NCBI GenBank assembly: GCA_963828165.1
Contig: CAWHDR010000001.1
Location: 1,107,543-1,171,542, forward strand
DNA length: 64,000 nucleotides
Reading direction: 5' to 3'
DNA from: an uncultured Chloroflexia bacterium
GTDB lineage: Bacteria > Chloroflexota > Limnocylindria > Limnocylindrales > CSP1-4
Shown here: positions 1 to 64,000 of the stretch, piece after piece
Position numbering within the stretch: position 1 is the first letter of the stretch
Layout of the letters: each line of letters starts with the position of its first letter
Notes under the pieces: model-generated
Told to the model about the DNA's origin: nothing
The model's database searches: none
Seen by the model: the letters and a program-made list of their open reading frames with translations, nothing else
Position numbers and translations under genes: made by a program

Positions 1-159
1 GAAGCGTCCGAATGAGGCGTAGGCGGCGTACGTGCGCGTCGCCGTACTCCGCCTGGTTCGCGGCGGTCGGCCTTCCGGCGGGCAGCAGGCCTTCGCGGAG
101 GTAGTACTTCAACGTCGCCAGCGGCAGCCCGCTGGCTCGGCTGAGGTCAGAGATCCTCA
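1..159 (-). CDS. MerR-family transcriptional regulator, N-terminal HTH part (3' end runs off the window)
   Basis: Not in the ORF track because it is open at the window edge. The reverse strand from GTG at 159 reads VRISDLSRASGLPLATLKYYLREGLLPAGRPTAANQAEYGDAHVRRLRLIRTL, a typical MerR N-terminal HTH. Divergent from 258..830. Confidence 0.7.
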
Positions 160-195
160 CAGCCACCTCGTCATTCGTCCGTATCGGGTCTGACT

Positions 196-236
196 GGATA
201 GTAGCACTATCCGCGATATGGATAGCGCCGCTATCC
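196..236. promoter_or_regulatory. Two tandem 6-5-6 palindromes, candidate operator pair in a divergent promoter
   Basis: GGATAG-TAGCA-CTATCC (196-212) and GGATAG-CGCCG-CTATCC (220-236) have identical perfect arms and lie 7 nt apart. They sit in the 98-nt spacer between the MerR-like gene and 258..830. Confidence 0.45.
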
Positions 237-257
237 GATCGTAAAGGAGTCTCCAAG

Positions 258-830
258 ATGGCTGAGCTGACGCTCAATCTCCGAGCGAGCCGCGAATTCG
301 TTGGCTGGCCGCTCGCAATCGTGTATCCCGCGATCGTGATCGCCTCGCTCCCGATCTGGCCGTTCGGCTGGAATCTCGCTCTTCACATCCTCGGCGCGGC
401 GTTGCTCATCGGGAACGCGCTCGTGATGGCGGTATGGCTCACGGTGGCGGGCTTCTCGCAAAGTGATCCTGCCAAGCGGCGTGCCGCTCGAGTCGTCAAC
501 CTCGGGGATGCTTGGTTCACCGTTCCGGGCGTGATCCTGCTGCTGTTGAACGGGTTGGCGATGGTCGGCGCCCGATACGGCGGCCTGGACGTCTTCACCA
601 CGACCGGCTGGATCACCGCCGGCGTCGTGCTCCTGACCCTGACCGGGATCATCTGGGCCTTCCGGCTCGTGCCCGCCCAGCTGGCTCTGTATCGGCTTGC
701 GGCCGCGGATGGGCCACTTGATGTGGAAGCCTTCCGGGGCGTCCTAAGCCGCTGGTACTTGTGGGGCGTCATCGCGACAGCCCTGCCACTGCTCGCCGTC
801 TTCGTCATGACGACGAAGCCCACCCTCTGA
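258..830 (+). CDS. DUF2269-like integral membrane protein
   Basis: 190-aa ORF with about 4 hydrophobic helices (PLAIVYPAIVIASLPIW, ALHILGAALLIGNALVMAVWL, and others). AAGGAG lies 8 nt upstream of the ATG. Confidence 0.7.
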   Translation: MAELTLNLRASREFVGWPLAIVYPAIVIASLPIWPFGWNLALHILGAALLIGNALVMAVWLTVAGFSQSDPAKRRAARVVNLGDAWFTVPGVILLLLNGLAMVGARYGGLDVFTTTGWITAGVVLLTLTGIIWAFRLVPAQLALYRLAAADGPLDVEAFRGVLSRWYLWGVIATALPLLAVFVMTTKPTL

Positions 831-1394
831 TCAACCGAAAGGAATTCGGCCGGTTGTCCTTCTGTTTGTGGTCCTCGTCGCGCACGGTCCGCGTAGTTCT
901 AGCGGCCGCTCGCTCAGAAGTGGGCTGGAACGTCGACTCGTTCGACCTCAGGGCTGATCGTCCCGCTTGCGCATGAGCTGCAGGACCCCGTCGGCGTCTT
1001 CACACACTGGACAGCGCAATCTCGGCGGCGGGCCACCACCAGACCACACCGCGAGTGCCCTTGGTGTGCGGAAGGTCGCCCCGCAGGCTGTTGCCGTACG
1101 ACGGAGATGTCGCGCCACAAAGCCAGGGGTTCCTCGAAGGTGCCAACGATTGGTCCACTCCCCATGGTGGATCCACTCGCGCGCGCTCGTCATGCGCGGA
1201 GCCTATCGACGGTGGCCTTCCGCTCACCACCCGCATGCCTGGCTTGCGTCTTGCAGGCGCGTCACGTTTCAGAATGCCACTCGCGAGGCACACCACTGCG
1301 GAAAACGAAATCCGAACATGGGCTAGCCCGATTGGCTGCTTATCGCCCTGCTGGTCGCGCGGTACGGTCGGGCCGACCCCCTTGGAGTAGTTGA

Positions 1395-2141
1395 GTGTCT
1401 GATCCTGTGTCCGAGAGGATCCTGCCCGAACCCGTCACGCAGCCTTCGCCCCGTCGTCAAGGCGGGCGAGGCGTTACCGCCCGCCTCGGACGACGCCTCC
1501 GGCTGGTGCTCCGACAATCGAGCGAGATGCCGGCCGCGGACGAGCCGCCCGTCTCGAGCGCCTTGCCTCCCGAGGTCGAGTTCATCGGCTATGCCGAGGA
1601 CTGCCTGTTCCGAGGTCACGTCCGAATGGCGGCTGATCGCCTGACGGACCTGCTCAACGACCACGACGAGTACGAGCTCGTCGACGTGCTCGTGGAGGAT
1701 CTCGCCGGCGACCGGACCGTCCAGCTCAGGGACATCGTCATCGCCAGAGACGAGCTGCTTCTGGTCCATGTCGTGGGGCCTCGCGGCGATCGAGGTCGAC
1801 GTGTCCGGACGAGACAGCATCCACTGGCGATGCAAGTCGGGCCGTATCAGGTCCGTGGCTATATCCACGCACTGCCAGGGACCGACGCCGTATCCAGCTT
1901 CCGCCATCGCAAGCCGATGGTCCCGCTCACCGAGGCGTGGATCGACTACCTGCAGGGCAACGCCCAGCAGCGCCGTCAGGTCGCGACGGTCGTCGTGAAC
2001 CGCCACCAGGTGGACTGGGTGGTCGAAGCGCAGGAAGCCGAGGTCGAGATGCCAGACCTGTTCCTCCAGCCCGACCAGGGACCGTTGTTCAAGGACTTCA
2101 CGGGCTACGTCCTGCGAGGTCAGGCCCAGCGCGACCGCTAG
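1395..2141 (+). CDS. Hypothetical protein
   Basis: 248-aa ORF with balanced composition and GC-rich third positions. The antisense ORF 1323..2210 looks like an Arg/Asp/Leu shadow. No family recognised. The true start may be internal (M45). Followed by a hairpin. Confidence 0.5.
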   Translation: MSDPVSERILPEPVTQPSPRRQGGRGVTARLGRRLRLVLRQSSEMPAADEPPVSSALPPEVEFIGYAEDCLFRGHVRMAADRLTDLLNDHDEYELVDVLVEDLAGDRTVQLRDIVIARDELLLVHVVGPRGDRGRRVRTRQHPLAMQVGPYQVRGYIHALPGTDAVSSFRHRKPMVPLTEAWIDYLQGNAQQRRQVATVVVNRHQVDWVVEAQEAEVEMPDLFLQPDQGPLFKDFTGYVLRGQAQRDR

Positions 2142-2153
2142 CAGCATTGGTCG

Positions 2154-2188
2154 GACGCCCGGAGGGCGGGAAAGCCTCCTCGGGCGTC
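2154..2188 (+). terminator. GC-rich hairpin just after the stop of 1395..2141
   Basis: GACGCCCGGAGG-loop-CCTCCTCGGGCGTC forms about 12 bp with a 2-nt bulge, starting 13 nt after the TAG. No clear U-tract. Confidence 0.35.
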
Positions 2189-2317
2189 TCGGCGACCAGA
2201 CGAGTCCCACGCCTTGGTCCGTCTCGGCAATCAGGCAACGTCAGGCGATCGGTCGCGATCTCAGCCATCAGCCTGCGCGGATCAGACCCATCGCGCCGCA
2301 TCGCGTAGCGTTACCTA

Positions 2318-2770
2318 ATGAGCCGCGAGACCGAGGATCTCAACCGGCGCTTACTGCGCGCTCGCGATGCGATGGACCGTTCATACGCCGAGCCGCTGGA
2401 CGTCCGCGCGGTCGCGTCGGTCGCCCACATCTCGCCGGCGCACTTCATCCGCAGCTTCCGCGCGGTGTTCGGCGAGACCCCGCATCGCTACCTGCAGCGC
2501 CGGCGGGTGGAGCGCGCCATGTTCCTGCTGCGCGAGAGCGATCGGACTGTCACGGACATCTGCTTCGACGTCGCCTTCACCAGCTTGGGAACATTCAGCA
2601 GGACCTTCCGCAAGATCGTGGGCGAGACGCCGTCCGGCTATCGCCGAGGCCATGGCCCGATCGTCGCTCCCCATTGTGTACAGCTCGCCGCGATGCGACC
2701 GCGGGTGGCGGTTGGCGAAACCATGCGATCGAGCAGTTTTGGAGAAGCGGCTCCTGCGATCCAGCCGTAG
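2318..2770 (+). CDS. AraC-family transcriptional regulator (short, HTH domain only)
   Basis: AraC HTH signature: AHISPAHFIRSFRAVFGETPHRYLQRRRVERAMFLL ... DICFDVAFTSLGTFSRTFRKIVGETPSGY. Confidence 0.85.
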   Translation: MSRETEDLNRRLLRARDAMDRSYAEPLDVRAVASVAHISPAHFIRSFRAVFGETPHRYLQRRRVERAMFLLRESDRTVTDICFDVAFTSLGTFSRTFRKIVGETPSGYRRGHGPIVAPHCVQLAAMRPRVAVGETMRSSSFGEAAPAIQP

Positions 2771-2811
2771 GGTGAACGACGTCCACATCGAGACCAGGGA
2801 GAACAAGCGAG

Positions 2812-3243
2812 ATGATCACCAGGCTCAACGTCGCCTCCATCTACGTCCTGGACAAGGAGGAGGCCCTCGACTTCTACGTCAACAAGCTTGGCCTCGAAAA
2901 GGGTAACGACGTGCGCCAGGGCGACTATCGCTGGCTGACGATCCGGGTCCCGGGCGAGCCAGGCACCGAAGTCTCGCTGGAGCAGCCCGGCCCGCCGCTG
3001 CATGACGAAGCCACGGCAGCGCAGATCCGGGAGCTCATCACCAAGGGTGCCCTGGGCGGCCTCGTGTTCATCACCGACGACGCTCGCGGCCTTTACGAGA
3101 TGCTCCGCGAGCGCGGTGTCACCGATTTCACGCAGGAGCCCACCGATCATTTCTACGGCACGGACATGGGGATTCGGGATCCGTTCGGCAACCCGATCCG
3201 GATCCTCCAGCAGGGCAAGGCCGCCCAGAAGGCGACAGCCTGA
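2812..3243 (+). CDS. VOC (glyoxalase/bleomycin-resistance/dioxygenase) family protein
   Basis: 143 aa. N-terminal IYVLDKEEALDFYVNKLGL and C-terminal HFYGTDMGIRDPFGNPIRILQ are typical VOC beta-alpha-beta-beta-beta modules. Confidence 0.85.
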   Translation: MITRLNVASIYVLDKEEALDFYVNKLGLEKGNDVRQGDYRWLTIRVPGEPGTEVSLEQPGPPLHDEATAAQIRELITKGALGGLVFITDDARGLYEMLRERGVTDFTQEPTDHFYGTDMGIRDPFGNPIRILQQGKAAQKATA

Positions 3244-3266
3244 GGCGCGACCGGACGAAGGAGGAC

Positions 3267-3755
3267 GTGAAGATGCCGAGCAAGCCGGCAACGAAGAGCG
3301 AGCACGGGACTCGCGACGATGATCGAGTCTTCTCCGAGGCGGAACGTGCCGCGGTCGCCGCGACCGCCCGTGAGCGAAAGGCCACCTCCGCCCGCAACCC
3401 GGCCGAGGCACGCGCCGAGGGCCTCAAGGACCTTCGCGACAGCCTGGCCAAGATGCCCGCGGACGACCGGGCGATGGGGGAGCGGATCCACGAGGTCGTC
3501 TCCGACGCCGCCCCGGCGCTCGTCCCGAAGACGTACTACGGCATGCCGGCGTACGCCAGGGAGGGCAAGGACGGCAAGGTCATCGCCTTCTTCAAGCCCA
3601 AGTCGAAGTTCAAGGTCCGCTACTCGACGGTCGGCTTCCAGCCTGACGCGACCCTTGACGACGGCGACATGTGGGCGACCGAGTTCGCGGTGATCAAGCT
3701 CACACCAAACGTGGAGTCGCGGATCGCCGAGCTCGTCAAGAAGGCCGCCGGCTGA
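3267..3755 (+). CDS. DUF1801 (YdhG-like) domain protein
   Basis: C-terminal domain MPADDRAMGERIHEVV...YYGMPAYAREGKDGKVIAFFKPKSKFKVRYSTVGF. Paralogue of 5685..6134. Confidence 0.8.
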   Translation: MKMPSKPATKSEHGTRDDDRVFSEAERAAVAATARERKATSARNPAEARAEGLKDLRDSLAKMPADDRAMGERIHEVVSDAAPALVPKTYYGMPAYAREGKDGKVIAFFKPKSKFKVRYSTVGFQPDATLDDGDMWATEFAVIKLTPNVESRIAELVKKAAG

Positions 3756-3891
3756 GGGCTGGCTCGCGGACTGACGCGCCATCGATGGCCGGGGCGCCCG
3801 CGAGAACATGCTTCCGGGGTGTCATCGTCGACATCCCGACGTGCTTCGACCGGGTTTCGAAGCCGTCGTGGTCGGAGGGTATCCTCGGTCG

Positions 3892-5493
3892 ATGACCTCG
3901 CTCCGGGCGCTCCTCGATACCGCGCTCGCGCGTCTGGGCGCCATCGGGGCCGACAGCCGGGACGACGAGGAGACGCGCGGCCGGAAATCACTCCTCGTGC
4001 TCGTGTCGGTGCTGATCCTCCCGGTCTCGCTGCTGTGGGGTGGTCTCTATCTCGCGCTTGGAGCGCAATCCGGTGTGCTCGCGTTCATCTACTTCGCCAT
4101 CTCGCTCGGAGCGATCGCGCTCTTCGCTCGCACGAGAGACTTCGCGCTGTTCCTGCACATCGAGTTCCTCGACATCCTGCTCGCGCCGAACCTGTCGATG
4201 ATCCCGCTCGGCGGGTTCATCACGTCCACCGGCGTCGGCGTGTGGGGCATCCTGGCCCCGATGGGCGCGCTCGTATTCGTGGGTGTGCGAGCTGGCATCC
4301 ACTGGTACGTGGCGTTCCTGGCGGTCTTCCTCGGCTGCGGCATCGCGGGCGAGATCCTGGGCACCATTTCCCCGCTGCCGATGTGGTTCACGACGGTGAT
4401 GCTGGCGCTCAACATCGCGGTCGGCGGGACGATGGTGTTCACGCTCCTCGCGCTGTTCGCCCAACAGCGACAGGAGGCCCTGACGGCCCTGCAGGTCGCC
4501 CAGGACCAGGCCGAGAACCTGCTCCTCAACGTGCTGCCGCGCCCGATCGCCGAGAAGCTGAAGGCCGAGCCCCAGACCATCGCGGACAGTTTCACCTCGG
4601 CGTCGATCCTCTTCGCCGACGTGGTCGACTTCACCCGGCGCTCCGAGCAGCTGTCACCGGCCGAAGTCGTCGGCATCCTCGACCATCTCTTCAGTCATTT
4701 CGACATGCTGGCCGATCGATACGACGTGGAGAAGATCAAGACCATCGGCGATGCCTACATGGTCGCCGCGGGAGTCCCGTCACCGCGCCCGGATCATGCC
4801 CGCGCGCTGGCGCTGATGGCGCTCGATATGGTCGATGCCATGCGCACGAGCGACGAGGTGGGACACCTCGGCCTGGAACTGCGGGTGGGCATCAATTCCG
4901 GCCCCGTGGTGGCGGGCGTCATCGGCCGCAAGCGATTTCTGTACGACCTGTGGGGCGACGCCGTCAACACCGCCAGCCGGATGGAATCGTCGGGGACCGC
5001 CGGACGGATCCAGATCACCCGCGCGACCTACGACCTGATCGAGGATGAGTTCGTGTGCGAGCCGAGAGGGACGATCTCGGTCAAGGGCAAGGGTGAGATG
5101 GAGACCTGGTACCTGATCGAGCGACGAACGACAACCGCTGCCGGTGTTGCAGGCGCAGAGGTGGCAGCGCTCGGAGGCGACCCGCTAGCGACGCGATCGC
5201 GATGCCGCTGCGACGCTTCGACGGCCCGGAGGCCCCGGGACGGATTATCGTTCCGGGATGCCGCGCGATCCGAACATCCCCGACGCGTTCGACGTGTTCA
5301 CGCTGGTTCTTCTGCGCCGTCCCGACGACGCCCCGGAGATGCCGGAGGCCGAGCTCGACGCCCTGCAGTCCCGGCACCTGGCCTACCGAGCGAAGCTGCG
5401 CCAGGACGGCGTGCTGGTGGCCAACGGCCCGCTCGGGGAGCAGTCGGATCCATCGTTCCGCGGCCTCTCGATCTTCTCGTGCGACCTCGATGA
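3892..5493 (+). CDS. Membrane-anchored class III adenylate/guanylate cyclase
   Basis: About 6 N-terminal TM helices, then the cyclase core (ASILFADVVDFT, KTIGDAYMVAAG, GINSGPVVAGVIG, YDLWGDAVNTASRMES). Start moved to ATG 3892, with GGAGGG upstream. The last ~120 codons are Arg/Pro-rich and overlap the next gene (see findings). Confidence 0.8.
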   Translation: MTSLRALLDTALARLGAIGADSRDDEETRGRKSLLVLVSVLILPVSLLWGGLYLALGAQSGVLAFIYFAISLGAIALFARTRDFALFLHIEFLDILLAPNLSMIPLGGFITSTGVGVWGILAPMGALVFVGVRAGIHWYVAFLAVFLGCGIAGEILGTISPLPMWFTTVMLALNIAVGGTMVFTLLALFAQQRQEALTALQVAQDQAENLLLNVLPRPIAEKLKAEPQTIADSFTSASILFADVVDFTRRSEQLSPAEVVGILDHLFSHFDMLADRYDVEKIKTIGDAYMVAAGVPSPRPDHARALALMALDMVDAMRTSDEVGHLGLELRVGINSGPVVAGVIGRKRFLYDLWGDAVNTASRMESSGTAGRIQITRATYDLIEDEFVCEPRGTISVKGKGEMETWYLIERRTTTAAGVAGAEVAALGGDPLATRSRCRCDASTARRPRDGLSFRDAARSEHPRRVRRVHAGSSAPSRRRPGDAGGRARRPAVPAPGLPSEAAPGRRAGGQRPARGAVGSIVPRPLDLLVRPR

Positions 5494-5641
5494 GGCCCGG
5501 CGCTTGAGCGACCTCGATCCGTCGGTCCAGGCAGGGCGCTTGACCTACGACGTGTTCGAGTGGTGGGTTGCCGCGGGGACGCTGGCGTTTCCGGGCACGA
5601 CGGGGGCGGTCGGCGAGCGCCGCGCGATGCCTGACGATTGA
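5258..5641 (+). CDS. YCII-related domain protein
   Basis: 127 aa: FDVFTLVLLRRPDD...LQSRHLAYRAKLRQDGVLVANGPL...GLSIFSCDLDEARRLSDLDPSVQAGRL, typical of the YciI-like fold. Confidence 0.7.
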   Translation: MPRDPNIPDAFDVFTLVLLRRPDDAPEMPEAELDALQSRHLAYRAKLRQDGVLVANGPLGEQSDPSFRGLSIFSCDLDEARRLSDLDPSVQAGRLTYDVFEWWVAAGTLAFPGTTGAVGERRAMPDD

Positions 5642-5684
5642 CGCCGGCCGCTCGCGGTGATGGCCGCTGTCGATCCTCGACCGC

Positions 5685-6134
5685 TCAGCTCACCGCCTTC
5701 GTCACGAGCTCGGCGATTCGCGCCTCGTCGGCGGCGGTCAGCTTCGTCAACGCCCAGGACGTCGGCCACATCGAGCCTTCGTCGAGGTTCGCGCCCTCGT
5801 CGAAGCCGAACGTGGCGTATCTCGACTTGAACTTATCGGCCGCCTGGAAGAAGCACACGTTCTTGCCATCCTTGGCATAGGCGGGCATCCCGTACCAGAG
5901 CTTCGGAGCGAGCCCTGGCGCCGTGGCCCTGACGATGGTGTGGATCCGTTCAGCCATGACGCGATCCGAATCCGGCATCTCGGCGATCTTCGCGAGCAGC
6001 GCCTTCTCAGCCTCGGCCTGGCTCGCCTCCGCCTTCAGCTCTTTGGCACGCTCTCGCATCGCGGCCTTTTCTTCGGTCGAGAACCCCTTGGACTTGCCCG
6101 TCGTGCGCTTGTTGGCTTTCGGCGTGGCGTTCAT
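5685..6134 (-). CDS. DUF1801 (YdhG-like) domain protein
   Basis: 149 aa: [16 protein letters not shown]...[32 protein letters not shown]. By-eye alignment gives about half identical residues to 3267..3755 over the C-terminal domain. Confidence 0.8.
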
Positions 6135-6258
6135 CGGGGTTCTCCTTGCGAGTCTTGATCGGGGACGACCCCGATGCTAGGCAGCACACGCTGCCGTGGC
6201 TTCTCCGAAACTGCTCGATTGGTCTGGGCGGCGGTCGGATGTCGCGGTGCTGGGTCAC

Positions 6259-6492
6259 CTAGGACGGGTCGGGCGCCGAAGCGCCGCCCGCCAGCGTCGC
6301 GAACAGGTCCACGCCGTTGTCGTCCGGGTCGAGGACCGTCGCGTAGCGCATCCCCCAGAACGCATCGAATGGCTCGAGAGGCGGCTCGCCATCCGCACTC
6401 GCCGGAAGGTCGAAACCGAGCCGCCGGTAGAACGCCATGGACCGGGCCATGTCGGCCACGACGAGGCCGATGAGGTCGAAACGCGCCGTCAT
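6259..6492 (-). CDS. Truncated VOC/glyoxalase-family protein (internal in-frame deletion, probably a remnant)
   Basis: Only 77 aa. The N-terminal VOC strand-helix (FDLIGLVVADMARSMAFYRRLGFDL) is joined directly to the C-terminal end (DAFWGMRYATVLDPDDNGVDLFATL). The middle ~50 aa of a normal ~125-aa VOC protein are absent. Confidence 0.55.
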   Translation of the reverse strand: MTARFDLIGLVVADMARSMAFYRRLGFDLPASADGEPPLEPFDAFWGMRYATVLDPDDNGVDLFATLAGGASAPDPS

Positions 6493-6525
6493 GGTGTCAG
6501 CGTAGCGAAACCCACGGGCCGCTGA

Positions 6526-6969
6526 TCAGCCGGCGAGGAGCTCGACGACTCGGAAGCGCTGGAGCACGACGAGCGTGTCGTCATCGAGGACGAAGGCCGG
6601 GTCGCCGAGCGTCGCGCGCAGGTCGTCGAGGTAGCCGTTCCAGAATCGCTCGTGCGCGACCCGGAACTCGTGCGCGTCCGCGTAGCCCTCTCCTTCGTCG
6701 ATCGCATGCCGGTCGTCGACATCGGCCAGGCGGACGACGCGGCAGTCGACCGTCTCGATCACCGCAACCGCACGTTCCTCGGAATCGAGCAACACCTCAC
6801 GGGCGCCCCGGATGGGGATCGCCTCGCCCTCGGCCTCCATCTCGGCCAGCAGGCCGGCAGTCGTCGTTTTGGTACCGGCCAGCGCGAGCGCCGTTAGCTC
6901 ATCACGGAGCGGACCGGGGAAGGCGAACCCCCAGGCTGGAAGCGCGGCGAGGTCGGCGCGAAGTGGCAT
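6526..6969 (-). CDS. ASCH-domain protein
   Basis: WGFAFPGPLRDELTALALAGTKTTTAGLL ... HAIDEGEGYADAHEFRVAHERFW is typical of ASCH/PUA-like proteins. Start set at M18 of the ORF (ATG 6969). Confidence 0.7.
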   Translation of the reverse strand: MPLRADLAALPAWGFAFPGPLRDELTALALAGTKTTTAGLLAEMEAEGEAIPIRGAREVLLDSEERAVAVIETVDCRVVRLADVDDRHAIDEGEGYADAHEFRVAHERFWNGYLDDLRATLGDPAFVLDDDTLVVLQRFRVVELLAG

Positions 6970-7001
6970 CAAACGGATCGTAGCCGCTCCCGTGGCACCA
7001 C

Positions 7002-7020
7002 GTGCACAAAACTTGTGCAC
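7002..7020. promoter_or_regulatory. Perfect 8-3-8 palindrome, candidate ArsR-type operator
   Basis: GTGCACAA-AAC-TTGTGCAC is an AT-richer element in the 80-nt divergent spacer between the ASCH gene (start 6969) and the ArsR-like gene (start 7050). A GATAGT -10-like hexamer follows at about 7034. Confidence 0.45.
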
Positions 7021-7049
7021 ACTTTCTTTGCATGATAGTTTTGGTCGCG

Positions 7050-7628
7050 ATGACGACCGAATCGAACGCCTCCACGCTCCATTTGGACGCCCATGCCGTG
7101 AAGGTGCTCGCGCACCCGCTCCGATCGCGCCTGCTCGGCGCGCTGCGGCTCGGCGGCCCGGCGACCGCCACCGCCCTGGCGGAGCGCCTCGGCACGAACA
7201 GCGGGGCGACGAGCTACCACCTGCGTAAGCTCGAGTCGGTCGGACTCGTCGAGGAGACCGGCGAGGGACGCGGCAAGGAACGCCCCTGGCGCGCCTCGAC
7301 CGAGATGCACAGCTTCACCCAGCGCGACGTCGCCTACGACGCCGACGGCCAGGCGGCCGCGGACTGGCTGCGCCGGTACTACCTGCGCTCGTTCCTGGAT
7401 CGCTATGAGGCCTGGCTGGACGACCACGCAGCGTGGTCGCTCGAGTGGCAGGAGGTCGCCGACGCCAGCGACTACCTGCTGCGCGTGTCGCCGCGGCGTC
7501 TCGCGGAGCTCGAAGCCGAGATGCGCACGCTCCTGGAGCGGTATCGAGACCCGGACCCCGATGACCCCGATGCCCTCCCCATCGAGATCCACCTCCACGC
7601 CTTCCCATTGGAAACGGCTCGGCGATGA
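7050..7628 (+). CDS. ArsR-family winged-helix transcriptional regulator
   Basis: AHAVKVLAHPLRSRLLGALRLGGPATATALAERLGTNSGATSYHLRKLESVGLVEE. Start set at ATG 7050. The stop overlaps the MFS start (ATGA). Confidence 0.8.
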   Translation: MTTESNASTLHLDAHAVKVLAHPLRSRLLGALRLGGPATATALAERLGTNSGATSYHLRKLESVGLVEETGEGRGKERPWRASTEMHSFTQRDVAYDADGQAAADWLRRYYLRSFLDRYEAWLDDHAAWSLEWQEVADASDYLLRVSPRRLAELEAEMRTLLERYRDPDPDDPDALPIEIHLHAFPLETARR

Positions 7629-8920
7629 CGGCCCTCGACGCGCGCTCCGCGCGGCGGCGCTACCTGATCCTTCTGGCCCTTCGCTGGCTCCCGACGGGGC
7701 TGCTCATCCCGATCTTCGTGCTGCTGCCGCTCTCGCGCGGACTGTCGCTGACCGAGATCGGGATCGTCTTCTCCGTCCAGGGCTTCGTCGTGCTCGCTCT
7801 CGAGCTGCCGACCGGTGGTCTGTCCGACTCACTCGGTCGTCGGCCGGTCCTCATCCTCGCGAGCTTCATCGGCCTGGCGTCGCTCGCGCTCTTCTTCCTC
7901 GCCGACTCGGTCGGGATGTTCGCGGCGGCGATGTTCCTGCAGGGCATCTACCGCGCGCTCGACAGCGGCCCGCTCGAGGCCTGGTATGTCGACGCGACGC
8001 TCGCGGCGGACCGCGAGGCGCGGATCGAGTCGGGTCTCGGGGCCGGAAGCACGGTGCTCAGTCTCGCGATCGCGACCGGGGCGCTGCTGTCGGGCGGTCT
8101 CATCGCACTCGACCCGTTCCCGACGATCGAGACGCTCGCCCTGCCTCTCCTGGTGGCCCTCGGTCTCCACGGGGTCGGCCTCGTCGCCAACGTGACGCTC
8201 ATGCGGGAGGTCCGAACCGCCCGCGGCGCCCGCGCGATCGCGAGCTCCGTCGCGGCCGTGCCCGCGGTCATCCGCGACGGTCTTCGTCTCCTCCGTGCCT
8301 CGCCCGTGCTGCTGGCCTTGATCCTCGTGGAGCTCTTCTGGGGCTTCTCGATGGTCACCTTCGAGGGCCTGTTCCCGATCCGCCTCGCCGAGGTGGTCGG
8401 TGACACCGCCCAGGCGGCCGCCTTGATGGGCCCGGTGAGCTCCGGAGCGTGGTTCGCGTCGGCGGCCGGAGCGGCGGTGATCACGGTGGTGAGCCGCCGC
8501 ATCGGCGTCGCCCGGTCGGGAGCCATCCTGCGCATCCTCCAGGGGCTGACGATCGTGGGGATGGGCCTGCTCGCGGGGCCCGTCGGCGTCGTGATGGCCT
8601 ACCTGGCGTGTTACATCGTCCACGGCGCCTCGAACCCGATGCACACGACCCTGCTCCACCGGCAGGTCGATGGTCCACATCGGACGACCGTCCTGTCGAT
8701 GAATTCGATGATCAGCCAGCCGGCCGGTGCCATCGGCGCGATCGTGCTCGCCGCCCTGGCCGACGGAACGTCCGTGGCGACCGCCATGGTCGTCGGCGGC
8801 ATCCTGTGCGCCGTCGCGGCGCCGCTCTACATCCCGGCCTGGCGCGCCGAGAAGGCGCGCGGGACGGTCCCCGAGGAGCTCCCGCCGTCTGCGTCGGAGG
8901 TGTCAGACTCCGCCGCGTGA
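7625..8920 (+). CDS. MFS transporter
   Basis: 431 aa with about 12 TM helices and the MFS loop motif GGLSDSLGRRPVL. Translationally coupled to the ArsR gene. Confidence 0.85.
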   Translation: MTALDARSARRRYLILLALRWLPTGLLIPIFVLLPLSRGLSLTEIGIVFSVQGFVVLALELPTGGLSDSLGRRPVLILASFIGLASLALFFLADSVGMFAAAMFLQGIYRALDSGPLEAWYVDATLAADREARIESGLGAGSTVLSLAIATGALLSGGLIALDPFPTIETLALPLLVALGLHGVGLVANVTLMREVRTARGARAIASSVAAVPAVIRDGLRLLRASPVLLALILVELFWGFSMVTFEGLFPIRLAEVVGDTAQAAALMGPVSSGAWFASAAGAAVITVVSRRIGVARSGAILRILQGLTIVGMGLLAGPVGVVMAYLACYIVHGASNPMHTTLLHRQVDGPHRTTVLSMNSMISQPAGAIGAIVLAALADGTSVATAMVVGGILCAVAAPLYIPAWRAEKARGTVPEELPPSASEVSDSAA

Positions 8921-9792
8921 CCGCCAACGGCCCGTTGAGCGTCGAGCGACACGCGACGGCAACGGACTTCCTCGACGCAGCCGGCGCCTTCCTGGTCGAG
9001 CGCGAGGCCGAGCACAACCTGATCTTCGGGATCTGCGCGACCCTGGCCGCCGACCCCGGGTACGCGAGCGAGCCCTATCTCGCCACGGTGTCGCAGGCGG
9101 GCCGCGTCGTCGGGGCCGCCGTGATGACGCCACCCTGGAACCTGGTGCTGTCGTGCATGGACGAGCCGGATGCGCCCACCGCGCTGGCGACCGACCTGGA
9201 CGCCCGCGGCATCTCGATCCCCGGCACGACGGGTCCGGTCGAGATCGCGAATCGATTCGCCGAGGGCTGGTGCCAGGCGCACGGTCTCGACCGGGGTCGC
9301 GGGATCGCCGAGCGGATCTACCGGCTGGAACGGGTCGTGCCACCCGACGGTGTCGCAGGCACGGCCCGCATCGCGAGCGAGGCCGATCGCGACCTGCTGG
9401 TCGACTGGGTCGACGCGTTCCTGCTCGAGGCGCTCGACCGAGCCGAGGCCGGGGCTGCCGCGGCGCTGGTCGATCGGTCGTTCCGGACCGGCACCCGCAC
9501 CTGGTACCTGTGGGATGACGGCGAGCCGGTCTCTGTCGCGGCCGCCGGTGGCCCGACGCCGAACGGGATCCGTATCGGGCCGGTCTACACGCCACCGGAT
9601 CGGCGCCGGCACGGCTATGCGAGCGCGCTCACCGCCGCGGCCAGCCAGGCAGAGCTCGACAAGGGGCGGCGGTTCGTCTTCCTCTTCACCGACCTGGCGA
9701 ACCCGACCTCGAACAAGATCTACCAGGCGATCGGCTACGAGCCCGTGATCGACGTCGACCAGATCACGTTCGTGCCCGCCGACCGGGGTTAG
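8917..9792 (+). CDS. GNAT-family N-acetyltransferase
   Basis: The GTG start overlaps the MFS stop (GTGA). The C-terminal acetyl-CoA fold reads IGPVYTPPDRRRHGYASALTAAASQAEL...FLFTDLANPTSNKIYQAIGYE. Confidence 0.8.
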   Translation: MTANGPLSVERHATATDFLDAAGAFLVEREAEHNLIFGICATLAADPGYASEPYLATVSQAGRVVGAAVMTPPWNLVLSCMDEPDAPTALATDLDARGISIPGTTGPVEIANRFAEGWCQAHGLDRGRGIAERIYRLERVVPPDGVAGTARIASEADRDLLVDWVDAFLLEALDRAEAGAAAALVDRSFRTGTRTWYLWDDGEPVSVAAAGGPTPNGIRIGPVYTPPDRRRHGYASALTAAASQAELDKGRRFVFLFTDLANPTSNKIYQAIGYEPVIDVDQITFVPADRG

Positions 9793-10586
9793 CCCGCCTC
9801 GTCCGCGTCGGGGCTCGAGATCCCTTCCAGGCGAGCCCGCAGGAGCTCCGTGCCGGCTGCATCCGCGACCCGGCACGACCAGCCGCCGTCGTTCCCGCGC
9901 CAGGTGACGGCATCCACCGCCGCGCCGGACTCGGCCGCACGAGCGTACTCGAGGCGCGCGCGCCGCGGGATCGCCCGGACGTCTGTCAGCCCGCCGGCCG
10001 CGATGACCTGCTCGTCGAGCCAGTCGGCATAGACGGCGTTGTTGACGTGGTCCATCGGATCGAGCTCCTGCGGCCGGACCGAGAACCGCGACGACCGGGC
10101 TGCCGGCGGAGGTTCCGCCAGCGGCACGCGCGCCAGGGCGAACGGCGCGTCCGGCGCCCCGAATACCGGTTGGAAGTCGAGCGGCACGCGCGTCGGGGCG
10201 CCACGCTCGTCGAGGAGCACCCAGTCGACGTGCGTCCACGCGACGAGCATGCTGGCGCCATCCACGAAATCGGTCCGTCGCCGCGCCCAGACCCGGCGCC
10301 AGCCGACGACCCGGGTCGTTCCGGTCAATCCGTCACCGACGCGGACCGGCGCCTCCACGGCGACCTCTGCGGTTCGGGCCAGCCAGGTGAGACCCCGCTC
10401 GCGATACCAGTCGCGGTCGAAGCCACGGCTCGCGGAGTGAAACCAGGCCAGGTCCTGGGCGTAGCGCAGCAGGACGGACGTCCGCAGCAGGCCGTCGGGG
10501 CCCGCCTCGTCGAAACGGACCCGGAACGGCGCCGAGCAGGCGTCGGGCTCACCGGGCGCTCGGGTGGCTGGGTCCTCGGCCGTCAC
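9789..10586 (-). CDS. Acyl-ACP thioesterase-like (double hot-dog) protein
   Basis: 265 aa from the GTG at 10586: FRVRFDEAGPDGLLRTSVLLRYAQDLAWFHS... and the second repeat FSVRPQELDPMDHVNNAVYADWLDE. The upstream part of the 435-aa ORF is junk. Confidence 0.75.
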   Translation of the reverse strand: MTAEDPATRAPGEPDACSAPFRVRFDEAGPDGLLRTSVLLRYAQDLAWFHSASRGFDRDWYRERGLTWLARTAEVAVEAPVRVGDGLTGTTRVVGWRRVWARRRTDFVDGASMLVAWTHVDWVLLDERGAPTRVPLDFQPVFGAPDAPFALARVPLAEPPPAARSSRFSVRPQELDPMDHVNNAVYADWLDEQVIAAGGLTDVRAIPRRARLEYARAAESGAAVDAVTWRGNDGGWSCRVADAAGTELLRARLEGISSPDADEAG

Positions 10587-11260
10587 GGGGCCACCGCCGC
10601 GATGCGATCGAGGGCCTCGAGCGGCACGATCGTCGTGCCGGTACGCGGCGCGTACTGACGCTCGAGGCGCACCTCGCACGATCGCTCCGCATCGAACACC
10701 ACGAGCGCCACGCGAAGTGCCTCGTCCTCGTCGGCCGCGTGACTGCGCGCGTCGTCCAGCTGGTGGAGGACGTCGTCGTTGATCCCGCGCGCCCCCCATT
10801 TGCAGTCGTAGGCCTCCGCCGCGCCTTCCCGTTCGACGGTCACGTCGTACGGATGGACCTCCGACCGCACGCCGTCGAACAGGATCCGTCGCTCCCGCCG
10901 AACGGCCGCTTCGCCGACGCGACGCGCCAGCAGGATGGCGGTCAGCTCCTCGACGATCGCGCCGCGGAACTGGCTGCGGACCTGTTCTCCCCGCTCGGCG
11001 ACCTCCAGGCTGGCGGCAAGGATGGCCTCGGAGCGCGTCCGTTCGTCGCCGGCTGGGACGGACACGCCGAACAGCGTGGGGAACATCGCGAGCCAACCCG
11101 TGACATCGGTCGTCTCACCGTTCATCGCCGCCCGCGCCAGGACGCGCTGCGACGGGGTCGCGTCGGCGAGGAGCGTCGCCGCTCGCTTCGCGAGCGGGTC
11201 GGCCTGGATCCCCGCGTACACGATCGCGCGGCCGTCGCGCGCGGCGTCCTGGAACCTCAT
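10583..11260 (-). CDS. Hypothetical protein with PD-(D/E)xK nuclease-like motifs
   Basis: 225 aa. Helix E (GAIVEELTAILL), then HPYDVTVEREGAAEAYDCKWG, which gives D ... D-x-K spacing typical of restriction-endonuclease-like folds. The stop overlaps the thioesterase start (GTGA). Confidence 0.6.
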   Translation of the reverse strand: MRFQDAARDGRAIVYAGIQADPLAKRAATLLADATPSQRVLARAAMNGETTDVTGWLAMFPTLFGVSVPAGDERTRSEAILAASLEVAERGEQVRSQFRGAIVEELTAILLARRVGEAAVRRERRILFDGVRSEVHPYDVTVEREGAAEAYDCKWGARGINDDVLHQLDDARSHAADEDEALRVALVVFDAERSCEVRLERQYAPRTGTTIVPLEALDRIAAVAP

Positions 11261-11559
11261 GGCGTCTCGCCGAGGGCCAGCAGGGCGACCTGCGGGAAGG
11301 TCGACAGCCAGTCGATCGCGCGGTGCGGGTCGGTGATGCGGTCGACCTCGTCGATCAAGCGGTCGATGGCGGCGTCGACGGCGGGGTCCAGGGGTGCGCT
11401 CGTCCCCGACCCGGCTGCCAGCTCGAGGCGCTCGCGCCAGGCGGACGACAGGTCATCGACATACGACCACTCGTCCTCGACTTCCTCGGCCCGCTCGGTC
11501 AGCCGCGCATAGGCCGCAAGGGCGCGATCGATCGCCTGGTCGACAGTCGCAGATGCCAT
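11257..11559 (-). CDS. Small acidic hypothetical protein
   Basis: 100 aa, helical and acidic (EEVEDEWSYVDDLSSAWRERLE). The stop overlaps the start of 10583..11260 (ATGA). Confidence 0.55.
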   Translation of the reverse strand: MASATVDQAIDRALAAYARLTERAEEVEDEWSYVDDLSSAWRERLELAAGSGTSAPLDPAVDAAIDRLIDEVDRITDPHRAIDWLSTFPQVALLALGETP

Positions 11560-11601
11560 GTTCGAAGCGTACGACCGGTGTGGCCGTCGCGCTCCCGAGG
11601 A

Positions 11602-11895
11602 TCAGTCCTGGACGCTCGCCGCTCGATGCCGCTGGCGACCCATCACCCGACCAAGGGTCCGTGTCCTGCCGCGTCCAAGCTTGGCCTCGGCGGCGGTCGG
11701 TCGCTCGGCGCGCCGAAGCAGGGCTTCGAGCTCCCGATGGGCCCGGTCATCCCATGATCGGGAATAGGCTGCCGTCGCCCGTTGTCGCACGAGTCGAGCC
11801 TCGCCCCGATCCCCGGCCTCCTCGAGGAGGGCCACGCGGTCGAGGATGGCGCGGTACAGCGTCGGTAGATCCTCGGCGCGAGAGTTTGGCTCCAT
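11602..11895 (-). CDS. Hypothetical protein (97 aa)
   Basis: Start set at M45 of ORF 11602..12027. Helical N-terminus and basic C-terminus. No family recognised. Confidence 0.4.
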   Translation of the reverse strand: MEPNSRAEDLPTLYRAILDRVALLEEAGDRGEARLVRQRATAAYSRSWDDRAHRELEALLRRAERPTAAEAKLGRGRTRTLGRVMGRQRHRAASVQD

Positions 11896-11968
11896 CGTGC
11901 GAAGACGATGCCGGACGATGGTCCCAACCGAAATAGCCCAGCGGTCCCACTCAGGCGAGGCGATGGGG

Positions 11969-12271
11969 TCAGTCACCCCGATGACCGCCGGCACGGATGC
12001 CGAAGTCGCGCAGGTCCCCCGTCGCACTGCTCCACGTCGCGCTGACCCGCTCGACGAGTGCGCCGGCCGGTCCGAGCTCCATCGATTCGAGCAGCGCCTC
12101 GAGGTCGTCGCGCGGGCCTTCCGCCACGCATCGCACCGATCCGTCCAATTCGTTCGCGACCCAGCCGCTCAACCCCAGCTCCATCCCGCGGCGCAGGACG
12201 AAGTATCGAAAGCCCACGCCCTGGACCCGGCCACGGGCCGTGGCCTCGAGGCGGACCTGATCCGAGGTCAC
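11969..12271 (-). CDS. acyP: Acylphosphatase
   Basis: 100 aa from GTG 12271. Signature RGRVQGVGFRYFV...GLSGWVANELDGSVRCVAEG. The GTG overlaps the holB stop (GTGA). Confidence 0.85.
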   Translation of the reverse strand: MTSDQVRLEATARGRVQGVGFRYFVLRRGMELGLSGWVANELDGSVRCVAEGPRDDLEALLESMELGPAGALVERVSATWSSATGDLRDFGIRAGGHRGD

Positions 12272-13443
12272 GCGGCGGCGTCGGCCGGTCGCGGCCAGGC
12301 CAGCGCCAGGTCGTCCAGGATCAGCTCGGGCGAGACGTTCGCCACGATCAGGACCGACGCGCGACCGAGGCGGTCGAGGAACGCATCCAGCTCGCGGGCG
12401 TCCATTCGCTGCCCGATCGCGGTCGTTTCGTCCAGCAGGCCGATGTCGCGGATGGATCGCTCGAGCCCGCGCCGGCACAACGCAAGGTCGCGCGCCGTGT
12501 CGGTCCAGAGCGCGATCAGGGCCTCGGCCGCGCGCCGGCGCTCGGCGGCCGGAGTTCTGACGCTGGTGCCACCTTCGTCGCCGGCGTCGCCGTTGGCGTC
12601 GACGCCATCGGACGCGGCGGTGCTCGTGGCTTTCACGACGACCGAGGCCGGCTCTCCTGCCCCTTCGCCCATCGCCGTGAGGGAGCCGGCACGAGCCACG
12701 GCCGCCCGCACGCCGGCCAGCCGCTCCGCCGGCCGCGCCGCGAGCAGGTCCAGCAGCGATCGACTCAATTCATCGCGGACCCGCAGCGCCTCGGGCTGAC
12801 GCGCCCAGGCCAGTGCAAGCCCTGGTCGTCCCGCGGTGATGCGGGCCAGGCGGCTCGCGAGCGGGGCGTCGGCGACCCCATGCTCGGCCAGGATGGCCTC
12901 GACGTCGCGGGTGGCGACCGGCCCGAGTCGGAGACGGGCGCAGCGCGAACGGATGGTCGGCAGCAGCGGCTCTTCGGCGTCCGCGCAGAGGATCAGCGTC
13001 ACCCTGGAAGGTGGCTCCTCCAGCGTCTTGAGCAAGGCGGCCTGCGCGTCCTCGTTCATGCGCTGGGCCGCCTCGACGATGGCCACCCGGGCCCCGCCCT
13101 CGACCGGCAGGAGCGCAAGGTCGGCGATGAGATCCCGGATCCCTCGGACACGAGCGCCGGGGCCGCCGATGACCACCTGGCGTCCCGGTCCCTCGGGACC
13201 GACCCGATGGACGTCGGGGTGGCCGCCCGAGGCGACCAACCGGCACGCGCGACACGATCCGCAGGGGCGGTCGGCCGGATCGTCCGCGGTGCACAGCAAT
13301 CCGGCGGCCAGATCCATTGCGAGCGTCGTCTTGCCGACGCCGGCGGGACCCACGAGCAGGACGGCATGGGGCGCTCCGCCACGGATCATCGAGCCGACCG
13401 CGGCGAGTGCCGCCGGCTGTCCGCGGGTCCGCGCCCCATCCAT
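12268..13443 (-). CDS. holB: DNA polymerase III delta-prime subunit
   Basis: 391 aa from ATG 13443: AVLLVGPAGVGKTTLA, zinc module CGSCRACRLVASGGHPD, NEDAQAALLKTLEEPP, SRC motif TIRSRC. It has an Ala/Gly/Asp-rich insertion before the C-terminal domain. Confidence 0.85.
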   Translation of the reverse strand: MDGARTRGQPAALAAVGSMIRGGAPHAVLLVGPAGVGKTTLAMDLAAGLLCTADDPADRPCGSCRACRLVASGGHPDVHRVGPEGPGRQVVIGGPGARVRGIRDLIADLALLPVEGGARVAIVEAAQRMNEDAQAALLKTLEEPPSRVTLILCADAEEPLLPTIRSRCARLRLGPVATRDVEAILAEHGVADAPLASRLARITAGRPGLALAWARQPEALRVRDELSRSLLDLLAARPAERLAGVRAAVARAGSLTAMGEGAGEPASVVVKATSTAASDGVDANGDAGDEGGTSVRTPAAERRRAAEALIALWTDTARDLALCRRGLERSIRDIGLLDETTAIGQRMDARELDAFLDRLGRASVLIVANVSPELILDDLALAWPRPADAAA

Positions 13444-13454
13444 CCTGGATTCGC

Positions 13455-15455
13455 TCAGGCGGGGTCGCTCGAGCTGGCTGCGGTCTTGCGAGTGGTCTTC
13501 CGCTTCGGCTTGGCCTCGGCCCCGGCGGCGTCCCCGGCTGCGCTGTCGGCGGCTGTGGCCGCGGTCTTGCGCGTGGTCCGTCGCTTGGGTGCGGGTGCTT
13601 CCGCGGATCCGGTGCCCGGATCGGTGCTGGCCGGGGCCGGCTCCGTCGCGGTTGCGCTCGTCGCCGCCTTCCGGGTGGAGCGTCGCTTCGGCGCGGCCGA
13701 CTGGCCGTCCTCGGCCGGCGCGACAGCGGACGCCGTCGTCTTGCGCGTGGTCCGTCGCTTCGGCGCTGCGGCCGTCGCAGCATCCTCGATGGCGGCTTCG
13801 GCCGTGATCGCCTCGGCTGGTGCGACCGCATCGGCCGCCACCGGACGGGTCTCGCTGGGGCGGGACTCCGAGGTGCCGGGCTTCTGGCTCACCTGCGCGC
13901 GCAGCATCGCCTCGAGCTCGGGCGGGACCTCGCTCCACGGCTCGCTCGACGAGGTCGCGCGCGGCGTGGCCTCGCGGGGGCGCTCGTCACGGCGGGCGGG
14001 TCCCCGGTCCTCGCGTGGTCCGCGGCTCGGTGCGGCGTTTCCGCCCGTCCGGCCGCTGACATCGGGGTAGCGGTTGATGCCGCCACCGCCACCGCCGCGT
14101 CCGTAGCGCTCGCGCTCGACCGCGGACTGGTACGCGGCCCGTCCGCCGCGCGGTCCCCCGCGGCCGCCCTGCGGGCTACGGGCGTTGCCGCCACGGGCCC
14201 CGCGGCGCTGCTCGGCGATGAGGTACTCGGGAATCTCCGGCTCGTCGAAATCCTCGTCGTCATCGCTGAGCGGAGTCAGGTTCGCAGAGCTCGGGGCCGC
14301 AGTCGTGCCGAGCTGCGAGTCCCACACCGATCCGAACGGAGTGGTTCGCGGGCCGCGCGGGGCCTGCGGCTCCTCCTCGATGTCGTCGGGATCCTCGTCC
14401 AGGTCGCGGGTCGGACCCGAGGCGGCCGATGAGGCCGCTGGGGCGGAACGGTCCGCGCTCGCGGGAGCGTCGATCGCCTCGTCACGCCCACGGCCACGAC
14501 CGCGGCCGCGTCCCCCACGACGGCGCCGACGGCGACCCGTCTCGTCCTCGCGGAGCTCGGTACCCTCGGCATCGTCGGCTCCGGCCGACTCGACCGGCTG
14601 GGGCGATCCGTCGGTCGACACGACCGCCGGCTCACCGAGATCATCGATCGTGAAGACCTCGGCGGCCGCCAGATCCGATTCGGTGAGGTTGCCGACCGCC
14701 TTCGAGAGGCGCTCCCCGGGCAGGGCGACGAGTCCGGCGTCGCTGTCGTGAGCGGCCCCGACCCCGTTCGTGGCGACGGCTCCGGCGCGACCGCGTCCGC
14801 CGCGCGAGCGCGATGTCGTCGAGGTCACGGGCTCCGCCTCGCCGGAGCGGCCACGACCGCGCCCGCCGCGACCACGACCGCCGCGACCGAGCCCGGTGCC
14901 CTCCGTCTGCTTGTCGGGAACCTCCGTCATCGACAGGTCCGCGTCATCGTCCGCCACGCGGCGGCCGGAGCGGGAACCCTTCTCGACGCGCGCGAGCTGG
15001 GTGATGTCGGTGAACAGGTCCGCGACCTCGATGAGGTCCGATGAGGTGTTGCCGCGGAAGCTGATGACCTCGCAGCGTACGCCCATCTCCTGGACGGCAC
15101 GGATCGCCGGGGCGAAGTCGCCGTCGCCCGACACGACGATCGCGATATCCAGGTTCCGGGCCGTCTTCATCATGTCGACGACGAGCTCGATATCGAGGTT
15201 GGCCTTGACCTTGCCGTCGCCGTACTTGCGGATGTCCTTGCTGACGACCTTGTACCCATGACGGCGCAGGAAGTCGTGGAAATTGCGCTGGTTCTCGTTT
15301 TCCGGGTCCAGCCCGGTGTATGCGTAGGCACGCACGAGATCGCGCCCGGCCGAGGCCGACTTGAGAAGCGTGACGTAATCGATGTCCACGCCGGCGGCCT
15401 TTGCCGCAAAGAAGATGTTCGCCACGTCTACGAAGACGGCGACGTTTTTGCTCAC
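13455..15455 (-). CDS. NYN (LabA/DUF88, PIN-like) domain protein with ~490-aa disordered RGG/acidic/basic-repeat tail
   Basis: GTG 15455 is preceded by AAGGAG with a 6-nt spacer. The N-terminal ~170 aa read NVAVFVDVANIFF...YKVVSKDIRKYGDGKVKANLDIELVVDMM...DIAIVVSGDGDFAPAIRAVQEMGVRCEVISF, a NYN fold. The rest is low-complexity. Confidence 0.8.
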   Translation of the reverse strand: MSKNVAVFVDVANIFFAAKAAGVDIDYVTLLKSASAGRDLVRAYAYTGLDPENENQRNFHDFLRRHGYKVVSKDIRKYGDGKVKANLDIELVVDMMKTARNLDIAIVVSGDGDFAPAIRAVQEMGVRCEVISFRGNTSSDLIEVADLFTDITQLARVEKGSRSGRRVADDDADLSMTEVPDKQTEGTGLGRGGRGRGGRGRGRSGEAEPVTSTTSRSRGGRGRAGAVATNGVGAAHDSDAGLVALPGERLSKAVGNLTESDLAAAEVFTIDDLGEPAVVSTDGSPQPVESAGADDAEGTELREDETGRRRRRRGGRGRGRGRGRDEAIDAPASADRSAPAASSAASGPTRDLDEDPDDIEEEPQAPRGPRTTPFGSVWDSQLGTTAAPSSANLTPLSDDDEDFDEPEIPEYLIAEQRRGARGGNARSPQGGRGGPRGGRAAYQSAVERERYGRGGGGGGINRYPDVSGRTGGNAAPSRGPREDRGPARRDERPREATPRATSSSEPWSEVPPELEAMLRAQVSQKPGTSESRPSETRPVAADAVAPAEAITAEAAIEDAATAAAPKRRTTRKTTASAVAPAEDGQSAAPKRRSTRKAATSATATEPAPASTDPGTGSAEAPAPKRRTTRKTAATAADSAAGDAAGAEAKPKRKTTRKTAASSSDPA
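13458..13766 (-). repeat. Coding repeat: four dispersed copies of P-K-R-(R/K)-(T/S)-T-R-K-(T/A) in the C-terminus of the NYN protein
   Basis: The peptides APKRRTTRKT, APKRRSTRKA, APKRRTTRKT and KPKRKTTRKT are separated by Ala/Thr/Ser/Asp spacers. On the plus strand they appear as recurring ggtcttgcgcgtggtccgtcgcttcgg-like units. Confidence 0.75.
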
Positions 15456-15522
15456 GAATGACTCCTTGGTCCGATATATGGCGCTCGGCCGGCGCGATCG
15501 CGCTGCTCGGCGGAGCGTTGAG

Positions 15523-15987
15523 CTAGGTGCGGCGCGCCGTGATTCCCACCGCGGCCACGGTTCGTTGGATGCGCGGACCGGCGAGCGCAAAACCTTGCGC
15601 CGCCCAGCGGCCCAGGGCCGCCGGATCGTCCGGGCGGACTGCCTCCACGAGGGTGCAGCCTTTGTTGCTCGCCGAGCGGATGAGGTCCTCGAGGAGGGCG
15701 TCCGTCACGCGGTCCGCGTCATGGTCGGGGTCGACGACCAGAAGGTCGATCGTGCCGACGAAGCCGCCAGCACGTACCGAGGGCCGTAGGGCCAAGACGG
15801 CCCCACCTACGACGACACGCTGCGTCTCGGCCACGAAGATGCTGGCCTGCGGAAGGTACACCAGCTGGCGCATGAGGTCCGCCGCATCGAGCGGGCTGGC
15901 ACCACGGTCCACACGAAGGTCACCGTCGCTCAATGCGACGAGACGGTCGATATCCGTGACACGGGCTGCTCGGATCAGGTATTCCAC
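15523..15987 (-). CDS. GNAT-family acetyltransferase
   Basis: 154 aa from the GTG at 15987: IFVAETQRVVVGGAVLALRPS...GTIDLLVVDPDHDADRVTDALLEDLIRSASNKGC. Confidence 0.7.
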   Translation of the reverse strand: MEYLIRAARVTDIDRLVALSDGDLRVDRGASPLDAADLMRQLVYLPQASIFVAETQRVVVGGAVLALRPSVRAGGFVGTIDLLVVDPDHDADRVTDALLEDLIRSASNKGCTLVEAVRPDDPAALGRWAAQGFALAGPRIQRTVAAVGITARRT

Positions 15988-16403
15988 GCCGAAGGTTCGT
16001 ACCTCGCAGGACGGCGACCCGTCGCCCCTCGACCTGGGTCGTTGTGACCCTGGGCCGGTACCTCCTGGCCTGCGGACCCTGCCAACGGCGAGCATGAAGC
16101 TCGCGACACGCGCGAGGCGCACGGCGGGGGTGCGGCCGACCGGTATTGCATTCAGGTCGCCGGTGGCTATGATACGGCATCGTTTCGGCGGTCACCTGCG
16201 CACCGCCCGAACACGGTCCTGCATCGCCGTCCGTCACGCACCGCCGCTCGCCCCGTCGACGCCCTGGGAGGGCACCGTCGGTGGGACGCGAGCACGAGGG
16301 CGACGGGCGAGCCTCGCATCTCCGTTTCGGGAGCTGGCGGGAAGGCCCCGGCCGAAGGTCGCTCCGGAACCGCCGGACGATCGGACACTCAGGAGGAGAA
16401 TGC

Positions 16404-17705
16404 ATGAAGCTCACCAAGGTCGGAGCCGTCGCCGCGAGTGCGGTGTTCGTCTTCGCCGCTTGCTCACCGGCCCCGGCTGGGTCTGCTGCTGCCCCTAGTG
16501 GCAGTGGAGGCGCCGCCGCACAGCCGGAGGTCTGCAAGAACAAGAAGGGCACGAGCAGCAACGAGATCCACGTGTACTCGTCGTTGCCGCGTCAGGGTTC
16601 GAACACGGCCCAGACGAACGCCCTCGTCGAGTCGATCAAGGAGATCCTTGACGGCAAGACGGTCGGTTCATTCACGATCAAGTACACGGACCTCGACGAC
16701 TCTTCGGCCGCCAACAATGGCGACTGGGACGGCGCCGTGGCCCAGCAGAACGCGACGACCGCGGCCAACGACCCCGACGCGATGGTCTTCATCGGCCACT
16801 TCAACTCGGGTGCGGCCAAGCTCACGATCCCGATCCTCAATGCCGCCTGCCTCGTCATGATCAGCCCCGCGAACACGTATCCGGGCCTGACCACGGCGGT
16901 CGAGGGCGTCACGGAGCCGGGCGAGCCGGATAGCTACTATCCGAACGGCTATCGCAACTACTCGCGCGTCATCTCGACGGACAACAAGCAGGGTGGAGCC
17001 GGCGCGGCCTGGGCCAAGGAGCTCGGCGCCACGAAGGCCTACGTCCTCGACGACACCCAGGTCTACGGCAAGGGCCTTGCACGATCGTGGGCACTGTCCG
17101 CGAACGAGCTCGGCATCGAGGTCGTCAGCGCGAACGGCACGAGCGAAGGCTTCGACGCCAAGGCGACGGACTACGCCGCCCTGGCCCAGAAGGTCAAGGA
17201 CTCGGGTGCCGACTTCGTCTACATCGGATCCATCACGGGCCAGAACACGGGCAAGCTCTGGAAGGACCTTCGGGCCGCCATGCCTGACATGAAGATCATG
17301 TCCGGCGACGGCGTGTTCGAGGAGTCGTGGTACGAGGGCACAGGCGAGGCTGGCAACAGCACCTACCTCACCTTCGGCGGCGTCGGTCCGAACGAGCAGA
17401 CCTCGGACGCCGGCAAGAAGTGGGTCGCCGACTACAAGGCGGCGCACGACGGCGACGATCCGCCCGTCTACGGCATCTACGGTGCGGCCGCGGCCCAGCT
17501 CGCGCTGGACGCCCTCACCCGAGCCGGGACCAACGACCGCTACGAGGTCCTGAAGAACGTCTTCTCGACCACGGACTTCGCGTCGTACCTCGGCACGTTC
17601 TCCATCAAGCCGGACGGCGACACGACGCTGGCCGAGGCGACCGGTTATCAGGTCGTCGACAGCTGGCCGCCGAAGTTCGAGAAGGTGCTCGCCGCGCCCG
17701 AGTGA
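16404..17705 (+). CDS. livJ: ABC transporter substrate-binding lipoprotein, branched-chain amino acid (LivJ/LivK) family
   Basis: ATG 16404 lies after AGGAGGAG. Signal and lipobox MKLTKVGAVAASAVFVFAAC. Type I periplasmic-binding fold. Followed by livHMGF. Confidence 0.8.
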   Translation: MKLTKVGAVAASAVFVFAACSPAPAGSAAAPSGSGGAAAQPEVCKNKKGTSSNEIHVYSSLPRQGSNTAQTNALVESIKEILDGKTVGSFTIKYTDLDDSSAANNGDWDGAVAQQNATTAANDPDAMVFIGHFNSGAAKLTIPILNAACLVMISPANTYPGLTTAVEGVTEPGEPDSYYPNGYRNYSRVISTDNKQGGAGAAWAKELGATKAYVLDDTQVYGKGLARSWALSANELGIEVVSANGTSEGFDAKATDYAALAQKVKDSGADFVYIGSITGQNTGKLWKDLRAAMPDMKIMSGDGVFEESWYEGTGEAGNSTYLTFGGVGPNEQTSDAGKKWVADYKAAHDGDDPPVYGIYGAAAAQLALDALTRAGTNDRYEVLKNVFSTTDFASYLGTFSIKPDGDTTLAEATGYQVVDSWPPKFEKVLAAPE

Positions 17706-17732
17706 GGCAGGCGACAACGCCGTAACAGAACG

Positions 17733-17762
17733 GCGGGGGCGGACCACCAGGTCCGCCCCCGC
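17733..17762 (+). terminator. Perfect 13-bp GC hairpin between the binding-protein and permease genes
   Basis: GCGGGGGCGGACC-ACCA-GGTCCGCCCCCGC starts 28 nt after the livJ stop and is followed by TGTCTAT. Likely a partial terminator or mRNA-stabilising stem. Confidence 0.55.
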
Positions 17763-17803
17763 TGTCTATCCCACCGGAACTGCCACGGAGAACTGACCGC
17801 TCC

Positions 17804-18736
17804 ATGGACGACCAGCTCATCCAGACGATCATCATCGGTCTCTCCAACGGCCTCATCTACGCCCTCGTGGCCCTCGGCTACACCCTCGTCTACGGGATCC
17901 TCCAGCTGATCAACTTCGCCCACGGCGACGTGTTCATGCTCGGCTCGATGATCGCGTTGACGCTGCTCCAGATCTTCGGTGTGGTGCCTGGACTCGACCT
18001 CCTGACCACGGTCGCCCTGATCTTCGCCGTGCTCGTCATCACGATGGCCATCACGGCGCTGCTGAACGTCTCGATCGAACGCGTCGCCTATCGACCGTTG
18101 CGCAACGCGCCCAAGCTCGCGCCGCTGATCTCGGCGATCGGCATGAGCTTCATCCTCCAGAACGTCGGCCTGCTCTGGAAGGGCCCCGCCAACCTGGGCT
18201 ATCCGGACGTCATCCCGAACACGAACATCCTGACCTCGGTCCTTGGCCTGGACACGGCCATCGAGTTCTCGTTCAAGCAGTTCTTCGTCGCCATCATCAC
18301 GATCCCGCTCCTGCTGGTCCTGATGTGGTTCGTCGGCAAGACGCGCCAGGGCAAGGCGATGCGCGCGACGGCCCAGGATCCGGACACCGCCGGACTGATG
18401 GGCATCGACGTCAACCGGACGATCGCGATCACGTTCATCATCGCGGGTGCGCTCGCGGGCGCCGCCGGCCTCGTCCAGATCCTCTACAACAACACGACCG
18501 TGTGGAACCTGGGCTTCCGATTCGGGCTGAACGCCTTCACGTCCGCCGTGCTGGGCGGCATCGGCAACCTCCAGGGGGCCGTGCTGGGCGGGATCGTGCT
18601 GGGCCTCATCAACGCGTTCAGTGACCGCTATCTGTCGGCTCAATGGACGAACGCCATCGTCTTCGGCGTGCTGATCGCCGTCCTGGTGTTCCGCCCGACG
18701 GGCCTCCTCGGCCAGCAGCTGGCGGACCGGGCATGA
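17804..18736 (+). CDS. livH: Branched-chain amino acid ABC permease LivH
   Basis: 310 aa, multi-TM: GLSNGLIYALVALGYTLVYGILQLINFAHGD. Confidence 0.85.
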   Translation: MDDQLIQTIIIGLSNGLIYALVALGYTLVYGILQLINFAHGDVFMLGSMIALTLLQIFGVVPGLDLLTTVALIFAVLVITMAITALLNVSIERVAYRPLRNAPKLAPLISAIGMSFILQNVGLLWKGPANLGYPDVIPNTNILTSVLGLDTAIEFSFKQFFVAIITIPLLLVLMWFVGKTRQGKAMRATAQDPDTAGLMGIDVNRTIAITFIIAGALAGAAGLVQILYNNTTVWNLGFRFGLNAFTSAVLGGIGNLQGAVLGGIVLGLINAFSDRYLSAQWTNAIVFGVLIAVLVFRPTGLLGQQLADRA

Positions 18737-20187
18737 GCAGCAGCCTGGTCACCCCGGTCCGGGTCGAAAAGACCGGCGGCCTCTCCGCGTGGCTGCGCCA
18801 CATGGGCGCAGCCGTCACGAGCTGGCCACAGTCCTATCGGGCGGCCTATGCGAAGAATCGGCGCCGCACGATCCTGCTGACGCTCCTCGTCATCGGCGTC
18901 TTCCTCTACCCGATCATCTACCCGGCCATCCCGTCGAACATCACCCGGGCGCTGCCGCTTCCGAGCAGCACGGTGGTCATGTTCATGCTGATCTTCGGGA
19001 TCATGGCCATCGGCCTCAATGTCGTCATCGGCTTCGCCGGCCTGCTGGACCTCGGGTACGTGGCGTTCTACGCGATCGGCGCCTACACGGCCGCCTTCCT
19101 CGCATCACCCCACTTCGGCGGCGTGTCGGTCGTCCTGTTCTCGAGCGTGCCACCCGGCTTCCCGGGGATCCACCTGCCGTTCGCCCTGATCTTCCTGCTA
19201 GCGGCCGCCGTGGCCGCGGTCTTCGGCGCGCTGCTCGGCGCCCCGACCCTGCGCCTCCGTGGTGACTACCTCGCCATCGTGACGCTGGGATTCGGCGAGA
19301 TCGTTCCGATCTTCTTCAAGAACCTCGTCAACGTGAACTTCACGTTCGGCCCCATCCAGCTCGTCAACGCCAACCTCACCGGCGGACCTCTCGGGATCAA
19401 CCCCATCGATCCGCCCAGCTTCCTCGGGTTCAAGTTCGGCGTGATCAGCGGGTTCGCGCCGATCTATCTCGGCATCGCGCTCGTGGTGATCGCGATCGTC
19501 ATCGCGCGAAACCTGGAACGTTCGCGTATGGGACGCGCCTGGATGGCCATCCGCGAGGACGAGATCGCCGCCGAGATGATGGGCGTCAACACCGTCCGGA
19601 CCAAGCTCCTCGCGTTCGCCCTGGGGGCGGCCTTCGCGGGCGTCGCGGGTGCGCTGCAGGCGTCCTACCAGGGCGCGACGACGTCCGACTTCTTCATGTT
19701 CTCGACGTCGATCCTGGTGGTGATCATGATCATCCTGGGCGGCATCGGGAACATCTGGGGCGTGCTCGTCGGGGCCATCGTCGTCCAGTACGTCGACAAG
19801 ACCCTGCTGGCTTGGGTCGGTAACCGCCTGTCGGATGTCGGCGGCGCGACCGGGCTCGAGCAGTTGAGCGACATCAACCCCTCGTCCTTCAGCTTCCTGC
19901 TGCTCGGCATCGCGCTCGTCGTGATGATGCGGTTCCGTCCGGAAGGCTTCCTGCCGAGCCGCCAGCGCGCCGCGGAGATGCACACGGCCCCACCGGGCCA
20001 GGCGATCGGCTCGATCGGCCTCATCGAGGAGGAGGGTCTCGTGCCCGAGCTCGATCCGACCGAGCCCGGCGGTGAGGAGGATCCTGAGCAAGCGGAGGTG
20101 CCCGGCGAGGAGCCGCCCGGCCAGACCATCGCAGAAAGCCGCGGCGAAGTCACCGGCGATGGCCCCGACGACGAGACGCCACGATGA
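18733..20187 (+). CDS. livM: Branched-chain amino acid ABC permease LivM, with an acidic Pro/Glu-rich C-terminal tail
   Basis: ATG 18733 overlaps the livH stop (ATGA). Typical LivM core (GLLDLGYVAFYAIGAYTAAF, LRGDYLAIVTLGFGEI). The last ~70 aa are EEEGLVPELDPTEPGGEEDPEQAEVPGEEPP... Confidence 0.85.
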   Translation: MSSSLVTPVRVEKTGGLSAWLRHMGAAVTSWPQSYRAAYAKNRRRTILLTLLVIGVFLYPIIYPAIPSNITRALPLPSSTVVMFMLIFGIMAIGLNVVIGFAGLLDLGYVAFYAIGAYTAAFLASPHFGGVSVVLFSSVPPGFPGIHLPFALIFLLAAAVAAVFGALLGAPTLRLRGDYLAIVTLGFGEIVPIFFKNLVNVNFTFGPIQLVNANLTGGPLGINPIDPPSFLGFKFGVISGFAPIYLGIALVVIAIVIARNLERSRMGRAWMAIREDEIAAEMMGVNTVRTKLLAFALGAAFAGVAGALQASYQGATTSDFFMFSTSILVVIMIILGGIGNIWGVLVGAIVVQYVDKTLLAWVGNRLSDVGGATGLEQLSDINPSSFSFLLLGIALVVMMRFRPEGFLPSRQRAAEMHTAPPGQAIGSIGLIEEEGLVPELDPTEPGGEEDPEQAEVPGEEPPGQTIAESRGEVTGDGPDDETPR

Positions 20188-21047
20188 CGACGGGCGTCAC
20201 CTACGAGCAGGGGGCCACGCCGTTGACCGGCCAGGTACCGGACGACCAGATCCTGGTCCGCGCCCGGAACGTGACGAAGCGGTTCGGCGGCCTGGTGGCG
20301 GTCAACGCCGTCGATTTCGACATCCCGCGGGGCAGCATCGTCTCGCTCATCGGGCCGAACGGCGCCGGCAAGACGACGTTCTTCAACATGATCACCGGCG
20401 CCTACGTGCCGACGAGCGGCGAGATCTCGTTCGACGGTCGCGACATCGTGACGACGAAGGGCAGCAAGGTCCGCTCGCTCAAGCCGCACCAGGTCACCCA
20501 GCTCGGGATCGGTCGGACCTTCCAGAACATCCGCCTGTTCGGCACGATGTCCGCCCTCGACAACGTGCTCGTCGGCGAGCACGTCCACCTGCGCAGCCGC
20601 TGGTGGGACGCGGTCCTGCGCACGCCCCGCAACAACGTGGAGGAAGAGGCGAGCGTCGAGCGTGCGCACGAGCTGCTCAAGTTCGTCGGACTCGACGAAC
20701 GGCCCCACGCCTGGGCGCGGAACCTGCCCTACGGCGACCAGCGCCGCCTCGAGATCGCGCGAGCCCTCGCGACCAGCCCCAAGCTGCTGCTTCTCGACGA
20801 GCCGACCGCAGGCATGAACGCCTCGGAGACGCGTGACCTGACCGACTTCATCCGTCGCCTGCGCTCCGAGCTCGGCCTGACCGTCCTGCTCATCGAGCAC
20901 GACATGCGCGTCGTCATGGGCATCAGCGACCGGGTCACGGTGCTCGACTACGGCGAGGTGCTGGCCGAAGGCAGCCCCGCCGAGGTTCGCGCCAATCCCC
21001 GGGTCATCGAGGCGTACCTGGGCCGCGGCGCGGCGGAGGGAGCCTGA
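20184..21047 (+). CDS. livG: Branched-chain amino acid ABC ATP-binding protein LivG
   Basis: Walker A GPNGAGKTT, signature LPYGDQRRLEIARAL, Walker B LLLLDEP. ATGA overlap with livM. Confidence 0.9.
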   Translation: MTTGVTYEQGATPLTGQVPDDQILVRARNVTKRFGGLVAVNAVDFDIPRGSIVSLIGPNGAGKTTFFNMITGAYVPTSGEISFDGRDIVTTKGSKVRSLKPHQVTQLGIGRTFQNIRLFGTMSALDNVLVGEHVHLRSRWWDAVLRTPRNNVEEEASVERAHELLKFVGLDERPHAWARNLPYGDQRRLEIARALATSPKLLLLDEPTAGMNASETRDLTDFIRRLRSELGLTVLLIEHDMRVVMGISDRVTVLDYGEVLAEGSPAEVRANPRVIEAYLGRGAAEGA

Positions 21048-21048
21048 C

Positions 21049-21762
21049 GTGGCCCTCCTCGAGCTCAAGGACGTCCACACCTATTACGGGGCGATCCACG
21101 CCCTGCGCGGTGTCAGCTTCACGGTCGACGAGGGCGAGATCGTCACGCTGATCGGGTCGAACGGCGCCGGCAAGTCGACCACGCTGCGCACGATCTCCGG
21201 CCTCCTCCGACCGCGCCAGGGCGAGATCTGGCTGCGCGGCGAGCGGATCGACAGCCGCAAGCCGCACGAGATCGTCGCGCTCGGCGTCAGTCAGAGCCCC
21301 GAGGGCCGCCGGGTGTTCGCACGGATGAACATCCAGGAGAACCTGGAGATGGGGGCGTTTGCGCGAAAGGATCGCGGCGCCCTCGCGACCGAGTACGCGC
21401 GGATATACGAGCTGTTTCCTCGCCTGAGCGAGCGCAAGCTCCAGAAGGCCGGCACGCTGTCGGGCGGTGAGCAGCAGATGCTCGCCATCGGTCGGGCCCT
21501 GATGGCGGCTCCCAAGGTGCTGCTCCTCGACGAGCCGTCGATGGGCCTCGCGCCGATCCTCGTCGAGCAGATCTTCGAGATCCTCAAGACCATCAACGCG
21601 CAGGGGACGACCGTGCTGCTCGTGGAGCAGAATGCGTTGATGGCGCTCGGCATCGCGCGACGTGGCTACATCCTGCAGACCGGGGAGGTCGTCCTCACCG
21701 ACACCGCCGACAAGCTGCGCACCGACCCGGCCGTCCGCAAGGCCTATCTCGGAGAGGACTGA
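21049..21762 (+). CDS. livF: Branched-chain amino acid ABC ATP-binding protein LivF
   Basis: Walker A GSNGAGKST, signature LSGGEQQMLAIGRAL, Walker B LLLDEPS. Confidence 0.9.
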   Translation: MALLELKDVHTYYGAIHALRGVSFTVDEGEIVTLIGSNGAGKSTTLRTISGLLRPRQGEIWLRGERIDSRKPHEIVALGVSQSPEGRRVFARMNIQENLEMGAFARKDRGALATEYARIYELFPRLSERKLQKAGTLSGGEQQMLAIGRALMAAPKVLLLDEPSMGLAPILVEQIFEILKTINAQGTTVLLVEQNALMALGIARRGYILQTGEVVLTDTADKLRTDPAVRKAYLGED

Positions 21763-21774
21763 CCGGGGGGCGCG

Positions 21775-22930
21775 ATGGCCGGACTCACTCGGGTCCCGGC
21801 TCCTCGATCGCCGTTCGACGGCCAGTGGGCCGCCATCGGCGGATTCCTCGTGGTCGTCATCGTCGCGCTCGCCGATCGAGCCGTGGGGCAGCACCCGGGC
21901 GCCGACCGGCCCGACGCCATCCCCGTACCGCCCACCGGCCACCGCCACGCCGGCGCCGCAAGTCGGCCCGCGGATCGCCCTCCGCCCGTACCGGCCGGAG
22001 TCCTTCGGGCCCGCGCCGAGCGAAGCGGAATGGTCGATCCGCACCTCGGCGGCGCGGATCACGCCGGTGCCATCAGTCGGCCTTTCCGAGCCAACGGACA
22101 TCGCCAGCGGTCCCGTCGTCGATATCGGGCCCGCCGACGACCTTGACGTCATCGTCATCACCGGCCCGCCAGGTAGCGCCCTGGACAAGATCCGGCTCTG
22201 GCGATTCGACGACGTCGGGCGTCCTGAGCGGCTGGACCTGGCCCGTCTGGCATCGCCGTGGGCCGACGCCCCGGCCTGGGCCGTCGGCCTGCGCGCGCCT
22301 GGCGCCGCAGCTGGCCAGGTACTGGCCTGGCAGCCGGGCCTGTACCGCCTGGACCTGCTCGTGGAACCGGCCGGGACGATCCGGATGGTCATGCTGTCGG
22401 CTCGCGCGGATCGCGATGGCGGGGGTGGCGTGGCGCGCATCCCGTCCAAGTCGGACCGTGTGCCCCTCGATGCATTCGGCGCGTCCATCCTGCGCCGCTT
22501 GCCGCAGGCGGCCAACCTGTGGACCGTCGGCGAGATCCTCACGGGCTGGGCGCGACCGCCGGCCGCGGGGGATTGCCGCGTGGCGCAGATCTGGCAGGCC
22601 GGCGGGCCCGAGGCAGGGTGCTGGCCCGTTCCGATCGGCCCGGCGAGCGCCCTCGGGGTGAACCTGCCGGACGGGCAACGCGTGGCCGCGATCGAGCTGG
22701 CCCAGGTGGATCCGCTGCCCGGCCCGATCGCCCTGGAGAGTCAGATCGGCGTGGGCGGGCGGCCCGGCGTGGCGGCGCTCGAGACGCCGGCCAGTGGCCT
22801 GGCCGACGGCATCTACCGGATGAAGGTGGCCGTCGTCGGTGGTGGCGACGAACACTGGTATGTGGAGGTCGGGCCGAACGGCCGCCAGGCGGCCGCGATC
22901 AATGCCTTCGTGACCAGCGCTCAGCGGTAG
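21775..22930 (+). pseudogene. Secreted/anchored hypothetical protein, apparently split by one +1 frameshift
   Basis: ATG 21775 opens a signal-anchor (WAAIGGFLVVVIVALA) in frame 1 (coordinate mod 3). The conserved-looking body (…ATATPAPQVGPRIALRPYRPESF… to VTSAQR) is in frame 2 (ORF 21662..22930), which has no plausible start or signal of its own. Confidence 0.5.
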
Positions 22931-23358
22931 ACGGGCTCCCTGGTCATCCGGTAGACGGCCCGCGACAGGACGGCGAGGCCAAGGCCGGCGATCCACAGGC
23001 CGGGCCCGTTCGTGAACACCTGGATGGGTTCCGTGAACTGGAAGGCCTCGCTCAGGAGCAGGTCGATGACCCGCCAGCCGAGGCCCAGCCAGCCGACGAC
23101 GGCCAGCAGCCCGTACGAAACGGTCCGGTCGATCCCGGTGGGGCGGTCGCCGACCGCATACGGGAGCGCGACGAGCGCGAGCGTGATGACACCGACGAGG
23201 AACACGATGATCCCGCTGCCCTCGAAGGCGTTGCCGGACAGCGGCGGGATCCCGGTCTCGCCTCCGACCCGCCACCACGGCAGGATGGAGCCCACGACGA
23301 TGAGGACGCCGGCGATGGCCGCCAGCGTTCGACCCCCGCCCAGGGGCCGGCGGTGCAT
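22921..23358 (-). CDS. Small integral membrane protein (4 TM)
   Basis: 145 aa from ATG 23358, with hydrophobic segments LAAIAGVLIVVGSILPWW, GIIVFLVGVITLALVALPY, LLAVVGWLGLGW, LWIAGLGLAVL. Starts 3 nt after the hpt stop. Confidence 0.65.
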   Translation of the reverse strand: MHRRPLGGGRTLAAIAGVLIVVGSILPWWRVGGETGIPPLSGNAFEGSGIIVFLVGVITLALVALPYAVGDRPTGIDRTVSYGLLAVVGWLGLGWRVIDLLLSEAFQFTEPIQVFTNGPGLWIAGLGLAVLSRAVYRMTREPVYR

Positions 23359-23360
23359 CG

Positions 23361-23948
23361 TCACTCGGCGTCCGCCTCCGGACCGCCGGCTCCGTAGACC
23401 TCCGGCTTCAGGACTCCGACGAAGCGCAGGTTGCGGTACAGCTCGCCGTAGTCGAGGCCGTAGCCGACGACGAACTGGTCCGGGATCTCGAACCCGATGT
23501 AGTCGACCGGGATCTCGACCAGTCGGCGGGCGGGCTTGTCGAGCAACGTGCAGATCCGGAGCGACGCCGGGTTCTTGCCGCGCAGGTAGCGCACGAGGTA
23601 GTTCAGCGTGAGGCCGGTGTCGATGATGTCCTCGACGATCAGGACGTCCTCGCGCTCGATGCTCGCGGACAGGTCCTTGAGGATCCGGACGAGGCCGGAC
23701 GACTCGGTGGAGTTGCCACCGTATGAGCTGACCTCCATGAGGTCGATCCGGAGCGGCAGGTCGATCGCGCGCATGAGGTCGGCCATGAACGGCAGGGAAC
23801 CCTTGAGGACCGAGACCAGGGTCACCGGGCGACCGGCGTAGTCGGCGCTGATCCGGGCCCCGAGCTCCGCCACCTTCGCGGCGATCTCCTCCTCGGAGAG
23901 GAGGATCTGGCCGATGTCGTCGCGCAGGTCCGCCGTTCGCACCGCCAT
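23361..23948 (-). CDS. hpt: Hypoxanthine phosphoribosyltransferase
   Basis: 195 aa. PRPP-binding motif DVLIVEDIIDTGLTL, plus KGSLPFMADL and DQFVVGYGLDYGELYRNL. Confidence 0.9.
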   Translation of the reverse strand: MAVRTADLRDDIGQILLSEEEIAAKVAELGARISADYAGRPVTLVSVLKGSLPFMADLMRAIDLPLRIDLMEVSSYGGNSTESSGLVRILKDLSASIEREDVLIVEDIIDTGLTLNYLVRYLRGKNPASLRICTLLDKPARRLVEIPVDYIGFEIPDQFVVGYGLDYGELYRNLRFVGVLKPEVYGAGGPEADAE

Positions 23949-23950
23949 CG

Positions 23951-24484
23951 TCAGCCCACCGCCTCATCGACACCGACGGCCGATGCGGGACGGGTCCGTC
24001 GCCGTCGGGCGGCCGGTGCCGGGAGCGTCTCCGGGATCGATTCGGCGTCGACGAGCGCGGCGATGGCCGCCGGCAGCGGAACGGCCGGCAGCGCATCGGC
24101 CGTGGCGGGGCCGTGTGGTAACGCGACCTGCCCGGACGAGCCCGAGAGTCCGTCGAACAATGCGATCTTGCCGTACTTGAGCATGAGCGCCCGGAAGTCG
24201 CGCGCATAGAACAGCTTGATGTTCACCGCGGGATACAGCTCGCGAAGCCGGCGCAGCTTGCGGTTCTTCTTGCGCACCAGCCGCTGTCGGAGCGTCGTCA
24301 TCTCGAGATAGAGGTCCAGGTCCGGGAGAAAGAAGTCGGGCGCGAAACTCTCGACGACGGCTCCCTCCAGGTTCCACAGGATCGGGAACGTGTGGGGCTC
24401 GTACTCCCAGCGGACCGCGTAGAAATCGAGGATGCGGGCCATCTCCGCCTCGCTGGCGTGGGCGAACGGCGTACTGGGGTCCAT
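23951..24484 (-). CDS. Conserved hypothetical protein with a PD-(D/E)xK-like core (PDFFLP...LYLEMT)
   Basis: 177 aa: ILDFYAVRWEYEPHTFPILW...FAPDFFLPDLDLYLEMTT...KKNRKLRRLRELYP. Ala/Pro-rich tail. Ends 3 nt before the hpt start. Confidence 0.55.
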   Translation of the reverse strand: MDPSTPFAHASEAEMARILDFYAVRWEYEPHTFPILWNLEGAVVESFAPDFFLPDLDLYLEMTTLRQRLVRKKNRKLRRLRELYPAVNIKLFYARDFRALMLKYGKIALFDGLSGSSGQVALPHGPATADALPAVPLPAAIAALVDAESIPETLPAPAARRRRTRPASAVGVDEAVG

Positions 24485-24551
24485 CGGCCGTCAGTCTACC
24501 CGAGTGCCGTGTCGGACGGCTGGCGCGCCACCGTCCCGGGCATTGCAGCCC

Positions 24552-24568
24552 ATACCCCCCGGGGGTAT
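24552..24568. promoter_or_regulatory. CsoR-type operator (ATAC-C/G core-GTAT pseudo-palindrome)
   Basis: ATACCCCCCGGGGGTAT lies 11 nt upstream of the csoR ATG. It matches the ATACCC...GGGTAT architecture of described CsoR operators (recalled, not searched). Confidence 0.6.
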
Positions 24569-24578
24569 GATGCCGTGC

Positions 24579-24938
24579 ATGGCCACCACGACCGCCCGCC
24601 GTTCGACACCGGCTCCCGATCCCAGCCACTTCCGACACAGTTACTCGAAGGACACCGCCCAGCTCATGCGACGCCTGTCGCGCATGGAGGGCCAGGTCCG
24701 CGGGATCGCGCGGATGATCGAACGCGAGGAGTACTGCGTCGACATCCTCCAGCAGACCGCCGCGCTGCGGGCCGCCGTCGATGCGCTGTCGATCCTCGTG
24801 CTCGAAGACCACGTCCAGGGTTGCGTCCGGACCGCCGCGGAGCGCGGCGAAGCCGACAAGTACGTCGATGAGGTCATCGATGTCGTCCGGCGGACTCTTG
24901 GCCGACCGGTTCGGAGCCCCAGCGCGCGGCCCGGCTGA
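24579..24938 (+). CDS. csoR: CsoR-family copper-sensing repressor
   Basis: DUF156 core LMRRLSRMEGQVRGIARMIEREEYCVDILQQTAALRAAVDALSILVLEDHVQGC, with the x-C-H-C ligand pattern (YC ... H-x3-C). Confidence 0.85.
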   Translation: MATTTARRSTPAPDPSHFRHSYSKDTAQLMRRLSRMEGQVRGIARMIEREEYCVDILQQTAALRAAVDALSILVLEDHVQGCVRTAAERGEADKYVDEVIDVVRRTLGRPVRSPSARPG

Positions 24939-25024
24939 CGCGGCCGACCGTACCTTCGTCCCGTCGCATCGCCTCCGTTCGGGGGGATGCCTGGACGCAC
25001 CAGTCAGGGCACGATCGGTCCCTG

Positions 25025-26590
25025 ATGGATGACCGCCACCCGGCACGCCTGCCTGTCGCCGCGCCCGCCGTGCCCCCGCCGCCCCAGTTCGTCGAACGCC
25101 GGGCGCAGTCCCGTCGCGAGGCGGACCGCGTCGCCCACGAGGAACGCCTGCTGCTGGCGCGCGCGCTCGACGTCCTCGCGACCGGCGATGCCCCGGAGCA
25201 ACGACTGGCCGGCTTGCTCGACCTCCTGGCGCAGACCGTCGGGGCGGAACGCGCCGCGGTCGTCGCCGACGGGGCCGCTCGCCGCGTCGCCGTCGCCGCC
25301 ACGGGCCCCAACGACCACGATGCGGCGATCGGGCTGGCGACCTGGCTCGATTCGGCGGCTCCCCGGAGTCGCGCGCGGCGCGCGGCCGCGAAGCGCGCCC
25401 CGATCTCTGTTGCGTTGCGCGGGATGGATGCCGGATCGACGGCCACGTCCATCGCGAAGACGCCCGCACCGCGCGAGACGTCGGACCTTGTGTATGCCTG
25501 CCTCACGATCCCGTCCGCCGGCGAGGTGACGCTCGGGTTCAGCTTCCGCGAGTCCGTCGACGCCGGGGCCCTCGAGGAGCGGCTGCCGCCCGCCCTCGCG
25601 AGGCATGCCGCGGTGGCCCTGACACTCGTGACCGAGGCCCTCGCCACGGAGCGCGAGCTGGCCAGGATGCGTGCCGTCGAAAGCCAGCGAGCGCAGTTCG
25701 TCTCGACGGTGGCGCACGAGCTGCGCACGCCCCTGACCGGGCTGTCGGGCTACCTCGATCTCATCCTGGACGGTCGCGTCGGCGACCCCGAGGTCGAGCG
25801 CGAGTTCATGGAGCGCGGGCGCACGATCGTCAGCTCGATGGGCGCGCTCGTCGACGACCTCCTGGAGCTCTCGCGGATCGAGTCCGGGACACTCGTGCTG
25901 GAGCAGGAGCCGTTCTCCGTCGCCGATGCCCTCAACGCCGTGTCCGCCGGGCTGCTGCCGATCGCGCTCGATCGAGGCGTGCGTCTGTTCGTGTCCGCAC
26001 CGCCCCGGCTCCGATCCGCGACCGGCGATCGTCGGCGGGTCGAACAGATCGTCACGAACCTCGCCGCCAACGCGATCAAGTTCGCGGGCGACCGGGCCGT
26101 CGAACTGGTCGGATGGTTCGAGGGACCGGTGGCCGTCGTCGCCGTGCGGGACGAAGGGCCGGGCATCGCGCCGACCGACCGCGAGCGGATCTTCGAACGC
26201 TTCTACCGGATGTCCGATCACGAGCCGATCACCGGGACCGGTCTGGGCCTGCCGATCGCGCGCGACCTCGCTCGGGCGATGGGTGGCGAGCTCGACGCGG
26301 CAAGCGTGCAGAGTGCGGGTTCCAGTTTCGTGCTCGTCCTGCCGGGGCCCGCCGGCACCATCCCGGCGGCGGTGATCGCCGAGGCCATGCGCGTGTCGCT
26401 GGACCTCGAGACGGAGCGCCTTCGGACGCTGGCCCTGTTGCAGGCGGGCGCCGCGGCGACCGATGAGGATCGACGCCGTATCCCGCGCGACGCGGCCGAC
26501 GGTCGGCGCGAGGGACAGACCCTCGACGACGACGCCCGCCGCGACGATCCTGCCCGCCACGATCCATCCCACGCCGTCGCGCGTCGCTGA
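25025..26590 (+). CDS. Cytoplasmic GAF-like sensor histidine kinase (no adjacent response regulator)
   Basis: H-box FVSTVAHELRTPLTGL, N-box VTNLAANAIKF, G-boxes VRDEGPGI and GTGLGLPIARDLARAMGG. No TM segments. Confidence 0.85.
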   Translation: MDDRHPARLPVAAPAVPPPPQFVERRAQSRREADRVAHEERLLLARALDVLATGDAPEQRLAGLLDLLAQTVGAERAAVVADGAARRVAVAATGPNDHDAAIGLATWLDSAAPRSRARRAAAKRAPISVALRGMDAGSTATSIAKTPAPRETSDLVYACLTIPSAGEVTLGFSFRESVDAGALEERLPPALARHAAVALTLVTEALATERELARMRAVESQRAQFVSTVAHELRTPLTGLSGYLDLILDGRVGDPEVEREFMERGRTIVSSMGALVDDLLELSRIESGTLVLEQEPFSVADALNAVSAGLLPIALDRGVRLFVSAPPRLRSATGDRRRVEQIVTNLAANAIKFAGDRAVELVGWFEGPVAVVAVRDEGPGIAPTDRERIFERFYRMSDHEPITGTGLGLPIARDLARAMGGELDAASVQSAGSSFVLVLPGPAGTIPAAVIAEAMRVSLDLETERLRTLALLQAGAAATDEDRRRIPRDAADGRREGQTLDDDARRDDPARHDPSHAVARR

Positions 26591-26597
26591 CGCCGAG

Positions 26598-26640
26598 TTA
26601 TCCACGAATCCCGCCGCATCGCGACCGAGTTCGTGGATAA
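26598..26640. promoter_or_regulatory. Inverted pair of DnaA-box-like 9-mers (12-bp perfect inverted repeat)
   Basis: TTATCCACG (26598-26606) and CGTGGATAA (26632-26640) each match TTATCCACA at 8/9. The extended arms are GTTATCCACGAA / TTCGTGGATAAC. Starts 8 nt after the kinase stop and lies upstream of rsmG. Confidence 0.4.
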
Positions 26641-26852
26641 CCGCGTTGACGCGCCCCCGGCCCGACCCGTACGGTCCCATCCCGCACTGGGGCGAACGCG
26701 AGGGTAACGCGATCCACGAGGGGCTCGGGGAGACCCGGCCGCGAACCGGATGGATGGCGGAAGACCGGACCAGCGCTCACGGTGCGAGATGAGTCGACGT
26801 CGGGAGCGGCGCCGCGCGGTCGATGGCACGTGGATCCACAGGAGGGCGTGCC

Positions 26853-27635
26853 GTGGTCCTAGAGCGCGAGCCGCTCCCGACGCGCGTCCGGGACACGCCG
26901 CAACTGCCGCCGTCGTACGAAGGGGCCTTGGTCGGCGGCGTGACCGATCCCTGGCTGGCGTCAGTCCTGGCGGACCCCGCGGTTCGCGCCGTCATCGATG
27001 GCCACGTCCGCCTGCTGCTCGCGTGGACGCCGCACATCAATCTCACGGCCATTCGGGAGCCGGCGGCCGTCGCGACCGCGCATGTCCTGGACAGCCTGAC
27101 GGCCTTGACGTGGCTGCGCGACCGGCGCGCCGATCGGGTCCTGGACCTCGGCTCGGGCGGCGGCTTCCCGGGTCTGCCGCTCGCATCTGCCCTGCCCGAC
27201 GCCGCATTCACCCTGGTCGAGCCGATCGCCAAGAAGGCGCGCTTCCTCCACACCGTGGTCGAGGCGACCGGGCTGGTTGATCGGGTGACGGTTTCCATCA
27301 CGCGAGCCGAGGAGCTCGCGGCGACCCCTGGTCGCCGGGGCTCGTGGTCCGTCGTCACGGCGCGCGCGGTCGCGTCGACCGCCGATCTCGTCGAGCTCTC
27401 CTTTCCGTTGCTCGACGGTGGCGGGTCGCTGGTGGCCTGGAAGCGCGGCGATCTGGACGCTGAGCTCGCGACGGCACGGCGGGCGATCGATGCGCTGGGT
27501 GGGGGCACGCTCGAGGTGCGTGAGGTGAGTGTGGCCGGACTCGCCGATCACCGGCTGGTGATCGCCACCCGGACGGGCGCCGTCCCGGCGGCCTACCCAC
27601 GCGATCCAGCAGCTCGCCGCCGCGATCCGTGGTGA
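26853..27635 (+). CDS. rsmG: 16S rRNA (guanine527-N7)-methyltransferase RsmG (GidB)
   Basis: NLTAIREPAAVATAHVLDSL, SAM motif VLDLGSGGGFPGLPLA, and SWSVVTARAVA. Start set to the in-frame GTG 26853, 6 nt after GGAGGG. The ORF-track ATG is at 26823. Confidence 0.85.
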   Translation: MVLEREPLPTRVRDTPQLPPSYEGALVGGVTDPWLASVLADPAVRAVIDGHVRLLLAWTPHINLTAIREPAAVATAHVLDSLTALTWLRDRRADRVLDLGSGGGFPGLPLASALPDAAFTLVEPIAKKARFLHTVVEATGLVDRVTVSITRAEELAATPGRRGSWSVVTARAVASTADLVELSFPLLDGGGSLVAWKRGDLDAELATARRAIDALGGGTLEVREVSVAGLADHRLVIATRTGAVPAAYPRDPAARRRDPW

Positions 27636-27683
27636 GATCCCGCATCGGGTGAGCCGCTCCTGACGCTGCTACGCTCTGCCGCG

Positions 27684-28421
27684 ATGCGGGTCGCCGTCCT
27701 GTCGGACATCCACAGCAATCTCGTGGCGCTCGATGCGGTCCTCGCGCATGCCGGTGCGGTCGACGCGATCTGGCATCTGGGCGACGTCGTGGGCTACGGG
27801 CCGGACCCGGACGGGGTCGTCGCGCGGCTGATCAAGGTCGGTGCGGTCGGCGTGCGCGGCAATCACGACGCCGCGGCGCTTGGCGGGCGCGAGATCGACT
27901 GGTTCAACCCGGAGGCGCGCGCCGCGGCGGAATGGACCCGCGACACGATCGACGGCACGACCCGCGCATGGTTGACCGCCCTGCCCGAGCGCCACGCGAT
28001 CGGCCGCATGTCCCTCGTCCACGGCAGCCCGCGCGACCCGATCCGCGAGTACGTCTCGAGCGCCGACGTCGCCCTCGAGAACCTGGCCGTCCTCGAGACG
28101 GAATTCGGCCTGCACGGCCACACCCATGTGCCGGTGGCGTTCTGTCTCGGGCCGGACCAGCGCTTGCAGGTCGTGGGCCCCGGCTCGGGCAGGAGCTCGG
28201 ACGGCATCCTCGCGCTCGACGGGCAACGGGCGCTCATCAACCCGGGCAGCGTAGGCCAGCCGCGGGACGGCGACCCCGATGCCTCGTACCTGATCCTGGA
28301 CCCCGAGGCCGCGACGGTGAGCTGGCATCGCGTGGCGTACGACATCGCTGCCGTCCAGGCGGCGATCCGCGCTGCCGGCCTCCCGGGCCGGCTCGCCGAC
28401 CGGCTCGCGTACGGCGCATGA
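27684..28421 (+). CDS. Metallophosphoesterase-family protein (YfcE/MJ0936-like)
   Basis: MRVAVLSDIHSN, HLGDVVGYGPDP, VRGNHD, LVHGSPRDP, GHTHVP. Confidence 0.85.
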   Translation: MRVAVLSDIHSNLVALDAVLAHAGAVDAIWHLGDVVGYGPDPDGVVARLIKVGAVGVRGNHDAAALGGREIDWFNPEARAAAEWTRDTIDGTTRAWLTALPERHAIGRMSLVHGSPRDPIREYVSSADVALENLAVLETEFGLHGHTHVPVAFCLGPDQRLQVVGPGSGRSSDGILALDGQRALINPGSVGQPRDGDPDASYLILDPEAATVSWHRVAYDIAAVQAAIRAAGLPGRLADRLAYGA

Positions 28422-28451
28422 CCGCGTCTCGAGCATCGTGAGGTCACGTCC

Positions 28452-30467
28452 GTGATCGGCGGTCGCCGCTCGCTCCAGGGTCGCAAGCCCGGCGACAAGC
28501 GGGTCCGCGTCGAGCGGCCTCATGCCCCGTATTTCCGGTACACGGGCCCCGGCCAGCTGACGGCCAAGGAAGCGGCCAGCATCCCGACCACGCCTGGAGC
28601 GAAGCTGGCGCACAAGATCCGCGGCGTCGTGCTCGGACGCCCGCTGGCCTCGGAAGACGAGGCGGGCGAACGCCTGTCGAAGGTCAAGGCGATGGCGATC
28701 TTCAGCTCGGATGCGATCTCGTCATCGGCCTATGCGACCGAGGAGATCCTGCGGGCCTTCGTCCTGGCCGGCGCGGCGATGGCGGCGTTCACCTTCGCGC
28801 TGCCGGTCTCGATCGCCATCGCGCTGCTGCTGGGCATCGTCGCGTTCTCCTACCGCCAGGTGTGCATCGCGTATCCGAACGGCGGCGGGTCGTATTCGGT
28901 CTCGAAGGCCAACCTCGGCCGGATCGCCTCGCTCGTGGCGGCCTCGGCACTGCTGATCGACTACAACCTGACGGTCGCGGTATCGACGTCGTCCGCGGTC
29001 GAGCAGATCGTCTCGGCGCTGCCGGCCCTCGCACCGATCGCCGTAGGCATCGGCGTCACGGCGATCGCGCTGATGACGATGGCCAACCTGCGCGGCCTGC
29101 GCGAGGCCGGCAACATCTTCGCCGTCCCCACCTACCTGTTCCTCGGCAGCGCGTTCCTGATGATCGGCCTGGGCGTCTTCCGGATCGTCGTCCTGGGCGA
29201 GACACGGATGCCCGCAGAGTCGCTCGAGGCGGTCGGGGACACGACCCAGGCCGTCGGCATCCTCGTGCTGCTACGGGCCTTCTCGTCGGGCGCCGTAGCT
29301 CTGACCGGCACGGAGGCGATCGCGACCGGTGTGCCGGCGTTCAAGCCACCGGAGTCGCGCAACGCGGCGACGACGCTCATGGTGATGGCGGTCATCCTCG
29401 GCGTGCTGTTCGTCGGCATCACCTTCCTGGCGGTCAACCTCGGGGCCGTACCGCCGGCCCACGTCGGCGACAAGACCGTCATCGCGCAGGTGGCCACCGT
29501 CGTCTTCGGCGGCGATTCCATCGGCTTCTACCTGTTCCAATCGTTCACGGCCCTGCTCCTGTTCTTGGCCGCGAACACCTCCTTCAATGCGTTCCCCAGG
29601 CTTGGCGCCGTCCTCGCGATCGACGGGTTCTTCCCGCGTCAGTTCTCGTTCCGCGGCGACCGCCTCGCCTTCTCGAGCGGGATCATCGCCCTTGGCGTGG
29701 TCGCCGCCTCGCTCGTGGTGATCTTCCGCGGCGAGACCCATGCGTTGATCCCGCTGTACGCGGTCGGCGTCTTCATCGACTTCACGATCGCCCAGACCGG
29801 GATGGTCCGGCACTGGTGGCGCACCCAGTCGCCAGGCTGGCGCAGACGGCTGGCGATCAATGCCGTCGGTGGGATCGCGACGGCGATCGTGGCCGTCGTC
29901 GTGACGACGATCAAGTTCCGCGACGGCGCGTACCTCGTGCTCCTGCTCATCCCGGTCCTGGTCGCCGTCATGCTGTTCATCCGGCGCGAGTACGACGATC
30001 TGGAGGAGGAGCTCCACGTTCGTGACGACCTGATCGCGGAGGGGCCCCATCGCGAGCAGCGCGTGGTCATCCCGGTCAACGGCATCAACCGGGCGGTGAT
30101 CCAGGCAGTGAACTTCGGGCGGACGATGAGCCCGGACATCCGGGCGGTGTACGTCACCGTGAACCCGGACGAGGGCGACGAGCTGCGCGGACGGTGGGAG
30201 CGCCAAGTGCCCGGTGTGCCGCTCGTCATCGTCGAGTCCCCCTATCGCGCCGTGATCTCGCCGCTCCTCGCCTATCTCGACCTCCTTGACCAGGCCTGGC
30301 CGCCGGACAAGGAGGCGCCGGTCACGATCGTCGTGCTGCCGGAATTCGTGCCCCGCCACTGGTGGGAGCGCGCGCTGTACAACCAGACGGCCAAGCGTCT
30401 CAAGGCGGCGATCCTCGGGCGCGAGCACACGGTCGTCGCCGACGTCCCCTACCGCCGCGAGCACTAG
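28452..30467 (+). CDS. APC-superfamily permease with C-terminal cytoplasmic domain (KimA-like; putative K+ uptake)
   Basis: 671 aa with about 12 TM (AIFSSDAISSSAYATEEIL, NGGGSYSVSKANLG) plus a ~200-aa soluble C-terminal domain. Sits next to usp and two trkA genes. Confidence 0.7.
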   Translation: MIGGRRSLQGRKPGDKRVRVERPHAPYFRYTGPGQLTAKEAASIPTTPGAKLAHKIRGVVLGRPLASEDEAGERLSKVKAMAIFSSDAISSSAYATEEILRAFVLAGAAMAAFTFALPVSIAIALLLGIVAFSYRQVCIAYPNGGGSYSVSKANLGRIASLVAASALLIDYNLTVAVSTSSAVEQIVSALPALAPIAVGIGVTAIALMTMANLRGLREAGNIFAVPTYLFLGSAFLMIGLGVFRIVVLGETRMPAESLEAVGDTTQAVGILVLLRAFSSGAVALTGTEAIATGVPAFKPPESRNAATTLMVMAVILGVLFVGITFLAVNLGAVPPAHVGDKTVIAQVATVVFGGDSIGFYLFQSFTALLLFLAANTSFNAFPRLGAVLAIDGFFPRQFSFRGDRLAFSSGIIALGVVAASLVVIFRGETHALIPLYAVGVFIDFTIAQTGMVRHWWRTQSPGWRRRLAINAVGGIATAIVAVVVTTIKFRDGAYLVLLLIPVLVAVMLFIRREYDDLEEELHVRDDLIAEGPHREQRVVIPVNGINRAVIQAVNFGRTMSPDIRAVYVTVNPDEGDELRGRWERQVPGVPLVIVESPYRAVISPLLAYLDLLDQAWPPDKEAPVTIVVLPEFVPRHWWERALYNQTAKRLKAAILGREHTVVADVPYRREH

Positions 30468-30529
30468 ACGGCGCGACAGCCCGGGCAGCTCACCGACCCG
30501 CACGCGTGCCGGTGGTATCGTTCCCGCCG

Positions 30530-30985
30530 ATGTCCGACACCGACACGCCCATCTACCGAAGGGCCGTCATCGCCCTCAACGGTGGCTCGAGTGACGCGCG
30601 GATCGTGCGGCTGGTGGTCGCGCTCGGGACCAAGGACGTGGAGCTGATCGCCGTCCACGTCGTCGAGATCGACTGGACCCTCCCGCTCGATGCCGACATC
30701 GCCGGGCGATCGGAGGAGGTCCAGCAGGTGCTCGACACCGCGGAAGCGATCGCCGAGGAGCGCAAGATGAAGATGGAGCCGGTGCTGCTCCAGGCCCGCG
30801 ACGTCGGGGCGGCCATCGTCGACGAAGCTACCGAGCGCGACGCCGACCTGCTGGTCGTCGGCCTGCCGTATCGAAAGCGGTTCGGCGGCGAATTCGCCAT
30901 CGGCCGGACCGTCCCCTACATCCTGCAGAACGCGCCGTGCGCCGTCTGGGTGGTGCGCGAGCCGATGAGCGAGGAGCCGTCGTGA
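30530..30985 (+). CDS. Universal stress protein (UspA family)
   Basis: 151 aa from ATG 30530: RRAVIALNGGSSDARIVRLV...DADLLVVGLPYRKRFGGEFAIGRTVPYILQNAPCAVWVV. Confidence 0.85.
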   Translation: MSDTDTPIYRRAVIALNGGSSDARIVRLVVALGTKDVELIAVHVVEIDWTLPLDADIAGRSEEVQQVLDTAEAIAEERKMKMEPVLLQARDVGAAIVDEATERDADLLVVGLPYRKRFGGEFAIGRTVPYILQNAPCAVWVVREPMSEEPS

Positions 30986-31524
30986 AGATCGTCATCGTCG
31001 GGTGCGGCCGCGTGGGCGCAGCCAGTGCCGAGCTGTGGGACGCCGCCGGGCACGAGGTGATCGTGCTCGATATCGTCACCCGCGCATTCGAGCGTCTGCC
31101 ATCCACCTTCGGCGGGGTCGCCATCCGTGGCGACGGCACCGATGAGGACGTGCTCCGTCGCGCCGGGGCGGAAGGCGCGGACGTCCTGGTGGCCCTTACC
31201 GAAGGCGATAACCGGAACGTGATGTCGGCGCAGCTCGCGGTCGAAGCCCTGGGCATCGCGCGCGTGATCGCCAAGATCAACGACCCGGTGCGGGCCGCGG
31301 CGTATTCGGAGCTCGGCATCGCCACGCTGTGCCGGACGGGCTTGATGGCCGACGCCATCAACGGGCATCTCGGGTTCCCCCCGTCGGGGCTGCCCGGTGT
31401 CCTCGCCGCGACGGGTCACCATGATGGTGGCGCGCACCCCGCGGGCGCGCACCCCGCGCATGACAAGGCGCCCGGTGACGCCCCCGAACAAGACGCCGCG
31501 CCGCGCGCGGCCGTGGAGGCCTGA
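30982..31524 (+). CDS. trkA: TrkA-N (RCK N-terminal) domain protein without a TrkA-C domain
   Basis: The GTG overlaps the usp stop (GTGA). Rossmann motif VIVGCGRVGAASA. It ends in a His/Pro/Ala-rich tail instead of an RCK-C domain. Confidence 0.8.
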   Translation: MKIVIVGCGRVGAASAELWDAAGHEVIVLDIVTRAFERLPSTFGGVAIRGDGTDEDVLRRAGAEGADVLVALTEGDNRNVMSAQLAVEALGIARVIAKINDPVRAAAYSELGIATLCRTGLMADAINGHLGFPPSGLPGVLAATGHHDGGAHPAGAHPAHDKAPGDAPEQDAAPRAAVEA

Positions 31525-31525
31525 C

Positions 31526-32206
31526 GTGTTCGTACTCGTCGTCGGCGGCGGCAAGGTCGGCTATTACCTCGCCAAGGAACTGATCGATTCCGGCCACGAG
31601 GTGGCCCTCATGGAGAAGGACCCGACCCGCGCCCGGCAGATCGCCGACGAGATCGGCTCGATCGTGATCCCGCACGACGGGTGCGAGGGCAAGTACCTCG
31701 GTGAGGCCGGCTGCAATCGCGCCGACGTCGTGGCTGCCGTGACCGGCGATGACGAGGACAATCTCGTGATCTGCCAGATGGCCAAGCATCACTTCGACGT
31801 GCCACGCACGATCGCCCGGGTGAACAACCCGAAGAACGAGGTCCTCTTCCGGCACCTCGGCGTCGACGAGCTCGTCAGCCCGACACGCATGATCCTCGGC
31901 TCGATCGAGCAGGACATCCCGGTCCACGAGCTGCTGCACCTGGCGGCGCTCGGTGAAGGCGAGCTCGAGATCATCGAGGCGCACCTCCAGGCGGGCTCCC
32001 CCGCGATCGGCCGATCGCCGGAGCAGCTCGACATGCCGGAGGGGTGCTCGCTGTTCGCGGTGGTGCGTGGTGGGGTCGCGACCCCGCTCCGTCCGGATGA
32101 CGTCCTGCGCGAGGGCGACAAGGTCATCGCCATCGGCAAGCAGGAATGCGAGGCCCTGTTGCACGGGCAGCTCATCGGCGATCCGGAGGCGGTCAGCGCG
32201 GGCTGA
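31526..32206 (+). CDS. trkA: TrkA potassium-transport regulatory protein (RCK N + C domains)
   Basis: The GTG starts 1 nt after the previous stop. VVGGGKVGYYLAKEL, then a TrkA-C-like segment ELEIIEAHLQAGSPAIGRSPEQLDMPEGCSLFAVVRGG...GDKVIAIG. Confidence 0.85.
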   Translation: MFVLVVGGGKVGYYLAKELIDSGHEVALMEKDPTRARQIADEIGSIVIPHDGCEGKYLGEAGCNRADVVAAVTGDDEDNLVICQMAKHHFDVPRTIARVNNPKNEVLFRHLGVDELVSPTRMILGSIEQDIPVHELLHLAALGEGELEIIEAHLQAGSPAIGRSPEQLDMPEGCSLFAVVRGGVATPLRPDDVLREGDKVIAIGKQECEALLHGQLIGDPEAVSAG

Positions 32207-32315
32207 ACCTCTAGTTCGGTGTAGCACGGTCGAAGCCGGCTCCACCGCTCCCGACGCGCTCAGCGGCCCCGCGCTGGCCCCGATGCCATCTCAATCGCCC
32301 GATGTGGCAAGACTC

Positions 32316-32345
32316 TTGACAACGCCATTGTCAACGTTCTAGCAT
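32316..32345 (+). promoter_or_regulatory. Promoter with an embedded HAIR-like inverted repeat (HspR operator candidate)
   Basis: TTGACAA-CGCCA-TTGTCAA (32316-32334) doubles as the -35 TTGACA. TAGCAT (32340-32345) follows 18 nt later and lies 6 nt before the hspR ATG. Confidence 0.55.
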
Positions 32346-32351
32346 CCGTGC

Positions 32352-32744
32352 ATGGCATCTCCGCGTCAGGACCGCGATCCCACGAGGCCCGTCTACGTGA
32401 TCAGCGTGGCGGCCACCCTGGTGAGCGCGCACCCTCGAACCCTGCGTATCTACGAGGACGAGGGCCTGCTCTGCCCGGCCCGGACGCCGACCAACATCCG
32501 CCTCTATTCCGAGAATGACATCCGGCGGATCCTGTGGATCCGCCACCTGACCCGCGAGCGGGGCGTCAACCTCGCCGGGATCCGGATCCTGTTCGAGCTG
32601 GAGGAGCGCCTCGGTGCTCGCGTCCTGGAGGCGCTCTACGCCGAAGGGACGGGCGATGCCGAGAGCATCCGTCCCGCGACAGCAGCCCCGGAACCCTCCA
32701 AGGACTCATCCACGTCACGCGATCCATCCATGGCAGACCGTTGA
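32352..32744 (+). CDS. hspR: MerR-family heat-shock repressor, HspR-like
   Basis: VYVISVAATLVSAHPRTLRIYEDEGLLCPARTPTNIRLYSENDIRRILWIRHLTRERGVNLAGIRILFELE. Sits at the head of lon/cbpA/clpB. Confidence 0.75.
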   Translation: MASPRQDRDPTRPVYVISVAATLVSAHPRTLRIYEDEGLLCPARTPTNIRLYSENDIRRILWIRHLTRERGVNLAGIRILFELEERLGARVLEALYAEGTGDAESIRPATAAPEPSKDSSTSRDPSMADR

Positions 32745-32821
32745 GCGATCGACCCACCACCAAGCCTTCAGCGGGAACCCCTCCCGCCGACACCGAACCC
32801 GAACGTCAGGAGAACCTCGAC

Positions 32822-35335
<2,514 letters not shown>

Positions 35336-35491
35336 AATGAGGATCGCCGCCGGGTGCCCTTTGCGTGCGTTGCAGCCTGCGCTGCTCGCTCACGCAGGAG
35401 TCGCCGGGCCGATGGCTAGGGCAGCGTGGTCTCGGACCTCCGGGGGTAGTGCGCTCGCTCCGCTGCTCGGCGGCGCCTTCGCCTGGGACGT

Positions 35492-35515
35492 CCGGACGGC
35501 GGCTACGCCGTCCGG
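35492..35515 (+). terminator. Perfect 10-bp GC hairpin between lon and cbpA
   Basis: CCGGACGGCG-GCTA-CGCCGTCCGG followed by CTGATT. It lies 157 nt after the lon stop and 19 nt before the cbpA ATG. Confidence 0.45.
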
Positions 35516-35534
35516 CTGATTCGGAAGTCGGCCG

Positions 35535-36611
35535 ATGGACTACAAGGACTATTACGCCGTTCTCGGCGTGCCGAGGACTGCGTCGCAGAAAGAGATCAAG
35601 AAGGCCTTCCGTAAGCTCGCGCGCGAGCACCACCCGGACACGAAGGGCGGCGACGCCGCGGCCGAGGTGCGGTTCAAGGAGGTCAACGAGGCGAACGCCG
35701 TCCTGTCCGACCCGGACAAGCGGGCGCTCTACGACCGCCTGGGGGCCGATTGGCAGTCGTATGCGCGGGCGGGTGCGGGCGCGCCCGCCGGAACGGGGGC
35801 TCGGGCCGGCGGCGCCGCAGCCGGCGACCCCTTCGGCGGGTACGCCGGGTTCGGTGGCGCACCCGGTGGCAGCGTCCGCTACGAGTTCCATACGACCGGA
35901 GACGCCGGCGAGTTCAGCGACTTCTTCAACGCGTTCTTCGCGGGCGAGTCCGAGCCATTGAGCACACCCGGCCGCGGCCGGCGGGCGACGGGTGGCGCCA
36001 CGTTCGAGGACATCCTCGCCGGGATGGGCCTCGGTGCCGATGGCGGTGCCGCGACGAGCCGTCCACGTCCCACGACCACCACGGCCGCACGACCGCGACC
36101 CGCGTCGGCGGAGGCCACGGCCGACATCACGCTCGAGGAGGCGTATCACGGGACGAGCCGGCTCGTCGAGGTCGAGGGCAAGCGCCTCGAAGTCACGATC
36201 CCGCGCGGCGCCGATACCGGCAGCCGCATCCGATTGACCGGCAAGGCGCCCGGCGGCGGCGACCTGTACGTCGTGGTCCGCCAGCGTCCCGACCGGGTGT
36301 TCACGCGTCGCGGTGCGGACCTGGAGCGCGAGCTGTCCCTGACCCTCGGGGAGGCGCTCCTCGGCGCGGACGTCAAGGTCCGTACGCCCAAGGGACGCGT
36401 CGTGCTCACGATCCCGGCCGGAACCCAGGGGGGTCGCGTGTTCCGGCTGACCGGCCAGGGCATGCCGAGGTTTCGCGCGGACGGCTACGGGGACCTGTAC
36501 GTGAAAGCCCGCGTCATCCTCCCGACCGACCTCTCCGACGCCGCTCGCGAGGCGGCCGCCCAGTTCTTCGAACTCGTCGACCAACCCGATCCCCGCACCA
36601 GTGAGTCCTGA
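35535..36611 (+). CDS. cbpA: DnaJ-class co-chaperone without the zinc-finger domain (CbpA-like)
   Basis: J domain [31 protein letters not shown], a G/A-rich linker, two DnaJ C-terminal beta domains, and no CxxCxGxG repeats. Confidence 0.8.
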
Positions 36612-36612
36612 C

Positions 36613-39594
36613 ATGCAACTCGATCGCTTCACCCAGAAGGCCCAGGAAACCATCCTCGCCGCCCAGGCGACCGCCGAGCGGCTGCACAGCCCGGTCCTCG
36701 ACGCGGAGCATCTCCTCAGCGCGCTCGTCGACCCCGACGACGGCATCCCGGCCGAGACGCTTCGCCGGCTCGGCGTCGATCTGCCGGCGTTCCGCGGCGA
36801 GGTCGCGGCGGCGCTCGCGCGGCGCGCACGTATCGAGGGCGGCTCGCTCAGCCTGGACCCGCGCGCCAAGGGCGTCGTCGAGCGGGCGGAGGCGGAAGCC
36901 CGTCGCCTGTCCGACGACTACGTCTCGACGGAGCATCTGCTGCTCGGCGTCGCCGAGGCCGGCGGCGATGCCCAGGCCATCCTCGAGCGGCACAGCGCCG
37001 GCAAGGAAGCGCTCCTGCAGGCCCTGCAGAGTGTCCGGGGCGGGCAACGTGTCACCTCCCAGAACCCCGAGGGCACGTACGCAGCGCTCGAGAAGTACGG
37101 CCGCGACCTGACCGCCGAAGCGCGGGCCGGCAAGCTGGACCCCGTCATCGGGCGCGACGACGAGATCCGCCGCGTCATCCAGGTCCTCAGCCGGCGGACC
37201 AAGAACAACCCCGTCCTCATCGGGGATCCCGGCGTCGGCAAGACGGCCATCGCCGAGGGCCTCGCCCAGCGCATCGTGCGCGGCGACGTCCCAGAGGGGC
37301 TCAAGGACAAGCGCGTCGTCGGGCTGGACCTTGGCGCCCTCATCGCCGGGGCGAAGTTCCGAGGCGAATTCGAGGAGCGGCTCAAGGCCGTGCTCAAGGA
37401 GATCAAGGACTCGGACGGGCAGGTCGTGCTGTTCATCGACGAGCTCCACACGGTCGTCGGTGCCGGCGCCGCCGAGGGCGCCATGGACGCATCCAACCTG
37501 CTCAAGCCGATGCTCGCACGGGGCGAGCTGCACACGATCGGTGCGACCACCCTCGACGAATACCGCAAGTACATCGAGAAGGACGCCGCGCTCGAGCGCC
37601 GTTTCCAGCCGGTCCTCGTGGATCAGCCCACGGTCGAGGAGACCATCAGCATCCTGCGCGGGCTGCGCGAACGCTACGAGGTCCATCACGGGGTCCGCAT
37701 CACCGATTCCGCGCTCGTGGCCGCGGCGACCCTGTCCGATCGCTACATCACCGAGCGCTTCCTGCCCGACAAGGCGATCGACCTCGTCGACGAGGCGGCC
37801 TCGCGGCTGCGCATGGAGATCGACTCGATGCCGATCGAGCTCGACGAGCTCGAGCGCCGGCGCATCCAGCTCGAGATCGAGCGAGAGGCCCTGCGCAAGG
37901 AGACGGACGACGCGTCGAAGGCCCGCCTCGAGGCGCTCGAGAAGGAGCTGGCGGACCTGGAAGAGCAGGCCGGCGGCATGAAGCAGCGCTGGGAGGCCGA
38001 AAAGGCCGCGATCGCCGCCATCCGCACGACAAAGTCGGAGCTCGAGCAGCTCCAGGTTCGCATCGAGCAGGCGGAGCGGGAGGCTGACTTCGCGACGGCC
38101 GCCGAGCTCAAGTACGCCACCCAGAAGGAGCTCAACGACCGGCTCACCGAGGAGGAAGCGACGCTCGCCGCGCTGCAGGGCCCGGGGACGCTGCTCAAGG
38201 AAGAGGTCGGAGCGGACGACATCGCCCAGATCGTCGGGGCATGGACGGGCATCCCGGTCAGCCGCCTGCTGGAGGGCGAGACCGCCAAGCTCATCGAGAT
38301 GGAGGACCGCCTGCACCAGCGGGTGGTCGGTCAGGACGAGGCCATCCAGGCGGTTTCGGACGCCGTCCGCCGAGCCCGAGCCGGGCTCAAGGACCCGCGC
38401 CGGCCGATCGGCTCGTTCCTGTTCCTCGGCCCGACCGGTGTCGGCAAGACCGAGCTCGCCCGCGCACTTGCCGAGTTCCTGTTCGATGACGAGAACGCGA
38501 TGGTCCGCATCGACATGAGCGAATACATGGAGAAGTTCGCGGTCAGCCGCCTGCTCGGGGCACCCCCGGGCTACGTCGGCTACGAAGAAGGCGGCCAGCT
38601 GACCGAGGCGGTCCGCCGCCGGCCGTACCAGGTGATCCTGCTCGACGAGATCGAGAAGGCCCATCCGGACGTGTTCAACGTGCTTTTGCAGGTCCTCGAC
38701 GACGGCCGCCTGACCGACGGTCAGGGCCGCACGGTGAACTTCAAGAACACGGTCGTGATCATGACCAGCAACGTCGGCTCCGCGGCCATCGCCGCCACGA
38801 ACGCCAGGGCTGGTGACGCTGCCTACGAGCAGATGAAGCGAGATGTCACCGAAGCCCTGCGATCGCACTTCCGGCCGGAATTCCTCAACCGCGTGGACGA
38901 GGTCATCGTGTTCCACGCCCTCACCGACGAGGACCTCAGCGCGATCGTGGACCTGCTGCTCGCGGACCTGGGCCGACGGCTGGCCCAGCAGGACATCGAG
39001 CTGGAGCTGACCGCGGCCGCTCGTGCGCTGATCGTGCGCGAGGGCACCGATCCCGCGTTCGGGGCGCGCCCGCTCAAGCGGACGATCCAGCGACTCGTCG
39101 AGAACCAGCTGGCCCGCGCCCTCGTCGGCGGCGAGTTCCGGCCGGGCGACCGGGTGACGGCGGACGCGGACCTCACGTCGGGCACGCTCGTCTTCTCGAC
39201 CGAGGGCGCGACCGTGGTCGGCGAGGCCGGCCGCCGTGACGCCCGGCGCCGCGAGGACGACGACCTGGCCGCCGTCGGAGGGCGTGCAGGGCCGCCCGAA
39301 TTCGCGCCTGGATCTCCCGCCGACGCGCCCCAAGCGCGACGACGGCGAGCTGGTCAACTGACCCAAGCCGGCCAGCGGCGATCGGTCGGCATGCGCTTCG
39401 ACGTCGCCGCGGACGCGCCTGTCGCTCCTGCCCGATCCCCTGCCGGTCCCGGCCGATGTGATGATGCCCGTCGTCGTCGGCGGGTCGGACCTCAAGGCCG
39501 CCCGCGATGCCGCGTTCCGGCCGGCCCGGGCGACCCGCGGCGGTCCTCGTCCTGCTCTACCCGGACGCCGAGGGTGAGGCCCGCGTGGTCCTGA
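36613..39594 (+). CDS. clpB: Chaperone disaggregase ClpB (the ORF carries a ~130-codon atypical C-terminal run-on)
   Basis: Clp N repeats, NBD1 GDPGVGKTA, a long coiled-coil M-domain, NBD2 GPTGVGKTE, and the canonical end ...[21 protein letters not shown] near 39200. No stop follows until 39594. Confidence 0.9.
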
Positions 39595-40074
39595 TCGAAC
39601 GGACGACCGGTGACGGGCATCACTCGGGCGAGGTCAGCTTTCCCGGTGGCAAGTCGGAGCCCGAGGACGCTGATCCCGCCGCGACCGCCCTGCGCGAGGC
39701 GAACGAGGAGGTGGCCCTCGACGCCGACGCAGCCGGCGTTCGCGTCGTGGGCCTGCTGGATCGGATGTGGATCCCCGTGAGCGACTTCGACGTGACGCCC
39801 GTGGTCGCACTCGCGGAGCGCCCACCACGCTCTGGCGCCGTCCCCGTTCGAGGTGGCCAGGATCCTGGAGCCACACGTCGCCCGCTTCCTTCCCGACGCG
39901 CCGGTGACCATGGTCGAACGGACGATCCGGGAATGGCCTCTGCGTTACGGCACGTACGATCTGGACGGCCTGTCGGTGTGGGGCGCCACGGCACGCATCC
40001 TGAGCCAGCTCGGGGCGGTCCTCGCGCCCGTGGCCGCGGGACCGAGCAAAGACGGGGATCGACCGACGGCCTGA
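39507..40074 (+). pseudogene. NUDIX hydrolase (CoA pyrophosphatase-like), frameshifted
   Basis: The Nudix box GEVSFPGGKSEPEDADPAATALREANEE is in frame 0. The C-terminal part LAPSPFEVARILEPHVARFL...WGATARIL is in frame 1 (ORF 39853..40074). The junction is at about 39818-39832. Confidence 0.7.
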
Positions 40075-40246
40075 GAGGGCCCCGCATCCGATCGCCGGTA
40101 CGGCGGAACCACACGCCGACACATGGCGTCCAGACGGCGGCCCGACGGCACACTCGTGGTGACCGCTCCGGGACCTGCGGGACCGCCATGCGGCCCGCCC
40201 AAGCGGGCCGGTTCCCTCTGCTGGGGCCCGGCTGGGAGGTCGCGTC

Positions 40247-41772
40247 ATGCGCACGCCACTCCTGTTCCTGGCCGGGCTCTCCATCGTGGTCGCCGCTTGC
40301 GGCGGAACCAGTTCCGCGAGCCGGGGGGTCAGCCAGGCGTCCAGAGGATCCCGGGCATCACCAGCCGACCCTTGCGCCGTGGCCGGCGCCCGAAACGACG
40401 CCCTACGGCGGTGTCACGTACGACGATCCGGGTGTCAACCCGTACGTCGATCCCGACGAGGACCAGGTCTCGACCTTCGGCCTCGATGTCGACACCGCGA
40501 GCTACACGATCGCGCAACGCTACGTCGATGACGGCAATCGGCCCGATCCGGCCAGCGTCCGTGTCGAGGAATGGGTCAACGCCTTCGACCAGGGCTACGG
40601 CAGCCCGGACGACGACGCGTTCGCGATCGTGGCCGACGGCGGCCCCACTCCGTTCACCGAGGCCGATGAGGTGCTGCTGCGGATCGGCCTCCAGGCACGC
40701 GACGTGCGGGACCGGGCGCGCGAGGACGCCGCCCTCACCTTCGTCATCGACACGTCGGGCTCGATGGAACGCGAGGGCAGGCTCGAGCTCGTCAAGGATG
40801 CCCTGCGCCTGCTCGTCGAGGGGCTCGGCCGCAACGACAGCGTTGCCATCGTCACGTTCGGCGATGAAGCCCGCGTCCTGCTCGGCCCGACCCGGGCCAC
40901 GGAGGGCAACGAGATCCTCGGCGTCATCGAGCAGCTTCGGCCGGGCGGCTCCACGAACCTGGAGGCGGGTCTGCGGCTCGGGTACGACCTTGCCCGCGAG
41001 TCGCTGACGGAGAACGGCATCGACCGGGTCGTGCTGGCGTCGGATGGCGTCGCCAACGTCGGGTTGACCGATCCTGGATCGATCCTCGATGCGATCCGTC
41101 GTGATGCGGAGGCCGGCATCGAGCTCGTCTCCGTCGGCGTCGGGATGGGCAACTACAACGACACCCTGCTCGAGCAGCTGGCGAACCAGGGCGATGGCTT
41201 CTATGCCTACGTGAACGTCCTGGAGGAGGCCCGCCGGTTGTTCACCGAGGACCTGACCGGGCACGCTGCAGACGGTCGCGCTCGATGCGCGAGCGCAGGT
41301 CGAATTCGATCGCGACGTGGTCGCGGCGTACCGCCTCGTCGGATACGAGAACCGTGACATCCGTGACGACGATTTCACGGATGAGGAGGTGGAAGCGGGT
41401 GCGATCGGTGCCGGGCACGCCGTGACCGCGCTGTATGCGCTCCGGTTGCGCGAGGATGTCGGCCCCCAGGATCTCCTGGGGACCGTGCGGCTGCGCTGGT
41501 CCGATCCGGAGACCGATGCCGTCGACGAGCTCGTGCGCGAGGTTCGGACGAGCGATCTCGCCCGTTCGTTCGAGTCGAGCGCCCCGCACTTCCGGTTTGA
41601 TGCGATCGTCGCGGCGACCGCCGAGGTCCTTCGCGACAGCCCCTGGACAGAACGCCTGGATCTCGTCGCGGTCGCCGATGTGGCCGCGCGCGAGGCGCTG
41701 GGACTTCCCGAGACCGACGAGGTCCACGGGTTCCTCGACCTGCTGGACCGACTCGCCTCGATGGACGGCTGA
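40247..41772 (+). pseudogene. vWA-domain lipoprotein (YfbK-like), two frameshifts
   Basis: The lipoprotein signal MRTPLLFLAGLSIVVAAC is in frame 2. The body is in frame 0 (DVDTASYTIAQRY..., MIDAS FVIDTSGSM, SDGVANVG). The C-terminus is in frame 1 (TLQTVALDARAQVEFDRDVVAAYRLVGYENR...). Confidence 0.75.
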
Positions 41773-41818
41773 ACCTCGACACGGCCGGGCGGGGCGTCGT
41801 GGAGGAGCGGCGCCCCGC

Positions 41819-42289
41819 TCAGGCCGGCTCTCCAGCCTCCGGATCGGGGCGCGGCGGGCGACTGGGATCCGGTCGGAGCGCGCCCTCGGCCGGGCTGACG
41901 GGGCCCGCCGCGAGCTCGCGGGCACGACCCTCGACGATCCCCTTCATGGCGGCGTCATCGGCGTCCGCGAATTCGATCACGAACGCGCGCATCTCCGAAT
42001 GTTCCGTCCACGCGGCGTGCGGGATGTCAGCGGGCCACAGGACGGCCTCGCCGGCCGCGACCCTGGTCCGCTCGTCCCCGACGCCGACCCAGCCCCCGCC
42101 CTCGATGACGATCAGCCACGTCGTGTTCGGCACGGCATGCGGTTCCATCTGGGCGCCGCGCGCGAAGGCGAGCTCCGAGATCACGCCTCGTTCGTCGCTG
42201 TGGATGGGCTGACCGGTCACCCCGGACGTGCCGGCGGGACCATCCGGACGTCGATGGCCAACGCCGAAGCGGCGGATCTCGATCGGCAT
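41819..42289 (-). CDS. Cupin-domain protein
   Basis: 156 aa: ELAFARGAQMEPHAVPNTTWLIVIEGGGWVGVGDERTRVAAGEAVLWPADIPHAAW. Confidence 0.75.
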   Translation of the reverse strand: MPIEIRRFGVGHRRPDGPAGTSGVTGQPIHSDERGVISELAFARGAQMEPHAVPNTTWLIVIEGGGWVGVGDERTRVAAGEAVLWPADIPHAAWTEHSEMRAFVIEFADADDAAMKGIVEGRARELAAGPVSPAEGALRPDPSRPPRPDPEAGEPA

Positions 42290-42324
42290 CGCGTCCCTGA
42301 ACGCCGGCGCTCGATGCGCGCCGG

Positions 42325-42765
42325 TCAGCGCCGACGTCGACGCGGCGGCCGGCGACCGCCGCGTCGACGGATCGTGGCTTCCGGGTCCGCGAACTTCTGC
42401 TTCGTGTAGTAGCGCTGCCGGGCGAGCCGCTGCTCATGGGCGCGCAGCAGCGGCGGGAAGCGGACGAACCGGATCCAGACGAGCGTGCCAAGCCCGATGA
42501 CCGCGGTCGCGAGCACCAGGATGAAGTCGAAGATGAAGAGCGACTCGATCATCAACAAGGCGAAGGTGATCAGCCCGGTCCACCACAGCCACTCCCACAT
42601 GTCCACGAACGGGGCGTGCTTGTGGAGCGCCCGGGTGCGAACGTTGTAGAGGACGATGAGCACGATCAGCAGGATCCCGGAAGCGATCCACGTGGGGTGG
42701 AACAGGTCCGGGAACAGCTCGCTGGTGAACGACGTGAACAGGTACTCCCAGGGCGGCAGCGTCAC
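42325..42765 (-). CDS. Small membrane protein with an Arg-rich C-terminus
   Basis: 146 aa from the GTG at 42765, with GAGG upstream. Three hydrophobic helices (WIASGILLIVLIVLY, WEWLWWTGLITFALLMI, FILVLATAVIGLGTLVWI). Confidence 0.6.
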   Translation of the reverse strand: MTLPPWEYLFTSFTSELFPDLFHPTWIASGILLIVLIVLYNVRTRALHKHAPFVDMWEWLWWTGLITFALLMIESLFIFDFILVLATAVIGLGTLVWIRFVRFPPLLRAHEQRLARQRYYTKQKFADPEATIRRRGGRRPPRRRRR

Positions 42766-42955
42766 ATGGGACCTCGCGAGGGGTGGTGATCGGTCCGGCG
42801 AGGGACGGCACACGTGGCCGATGCCGCTCGACGGTCCCGGGAGTATGCCATGTCGGACGCTATACTTCGGCCGCGACGCGCCCGTGGTCCGCCCGCCCGC
42901 CCAGGACGGCGTGGAAGCAGCCGCTGCGTCGCTGTCGGATCCGCGTGGATGGAGG

Positions 42956-44512
42956 ATGCCCCGGTTGCGAGCCCTGCTGTCAGTCGCGAACCGGGAGGGG
43001 ATCGCCGCGCTCGCGCGGGACCTGCAGGGCCTCGACGTGGAGATCGTGGCCACCGACGGCACGCGCGAATTCCTGGCCGGTGAGGGCGTGGAGGTCGGCA
43101 GCGTGTCCGACCTCACGCAGGTGCCACCGCTCGTCGGTGGACAGGTCAAGACCTTCCACCCGGCCGTGTACGCAGGCATCCTCGCGCGGCGCGACGTGCC
43201 CGAGCAGCTGGCCGAGCTCGAGGCACAGGGCATCGGCCCGATCGACATCGTGGTCGTCAACGTCAAACCGTTCGCGCCGGAGGTCGGCGCGAAGCTCGTC
43301 GGACTCGACGAGGCCATCGAGATGATCGATGTCGGCGGTGCGGCGCTCCTCGGCGCAGCCGCACGCAACGCGGCCGGGGTGACGGCCGTCGCCGATCCGG
43401 CCCACTACCCGACGGTCGTCGAGGAGTTGCGGGCGCTCGGGCACACGAGCCCGGAGCTGCGGGCACGCCTGGCGGCCGAGGCGTTCAGCACGGTCGCGGC
43501 CTATCACGCCGAGATCGCCGCCTACCTCAACCAGATCTCCGGCAACGTCTTCCCGAGCCGGCTCGCGATGGTGCTCGAGAAGGTGGACGAGCTGCGCTAC
43601 GGCGAGAACCCGCACCAGCGAGCGGCGTTCTACCGCGAGACGACGCACCGCAGCGGCACCCTCGCCGATGCCGGCCAGCTCCAGGGCGGCCGCCCGTCGT
43701 TCAACAACCTGCTCGACCTCGATGCCGCGTATCGCATCGCCCGGGACTACACCGCCCCGACGGTCACGATCGTCAAGCACACGGACCCGGTCGGGCTGGC
43801 GTCGCACGAAGAGCTCGTCGAGGCCTACCGGCACGCGCTCGAGACCGATCCCGTCGCGTCCTTCGGCGGCATCGTCGGGGTGAACCGCGAGATGGATGGA
43901 GCGACCGCCCGCGAGATCGCGGCCAACTCGTACGAGGCGGTCGTCGCGCCGTCGTACAGCGCGGCTGCCCTCAAGATCCTGCAGGCCAAGGCCGGGCTGG
44001 AGATCCTCGCCGTGCCACCCGATCCCACGGAAGGCATGCGCGACTACGGCATCGCGAACCTGGACTTCAAACGCGTCGCGGGCGGCCTGCTGGTCGAGGA
44101 CCTCGACGACCTGGCGCTCGATCGCGGCAACCTGCAAGTCGTCACCCGCCGCCGACCGACGCTCGAGGAGCTCACCGACCTGCTGTTCGCGTGGCGCGCG
44201 GTGCGCCACGTGCGATCGAACGCGATCATCCTGGCCCGCAACGGCGCGACCGTGGGGATCGGCGCCGGCCAGGCGTCGCGGGGGGTGTCGGTCGAGATCG
44301 CGCTCCGGCGGGCCGGCGACCGGTCCAAGCTGGCCGTCATGGCCGCGGACGCGTACTTCCCGTTCCCGGACGGCATCCAGCTGGCGGCCTCGGCCGGCGT
44401 GACGGCGATCATCCAGCCCGGCGGCTCCATCCGCGACGAGATGGCGATCGAGGTCGCCGACCGCCATCATCTCGCGATGGTCTTCACCGGCCGGAGGCAT
44501 TTTCGACACTGA
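42956..44512 (+). CDS. purH: Bifunctional AICAR transformylase / IMP cyclohydrolase
   Basis: 518 aa from ATG 42956, with GGAGG upstream. MGS-like domain ([18 protein letters not shown]...GGQVKTFHP) and AICARFT domain ([28 protein letters not shown]). Uninterrupted. Confidence 0.95.
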
Positions 44513-45495
44513 TGGAACAGCTGCTCGCGCTCGAGATGATCCGGGTCACGGAGGCGGCCGCCATCGAGTCCGCGCGCTTCATGGGTCGCGGCGAGCGCGA
44601 CGGCGCCGACGCGGCGGCCACCGAGGCGATGCGCAAGACGATGGACGAGATCGACTTCGCCGGACGGATCGTGATCGGCGAGGGCGAGCGTGACGAGGCC
44701 CCGATGCTGTACATCGGGGAGCGGGTCGGGCGCACCGGCGCGGACCGCGATGACGTGCCGCGCGTCGACATCGCGGTCGATCCGCTCGAGGGCACGAACC
44801 TCGTGGCGCACGGGCAGGCCGGTGCCATCACGGTCCTCGCCGCCTCGGAGGCGGGCGGCCTGACGCATGCCCCGGACACGTACATGGAGAAGCTGTGCGT
44901 CGGACCGGTCGTCGCCGGCAAGGTCGACATCCGCCACACGCCCACGGAGAACCTTCGTGCGATCGCCGACGCCCTCGGGCGAAAGGTCGGGGACATCACG
45001 ATCGTCATCCTGGAGCGACCGCGCCACGATGCGCTCATCAAGGAGGTCCGCGAGGCCGGCGCCCGGATCAAGCTCATCGGCGATGGTGACCTGTCGGCCG
45101 CCATCTCGTGCGCCGTGTCGGGGACCGGCGTCCACGCGGTCATGGGCATCGGGGGCGCGCCAGAGGGCGTCATCACCGCGGCGGCCCTGCGCTGCCTGGG
45201 CGGCGAGATCCAGGCCCGCTTCAGGTACCGCAGCGACGACGAGCGCGAACGAGGTGCGCGGATGGGCCACGGCGACGAGGACCGCGTGTACTCGACCGAA
45301 GACCTCGCCCCGGGGGAGAACCTCGTGTTCGCCGCGACCGGTGTCACCGCCGGCGACCTCCTGTCGGGTGTCCGCTTCTTCGGCGGCGGCGCGCGGACGC
45401 ACTCACTGGTGATGGCCTACCAGACCAAGCAGGTGCGCTTCGTCGACACGGTCCACATGTTCGATCGCGACAGCCCGCCGCGGGTCCGGCTCTGA
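44512..45495 (+). CDS. glpX: Class II fructose-1,6-bisphosphatase (GlpX type)
   Basis: 327 aa: [58 protein letters not shown]. The ATG overlaps the purH TGA by 1 nt. Uninterrupted. Confidence 0.9.
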
Positions 45496-45539
45496 CCCGA
45501 GCGGCACCCGCGAGCCGGCTCGGCGCGGCGCTGCCCGGC

Positions 45540-46575
45540 TTGGTGGCGTGCGCCATCGTCGCGCTGATTGCGCGGCTCATCGGGAACGCGCTGGCGCTGG
45601 GCCTCGAGACGCCGGTGGCGCTCGCCTTCGGACTCGTGATCGGCAGCGTCGCTCCGGTTCGGGCTGTCCTCCTGGCCGGGGCCGCGCCCGCCGCCCGGTT
45701 GGCTCTCCGGCTCGGGATCACGCTCCTCGGGGCCCGATTGACGCTCGACCAGTTGATCTCGACCGGTGGAGCCAGCCTGCTGGCCATCGTGCTGGTCGTC
45801 TCGGTCGCGCTGCTCCTGGGGACGTTCCTCGCGCGACGGCTCGGGCTGCGGCCGCCGCTGTCAGCGCTGATCACCGTGGGCATGGCGATCTGCGGCAACT
45901 CGGCGATCCTCGCGCTGTCACCGATCCTTCGCGCCCCACCTCGCGACACCGCCTATGCCGTGTCGACGATCACCCTGTTCGGACTCGTGGGCGTGCTGCT
46001 GCTGCCGTTCGTGGGGTCGCTCCTTGGATTGTCGGACGCGGCGTTCGGGATGTGGGCCGGCCTCGCGGTCAACGACACGGCCCAGGTGGTCGCGAGCGGG
46101 CTACGCGTTCTCGCCACCGGCCGGCGACGTGGCCACGGTCGTCAAGCTGACGCGCAACATCGCGATCCTGCCCGTGTTGCTCGGGGCGACCTGGCTCGCG
46201 GTTCGGGCGGCCACGGCCGATGCCTCGGCGGTGTCGGCTGGGTCGACCCCCCGGCTGGTCGCCCGCGCCGTGCCCTGGTTCGTGGTCGGGTTCGTGGTCG
46301 TCGCCGGGCTGCGCTCGGCAGGCCTGCTCGAGGGTGAGCTGTGGGGAGAATCGCTCGCCGAGCTGTTCCAGAGCGGTGCGACGGTCCTCATCCTGGTGGC
46401 GCTGGCGGGCGTCGGGATCTCGACCGATATCCGGGCGATGCTCGGGGTCGGTGCCCGGCCGTTCGTCCTCGGTGCCTCGATGTGGGTCGTCATCGGTCTG
46501 CTCGGGCTGGTCCTGGCGATGGTCCTCGTGGAACCGCCGAGCGGTGGTCTGACGGCCGTCTACCATGGGGGATAG
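45540..46575 (+). pseudogene. yeiH: YeiH/UPF0324-family membrane protein (putative sulfate exporter family), one frameshift
   Basis: The N-terminal two thirds are in frame 0 (…GMAICGNSAILA…GMWAGLAVNDTAQVVASG). The remainder is in frame 1 (YAFSPPAGDVATVVKLTRNIAILPVL…). The junction is at the GGG run 46098-46100. The start (TTG 45540 or GTG 45543) is uncertain. Confidence 0.75.
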
Positions 46576-46579
46576 CGCC

Positions 46580-47981
46580 ATGGACATCGAGATCATCCTC
46601 ACCCCCGGCCTGGGCAACGCGACCTACCTGCTCGCCTCGGACGGCGAGGCGATCGTGGTCGATCCGCCGCGTGACGCGTGGCGAGTCACAGCCGTCGCCG
46701 ACGCCAGGGGCTGGCGGCTGACCCACGTGGTCGAGACCCACGTCCACAACGACTACCTGTCGGGCGCGCTCGAGCTGCGAGCCGCACCGGCGCGCCGAGA
46801 TCGTCGCGCCGGCCCGCGGTCGCTACGCCTTCGAGCATCGGGGCGCGGACGAGGGCGACGCGGTCGAGGTCGGCGGTCTCCGGCTCGTCGCCCGGGCGAC
46901 ACCGGGACACACGCCGGACCATCTCGCCTGGGAGGTACGGGCGGACGGAGCGGCCGACCCATCGGCCGTGCTGACCGGCGGCAGCCTGCTTGTGGGGAGC
47001 GCCGGGCGGACGGACCTGCTGGGACGCCGACGCGACGGAGGATCTGACGCGCGCGCAATTCGCCTCGCTCCAGCAGCTGGCGACGCTGCCCGACGACGTG
47101 GCGGTGCTGCCCACCCACGGACGCTGGCAGCTTCTGCGCGGCGGGGCCCGTCCACGGCGGCCGCACCTCCACGATGGGCGCTGAGCGGCGGATGAACCCG
47201 CTGCTGTCGGCATCCGACGAGACGTCGTTCCGCGTCGAGCTGCTCGGAGGCCTCGGGGCCTACCCGACCTACTACGACGCGATGGCTCCGATCAACCGGG
47301 CCGGACCAGCCGTCCTCGGCCGGCCGGCCCTGCCACCGCGGCTCGACGTTGCCGGGTTCGCCGCGGCCGTCAGCGCCGGGGCCCATGTCGTCGACGGCCG
47401 ACCACGCGCCGAGTTCGCAGCCGGCCACCTGCCGGGCTCGATCAACATCGAGCTGACCGACACCTTCGCCTCGTACGTCGGCTGGTTCGTTCCGTTCGGG
47501 GCGGCGGTGGCGCTTGTGCTCCCGGAGCCGCACAGGGAGGCACTCGAGGAGGCGACCGTCCAGCTGTTCCGGATCGGCTATGACCGGGTCGTGGGGGCAT
47601 TGACCGGCGGCCTGGCCGCCTGGGCGGCATCCGGTGCCCGGATCGAGACCTACCCCACGACCACGATCGAGGCACTTCACGAGCAGGCGCTCGCCGGGCG
47701 GAACGCGTATGCCCTCGACGTCCGGGATCCCCACGAGTGGCGCGAGGACGGCGGCGTGCCGGGTGCGATCCGGATCCCGCTCGGCGACCTGTCGGAGCGG
47801 CTCGCCACGATCCCCCGCGACGCGCCGGTGACCGTCATGTGCAAGTCCGGTGCGCGCGCGTCGATCGCCGCCAGCCTGCTTGATGCTGCCGGTCTCGACG
47901 TGCGGCTCATCGACCAGGGCGGCGCACCCGACTGGCCCGCGACGAGCCCGCGCCGAGGCGGCGGACGCCACCCGTCGGTGA
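46580..47981 (+). pseudogene. MBL-fold hydrolase fused to rhodanese (persulfide-dioxygenase-like), four frameshifts
   Basis: Fragments in frames 2, 0, 1, 2, 0 read continuously: …ETHVHNDYLSGALELRAA | AEIVAPARGRYAFEH…ATPGHTPDHLAW…GRTDLLG | ADATEDLTRAQF…LPTHG | AGSFCAAGP… rhodanese VMCKSGARAS …GGAPDWPATSP | AEAADATRR-stop. Confidence 0.75.
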
Positions 47982-49251
47982 CGACGGCGGCGACGATCCT
48001 CGGCGAGGATCACGCCCGACGGCTCGACGCGGCCGACCCCCTGGCCGGTCATCGCGACCGGTTCCTCCTGCCGACGGACGCCCGACGGAACGCCCAAGGT
48101 CTACCTGGCCGGACAGTCTCTGGGCGCCCAGCCGGCTGCGGCTCGGGACGAGGTGGAAGCGGAGCTCGACGCGTGGGCACGGCTCGGCGTCGACGGGTGG
48201 TTCGCCGCGAAGCGAGCCTGGCTCGACGCCGACGGCGCGATCCGTGAACCGACGGCGACGCTGGTCGGTGCTCGACCCGACGAGATCGCGACGATGAACA
48301 CCCTGACCGTGAACCTGCACCTGCTGTTCGCGACGTTCTTCCGGCCCGCGGGCGGGCGGACCGCGATCCTCATCGACGCGCCGACGTTCCCGTCCGACCG
48401 GTACGCCGTCGAGTCGCAGCTTCGCCTGCACGGCCTCGCCCCAGCGCGCGACCTCATCGTGGTCCGCCCCCGCGACGGGGAGGCGCTGCTGCGCACCGAG
48501 GATCTCGAAGGGGCCATCCACGAGCATCGGGATCGCCTTGCCGTGGCGCTCCTCGCAGGCGTGAACTACGCCACCGGCCAGGCGCACGACATCGGGACGG
48601 CTCACCGCGGCGGTCCACGATGCGGGTGCTGTCGCCCTCTGGGACCTGGCGCACGCGGTCGGAAACGTCCCGCTGACCTTGCACGATGAGGAGGTCGATG
48701 GCGCCGCGTGGTGCACGTACAAATACCTCAACGGCGGCCCTGGATCGATCGGCCAGGTGTTCGTTCACGAACGGCACGCGGCCGACGCTTCCGCCCTGCG
48801 GCTGACCGGTTGGTGGGGCAACGACCCAGCCACGCGGTTCGAGATGGCCGAGACCTTCGAGCCGGCGCGCGGCGCCGACGGCTGGCGGATCTCGACGCCG
48901 CCCATCCTGTCGCTGGCACCGATCCGCGCATCGCTCGCGATCTTCGACGAGGTAGGGATGTCCGCCTTGCGCCGGAAGTCCGTCGAGCTGACCGCCTATT
49001 TCGAGGGTCTCATCGAGGCGCTCGTAACCGACGCCGAGATCCTGACGCCACGTGCCCCTGGAGCCCGCGGGGCCCAACTCTCGCTGCGATTCCCGGATGC
49101 GACGCGCCGGCTGGACGCGCTGGAGGCTGCGGCGGTCATCGCCGACTTCCGCGAGCCCGACATCATCCGCATGGCGCCGGTCCCGCTGTACAACACCTTC
49201 CACGACGCTTGGCGCGCCGCGCGAGCGCTCGCGGAGACGCGCTCGGCCTAG
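47978..49251 (+). pseudogene. kynU: Kynureninase, two frameshifts
   Basis: The GTG 47978 overlaps the inferred upstream stop (GTGA). Fragments: …DPLAGHRDRFLLPT | APDGTPKVYLAGQSLGAQP…MNTLTVNLHL…GVNYATGQAHDIG | RLTAAVHDAGAVALWDLAHAVGNVPL…AAWCTYKYLNGGPGSIG… (PLP lysine context). Confidence 0.8.
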
Positions 49252-49259
49252 TCGACTAC

Positions 49260-50249
49260 TCAGCCAAGCCGCAGGTTCGGCAGCACGTCCTTGCCGAAGA
49301 CCTCGATGAACTCGGCCTGATTGCGGCCGACGTTGTGGAGATGGATCTCGTCGAAGCCCATGTCCACGTAGTGCTGGATGTGCTTCGTATGTGCTTCGAG
49401 ATCGCTGGTCATCAGCACCCGGTTCTTGAAGTCCTCGGGTTTGACCAGCTTCGCCATTGCCGCGAAGTCCTCGGGATTCTTGATGTCCTGCTTCGGGAAC
49501 GTCATCCCGCCGTTGGGCCACTCGACCATCGCGTTCTGCACGGCCTCTTCATTGGTGCGCGCCCACGAGATGTGGATCTGGAGCATCTTCGGCGCCGTAG
49601 CCGCTGTCTTGCCGGCCTCACGGGCGCCCTCCTCGAATTTCTCCCAGAGCATCGAGATCTTCTCGTCGGCCGCGCCGACCGTGATGATGCCGTCGGCAAA
49701 CTTCCCGGTCTTCTTCGCGTTAATGGGACCGGCCGTCGCGACGTACACGGGCACCGGCACCTCGGGGCGGGTGTAGAGCTTCGCGCTCTCGAGGGTGAAG
49801 AACTCTCCCTTGTGCTTGACGACTTTGCCGGTGAACAGCTTGTTGATGATCTCGATCGACTCGAACATCATTGCGCTGCGGATCCCGATCTCGGGCCACA
49901 CACCTCCGACGACGTGCTCGTTCAACGCTTCGCCGGCCCCCAGCCCGAGGTAGAAGCGCCCGGGGTACATCGCGCCGATCGTGGCCGCGGCGTGGGCGAT
50001 CACCGCGGGGTGGTAACGGAAGCCTGGGCACGTGACCGCCGTCCCGAACCTGAGGCTCGTCCGCTGCCCGAGCGCGCCCATGAAGGACCAGGCGAATGCG
50101 CTCTGGCCTTGTTGGGGGGTCCACGGGTGGAAGTGCTCGCTGACCATGAACCCGGCTTCCAATCCGGCAGCCTCAGCCTGGGCGCACCAGTCGAGCAGGT
50201 CGTTGGGGTGGAATTGCTCGAGCATCGCCGCATAGCCGATCGTGGTCAT
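49260..50249 (-). CDS. LLM-class F420-dependent oxidoreductase, glucose-6-phosphate dehydrogenase (Fgd) family-like
   Basis: 329 aa: IGYAAMLEQFHPNDLLDW...FMVSEHFHPW...LGLGAGEALNEH...VYVATAGP. Lower-GC codon usage than upstream genes. Confidence 0.75.
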   Translation of the reverse strand: MTTIGYAAMLEQFHPNDLLDWCAQAEAAGLEAGFMVSEHFHPWTPQQGQSAFAWSFMGALGQRTSLRFGTAVTCPGFRYHPAVIAHAAATIGAMYPGRFYLGLGAGEALNEHVVGGVWPEIGIRSAMMFESIEIINKLFTGKVVKHKGEFFTLESAKLYTRPEVPVPVYVATAGPINAKKTGKFADGIITVGAADEKISMLWEKFEEGAREAGKTAATAPKMLQIHISWARTNEEAVQNAMVEWPNGGMTFPKQDIKNPEDFAAMAKLVKPEDFKNRVLMTSDLEAHTKHIQHYVDMGFDEIHLHNVGRNQAEFIEVFGKDVLPNLRLG

Positions 50250-50333
50250 CGTCGTCCTCCGTCGTCGTTCGTCGATCTGACGATTTCCGCCGTTCGGCCC
50301 TCGAGATTGTACCCAATCATGTGTCGCTTGTAT

Positions 50334-50861
50334 CTATGTCCGCGCATCGTCGGCGAGGAGGACGACGCGCGTCCGGCGTGGCGCTGTACGATCCAGGCGC
50401 TCTACGTCTCGCCTACGCAGAAGGTAGCCGCTAGGACCGCGCGATGCGCGCAGGCGGCCCGTGCGAATGGCTCGACGGAGCCATCCGACCTCCCGCTTGA
50501 CTAGATTCGCCGCCTCGCGCACCGACAGTGGGTCTCCAGCTTGGTAGAAGTCGCTGTGGTGACCGAGGTCGCTGTGATAGATGGGCCCCGCGTCGACAGC
50601 GTAGGTCGCTGGTCCGCCGGTGCCAGGAGGGGCGAACCGGCCCAAACTCAGCCGCGCGTCGTAAGCCGCGCGACGCTTCCCGTCCCCCAGGACTTCGTAA
50701 GCGCGGGCGATCCGCTTGAACTGTCGCTCCATCGCTGGATCATCGGAATGCCTGTCGGGATGGGTGGCGCGGGCAAGGCGTCGATACGCTGACCGGATTT
50801 CGCCAGGTGTTGCCCCAGGCTCGAGCTCCAACGTCGCATAGTGGCCGCTACGCCGCGCCAT
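50334..50861 (-). CDS. J-domain protein fused to an excisionase-type HTH
   Basis: Start set at M22. J domain HYATLELEPGATPGEIRSAYRRLARATHPDRH...YEVLGDGKRRAAYD. C-terminus LSVREAANLVKREVGWLRRAIRTGRLRASRGPSGYLLRRRDVERL resembles HTH_17/excisionase-type DNA-binding domains. Confidence 0.7.
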   Translation of the reverse strand: MARRSGHYATLELEPGATPGEIRSAYRRLARATHPDRHSDDPAMERQFKRIARAYEVLGDGKRRAAYDARLSLGRFAPPGTGGPATYAVDAGPIYHSDLGHHSDFYQAGDPLSVREAANLVKREVGWLRRAIRTGRLRASRGPSGYLLRRRDVERLDRTAPRRTRVVLLADDART

Positions 50862-51010
50862 GGCCCTTCTACTTGGCGCTTCGTTGGCCCGTGACGCTCG
50901 CCCCGATTGGTGCGCCCCGGCCATTCATGATCGTCTTCAAGGATTCGGCAACCTCTTGCGGGTGCGAGCGTCGCGGGGAGGAGGCACCGCGACCCTCGCA
51001 GGGATTGTTT

Positions 51011-52006
51011 CTAGACGCCGACCGTGGCCGGTTGGCCGACGCGCGGTAGGACATCGCTGGCGAGGGTCTCGATCTGGTCGAGCCAGTCCGGGAAGCGCAT
51101 CCGGAAATCGAAGATCAGGAGATCGCAGCCAATCTCCTGGTAGCGCTGAACGCCGCGGACAATATCGTCGGGCGAACCGGCCAGGATCGAGCCGTCGAGC
51201 TCCTCGATCGTCGTGAACTCGCCGCCTTCCGGCTTCAGCCAGAACTTCTGCGCGTTCGCGTTCTTGATGAGCCCGGGCACGTTCATGCGGCGTGTCGCGG
51301 CTTCGAACGAACTGTCGATGCTGGTGACCGGCACAGCGCCCGTCCAGATCATCCGCTTGCCCTGCTCGGCGGTCATGTCGCGAATCTTGGCGACCCGCGC
51401 CTCGTACGTTGAGAATGGAATCCGGCCGGGCAGCCAGCCATCGCAAAAGTCGACCGCAAGGCGCGCCGACGCGGGCGTCGCACCGCCCCACCAGACGGGC
51501 ACGGGATGGAGCGGCTGCGGCTTCAAGTCCACGTCCTCGAAGTCGTATAGCTCGCTGTGCCAATCGACCGTCTCGCCGGTCCAAAGCTTGCGGGCTATGA
51601 GCGTCTGCTCCTTCATCAACTCAGGGCGCTTGAGGTCTCCCTGGCCGATCACGTCGAATTCGTGCTGGAAGTTGCCGGCGCCGATGCCGAGGTCGAACCT
51701 CCGGCGCGTGATCCACGACAGCGACGCGATGCTTGAGGCCATGTGGATCGGGTGGCGGAACGGAATAATGGTCGCCGCACCGAGGCCGATCCTCTCGGTC
51801 ACTCCGGCCAGATATGTAAGAGCCACAAACGGGTCGATGAACGTGCGGTCCGTGCCCTCCATGCCGTGCGGATGGAACACGAGGTGATCGCGCACCCACA
51901 AGGAGTCGAAGCCGAGCCGTTCGGCGAGCTTGGCGCCCTCGATCAGCAGATCCTGGTCAGCCTCGACCCCGAAGTGCGGGACGAGCAGTCCGAAACGCGT
52001 GGCCAT
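51011..52006 (-). CDS. LLM-class flavin/F420-dependent oxidoreductase
   Basis: 331 aa luciferase-like TIM barrel: FGLLVPHFG...LGFDSLWVRDHL...LGIGAGNFQHEF...VPVWWGG. Confidence 0.8.
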   Translation of the reverse strand: MATRFGLLVPHFGVEADQDLLIEGAKLAERLGFDSLWVRDHLVFHPHGMEGTDRTFIDPFVALTYLAGVTERIGLGAATIIPFRHPIHMASSIASLSWITRRRFDLGIGAGNFQHEFDVIGQGDLKRPELMKEQTLIARKLWTGETVDWHSELYDFEDVDLKPQPLHPVPVWWGGATPASARLAVDFCDGWLPGRIPFSTYEARVAKIRDMTAEQGKRMIWTGAVPVTSIDSSFEAATRRMNVPGLIKNANAQKFWLKPEGGEFTTIEELDGSILAGSPDDIVRGVQRYQEIGCDLLIFDFRMRFPDWLDQIETLASDVLPRVGQPATVGV

Positions 52007-52021
52007 GGTTCCGTACTCTCC

Positions 52022-53428
52022 TTAGGCTCCTACCGACACGGTTGTCGGCGTGGTGGTCGGTCGCGCGTGGCGACCCCGGCCCGGAAGGCCGCTGACCGTT
52101 CCATCGGCGTAGATCACCTCGCCGCGCGAGATCGTGCTGGTTACAGCGCCGCGAACGCGACGACCAGCGTACGGCGTCCAGCCACATTTGCTGAGCACGA
52201 GGTCGTCGGTGATTTCGAATTCGGCGCCGAGGTCGACGACGGCGATGTCAGCGTCCGCGCCGACGTCTAATCGGCCCTTGTCGCCGAGACCGAAGACGCG
52301 AGCCGGTGTGGTCGCCGTCGCGTCGGCGATTCGCTCGAGGCTGATCCGGCCGGCGGCGCTCGCGTCGAGGAGTAGGGAGAGGTAGAACTGTGTTGATGGC
52401 GTACCCGTGTGGGCCTTCCAGCCGTCGGTCCAACCCGGCTCCTTCTCCACACGCAGGTGCGGAGCGTGGTCGGTCGAGACGAGGTCGATCGTCCCGTCGC
52501 GAAGGGCCTCCCAGAGCGGATCGGTATTCGATTCCGGCACGTAGTACGAGAGCGCATACGAACCGAGCCGCTCGATGTTCGACCAGTCGTTGCCCAGGAA
52601 CACGGCCCACGGGTTGATCTCAGCTGAGACGACCTGGCCAGCGTCCTTTGCGCGGCGCAGTTGCTCGATCACGCCCCGCGTCTGGGTATGGAGCAGGTGG
52701 AGTCGCGTTCCGGTCGCCTTCTGAAGTCGCAACAGCAAGGCTACCGCGGTGTCCCAGATGATCCCGTCATGCGCCGCGTACGCCTTGGCATATGCGCGGA
52801 AGTCGCGCTCGCCACGCTCCCAGTACCGCTCCTCGATCGCGGTCATGAGCGCCTGGTCGTGGGGATGGACCATAAGCGGCAAGCTCGTTTCGGCAACAGC
52901 CCCGAAGATCCGCAGCAGGTCGCCGTGGTCGTGCACGCCGATGCCGGGCATGTGCGGGTAGTCCCGACCCGTGTCGACGACCATGAACACCTTGAAGGCG
53001 GCAATGCCCATGGTCGCAAGCTCGGGGATCTCGTCGAGGACGGTGCCAGCGGCATTCACGTTGTAATCGACGATCGACTTCTCGGCGTACAGCCGGAGAA
53101 TCGACGCTAGCCGTTCCGCCGTGTTCGGGGGAGGCTGGACGTTCGGCATCGCGAATGACGTGGTCACGCCGCCGGCCGCGCACGCCGACGTGGCACTGAC
53201 GATGTCCTCCTTTTCGGTGAATCCGGGCTCGCGGTGGTGGCTGTGGACGTCGATCAGACCCGGCAGCAGGTGACGGCCCGTCGCGTCGATGATCTTCGTC
53301 GCGTCCAGGGGCGTACCCGGATCGACGATGGCTGCGATCCGCCCATCGGCCACCGCGACGTCCGCCGTAGCAAGACCAGTGGCGGACACCACTGTGCCGC
53401 CGCTGATCACGAGGTCGTAGGTCCTCAC
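52022..53428 (-). CDS. Cyclic amidohydrolase (dihydropyrimidinase / hydantoinase / allantoinase / dihydroorotase family)
   Basis: 468 aa from the GTG at 53428. Metal ligands GLIDVHSHH, carbamylated-Lys context AAFKVFM, MVHPH, LVSTDHAP. The GTG overlaps the upstream stop (GTGA). Confidence 0.85.
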   Translation of the reverse strand: MRTYDLVISGGTVVSATGLATADVAVADGRIAAIVDPGTPLDATKIIDATGRHLLPGLIDVHSHHREPGFTEKEDIVSATSACAAGGVTTSFAMPNVQPPPNTAERLASILRLYAEKSIVDYNVNAAGTVLDEIPELATMGIAAFKVFMVVDTGRDYPHMPGIGVHDHGDLLRIFGAVAETSLPLMVHPHDQALMTAIEERYWERGERDFRAYAKAYAAHDGIIWDTAVALLLRLQKATGTRLHLLHTQTRGVIEQLRRAKDAGQVVSAEINPWAVFLGNDWSNIERLGSYALSYYVPESNTDPLWEALRDGTIDLVSTDHAPHLRVEKEPGWTDGWKAHTGTPSTQFYLSLLLDASAAGRISLERIADATATTPARVFGLGDKGRLDVGADADIAVVDLGAEFEITDDLVLSKCGWTPYAGRRVRGAVTSTISRGEVIYADGTVSGLPGRGRHARPTTTPTTVSVGA

Positions 53429-54393
53429 GCGCCCGACGCCTCGCTGATCCCGTCGACATACCGGATCGAAGCTTCCGGTGCCGCCTGGTGGACCGCGATA
53501 TCCCCGGCTACGAGGTAGCACTGAAACCACTCGACGATCATGGGAGCGACGACATCGCGATACTGCTCATAGGCGCCGTAATGCGTCGTTCCGGTCTGTA
53601 CCACCAGTCGCTTCGGGGTGCCCGCCTTCTCGTACAGCGCGTAGCTGTGGTCCTCGGGCGTCGTCCAGTCGTTCTCGACACAAATGAACATCGCTGCACG
53701 GGGTGCGATGCGGTCGACGACGTCGATCGGACGGTACTCGAAGATTGCCTCCGCGCTTGCTAGAGCCACGAGTTCTGGGATCCGATGGTCGACATCGGAC
53801 TTGACTTGTGTGACCTTGCGCTCGGGCGTGGGAACCATGATGCCGTCCCGTGGCGCGACCATCGCACCCTTCCCGGTGCGGTTTCGTTCCAGGCGATCGA
53901 GGCGAAGCTCGCTGAGGAACTCCAGCCATTCGTGTTCGCGGCGCATTCGCCGTAGCCAGTCCCGCCCGTCCGAGATCGGCACCTGCGCGACCATGGCTTT
54001 GAAGCGTGGGTCCAACGCCGCGGCCATGACAGCGTTTCCACCGCCCGTGCCACCGGAGCCGAAAGCACCCACGCGATTCGCGTCAATCTCTGGCCTGGTT
54101 TCGAGGTATGTCGCGGCGCTTATGAAGTCCTCAACCTGGGTCCTCGGATCAAGGAACGTCGCGTCGCCCTCAGAGTCCCCAAAGCCACGGTAGTCAAAGA
54201 CGAGCACGGCGATGCCCGCGGTCAATAGAGCGTCGTGGTATGGCTTATATAGCTTCGCGTCGCGAAGCCCGAGCCAGCCTGGGCCCTGCGCGACCGCGGC
54301 AACGGGCCCGTCCGCCGACGCTCCGGCGGGGAGCATCAGGGTGCCGGCCAGCATCGCGCCATGACTGTAGAAGCGGACCTGCTCGATGGGCAT
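53425..54393 (-). CDS. Alpha/beta-fold hydrolase
   Basis: 322 aa: VLVFDYRGFGDSEG, nucleophile-elbow region VGAFGSGGTGGG, C-terminal THYGAYE. First gene of the hydrolase-amidohydrolase-LLM operon. Confidence 0.7.
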   Translation of the reverse strand: MPIEQVRFYSHGAMLAGTLMLPAGASADGPVAAVAQGPGWLGLRDAKLYKPYHDALLTAGIAVLVFDYRGFGDSEGDATFLDPRTQVEDFISAATYLETRPEIDANRVGAFGSGGTGGGNAVMAAALDPRFKAMVAQVPISDGRDWLRRMRREHEWLEFLSELRLDRLERNRTGKGAMVAPRDGIMVPTPERKVTQVKSDVDHRIPELVALASAEAIFEYRPIDVVDRIAPRAAMFICVENDWTTPEDHSYALYEKAGTPKRLVVQTGTTHYGAYEQYRDVVAPMIVEWFQCYLVAGDIAVHQAAPEASIRYVDGISEASGA

Positions 54394-54465
54394 CGATCCC
54401 TCGGCGTGGAACTGTCAGCATGGATCCGGCCCGAACTTAGCCGGGGCGCATCCGATTTGATGGCC

Positions 54466-54495
54466 AATGTACCCAAGTTGGCGGTGATTGTCCAC
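54466..54495 (-). promoter_or_regulatory. Candidate promoter/operator shared with 55741..55770
   Basis: The minus strand reads GTGGACAATC-ACCGCCAACTTGGG-TACATT (TGGACA, 17 nt, TACATT), about 70 nt upstream of the hydrolase ATG. Confidence 0.4.
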
Positions 54496-54594
54496 ATTTT
54501 CGAGGAGTCGCTTGCCCTGGAGTTAAAGGCCCGCCATGGGAAGGGTCGCCATCGAACGGGTTGACGTGGGCCGCCAGGGGACCGCTGCCTGACG

Positions 54595-55314
54595 TTACCG
54601 GCGTCGGTCCGCCCGCCGACGGGCCTCGGCTTCCTTGATATAGCGCCGGATGAGGACTGCGACCCGCCGGTAGTGTCCGCCCAGGTGCGCTACGGCACGA
54701 TCCGCGTCACCGACCCGCACCGCTTCAAAGAAGTGCTCGTGGATCGAACTAGAGTGCTGGATGGTTGTCCAGCGCAAGACCCTAGCGACCTCCTGGCGCA
54801 AGCGCATGATCAAGCCGACGAGCCGCGGGCGGCCGGTCACCGAGTAGAGCCGCAGGTAGAAGCGCTCGCGCGACGCGAGTTGATCATCGGGGGTCGCGGC
54901 AGTTTGCATCGCACTGAACAGGACCTCAAGTTCCTCGAGGTCTTCGTCGGTCAGTAACGGGAGCGCTAAGCGCACGGCCTCGCTCTCGAGCAGGATACGA
55001 AGGTCGTAGACCTCCTCAACATCATCGGCGTCTAGGGTGGTGACCGTGAAGCCGCGATGTGGTTCCGACGTCACCAGACCCTCGTACTCAAGCGCTCGAA
55101 GGGCTTCTCGGACGGGGATCCGACTGGTACCGAAGACCTCTGCCAGTTCTTCTTGACGCAGACGGTCTCCAGGACCGAGCACTCCTGACAGGATCGCCTT
55201 TCGTACGGAGTCGAGCACGAGCTCCTGTGCAGTGACACTCTGCTCGCGACCCCCATCGATGATTGCCGCGAGCTTCTCGTGTTGGTCATCCCGGGTTCGT
55301 CCGTCGCCGTCCAT
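54595..55314 (-). CDS. GntR-family (FadR/FCD subfamily) transcriptional regulator
   Basis: Start set at ATG 55314. HTH RLRQEELAEVFGTSRIPVREALRALEYEGLV, followed by an all-helical FCD-like domain. Confidence 0.85.
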   Translation of the reverse strand: MDGDGRTRDDQHEKLAAIIDGGREQSVTAQELVLDSVRKAILSGVLGPGDRLRQEELAEVFGTSRIPVREALRALEYEGLVTSEPHRGFTVTTLDADDVEEVYDLRILLESEAVRLALPLLTDEDLEELEVLFSAMQTAATPDDQLASRERFYLRLYSVTGRPRLVGLIMRLRQEVARVLRWTTIQHSSSIHEHFFEAVRVGDADRAVAHLGGHYRRVAVLIRRYIKEAEARRRADRRR

Positions 55315-55740
55315 CGCACACCTCCGACCTCGGTCCATCTGAATCGGATCGAGTCCTCGACCGTCGCGCGACGGCGCAGGCGCAGACGCCCCGATCGAAC
55401 GATTTGTCCGAGCGCCGGATCCTTTCCGGCAAAGATTGTCACACTGTACCCACCTCGGTGGACACATTGGTATCCGTGGGCACGAAATGAGTAGCCTCAG
55501 GGTCTTGTGGTCAACCGCGCAGATTCGCCTAAGGCATGCACGGCGAAGACACCGGACTGAGAGGATTCACGGCTGGCTCGAACGCCTAATTCGGGCTCTG
55601 GGGTCCCAGCCTCACGATCATGGCTAGGCGGCGACATAGCTGCCAATGATTCGGTGGGAGGCATACAAACCGGTCGGAAGCACACCGCCGCCTGATCGAT
55701 TTGACGACGGAGCCGTGATGTGGGCAGTTTGCGGTGTGGT

Positions 55741-55770
55741 GTGGACAATCTTGTTGACTTTGGATACCCA
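55741..55770 (+). promoter_or_regulatory. Candidate promoter/operator shared with 54466..54495
   Basis: GTGGACAATC-TTGTTGACTTTGGA-TACCCA (TGGACA, 17 nt, TACCCA), 66 nt upstream of the ABC binding-protein ATG. Confidence 0.4.
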
Positions 55771-55835
55771 CTTAGTCCAGACTCGGCGAGATCGGACCCA
55801 GACTTCCTGCAAGTCGGGCGCTGGAGGAGAGCACG

Positions 55836-56900
55836 ATGAGATTGCTACGCGCGGGCATTTCAGTGGTGGTCTGTCTTGCACTGGCTGCCTGTGTGGCGCC
55901 TGCCGCTTCCACCCCGGCCAGCGTCCCGCCCACACCGTCGACCGGGGGCGCGCAACCAAGTGCTGTTGGGTCGCAGGCGTCGACAGATGCGACCAAGACA
56001 ATTTACGGGTACACCTCCAGCCCTTCGATGGACTCCCTTCCCTACCTTGTAGCGATCAAGAACATGGTTGCGGCTGGCTATGACATCAGCACCCAGCAGC
56101 TCGCCAGCAACGACCTCGGACTTGCGGCGCTGGCCACGAATCAGATCCAGATGTGGGGCACCGGGCCAGTCGAGTGGTCGCGCGTGGTCGGGCAGGCACC
56201 GATCAAGCTCATAACGGCTCGAGCCAACAATGGCTGGCAGTTGATCTCTACCGCAGACATCACGGAATGCAGTCAACTCGATGGTAAGAAGGTTGGCCTA
56301 TTCAACCTCACCGGTATCAGCACTGCCTACCCGATGGCCTACTTCGAGCAGAACTGCCCGGACATGAAGCCAGAAATCGTGCTCATCCCGGATTCCGGGC
56401 TCCGCGCCCAGGCCATGGCGGCCGACGAGCTGGTTGCGACACCGCTACAGGCCGATGATGCGGTCAAGCTGTTGAACCAGTATCCGGGAAAATTCAAGGT
56501 GCTTGCGAATTTCTCGGAGGACCTCGCCGAGATCGGACGCGACTACGTCGGCACGAACTCAACGATGCTCGACGAGCACGCGCCCATCCTTCGAGAGTTC
56601 ATCAAGCAGCATCTGCTGACGATCCGATCATTCTACGAGGACCCAGCCGTTGCGGTCGCCGCGGCGAAAGAGCATCTTGAAGTCGGAGACGACGCGGAGC
56701 TCGTCACGAATTTCTTCATCGACCAGAAGTTGTGGTGCGCCAACGGCGGCCTCGAGGATAGCAATCTGGCCTCAACGCTGACGTACTTCGGCGAGTTCGG
56801 GCTGATCACCCCAGGCCTGAGTGCTGCCAACTTCCTTGCGCCCGGGCCGCTGACGGACGTTCTGGCCGAGATTGACCGGTCCGACGCGACGGAGTGTTAG
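55836..56900 (+). CDS. ABC transporter substrate-binding lipoprotein, NMT1/THI5 (NitT/TauT) family
   Basis: GGAGGAG upstream. Signal and lipobox MRLLRAGISVVVCLALAAC. Followed by two permeases and an ATPase of the NitT/TauT type. Confidence 0.8.
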   Translation: MRLLRAGISVVVCLALAACVAPAASTPASVPPTPSTGGAQPSAVGSQASTDATKTIYGYTSSPSMDSLPYLVAIKNMVAAGYDISTQQLASNDLGLAALATNQIQMWGTGPVEWSRVVGQAPIKLITARANNGWQLISTADITECSQLDGKKVGLFNLTGISTAYPMAYFEQNCPDMKPEIVLIPDSGLRAQAMAADELVATPLQADDAVKLLNQYPGKFKVLANFSEDLAEIGRDYVGTNSTMLDEHAPILREFIKQHLLTIRSFYEDPAVAVAAAKEHLEVGDDAELVTNFFIDQKLWCANGGLEDSNLASTLTYFGEFGLITPGLSAANFLAPGPLTDVLAEIDRSDATEC

Positions 56901-56935
56901 GCCAGAACCCTCCAAGCGACGACAGAGTCACGTAA

Positions 56936-57805
56936 GTGTCCGGCATCACGCGAGCAGATCGGTTGGGAGGACAGGGCCCGATCTCCGATACGGAGATCCT
57001 CCGGTCCCGCGTCGCCACAGCGGTCGCGCAACGAGAGCGTCGACGGCAGACTTGGGGCATCCTCCTGCCAATCGTCCCGCTCGTGGCCTTCGCGATCGTT
57101 TGGCAAGTTTATGCCGAGCAGGCGAACAGCCTTGTCTTACCCACCTTTACGGAATTCGTAGCGGCATTCGCCGATCTGCTGGTTACCTCAGAATTCTGGG
57201 AGGCCATGCTGATCAGCAATCAAGCGCTGATTGTCGGCTACCTGCTCGCGGTAGCGGTCGGTGTCCCGATAGGCCTTGCGATGGGACGAGCCGCGCGAGT
57301 CCGCAATGTTGTCGATCCTTACATCAACCTGATTCTCATCATTCCGATGGCCGTGCTTATGCCGGTCATCCTCATCGCTCTGGGCATCAACTTCTCGTCG
57401 CGAGTCGTTGTTATCTTCGTCTTTGCCCTCCCGTTCATCGTTGTGCCGTGCCTCGCGGGCGTACGAATCATTGAGCGGCACCTACTGGATATGAGCCGCA
57501 CATTCGGCTCGAACGAGCGGCAGCTCTGGCGATACATCCTGGTGCCTGGAGCATTGCCAGCCATCTTGAGCGGGCTTCGCCAAGGCCTCGCCCACGCGTT
57601 GACCGGGATGGTGGTCGTCGAGCTAACACTCATGGCCGTTGGTGTCGGGCAGCTTCTGCAGACCTACGGCTCCAACCTGCAGTACGACTACGTGTTCGCA
57701 ATCGTGTTTGCGATCATTCTCGAGTCCGTCATCGGCGTGAGCATCCTTCGCTCACTCGAACGGCGAGCGGAGCGGGGGCGGCGCGCAATGGTGCCCGTCG
57801 GTTGA
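56936..57805 (+). CDS. ABC transporter permease (NitT/TauT family)
   Basis: 289 aa, 6 TM, with the EAA-like loop DMSRTFGSNERQLWRYILVPGALPAILSGLRQGL. Confidence 0.8.
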   Translation: MSGITRADRLGGQGPISDTEILRSRVATAVAQRERRRQTWGILLPIVPLVAFAIVWQVYAEQANSLVLPTFTEFVAAFADLLVTSEFWEAMLISNQALIVGYLLAVAVGVPIGLAMGRAARVRNVVDPYINLILIIPMAVLMPVILIALGINFSSRVVVIFVFALPFIVVPCLAGVRIIERHLLDMSRTFGSNERQLWRYILVPGALPAILSGLRQGLAHALTGMVVVELTLMAVGVGQLLQTYGSNLQYDYVFAIVFAIILESVIGVSILRSLERRAERGRRAMVPVG

Positions 57806-57816
57806 TAGAGGTGGGC

Positions 57817-58635
57817 ATGCAGACGGAAAGCGGGCACGTTAGGACGATCAACGGGGTGGGAAATGAACATCTCGGTATCGAACTTCGCGGCATCACGAAG
57901 CTGTTCAGGCGCCGAACGGCCGGTGGGGGCTCGGACATCTTCGCCGCCCTCGAGCACGTCGATCTGGCAATCGCCGAGTCGCAGTTCGTCAGCATCATCG
58001 GACCGAGTGGCTGCGGCAAGACCACGTTATTGCGCATCGTTGCAGGTCTGGAATATCCCCAAGCTGGCGAGGCCGTCGTGGGCGGCCGTCCCGTCCAGGG
58101 GCCGAGCCCCGAACGGGCGATGGTCTTTCAGCACTTTGCGCTTCTTCCGTGGGCAAACGCGCTCGAAAACGTCGCGTTCGGGCTCAAGGTCGCCGGCGTC
58201 GGCAAGAAGGAGCGGGAGGAGCGGGCTCGCCATTTCGTTCAGTTGGTGGGCCTGAGCGGTTTCGAGCATGCCGCTCCTCGCGAGCTTTCGGGCGGGATGC
58301 AGCAGCGTGTCGGACTTGCGCGCGCCCTCGCAGTCGATCCAGCATTCCTGCTCCTCGACGAGCCATTTGGCGCCTTGGATGAGATCACCCGGCGGGTCAT
58401 GCAGAACGAGCTAATCACGATTTGGGAGAAGAATCAGAAGACCGCACTCTTTGTCACGCACAGCGTCGACGAGGCCGTCTTCCTATCCGATCGGATCATC
58501 GTGATGAAGTCGGGCCCGGGTCGGATCGTGGACGACATCAAGGTCGACCTGCCGCGGCCCCGCGTCCGGGATGTCGAGCAGAGCGAGGAGTTCATCGCGA
58601 TCAGGGCGCACATCTGGAATACGCTCGGGCTGTGA
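57817..58635 (+). CDS. ABC transporter ATP-binding protein (NitT/TauT family)
   Basis: Walker A GPSGCGKTT, signature LSGGMQQRVGLARAL, Walker B FLLLDEP. Start set at ATG 57817; the ORF track has TTG 57802. Confidence 0.9.
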   Translation: MQTESGHVRTINGVGNEHLGIELRGITKLFRRRTAGGGSDIFAALEHVDLAIAESQFVSIIGPSGCGKTTLLRIVAGLEYPQAGEAVVGGRPVQGPSPERAMVFQHFALLPWANALENVAFGLKVAGVGKKEREERARHFVQLVGLSGFEHAAPRELSGGMQQRVGLARALAVDPAFLLLDEPFGALDEITRRVMQNELITIWEKNQKTALFVTHSVDEAVFLSDRIIVMKSGPGRIVDDIKVDLPRPRVRDVEQSEEFIAIRAHIWNTLGL

Positions 58636-59429
58636 TCAAGTCATCGCGATCGGCAACGTTCACTCGTCCACTGCCGCGCCCAGGGTACCCGACGTTGGCA
58701 GTGCAGGGGGTGTCCCTGCTGGCGGGCCTCATTGTCTGGGAAGTCGTCTTCGGCTACCTGCTTGACGTCAAGTTCCTGCCGCCGATCAGCGTCGTCCTGA
58801 CTCGATGGGCTGAGATCTGGTCGAGCGGGGTCCTGCCGCAGGCGGTGGCTGACAGCGTCGTCGCGCTGATCCTCGGCTACGTGGTCTCGGTCGTCACCGG
58901 TGTCGCCCTGGGTGCTGCTATGGCGCAGTCGGAGAAGTTGAGCCAGATGTTCAGCGGCTACGTCTCGGCCATGATCGTGTCACCGGGCATCGTACTCGGG
59001 CCGATCTTGTTCATCCTGTTTGGCCTTGGGTCCGGCACGCTGATCGCGATCATCGTTGTCTTCGCGTTCCCGTTCATCGTGCTGAACACGATCACCGCCT
59101 TTACGGAGGTTCCGAGAGATACAAGAGAGATGGCGCGCATGTTCGGCGCCAATCGACTACAGGTGTTCTTCCTGGTCTCGCTGCGCGCAGCGATGCCGCT
59201 GCTGACAGCTGGGCTACGGATCGGAATGGGTCGAGCCATCAAGGGGATGTTTGTCGGGCAGCTCGTGGTAACCGTCGTCGGCCTCGGGTACCTCGGCCTC
59301 CTCTATCAAGGATCGTTCGACGCCGCAGGATCCCTAGCGATCGGCTTCACGATCGTCGTGATCTCGGTGTTCGGCCTCGGCTTCGTCCTAGCCCTTGACA
59401 AGAAGGTCAACTGGTGGGCCGGTCACTAG
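58632..59429 (+). CDS. ABC transporter permease (second, NitT/TauT family)
   Basis: The GTG overlaps the ATPase stop (GTGA). EAA-like loop EMARMFGANRLQVFFLVSLRAAMPLLTAGLRIG. Confidence 0.8.
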   Translation: MIKSSRSATFTRPLPRPGYPTLAVQGVSLLAGLIVWEVVFGYLLDVKFLPPISVVLTRWAEIWSSGVLPQAVADSVVALILGYVVSVVTGVALGAAMAQSEKLSQMFSGYVSAMIVSPGIVLGPILFILFGLGSGTLIAIIVVFAFPFIVLNTITAFTEVPRDTREMARMFGANRLQVFFLVSLRAAMPLLTAGLRIGMGRAIKGMFVGQLVVTVVGLGYLGLLYQGSFDAAGSLAIGFTIVVISVFGLGFVLALDKKVNWWAGH

Positions 59430-60156
59430 CAACTAGCGCCCCGAGCTTCACCGCCCTGAAATCGATGCCCAGCGTCCTGTAAGTCGCCCACATCTCAGCG
59501 ACAGGGCCAAATACGACCGGAATGCCGAGGTCAGCCTCCAGCGCGACGATCGCGGATTCGGCGTCCCATCCAGCGCCATGGATGTACAGCGCATCGCAAG
59601 GAGCCTTGTTGGCCGCATCCCGCCCGTGGCGATAGACCTCCTGCCACGAGATCCTTTCGACATCGCGAAGTGACACTGCATAGAGTTCCTCGGTCGACTG
59701 TCCCGCGATCGGGTCCACGGCTGCCGTCATGCCGAACTCCGCGAGGTAGCGCACGAGGGCGTCGTTCAACTCCTCCTTGTAGTAGCTGATGACCGTCACT
59801 CGGCTCGCGCCGAGATGGGCCAGCGCCTCCGCATGCGCCGCCAGTGGTGGGATGACAGCCACGCCGGTGCGTTGGGCAAGCGCGGTGGCCCAGTCGGCTT
59901 CGAATTCACGGCCTCGCAGCAGGAAGGGCGGTCCCCCGCTCACGCAGAGCAGGTCGACGCCGACTGCACAGAGCTCGTCTGCCAAGGTGTCGATTCTAGC
60001 GAACCCGTGCTCGAACGCGGCCGCGTCGCCTTTGGCGTAGCCGATATGCGTGGGTAGAATCTCCACGCCGTCGGGAGCATTGCGGTACCAAGGCGCGAAC
60101 GACTTTCCCCGCAACGTCGGCTTGATCAGTCCGATTCGGGCGCGCCAACCGTACAT
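59407..60156 (-). CDS. Maleate isomerase / arylmalonate decarboxylase family protein (Asp/Glu/hydantoin racemase superfamily)
   Basis: 249 aa: ARIGLIKPT, first catalytic-Cys motif DLLCVSGG (Cys71). The second motif position reads ALYIHGAGW (Gly, not Cys, at about 194). Its 3' end overlaps the convergent permease gene by 23 nt. Confidence 0.7.
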   Translation of the reverse strand: MYGWRARIGLIKPTLRGKSFAPWYRNAPDGVEILPTHIGYAKGDAAAFEHGFARIDTLADELCAVGVDLLCVSGGPPFLLRGREFEADWATALAQRTGVAVIPPLAAHAEALAHLGASRVTVISYYKEELNDALVRYLAEFGMTAAVDPIAGQSTEELYAVSLRDVERISWQEVYRHGRDAANKAPCDALYIHGAGWDAESAIVALEADLGIPVVFGPVAEMWATYRTLGIDFRAVKLGALVASDRPTS

Positions 60157-60273
60157 TCTGCTCCTTGAGGACGGGGGAAGATGGCCGTCCTGTAAACATT
60201 AACGACAATCTTGTCCGCATACGAACTGCCCGTCGCGCGGCCGGCCCAGCCTGCCCGGCCGGCGGCGATGCCG

Positions 60274-61068
60274 TCAGGGATGGTCGGTCGAACGAGGCTC
60301 GAGGCCTCGATCCGAGACACCTCGCGCCGCGACCATCACCTCGGTCGCAAGGCGGATGAGCGTTGCCTGCTGCCCGATCCGACGCACCGGCCCGCTGACG
60401 CCGATCGCCCCGATTGCTTCCGAATGCTCTCCGAAGACGGGGGCCGCCACCCCGGCCGTATCCAAACTCCAGCCGCGGATGTTGATCGCGAAACCACGTC
60501 GCCGAATCGCCTCGAGGGTCCGAGCGAACGCCACCCGCTCGACTATGGTGCGGCGCGTAAGCGGCTCAAGCCCTTGCGCCACGACTGCCTCCGCGGCCTC
60601 CGGGACGTAGGCCAGGATTGCCTGGCCGACCGCGGTGGCGTGCGACGGCAATCGCGAGCCGATCGGATGGCGCACGATGATCGGGCTAGACCCATCGACG
60701 TGATCGATCGCGACGACGTCGAACCCATCGAGGACTGCCAGGTGCGCGGTCTCCCCTGTGCGATCGGCAAGGTCCGCGAGCACTGGATGGGCGACCTCGC
60801 GCAGGCGCATGGGAACTGCCAGCGGGTTTCCGATGAGGTGGAGCAGCGCGGGTCCGCGGCGGTAGAGCCGGGTGGGCGTCTGCAAGGCAAAGCCATGGGT
60901 CACGAGCGTCGCGAGCATCCGGTGGGCCATGCTCGGCGCTATTCCCAAGCGCCGAGAGATGTCCGTGACGCGCAACGGTTGCCGGGCCTGCGCGAGGATC
61001 GTCAGGAGCGAGAGGGCTCGCCCCACCGTCTGCAGTTCCCCGCTTTGGAGTGGCCCCTGTCTCTCCAT
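60274..61068 (-). CDS. IclR-family transcriptional regulator
   Basis: 264 aa from ATG 61068: LQTVGRALSLLTILAQARQPLRVTDISRRLGIAPSMAHRMLATLV plus an IclR effector domain (…FAINIRGWSLDTAGVAAPVF…IGAIGVSGP). Divergent from hyuA. Confidence 0.85.
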   Translation of the reverse strand: MERQGPLQSGELQTVGRALSLLTILAQARQPLRVTDISRRLGIAPSMAHRMLATLVTHGFALQTPTRLYRRGPALLHLIGNPLAVPMRLREVAHPVLADLADRTGETAHLAVLDGFDVVAIDHVDGSSPIIVRHPIGSRLPSHATAVGQAILAYVPEAAEAVVAQGLEPLTRRTIVERVAFARTLEAIRRRGFAINIRGWSLDTAGVAAPVFGEHSEAIGAIGVSGPVRRIGQQATLIRLATEVMVAARGVSDRGLEPRSTDHP

Positions 61069-61128
61069 GGCATTCCCCTCAGAGGAATTCTGTTGACGGA
61101 CACGTGAACCCGCCCAAGACTGGAGCCG

Positions 61129-63261
61129 ATGAGCGAGGCGAGAGTCAGTTCCCAGGAGCGGAATGGCGTGACGCGCGGCGAACGGTACACCATCGGTGTC
61201 GATATCGGTGGGACGTTCACGGATGTCGTCGTCGTCGGCGTCGATGGACGCATCCACGGGGCCAAGGCGCCAACGACTCCTCAGGATTTCTCTATCGGTG
61301 TGATGGACGCGCTCGGTGCGGCCGCCGATACGCTCGGCATCAGTCGACTTGAATTGCTTCACGCGACCAATCTCGTGAAGCACGGAAGCACCGTCGCGAC
61401 AAATGCGCTGATCACGAGAAGCGGTGTCACCGTCGGCCTGCTGACAACACGTGGGTTCGAAGACACGCCATCGATCATGCGCGCGGTCGGGCGCGTCGAT
61501 GGACTTCCCGCGGAGGAGGTCCGACGGGTCACGATGATCACGAAGCCGGAGCCGCTCGTTCCCCCTGAGCTGGTTCGAGGGGTTTCCGAACGGATCGACG
61601 CGGCAGGCACCGTCGTCGTCCCGCTCGATCATGAGGAGGTGCGGACCGCCGCGACCGATCTCATCGAGCGGCACGCGTGCGAGGCGCTAGCCATCAGCTT
61701 CCTCCACGCCTGGCGTAACCCTGTTCATGAGCGAGCCGCGCGAGACCTTGTCCAGGCCCTCTATCCCTCCAGATCAGTGTTCTGCAGTCTCGGGAGCGAC
61801 CTGTCTCTCGTGGCGGGAGAGTATGCCCGCACCAACACCGCGATCGCCGACGCATTCGTGGGTCCCCAAGTCCGGAAATACCTGGACAACCTCGAGCGGC
61901 AGCTTCGCGGGGATGGTTTCGGCGGACGGATCCTGGTCATGAAGGGCAACGGCGGACTCAGCAGCCACGATGGAGCGAGTCCCATCTCGACGCTCCAGTC
62001 CGGTCCGGCTGGCGGGATGCTTGCGACCGCTTACATGACCGACCGATTGGATCATCCCCGCGTGATCACTGCGGACATGGGCGGTACCAGTTTCGATGTC
62101 GGGGTCATCGATGGTGGCTACTGGCGGTACGCCGATGAACCAGTGTTCGAGCGGTTCCGGATCCTGCAACCGATCGTCGACATCACCTCGATCGGGGCGG
62201 GTGGCGGAACGATCGCCCGGGTTGACAAGTCGACTGGCAGGCTGCTGGTGGGGCCGGAGAGCGCGGGCGCGCGACCAGGGCCTGTGTGCTATGGCCAGGG
62301 CGGAGAACACCCGACCGTGACTGACTGCGACCTAGTCCTCGGGTACCTTGACCCCGGCTTCTTCCTGGGCGGGCGTCGTCGGCTCGACCCCGGAAGCGCC
62401 CGGGCCGCGGTCGAGGAACTGCTCGCGCGACCACTCGGCCTGACCGTCGAGCACGCCGCGGCCGGCGTGGTCCGCATCGTCAACAGCAAGATGTCCGACC
62501 TCATCCGTCGTGAGGTGATTCGCAGTGGTGGGGTTCCCACCGAATTCACCCTGTATGCATTCGGTGGTGCCAGTCCAGCGCACGCTGTCGGATATGCCCG
62601 AGACCTGGGCGTCCCCGAGATCGTGATCTTTCCCACGTCACCCGTGTTCTCCGCTTTCGGCATCGCCGTCGCCGACATCGTCCACACTCGGCTGGCGACC
62701 CGGTCGTACGCGCTGCCGGTGGACCCTGAGGTGCTGAATGAGGATCTCGCCTCCCTCGAGCTCGAGCTGGAGCGGCAACTAGAGGGATCGTCGATCGTGA
62801 GTCCCGTATTCAACCGATACGTGACGATGCAGTTCCGCCGTCAGACGAGCGGCGAGGAGATCGCCCTGCCGTGGGACCGGTTCACACCAGGGCGCGTCGA
62901 TGAGCTGGTGCAGCTCTTCGTCTCGCACTACGAGCGCCAATACGGCGAGGGCGTCGCGTATACGGATGCCGGCGTCGACATCAGCGGCCTTCGGGTCGAC
63001 GCCGTCGTCGCAGTCGCGAAACCGGAGCTCCCCGAGTTCAGCGGCGGCGGCGAGAATCCCCGAGGAGCGGTCAAGGGCCATCGGGAGGCCTGGTTCGATG
63101 ATGGCTTCCTCCGTACCGCTATCTACGACTACGACCGGCTCGCGCCGGAGATGCGCCTGGTCGGTCCGGCGATCATCGAGTCCACGTCGACCACCACGGT
63201 CGTGCCACCGAAGGCCGAGGCACGGGTCGACCAGTACCGCAACCTTGTCGTGCGGCCATGA
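61129..63261 (+). CDS. hyuA: Hydantoinase/oxoprolinase family protein, A subunit
   Basis: 710 aa: YTIGVDIGGTFTDVVV, TNALITRSG, ITADMGGTSFDVG, typical of HyuA / N-methylhydantoinase A / acetone-carboxylase beta-like proteins. Confidence 0.9.
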   Translation: MSEARVSSQERNGVTRGERYTIGVDIGGTFTDVVVVGVDGRIHGAKAPTTPQDFSIGVMDALGAAADTLGISRLELLHATNLVKHGSTVATNALITRSGVTVGLLTTRGFEDTPSIMRAVGRVDGLPAEEVRRVTMITKPEPLVPPELVRGVSERIDAAGTVVVPLDHEEVRTAATDLIERHACEALAISFLHAWRNPVHERAARDLVQALYPSRSVFCSLGSDLSLVAGEYARTNTAIADAFVGPQVRKYLDNLERQLRGDGFGGRILVMKGNGGLSSHDGASPISTLQSGPAGGMLATAYMTDRLDHPRVITADMGGTSFDVGVIDGGYWRYADEPVFERFRILQPIVDITSIGAGGGTIARVDKSTGRLLVGPESAGARPGPVCYGQGGEHPTVTDCDLVLGYLDPGFFLGGRRRLDPGSARAAVEELLARPLGLTVEHAAAGVVRIVNSKMSDLIRREVIRSGGVPTEFTLYAFGGASPAHAVGYARDLGVPEIVIFPTSPVFSAFGIAVADIVHTRLATRSYALPVDPEVLNEDLASLELELERQLEGSSIVSPVFNRYVTMQFRRQTSGEEIALPWDRFTPGRVDELVQLFVSHYERQYGEGVAYTDAGVDISGLRVDAVVAVAKPELPEFSGGGENPRGAVKGHREAWFDDGFLRTAIYDYDRLAPEMRLVGPAIIESTSTTTVVPPKAEARVDQYRNLVVRP

Positions 63262-64000
63262 AGGACATCGCGCCCAGCGTCGATCCGATCGATTTTGAGA
63301 TCTTCTCTCACCGACTCTGGGCCGTCGGCGAGGAGGGCCGAATCGCCCTCCAGCGTGTAACTGCGTCGCCCATCGTGGCCCAAGGGGGCGAGTGCATGTG
63401 TTCGTTCTATGACGCGGACGGCACCATGCTGCTGGCGTGCTCGGGTCACCTCCGGTTCGCTGCCGCGACCTCAGACGCGATACGGAAGATGATCGAGTGG
63501 TTCGAGGTCAGCCCGGGTATCCACGAAGGGGACGAATTCATCTTCAACGACCCGTACGTCGCCGGCTCGCATACCTACGACACGATGCAGATCGCGCCGG
63601 TCTTCTGGGAGGGGCGGCGCGTGGGCTGGGTCGCTTCGAGCTCGCACACCGCCGACACCGGCGGCGTGCTACGCGGTGCCGCCACCGAAATCTTCCACGA
63701 GGGCATCCGCCTGCTGGGATTGAAGATCGTCGAGCGGGGTGAGTTCCGGCAGGACGTGTTCAAGACCATCGTGGAACAGTGCCGGGACCCGCATTACGTC
63801 GGCATGGACCTGAAATCGCGCACCGCTGCGAACACCGTCTGCAGCCGTGGCTTCCGCGCGCTGATCGAGCGATTCGGGATCGAATTCTTCGAGGCCGCCG
63901 GTCGCAAGCTCGTCAACGATGCCGAGGCCATGGCCCGGGCGAAACTGCGGTCGATTCCCAATGGCACATGGCGCAGTCGGATCTACGGATCCGCACGCGA
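63258..64000 (+). CDS. hyuB: Hydantoinase B/oxoprolinase family protein (partial, runs off the window)
   Basis: Not in the ORF track because it has no stop in the window. The ATG 63258 overlaps the hyuA stop (ATGA). It reads MKDIAPSVDPIDFEIFSHRLWAVGEEGRIALQRVTASPIVAQGGECMCSFYDADG...FIFNDPYVAGSHTYD. Confidence 0.85.
   Translation, partial: MKDIAPSVDPIDFEIFSHRLWAVGEEGRIALQRVTASPIVAQGGECMCSFYDADGTMLLACSGHLRFAAATSDAIRKMIEWFEVSPGIHEGDEFIFNDPYVAGSHTYDTMQIAPVFWEGRRVGWVASSSHTADTGGVLRGAATEIFHEGIRLLGLKIVERGEFRQDVFKTIVEQCRDPHYVGMDLKSRTAANTVCSRGFRALIERFGIEFFEAAGRKLVNDAEAMARAKLRSIPNGTWRSRIYGSAR

Follow-up and report, generated by a model that had tools for sequence, protein, structure and literature searches.

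The locus analysed here raises two questions: does the long, compositionally biased tail that follows a small NYN nuclease domain belong to the protein, and what would a protein built in this way do? In the window (the whole stretch of 64,000 nucleotides that was analysed), the NYN-plus-tail gene lies at 13455-15455 on the minus strand and encodes 666 amino acids (aa), with a GTG start at 15455 and a TGA stop at 13455-13457. The strong Shine-Dalgarno sequence and the distance of 11 nt to holB given in the preliminary description are both correct; between the NYN stop codon and the holB ATG (13443) lies the 11-nt spacer GCGAATCCAGG. The gene, its signals and its neighbours are as follows.

15523-15990, minus strand: small GNAT acetyltransferase gene directly upstream (PF00583)
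15462-15467, minus strand: Shine-Dalgarno sequence AAGGAG, 6 nt before the GTG start of the NYN gene (sequence reading)
15003-15455, minus strand: NYN (LabA/DUF88, PF01936) metallonuclease domain, aa 1-151 (Pfam, 2qip match, AF2, Foldseek)
12268-13443, minus strand: holB, DNA polymerase III delta' (TIGR00678, E 1.8e-51; PF13177)

The reading frame

High-GC DNA leaves long ORFs open in many frames, and ORFs of only 201-476 aa occur in seven of 74 related loci. Both facts would suit an annotation artefact, in which a frameshift read-through creates the tail and the real NYN protein has about 170-200 aa. This idea is scarcely credible, and we reject it: 67 of the 74 complete related ORFs have 558 aa or more, and the short ones keep tail homology beyond the break. 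For six of the seven the strongest tail homology is in another frame, and in the seventh (L044) it stays in the same frame beyond an in-frame stop. Because most of them come from long-read metagenome-assembled genomes (MAGs), the short ORFs look like assembly indels. The motifs of the tail are conserved at the protein level and collinear, and GC3 in the NYN-plus-tail frame is 0.84, which also argues against a run-on. The preliminary description had pointed to a shorter orthologue with a stop near residue 200 as the sign of such an error; what the related loci contain instead is a tail that is conserved coding sequence.

The N-terminal domain

The N-terminal domain belongs to the LabA type of NYN domain, and its active site is intact. 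PF01936 matches aa 4-151 over model positions 1-144 of 145 (E 5.3e-36) with 124.7 bits, the curated gathering cut-off being 24.2 bits. A sequence match to 2qip (VPA0982) has an E-value of 1.6e-17, or 1.9e-21 with a profile, and the two proteins are 31% identical over 150 residues. AF2 modelling of residues 1-190 gave alternating strands and helices for residues 1-155, with a pLDDT of about 90, whereas residues 157-190 stay below 50. The top Foldseek matches of the model are 2qip (E 1.8e-14, TMt 0.82) and the NYN domain of MARF1 (6fdl and 5yaa, TMt 0.72-0.73). By both AF2 and Foldseek the fold is PIN-like alpha/beta/alpha, with a parallel sheet and without a helical insert after strand 2. The assignment of the N-terminus to NYN/PIN on its acidic signature, for which the preliminary description had suggested structure prediction as a check, is thus upheld by the Pfam match, by a modelled fold like those of 2qip and MARF1, and by the catalytic residues that are kept.

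The predicted active site comprises D10, N13, D50, D88, S109 and D111 (plus D113), all of which are invariant across the family alignments. D10, N13, D88, S109 and D111 are also invariant in comparison with Vibrio NYN proteins; D50 is the exception, and its place at the end of strand 2 is given by position in the model only, without residue-level superposition. D10, D88 and D111 align with D14, D92 and D115 of Vpa0982, the equivalents of which are D358, D426 and D452 in human MARF1 and D13, D118 and D143 in the CRISPR-associated NYN enzyme of B. fragilis, whose D13A mutant is inactive (bioRxiv 10.1101/2024.04.08.588522). The active site of MARF1 has four Asp; an Asn behind strand 1 and a Ser ahead of the last Asp also belong to the conserved set, and N13 and S109 take these places here.

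What has been demonstrated for LabA and LalA is regulatory phenotypes, not nuclease activity (PMC5499597), and a large multivalent tail could alone serve as an RNA chaperone. As in cyanobacterial LabA, known from genetics only, the NYN domain might then be a binding module that sequesters RNA or proteins in a non-catalytic regulator or chaperone. We consider such a role improbable, because the catalytic Asp residues, N13 and S109 are invariant in all aligned members, which is difficult to account for without catalysis.

The tail

Residues 152-666 constitute a tail of 515 residues, predicted to be an intrinsically disordered, near-neutral polyampholyte. Its structure prediction (pTM 0.20) lacks a fold and has short helices at conserved islands, and a search of the tail alone against Pfam gave zero matches at E <= 10, OST-HTH included. 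Ala (16.9%), Arg (12.6%) and Gly (12.4%) abound in it, hydrophobic residues make up 10.9%, and 79 positive charges stand against 80 negative ones. In comparison with 2000 composition-preserving shuffles of the tail, RG dipeptides (20 versus 8.0 +/- 2.6, z 4.7), RGG (8 versus 0.95 +/- 0.94, z 7.5) and local charge segregation (z 7.7) are all in excess, and none of the 2000 shuffles reaches any of these three values. Whole-chain SCD does not differ significantly from that of the shuffles (z -1.6); the charges form blocks in alternation and are not split toward two ends. An RG/RGG motif is reportedly defined by Thandapani et al. 2013 as at least two RGG or at least three RG with gaps of 0-4 residues, lying in a disordered region. 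The tail has three such motifs, RGGRGRGGRGRGR (aa 191-203), RGGRGRGRGRGR (aa 313-324) and RGGPRGGR (aa 432-439), and the residues of its RG/RGG motifs have pLDDT below 50. Thus the disordered tail with RGG, acidic and basic blocks of the preliminary description stands, and all of the motifs quoted there (RGG boxes, acidic blocks and basic repeats) were found in the sequence. The elements of the tail, from its N-terminal to its C-terminal end, are listed below.

14898-15002, minus strand: extension after the NYN domain, aa 152-186 (TQLARVEKGSRSGRRVADDDADLSMTEVPDKQTEG), near-invariant in alignments
14844-14888, minus strand: RGG box 1, aa 190-204 (GRGGRGRGGRGRGRS), from the sequence
14781-14807, minus strand: minor RGG box SRGGRGRAG, aa 217-225, poorly conserved
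14634-14735, minus strand: island aa 241-274 (GLVALPGERLSKAVGNLTESDLAAAEVFTIDDLG) with core LVALPGERL, from conservation profiles
14481-14534, minus strand: Arg-run and RG box 2, aa 308-325 (RRRRRRGGRGRGRGRGRD), from conservation
14367-14405, minus strand: acidic block 1, aa 351-363 (DLDEDPDDIEEEP), acidity kept, sequence variable
14304-14360, minus strand: motif aa 366-384 (PRGPRTTPFGSVWDSQLGT), conserved
14199-14270, minus strand: acidic block 2 and helix motif, aa 396-419 (LSDDDEDFDEPEIPEYLIAEQRRG), E405-I413 invariant
14049-14168, minus strand: RGG box 3 with embedded helix, aa 430-469 (GGRGGPRGGRAAYQSAVERERYGRGGGGGGINRYPDVSGR), conserved
13890-13943, minus strand: motif aa 505-522 (EPWSEVPPELEAMLRAQV), E505-E513 invariant
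13482-13763, minus strand: four P-K-R-R/K-T/S-T-R-K repeats in Ala/Thr/Ser-rich spacers, from the sequence

The tail is more than low-complexity sequence. About nine conserved islands are collinear and are kept even where whole-tail identity falls to 26-45%, a property that the preliminary description had missed. The extension at aa 152-186 has a median identity of 89.5% and is predicted to be disordered; it is a candidate regulatory or docking motif. Among the basic elements, the RG box of RGG box 1 is found in 74 of 75 full-length members, and aa 308-325, present in 73 of 75, is the most conserved in the tail, R308-R322 being invariant in A1 and the identity of the element reaching 90-100% among divergent representatives. 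RGG box 3 contains the stretch GGRGGPRGGR...GRGGGGGG (aa 430-459) and, embedded in it, a predicted helix at 438-451 (mean pLDDT about 60 for block 441-450), with ERERYG in 63 of 75 members.

Short helices are also predicted at 259-265 in the aa 241-274 island, whose LPGERL is kept in 48 of 75 members, and at 377-381 in the aa 366-384 motif, whose F-G-x-V-W-D is kept in 63 of 75. The element with acidic block 2 includes LSDDDEDFDEPEIPEY (aa 396-411) and a predicted helix at 410-420 (mean pLDDT 56-60 for the 10-residue blocks of 401-420), and 74 of 75 members have its IPEYL. Within the tail, the helix predicted with most confidence, at 512-523 (mean pLDDT 76 for block 511-520), falls in the aa 505-522 motif, which 69 of 75 members possess. 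Together these give five or six short, conserved and partly helical motifs: LVALPGERL, PFGSVWDSQLG, EIPEYLIAEQRRG, AYQSAxERERYG, EPWSEVPPELEAMLRAQ and aa 152-186. The four terminal basic repeats noted previously are present at aa 565-573, 589-597, 623-631 and 650-658, the exact PKRRTTRKT in two and variants in the other two (PKRRSTRKA and PKRKTTRKT); at the DNA level each unit measures 55 nt, the units share 62-75% identity, and their spacing is 72-102 nt. Across the family there are zero to four copies, with a median of two.

Distribution, conservation and gene order

The NYN-plus-tail gene is specific to one uncultured lineage, Candidatus Limnocylindria (Chloroflexota). A 50%-identity library of 1.84 billion representatives has the tail in only 218 clusters, and all of the full-length tail matches that were checked are paired with NYN. 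The tail-bearing genomes listed are Chloroflexota MAGs throughout, mostly labelled Limnocylindria, and species-representative genomes gave at least 239 matches to the NYN-plus-tail protein. Full-length homologues are 57-94% identical. Across 83 loci, the median identity is 94% for NYN, compared with 58% for holB, 71% for GNAT and 69% for livG, and tail identity averages 47%. The order GNAT-NYN-holB is conserved across loci, with GNAT upstream in 80 of 83 and holB downstream in every locus that reaches far enough. This wide occurrence, the fixed gene order and the high conservation of NYN suggest that the gene has a housekeeping character.

GNAT, the NYN gene and holB are co-transcribed as one operon. 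An 802-nt metatranscriptome contig crosses the NYN-holB junction, other contigs cross the GNAT-NYN junction, and the NYN gene itself is covered (soil and ice samples), in data whose contigs may contain DNA and whose depth over the NYN region is inflated by cross-mapping from many species. The 94% NYN identity, the restriction to one lineage and the fixed gene order had gone without mention in the earlier reading of this DNA.

Defence genes are typically patchy in distribution and fast-evolving. The PADLOC model PDLC01154 (LabA-like NYN nuclease) matches the protein at E 7.6e-22, as an anti-phage defence or toxin-type NYN nuclease would, but the match covers the NYN part alone (positions 149-292 of 310). 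The gene belongs to a fixed housekeeping operon and is far better conserved than its neighbours, and a search near it for other defence genes or mobile elements found none; a defence role is therefore very hard to sustain.

The constant place of holB, only 11 nt downstream and co-transcribed, favours a DNA-directed role in replication or the nucleoid, in which flaps, primers or R-loops would be the substrates of a PIN/FEN-like nuclease. The PKRRxTRK repeats in their Ala-rich spacers presumably recall the histone-like tails of actinobacterial HU and TopA, and we take the acidic stretch followed by I-P-E-Y to resemble, in appearance only, the D-D-D-I-P-F tip of SSB. Repeats and RGG boxes might hold the protein on DNA while the SSB-tip-like acidic motif (DDDEDFDEPEIPEY) binds the replisome or SSB-interacting proteins. 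The PIN-like superfamily does include FEN and 5' nucleases (PMC5499597). Nevertheless, the relatives nearest in structure and active site that have been characterised (MARF1 and the B. fragilis NYN enzyme) are ssRNA endonucleases, the clamp-binding consensus QLxLF is absent, and the SSB-like motif lies inside the chain, while an SSB tip has to sit at a free C-terminus. Furthermore, the fixed holB synteny in one lineage may be historical, because holB neighbourhoods vary and often hold unrelated genes. We regard both the DNA nuclease and the DNA- and replisome-binding tail as decidedly unlikely.

The near-invariant NYN surface (94% median identity) suggests a partner that is equally conserved, such as the ribosome. 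Gene-neighbourhood analyses implicate bacterial NYN domains in tRNA or rRNA processing (PMC5499597), and two NYN proteins of Synechocystis, Slr1870 and Slr0650, were co-immunoprecipitated with Rbp3, which is bound to ribosomes (PMC12232666). The genome has a GC content of 72%; RGG tails bind structured G-rich RNA, and the rRNA of such an organism is RNA of this kind. The protein could then be a ribosome- or rRNA/tRNA-associated nuclease for maturation or quality control, similar to Rae1/YacP or to the cyanobacterial NYN-OST-HTH proteins that co-purify with ribosomes; its tail would tether it to ribosomes and not build a decay hub. However, rRNA, tRNA and ribosomal-protein genes are absent nearby, the Rfam search of the window was empty, and the family of Rae1 is another one (NYN_YacP). 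A set of several different short motifs, all conserved, also fits a scaffold for several partners better than a single tether, and on balance a ribosomal function seems rather unlikely.

A proposed function

The explanation that we prefer, to which we would give an even chance, is a lineage-specific housekeeping endoribonuclease composed of the NYN part and the disordered tail. MARF1 and the B. fragilis enzyme are proven RNases (PMC6217404; bioRxiv 10.1101/2024.04.08.588522), and by analogy the present protein is probably a ribonuclease as well. Its pocket (D10, D50, D88, D111, N13 and S109) would bind Mg2+ or Mn2+, and the NYN part would cut single-stranded RNA with little sequence preference, like those two enzymes. 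In the tail, putative nucleic-acid-binding stickers, acidic blocks and short motifs alternate in a fixed order, the stickers being three conserved RGG/Arg-run boxes and two to four PKRRxTRK repeats. The basic boxes would catch RNA and feed a catalytic domain that itself lacks an RNA-binding module, and the short motifs would dock partner proteins. To judge from composition only, alternating charge blocks may permit self-association or RNA-driven condensation. With basic capture, docking and charge blocks combined, the tail would do what the C-terminal scaffold does for RNase E, although the two are unrelated.

Several facts weigh against this housekeeping endoribonuclease. LabA is known as a regulator only, PIN-like folds include DNA flap nucleases, and the binding of RGG and Lys/Arg repeats extends from RNA to DNA. 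The sole conserved functional neighbour is holB, a replication gene, not an RNA-decay gene. As of 2017, bacterial NYN.COG1432 proteins were unstudied as nucleases, and for none of the group's members is a biochemical role established (PMC5499597).

A more far-reaching form of the proposal makes the NYN nuclease the central organiser of RNA decay in Candidatus Limnocylindria, replacing an RNase E, Y or J type, with the tail as an independent degradosome scaffold that forms BR-body-like condensates. RGG and basic boxes would then bind the GC-rich, structured and possibly G-quadruplex-rich transcripts of this genome, the five or six short motifs would recruit a helicase, an exonuclease and other partners, and the alternating charge blocks would drive the condensates. 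We hold this to be a speculative and rather unlikely extension; if true, it would represent a third, convergent organisation of bacterial mRNA decay as well as a bacterial RGG condensate protein.

NYN/LabA proteins abound in bacteria, and the present one offers a good entry point, with a catalytic domain as well conserved as core informational proteins throughout an abundant uncultured lineage of soil and freshwater and a tail that is a ready map of short motifs for partner hunting. By its anatomy it looks like an RNA-processing hub in the uncultured Candidatus Limnocylindria. If the proposed mechanism is true, scaffolded and possibly condensate-forming RNA-decay hubs have evolved repeatedly in bacteria, and RGG-box chemistry is not a eukaryotic speciality. 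If the tail is only a non-specific nucleic-acid tether, a known domain has simply received an ordinary addition in one lineage.

Comparison with known systems

The N-terminal domain shares family, fold, acidic site and the SGDGDF motif with LabA/DUF88 NYN proteins (PF01936, NYN.COG1432) such as Vibrio parahaemolyticus VPA0982 (2qip) and Synechococcus LabA. Relatives in the Vibrio clade around 2qip stand alone at 157-177 aa, whereas the present protein adds the invariant 35-residue extension and about 480 further residues. The remark in the preliminary description that stand-alone NYN proteins are short is correct, but bacteria also commonly have NYN fused to OST-HTH (PMC5499597, PMC2848206).

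The eukaryotic NYN endoribonucleases MARF1 and DNE1 and the bacterial NYN-OST-HTH proteins correspond to the present protein in NYN fold and catalytic Asp, although MARF1 is only about 14% identical to it in sequence. A bare NYN leans on RNA-binding modules: MARF1 loses its RNase activity upon LOTUS truncation (PMC6217404). Decapping or P-body factors are associated with both MARF1 and DNE1 (PMC6217404, PMC6294520, PMC10226599). Those proteins have folded LOTUS or RRM domains, whereas the present one has disordered RGG and basic boxes and short motifs, and no OST-HTH/LOTUS was found C-terminal to its NYN domain (Pfam on the tail, E <= 10). Rae1/YacP of Bacillus subtilis is likewise a bacterial NYN-superfamily endoribonuclease, ribosome-dependent and acting on mRNA, but it differs in its Pfam family (NYN_YacP, PF05991), its GYN motif, the lack of a long disordered tail and its gene context (PMC5499597).

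Eukaryotic proteins of the FUS, hnRNP, nucleolin, LAF-1 and DDX4 types have clustered RGG/RG in disordered, charge-patterned regions, as in the present tail; in eukaryotes these regions bind RNA, G-quadruplexes among it, and help condensates to form (PMC11920403; bioRxiv 10.64898/2026.01.26.701751). The present protein, in contrast, is bacterial and nuclease-fused and is convergent with them in composition only; arginine methylation of its tail is not expected.

The scaffold of RNase E (the E. coli degradosome, Caulobacter BR-bodies and the disordered regions of the mycobacterial enzyme; PMC10412687, PMC12767347) is also a long disordered region on an endoribonuclease, and it shares with the present tail segments rich in Arg, charge blocks in alternation and short conserved islands, some of them helical, amid sequence that otherwise evolves fast. 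Homology is absent, and the catalytic domain is of the NYN type, not of the RNase E/G type, no part of which (S1, 5' sensor, DNase I-like, Zn link) was detected in a Pfam search of the protein; the NCBIfam model of mycobacterial RNase E gave a weak low-complexity match to the Arg-Gly stretch (E 0.003; 15.4 bits versus a cut-off of 1400). The likeness is anatomical: the architecture recalls the RNase E scaffold, but the nuclease that carries it is unrelated.

Gene boundaries and start

The NYN gene lies on the minus strand, in the following arrangement.

15523-15990 (-): GNAT acetyltransferase gene (PF00583), adjoining the NYN gene upstream, and upstream of it in 80 of the 83 related loci (L001-L083)
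15462-15467 (-): Shine-Dalgarno sequence AAGGAG, 6 nt 5' of the GTG
15455 (GTG) to 13455-13457 (TGA) (-): NYN-plus-tail ORF, 666 residues
ATG 11 nt after the NYN stop codon (-): holB, 391 aa (TIGR00678, E 1.8e-51; PF13177, E 1.3e-39)

The N-termini of the relatives read MGKNVAVFVD or MSKNVAVFVD and align to the GTG start in the window. Because the relatives start at the same point, translation is taken to begin at GTG 15455 and not at the TTG further upstream, where the mechanical ORF opens. All of the motifs quoted in the preliminary description were found in the protein, in the order stated there. An exact look-up of the window protein in protein records returned no entry, and two search hits (P0001 and P0062, 94% identical) stood in for it in the comparison of annotated contigs.

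NYN domain and active site

The Pfam NYN family (PF01936) spans residues 4-151 end to end (E 5.3e-36). The sole solved relative reached by sequence was VPA0982 of Vibrio parahaemolyticus (2qip; E 1.6e-17, and 1.9e-21 with the family profile), and the eukaryotic endoribonuclease MARF1, which was not reached by sequence-profile search of the PDB, was found by fold comparison only. A full-length AF2 model on a 35-sequence family alignment had a mean pLDDT of 40.8 and is informative only on the foldlessness of the tail and its short helices; the NYN domain was left unmodelled because the alignment is nearly invariant there. Residues 1-190 were remodelled with 27 added Vibrio NYN proteins, which a search with 2qip had supplied and which share ~31% identity with the query; this gave a pLDDT of ~90 over residues 1-155, where strands and helices alternate. 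Using Foldseek against the PDB, 2qip came first (E 1.8e-14, TM 0.82 on the target), followed by the human and mouse MARF1 NYN domains (TM 0.72-0.73), and only generic Rossmann-like folds were found below these. The N-terminal NYN/PIN domain that had been proposed from the sequence is thus borne out.

In the alignment, D10, D88 and D111 pair with Vpa0982 D14, D92 and D115, which correspond to MARF1 D358, D426 and D452 and to D13, D118 and D143 of the B. fragilis NYN protein, whose Mn-dependent cleavage of ssRNA is abolished by D13A (bioRxiv 10.1101/2024.04.08.588522). Mouse MARF1 has four aspartates, each essential, at the ends of strands 1, 2 and 4 and the start of helix 3, and also conserves an asparagine after strand 1 and a serine two residues ahead of the last aspartate (PMC6217404). 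In the model of the window protein, D10, D50, D88, D111, N13 and S109 occupy the MARF1 active-site positions, and these residues are invariant throughout the aligned family. That a protein of this kind acts as a non-catalytic, LabA-like regulator seems improbable.

Authenticity of the tail

A complete ORF (median 647 aa) is present at 74 of the 83 related loci. Seven of these ORFs are short (201-476 aa), namely those of L034, L035, L038, L039, L041, L044 and L066, in which the NYN gene starts at position 6001. The interruptions lie within the GC-rich tail. Beyond them, the strongest tail homology resumes in another frame at six of the seven loci; at L044, the seventh, the frame stays the same and the homology runs on past an in-frame stop. 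Most of the short ORFs come from long-read MAGs, which suggests indels of assembly in GC-rich repeats, and the interrupted genes in these seven species-representative genomes are probably such indels, not pseudogenes. A true short orthologue was sought among the 74 complete ORFs and none was found, so that the tail, which the preliminary description had treated as fused to the domain, does not turn out to be a frameshift run-on. The long ORFs and the continued tail homology in the short loci together rule out a frameshift artefact, and the notion that the protein is an annotation artefact is effectively excluded, being the least probable of all readings considered.

Composition and conserved islands of the tail

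The tail contains 20 RG dipeptides (8.0 ± 2.6 in shuffled sequences) and eight RGG motifs (0.95 ± 0.94 when shuffled), and its local charge segregation has a z of 7.7; none of these values was reached in 2000 shuffles. Whole-chain charge segregation (SCD), unlike the local blockiness, was not significant against the shuffles. The tail has 79 basic and 80 acidic residues, making it a near-neutral polyampholyte; it is composed of 17% Ala, 12.6% Arg, 12.4% Gly and only 11% hydrophobic residues, and this composition is kept family-wide (12-17% Arg and 10-15% Gly, with a net charge whose median is 0). No other RG-rich or KRRxTRK-bearing ORF was found in the window, and the tail is therefore not a window-wide compositional habit.

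Across one close set and 24 divergent full-length representatives the NYN domain is 85-96% identical, whereas the tail drops to 26-45%. Despite this low overall identity, the tail has conserved islands in a constant order.

Conserved islands of the tail, from the N-terminal side
1: aa 152-186, near-invariant, yet predicted to be disordered
2: RGG box 1
3: LVALPGERL
4: R6-(GR)n, essentially invariant
5: PFGSVWDSQLG
6: DEDFDEPEIPEYLIAEQRRG
7: RGGRAAYQSAxERERYG
8: EPWSEVPPELEAMLRAQ
9: PKRRxTRK repeats, 0-4 copies

Confidence in the full-length model is raised within the tail only at short helices (410-420, 438-451 and 512-523; mean pLDDT 56-76 in 10-residue blocks), which coincide with conserved islands. 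The tail alone had no Pfam match at E <= 10. Its composition and islands are characteristic of a functional disordered region that consists of binding motifs and spacers, and not of junk.

Gene order, constraint and expression

The order GNAT-NYN-holB is kept at all loci of sufficient length and in the annotated contigs of the relatives. The GNAT gene and the NYN gene appear to be co-transcribed, and the acetyltransferase could modify tail lysines or the N-terminus; it had no match in the NCBIfam scan, and its best PDB matches are generic (3fb3 and 2r1i). Genes for a branched-chain amino-acid ABC transporter, an acylphosphatase and an acyl-ACP thioesterase make up the rest of the neighbourhood. 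The adjacency of holB suggests a replication- or nucleoid-linked DNA role, a minor rival reading for which an SSB-tip-like motif and a clamp-binding motif were considered; the SSB-like motif lies internally and no QLxLF motif occurs in the protein, and such a role is considered rather unlikely.

Median identity to the window protein across the loci
NYN domain: 94% (minimum 85%)
Extension, aa 152-190: 89.5%
GNAT: 71%
livG ATPase: 69%
holB: 58%
Tail: 47%

The NYN domain is by far the slowest-evolving among the neighbourhood proteins compared, which favours a core function over a defence or accessory one. A defence nuclease is effectively excluded, with only a very slight probability left to it: the PADLOC match is at the domain level only, to the NYN domain alone, and the role was rejected.

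Contigs that map along the NYN gene come from four metatranscriptomes of soil and ice; one of 802 nt bridges the end of the gene and the start of holB, and others bridge the GNAT-NYN junction. These contigs are consistent with an expressed operon, with the qualifications that the depth of contigs does not equal expression, that such libraries can be contaminated by DNA and that the signal over the NYN region is inflated by sequences cross-mapping from many species. A depth peak of 77-223 over the P-loop region of holB (13272-13405; four neighbouring bins mostly <30, maximum 31) is probably cross-mapping from many AAA+ genes, not true expression. A promoter and terminator scan of 11500-16600 gave nothing on the minus strand, and Rfam gave no family at the gathering threshold in the whole 64-kb window. 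The G+C content around the locus is 62-77%.

Two small ORFs (225 and 100 aa) at 10583-11559 (-) have coding-like GC3, and ORFs of 222-225 and 100-103 aa lie at a similar position downstream of holB in relatives. The window ORFs had no NCBIfam match, and the genes called at the equivalent position in relatives are recorded without any Pfam hit. The wider window carries housekeeping genes (Lon, DnaJ, ClpB, PurH and RsmG). The ClpB ORF (36601-39594, +) runs ~140 Arg/Pro/Ala-rich residues past the D2-small domain and overlaps a minus-strand ORF (39492-39911); this stretch could be genuine, or could reflect an overlooked stop codon or a frameshift. When read from the earliest start codon available, the Lon (32534-35335, +) and PurH (42656-44512, +) ORFs have ~100 extra N-terminal low-complexity residues, and their true starts are probably further downstream.

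Distribution

Searching 5.8 billion proteins produced 2335 matches, the best 120 of which are all 446-844 aa long, with NYN as the only consistent domain; most of these 120 span the full query at 57-94% identity. Exhaustive HMMER searching with the tail only, against 1.84 billion 50%-identity representatives, gave only 218 clusters. In full-length hits of that search the tail match begins at residue 152 or later, and NYN was found at residues 4-151 in all five hits scanned with Pfam (P0150, P0172, P0206, P0256 and P0034). The scan of species-representative genomes gave at least 239 relatives. The best 80 of these are all Chloroflexota MAGs, none from a cultured organism; many bear the name Candidatus Limnocylindria or Limnocylindrales, and for most others the label is just generic Chloroflexota or Chloroflexia.

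Several hits could mislead domain-architecture surveys. P0225 (tail, holB and acylphosphatase), P0167 (tail and holB) and P0260 (tail and acylphosphatase), of 624-926 aa, are read-through fusions of called genes and were rejected as new architectures, as was P0034 (844 aa; from the search of 5.8 billion proteins, not the tail search), a chimera with a TonB-dependent receptor. P0140 (825 aa) has ~170 additional residues before the NYN domain, and P0180 (876 aa) had no match in the Pfam scan. The gene is specific to Chloroflexota, yet the source records of some contigs that bear it give Methylomirabilota, Candidatus Saccharimonadales or Candidatus Sulfomarinibacteraceae (P0032, P0091 and L074), and those of several others Anaerolineaceae or Thermomicrobiales; the probable cause is mis-binning or loose classification of the MAG contigs.

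Proposed function and comparison with known systems

On our analysis, the most economical reading is that the NYN-plus-tail protein would be a metal-dependent, single-strand-specific endoribonuclease with substrate capture by its tail. Capture would depend on the basic elements that the tail adds, both RGG and PKRRxTRK, and the conserved short motifs of the tail would recruit partners. The same enzyme might instead be dedicated to ribosomes or to stable-RNA maturation, which we regard as unlikely, if the least so of the alternatives.

According to a published classification, no bacterial member of NYN.COG1432 had been studied as a nuclease (PMC5499597). The NYN domain itself is already known; our literature search found no description of the NYN-plus-tail family or of an NYN-RGG architecture. 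An ultra-conserved NYN nuclease joined to a motif-rich scaffold, across an abundant uncultured lineage, represents a concrete, testable lead.

RNA enzymes with disordered Arg-rich tails are familiar in bacteria. Membership of the RNase E family is excluded here: Pfam gave no RNase E/G match, and in NCBIfam no family matched the protein, the sole hit, to mycobacterial RNase E, being a spurious one on low-complexity sequence. In both RNase E scaffolds and eukaryotic RGG proteins, self-association has been connected with blocky charge alternation (PMC10412687, PMC11920403), and the proposed likeness to RNase E extends only to working like its C-terminal half. The usual appendage of NYN domains is OST-HTH (PMC2848206), whereas the window protein has none. 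In MARF1 the NYN domain depends on its LOTUS domains (PMC6217404), and the proposed reliance of the NYN-plus-tail protein on its own appended elements would mirror that dependence.

Follow-up and report, generated by a model that had tools for sequence, protein, structure and literature searches.

The run of single extra bases that breaks several genes between 39.3 and 48.6 kb of the window (the whole stretch of 64,000 nucleotides that was analysed) would, with a probability of roughly 0.93 and judging from comparisons with related sequences, consist of polishing errors in the consensus of a metagenome assembly built from long reads of Nanopore type, rather than of mutations. The source organism is an uncultured soil Chloroflexota of Limnocylindria type. 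A technical cause is favoured because private +1 shifts also occur in sister long-read assemblies, even in housekeeping genes, and none is found in short-read assemblies. Clustered +1-only shifts thus recur in Nanopore-type loci and never in short-read loci, which argues for a signature of the pipeline and against gene decay.

A staircase of +1 frameshifts

The succession of reading frames is visible as a staircase in a GC3 frame plot and in the output of a 7-state frame caller. With the frame defined as the coordinate mod 3, blastx searches against the ORFs of 80 related loci recovered the paths 0 to 1 for the NUDIX hydrolase and yeiH, 2 to 0 to 1 for the vWA lipoprotein and kynU, and 2 to 0 to 1 to 2, then to 0 in the tail, for the MBL-rhodanese fusion. 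These are the paths that the sequence-only reading had listed, and its gene identities for these five and for cupin, purH and glpX agree with Pfam. Nucleotide alignments placed ten single extra bases exactly, in addition to a net +1 change in the tail of one gene (Table 1); each extra base is absent from all aligned relatives, which number 2 to 10 per site and include short-read MAGs. All shifts in this run are +1, and each of the ten events to which a direction can be assigned is an insertion; the fourth step in MBL-rhodanese is a net +1 of ambiguous direction, with two 1-nt gaps against the nearest relative within the variable tail (47938-47975).

Table 1. Genes and extra bases in the frameshifted part of the window. 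Frames are given as coordinate mod 3; L001, L003, L004, L081 and contig_4121 denote the sequences compared.
Feature	Position	Strand	Details
clpB	36613..39362	+	915 codons after repair; +1 frameshift 20 codons upstream of stop; Pfam on contig_4121 orthologue, tail comparison
Extra T, GAA[T]TC, ClpB frame 1 to 2	39301	+	Absent in L081, L001, L003
Three extra bases (39417, 39495, 39498), ClpB-NUDIX intergenic spacer	39417..39498	.	Relative to contig_4121
NUDIX hydrolase	39507..40074	+	188 codons after repair; Pfam
One extra base, NUDIX frame 0 to 1, placement ambiguous	39831..39836	+	Absent in 10 relatives
vWA / YfbK_C lipoprotein	40247..41772	+	~507 codons after repair; Pfam
Extra base, vWA frame 2 to 0	40338..40339	+	Window CG; C in contig_4121, L003, L004; G in L001
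Extra G, GG to GGG, vWA frame 0 to 1	41259..41261	+	Absent in 10 relatives
Unbroken block: cupin, small membrane protein, purH, glpX	41819..45495	.	No indel vs contig_4121; Pfam; gene calls on contig_4121
cupin	41819-42289	-	Unbroken
Small membrane protein	~42325-42765	-	Unbroken
purH	42956-44512	+	Unbroken
glpX	44512-45495	+	Unbroken
yeiH-type membrane protein, PF03601	45543..46575	+	343 codons after repair
Single extra G or C of ambiguous placement, yeiH frame 0 to 1	46096..46101	+	Absent in 9 relatives
MBL-fold hydrolase / rhodanese fusion	46580..47981	+	Pfam; repair
Extra base, MBL-rhodanese frame 2 to 0	46786..46787	+	Window AC; A in contig_4121; C in L001, L003
Extra A, GGG[A]CGCC, MBL-rhodanese frame 0 to 1	47024	+	
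Extra G, GGAC[G]CTGG, MBL-rhodanese frame 1 to 2	47123	+	
Net +1 (frame 2 to 0), variable C-terminal tail of MBL-rhodanese	47938..47975	+	One insertion or two 1-nt deletions
kynU (kynureninase)	47978..49251	+	~422 codons after repair; Pfam
One extra base, kynU frame 2 to 0	48075..48080	+	Window CCGACGGACG; contig_4121 CCGAGGACG; L001 CCGACGGGT
One extra base (GG to GGG, or G+A), kynU frame 0 to 1	48594..48597	+	Absent in 7 relatives

The shifts had been described as confined to five dispensable genes, a description that fails at the upstream end of the run, where the intergenic spacer is hit and where the shift in ClpB removes its conserved C-terminal tail, readable in frame 2 only. Because ClpB and intergenic DNA are also hit, the events are blind to gene function. 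The cupin, small membrane protein, purH and glpX genes are indeed unbroken, with no indel against contig_4121 in the nucleotide alignment between 41259 and 46098. The chance of sparing them had been put at about 1 %, an arithmetically correct figure (0.629^10) that assumes independent and uniformly placed events, whereas the insertions are strongly clustered in the window, as they are in sister assemblies. The rate in the window cluster, ~20 per 10,000 codons, lies at the upper end of the range of the sister loci. The classic context of Nanopore errors is the homopolymer; the majority of the window insertions fall outside homopolymers. At positions 1-13366 and 50269-64000, where a near-identical comparator is lacking, frames were assessed by the GC3 frame caller only, which performs poorly in the lower-GC 50-64 kb.

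Three candidate features were set aside. The motif GGACG occurs at 4/10 insertion sites, but hundreds of copies are expected in the GC-rich window (rough estimate). A preference for wobble-adjacent positions (8/9, against about two thirds by chance; p ~0.14) supports no claim. An apparent loss of 1 nt from a luciferase-like gene (49937-49942) was discarded, that gene of the window being collinear in one frame with ~40 relatives.

A near-identical contig with private insertions of its own

The closest comparator, contig_4121 (ENA ERZ25039530), is 99.5 % identical to the window over 13367-33945; over 39000-46800 the identity per 200 nt is 97-100 %, one divergent block excepted. Its glpX and purH proteins are identical to those of the window. 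All ten extra bases are missing from it, and the genes for NUDIX (188 aa), vWA (507 aa) and yeiH (343 aa) are called intact there. Private single insertions of its own, at positions where the window is unaffected, include 33204 (inside the Lon substrate-binding domain), 21975, 46917, 46958, 47249, 47732, 48674, 48794, 48919 and 49327. MBL-rhodanese and kynU, in which the TGA stop of the former overlaps the GTG start of the latter, are also broken in contig_4121, at sites other than those of the window. Like contig_4121, L001 and L003 have private insertions of their own.

Repair and constraint of the broken genes

Deletion of one base per site turns ClpB, NUDIX, vWA, yeiH, MBL-rhodanese and kynU into full-length, stop-free genes, even where a gene had taken two to four hits. 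In the repaired genes no sign of relaxed constraint was found, whether premature stops, larger deletions or a dN/dS near 1; with L001 and relatives further removed than it as references, dN/dS is 0.08-0.37 and mostly 0.10-0.25, and on these ratios the repaired genes are under purifying selection. The fragments had been taken as collinear parts of single proteins, and orthologue alignments bear this out: after repair, MBL-rhodanese aligns collinearly and at 100 % coverage to >4000 intact proteins, which measure 454-480 aa. A search for an intact, near-identical twin of the divergent allele that the window has for this gene found none, the best match being 85 % identical.

Comparison of Nanopore-type and short-read loci

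As a control, the same ten proteins were followed in 81 related loci, 42 of Nanopore type and 39 from short reads. The Nanopore-type loci contain 40 '+1' steps and a single '-1' step in these proteins, with the steps clustered per locus, and the clustered +1-only pattern is seen in 17/42 of them as against 0/39 short-read loci; the latter show 0 frame steps in 88,342 aligned residues. Event positions differ from one sister assembly to the next, and the frameshifted genes include Lon, DnaJ, ClpB and glpX, so that the earlier suggestion that the spared genes are protected does not hold across these loci.

The window purH is 98 % identical to that of a Microflora Danica (MFD) MAG, and MFD contigs make up 41/80 of the related loci. 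MFD MAGs are Nanopore-only Flye (metaFlye) assemblies, polished with a single Medaka round and not with short reads (PMC12313526). Nanopore-only MAGs are reported to need ~40-fold coverage to escape frameshift-causing indels (PMC9262707), and in soil assemblies frameshift errors are commoner in ONT than in HiFi data (PMC13087279). The window resembles the indel errors of such MAGs (metaFlye plus Medaka, e.g. mmlong2 / Microflora Danica) in that indels of one base split the gene calls, occur in one assembly alone, are repaired by one-base deletions and are absent from short-read relatives, in keeping with a problem that the literature places below ~40-fold coverage and in soil data. It differs from them in that the events are mostly non-homopolymer, tightly clustered and almost exclusively insertions (40/41 in sister loci, 10/10 resolvable in the window). 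The literature searched yielded no description of Flye, Medaka or this pipeline as erring towards insertions only.

How the extra bases may have arisen

The error process of such assemblies would add single bases and almost never remove them. Errors would fall in local clusters, each extra base moving the frame by +1 and the series producing the staircase. The window itself probably stems from a Nanopore-type assembly; proteins identical to its glpX and purH are on record from a contig of >1 Mb, a length typical of long-read assemblies. The clusters may mark stretches of poorly supported consensus, owing to low depth and/or to several co-occurring strains whose reads were stacked on a single contig. 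At 3/10 sites (40339, 46786 and 48075-8) the alleles of the two nearest relatives stand side by side in the window; for a reading in which both alleles were kept, the remaining sites comprise three homopolymer extensions and four untidy cases. Retention of both alleles may be, at those three sites, a partial mechanism. purH and glpX were presumably spared by chance or by lower local polymorphism and not by selective protection.

Alternative explanations

The sequence-only reading had offered two alternatives, and one of them, a locally poor, insertion-prone assembly, is strongly supported by the private extra bases, the one-base repairs and the contrast between Nanopore-type and short-read loci. 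The other, in which dispensable genes of this strain have genuinely and recently become pseudogenes through a bias towards insertion while selection kept purH and glpX intact, is very unlikely. The frameshifts are truly present in the sequence, most of them lie in plausibly dispensable genes, and the broken MBL-rhodanese and kynU of contig_4121 could be read as parallel loss; several frameshifts per gene, and broken genes interleaved with intact housekeeping genes, are also known from the pseudogenes of reductive evolution in Mycobacterium leprae and host-restricted pathogens. Unlike in those pseudogenes, however, the window shifts are not shared by the near-identical strain, each event being private to one assembly, and they come without stops, deletions or raised dN/dS (0.10-0.25). 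The vWA gene, with 2 frameshifts, differs from its contig_4121 counterpart by only ~8 substitutions. The hits extend to ClpB and the spacers, and in sister Nanopore loci +1-only shifts strike essential genes and others (glpX, Lon, DnaJ, ClpB) that are never shifted in short-read loci. The indel spectrum expected of decay runs in both directions and is usually deletion-biased, whereas all resolvable events here are insertions. Mira, Ochman and Moran reportedly described, in 2001, a deletion bias in bacterial mutation, i.e. the opposite direction.

That the extra bases are real at all is very improbable; on such a reading one strain of an uncultured soil Limnocylindria would have gained, very recently, eleven single-base insertions within 9.3 kb. 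The ClpB tail, NUDIX, vWA, yeiH, MBL-rhodanese and kynU would then have been subject to a mutational process that acts locally and by insertion only, or to a hitch-hiking burst, and the look-alike pattern of the sister Nanopore loci would be a coincidence.

Programmed +1 recoding, by ribosomal frameshifting or transcriptional slippage and with the genes expressed despite the shifts, shares its single direction with the +1 frameshifting of prfB (RF2), but is negligible as an explanation: the window has no conserved shift site, no orthologue among the relatives is shifted at these sites, the ten contexts have no slippery or stall motif in common, some events are intergenic, and the positions differ in each sister assembly. 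A pairwise comparison alone is blind to which sequence changed, and the window could in principle be correct and its relatives, contig_4121 included, each have lost a base per site; this too can be dismissed, since the shorter form is found in 2 to 10 independent relatives per site, short-read MAGs among them, and yields intact ORFs of family length.

Implications for MAGs of this lineage

With consensus error as the preferred explanation, the biological weight of the frameshifts is small and the broken genes are best treated as intact. The organism should accordingly be credited with a kynureninase, a persulfide-dioxygenase-type MBL-rhodanese, YeiH, a vWA lipoprotein and a NUDIX hydrolase. 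Among MAGs of this lineage built from Nanopore reads only, shifts come in local clusters and are almost always +1; they can convincingly mimic selective gene decay, and such MAGs are an unsafe basis for pseudogene calls. Pseudogene counts, inferences of gene loss and metabolic reconstructions drawn from them have to be compared with relatives by a frameshift-aware method or validated at the level of reads.

Gene content and reading frames

At a G+C content of ~70 %, the window has long ORFs in every one of its six frames, which makes raw ORF lists uninformative. Genes and frames were defined using a combination of Pfam searches on ORF fragments, a GC3 frame plot with a 7-state frame caller, and blastx against ORFs from 80 related loci. 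The order obtained from Pfam, GC3 and blastx is clpB, NUDIX, a vWA/YfbK_C lipoprotein gene, cupin (minus strand), a small membrane protein gene (minus strand), purH, glpX, yeiH (PF03601), an MBL-fold/rhodanese fusion, kynU and a luciferase-like monooxygenase gene (minus strand). The sequence belongs to an uncultured Chloroflexota from soil, of Limnocylindria/Limnocylindrales type; MAG MFD08497.bin.2.150 encodes a protein with 98 % identity to its purH, and "MFD…contig_N" records make up 41 of the set of 80 related loci. The MAGs of Microflora Danica derive from Nanopore data only, assembled with Flye and given one round of Medaka (PMC12313526). Two loci labelled Candidatus Saccharimonadales/Patescibacteria, L024 (DASPHN010000206.1) and L025 (DATNFQ010000252.1), carry a purH 86 % identical to the Limnocylindria-type purH of the window, and both contigs have probably been binned wrongly and contaminate their MAGs. 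MBL-rhodanese ends in a TGA that shares bases with the GTG from which kynU starts (GTGA, 47978-47981). This arrangement, kept in the related loci L081, L001 and L004, points to coupled translation of MBL-rhodanese and kynU.

Extra bases in the window and in sister assemblies

The sequence-only reading had described at least 10 frameshifts at 39200-49251, all in the +1 direction and restricted to five dispensable genes. Every frame path that it listed was reproduced by blastx against the relatives' ORFs and by the frame caller, and the events were placed by nucleotide alignment against L001, contig_4121 and 2 to 10 relatives per site. In all, six genes carry eleven frame changes of +1 (the MBL-rhodanese tail being a net +1), and there are insertions between genes as well. 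The restriction to five dispensable genes did not hold, since clpB and the spacer downstream of it are also changed; a conserved 19-residue ClpB tail, found in all relatives, is readable in the shifted frame only. The clustering is real, as a single window-specific extra base was found over 13.4-39.2 kb relative to contig_4121 and no second staircase was shown by the frame caller in the window. GGACG occurs in four of ten insertion contexts (47024, 47123, 48080 and 48597), two of which have ACGGAC[G]C in common; this recurrence may reflect chance at 70 % G+C, or a context-dependent or methylation-related basecalling error.

Extra bases in the window and in contig_4121 (window coordinates; frame = coordinate mod 3)
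Assembly	Position	Gene or region	Frame step or remark
Window	14005		C4 vs C3 in contig_4121
Window	39301	clpB	extra T, 1->2, twenty codons upstream of stop
Window	39417, 39495, 39498	clpB–NUDIX spacer	three extra bases vs contig_4121
Window	39831	NUDIX	0->1
Window	40338/9	vWA	2->0
Window	41259	vWA	0->1
Window	46096-46101	yeiH	0->1
Window	46786/7	MBL-rhodanese	2->0
Window	47024	MBL-rhodanese	0->1
Window	47123	MBL-rhodanese	1->2
Window	47938-47975	MBL-rhodanese, variable C-terminal tail	2->0, net +1; two 1-nt gaps vs nearest relative, either one insertion or two deletions
Window	48075-80	kynU	2->0
Window	48594-7	kynU	0->1
contig_4121	13395, 13677, 13713, 13855, 13978, 14553	around holB/NYN region	six in 1.2 kb
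contig_4121	21975, 30629, 30640		
contig_4121	33204	Lon substrate-binding domain	contiguous in window
contig_4121	46917, 46958, 47249, 47732	MBL-rhodanese	
contig_4121	48674, 48794, 48919	kynU	
contig_4121	49327	luciferase-like gene	

The comparator contig_4121 (ENA ERZ25039530; 728 kb, with a Flye-style name) was found by exact-protein look-ups. Its glpX and purH proteins are identical to those of the window, and its nucleotide identity to the window is 99.5 % over 13367-33945 and 97-100 % (per 200 nt) over 39000-46800. None of the ten localised extra bases occurs in contig_4121, where single genes are called for NUDIX (188 aa), vWA (507 aa) and yeiH (343 aa). It has private single extra bases of its own where the window is intact, and extra bases private to L001 and L003, also +1 steps, lie in their Lon and DnaJ genes; several independent assemblies of close relatives thus carry private, clustered insertions at differing sites. 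Outside its holB/NYN cluster, contig_4121 has two extra bases in a Usp gene and one in Lon; a further one interrupts a 389-aa gene, of which the short-read contig L084 has an unbroken copy. In yeiH of L003, an MFD MAG, a compensated insertion and deletion ~320 nt apart (equivalent to window positions 45681 and 46000) put the sequence between them into a different frame.

Repair, constraint and control across related loci

Deletion of one base at each of ten sites restored full-length genes without stops for clpB (915 codons), NUDIX (188), vWA (about 507), yeiH (343), MBL-rhodanese (at least 454) and kynU (about 421). More than 4000 intact proteins, 454-480 aa long, could be aligned with the repaired MBL-rhodanese across 100 % of its sequence, and vWA differs from contig_4121 by two frameshifts and only ~8 substitutions. 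In pairwise comparison with more distant relatives, the repaired genes gave dN/dS values of mostly 0.10-0.25, the divergent MBL-rhodanese allele included. The stops, deletions and relaxed constraint expected after two to four real frameshifts per gene were not seen in the repaired genes.

As a control, ten proteins (repaired where needed) were searched by tblastn against 81 related loci, and frame changes between adjacent collinear alignment segments were counted. The 42 Nanopore-type loci (MFD "contig_N" and contig_4121) gave 40 +1 steps and one −1 step over 152,866 aligned residues, whereas the 39 short-read loci (MEGAHIT/SPAdes names) gave none in either direction over 88,342; we calculate the chance of such a split at ~1e-8 if events are proportional to aligned length. 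The window gave nine +1 steps by the same count. Steps in Nanopore-type loci were clustered per locus, as in L023 (five in Lon, one each in ClpB and NUDIX), L028 (three in ClpB, two in kynU, one in DnaJ), L076 (two each in Lon and glpX, one in ClpB) and L038 (two in glpX). Besides Lon, DnaJ and ClpB, the affected genes thus include glpX, which the sequence-only reading had counted among the protected ones. Single direction and clustering are properties of the Nanopore-type assembly class, and the apparent gene selectivity vanishes once several assemblies are compared.

Divergent block and synteny break

At 46800-48000, covering most of MBL-rhodanese, the window is only 73-83 % identical to contig_4121 (a difference of 15-25 % over 46.8-48.0 kb), between flanks 97-100 % identical per 200 nt; 49400-50268 is divergent as well. 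The window MBL-rhodanese allele is ~80 % identical to every relative seen (best database protein, 85 %), with a dN/dS of ~0.15-0.19, and the 46800-48000 block resembles either an allele exchanged through recombination or an island that varies between strains. Synteny breaks at ~50268-50850: alignments of contig_4121, L001 and L004 end at ~50260, where an HPPK gene comes next, those of the related loci L005, L010, L018 and L029 reach ~50800-50850, and 50.9-64 kb has no match among the fetched loci. G+C drops there from ~0.72 to 0.60-0.65. The break could be natural gene-order variation or an assembly join.

Origin of the extra bases

Private bases, clean repair and the 81-locus control all favour the second alternative of the sequence-only reading, so that the extra bases are very probably (about 0.93) an artefact of a locally poor, insertion-prone assembly and not a biological feature. 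The consensus step of Nanopore-type assemblies would add bases where support is poor, plausibly through locally low depth, through the merging of reads from several co-occurring strains into a single contig, or through both. Frameshift-causing indels are absent from Nanopore-only MAGs only once coverage reaches roughly 40-fold (PMC9262707), frameshift errors are commoner in ONT than in HiFi soil assemblies (PMC13087279), and close strains are collapsed into consensus contigs by Flye (PMC8302730). No description of an insertion-only bias was found in the literature. Some evidence, applying to part of the sites, points to strain collapse: the window has CG at 40339 (C in contig_4121, G in L001) and AC at 46786 (A and C in the same two relatives), is a hybrid of their haplotypes at 48075-8, and its second cluster overlaps the divergent 46.8-48.0 kb block. 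The remaining sites comprise three plain homopolymer extensions and four untidy cases.

The other alternative, real insertion-biased decay with purH and glpX kept by selection, is highly improbable. It is contradicted by extra bases private to one assembly, by one-base deletions that cleanly repair all six genes, by purifying selection in these genes, by the changes in clpB and spacers, and by the confinement of the +1 excess to Nanopore-type loci, in which glpX, Lon, DnaJ and ClpB themselves carry steps. Bacterial mutation has a deletional bias, opposite to that required for such decay. Programmed +1 recoding is excluded, as orthologues are unshifted without exception and the insertion sites have no common motif. 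A correct window from which other assemblies lost bases is likewise excluded, as all aligned relatives at each site, short-read MAGs included, have the ORF-preserving shorter form.

The original observation was accurate and made with care. Otherwise of little interest here, it has value as a warning that pseudogene calls from Nanopore-only MAGs are unsafe.
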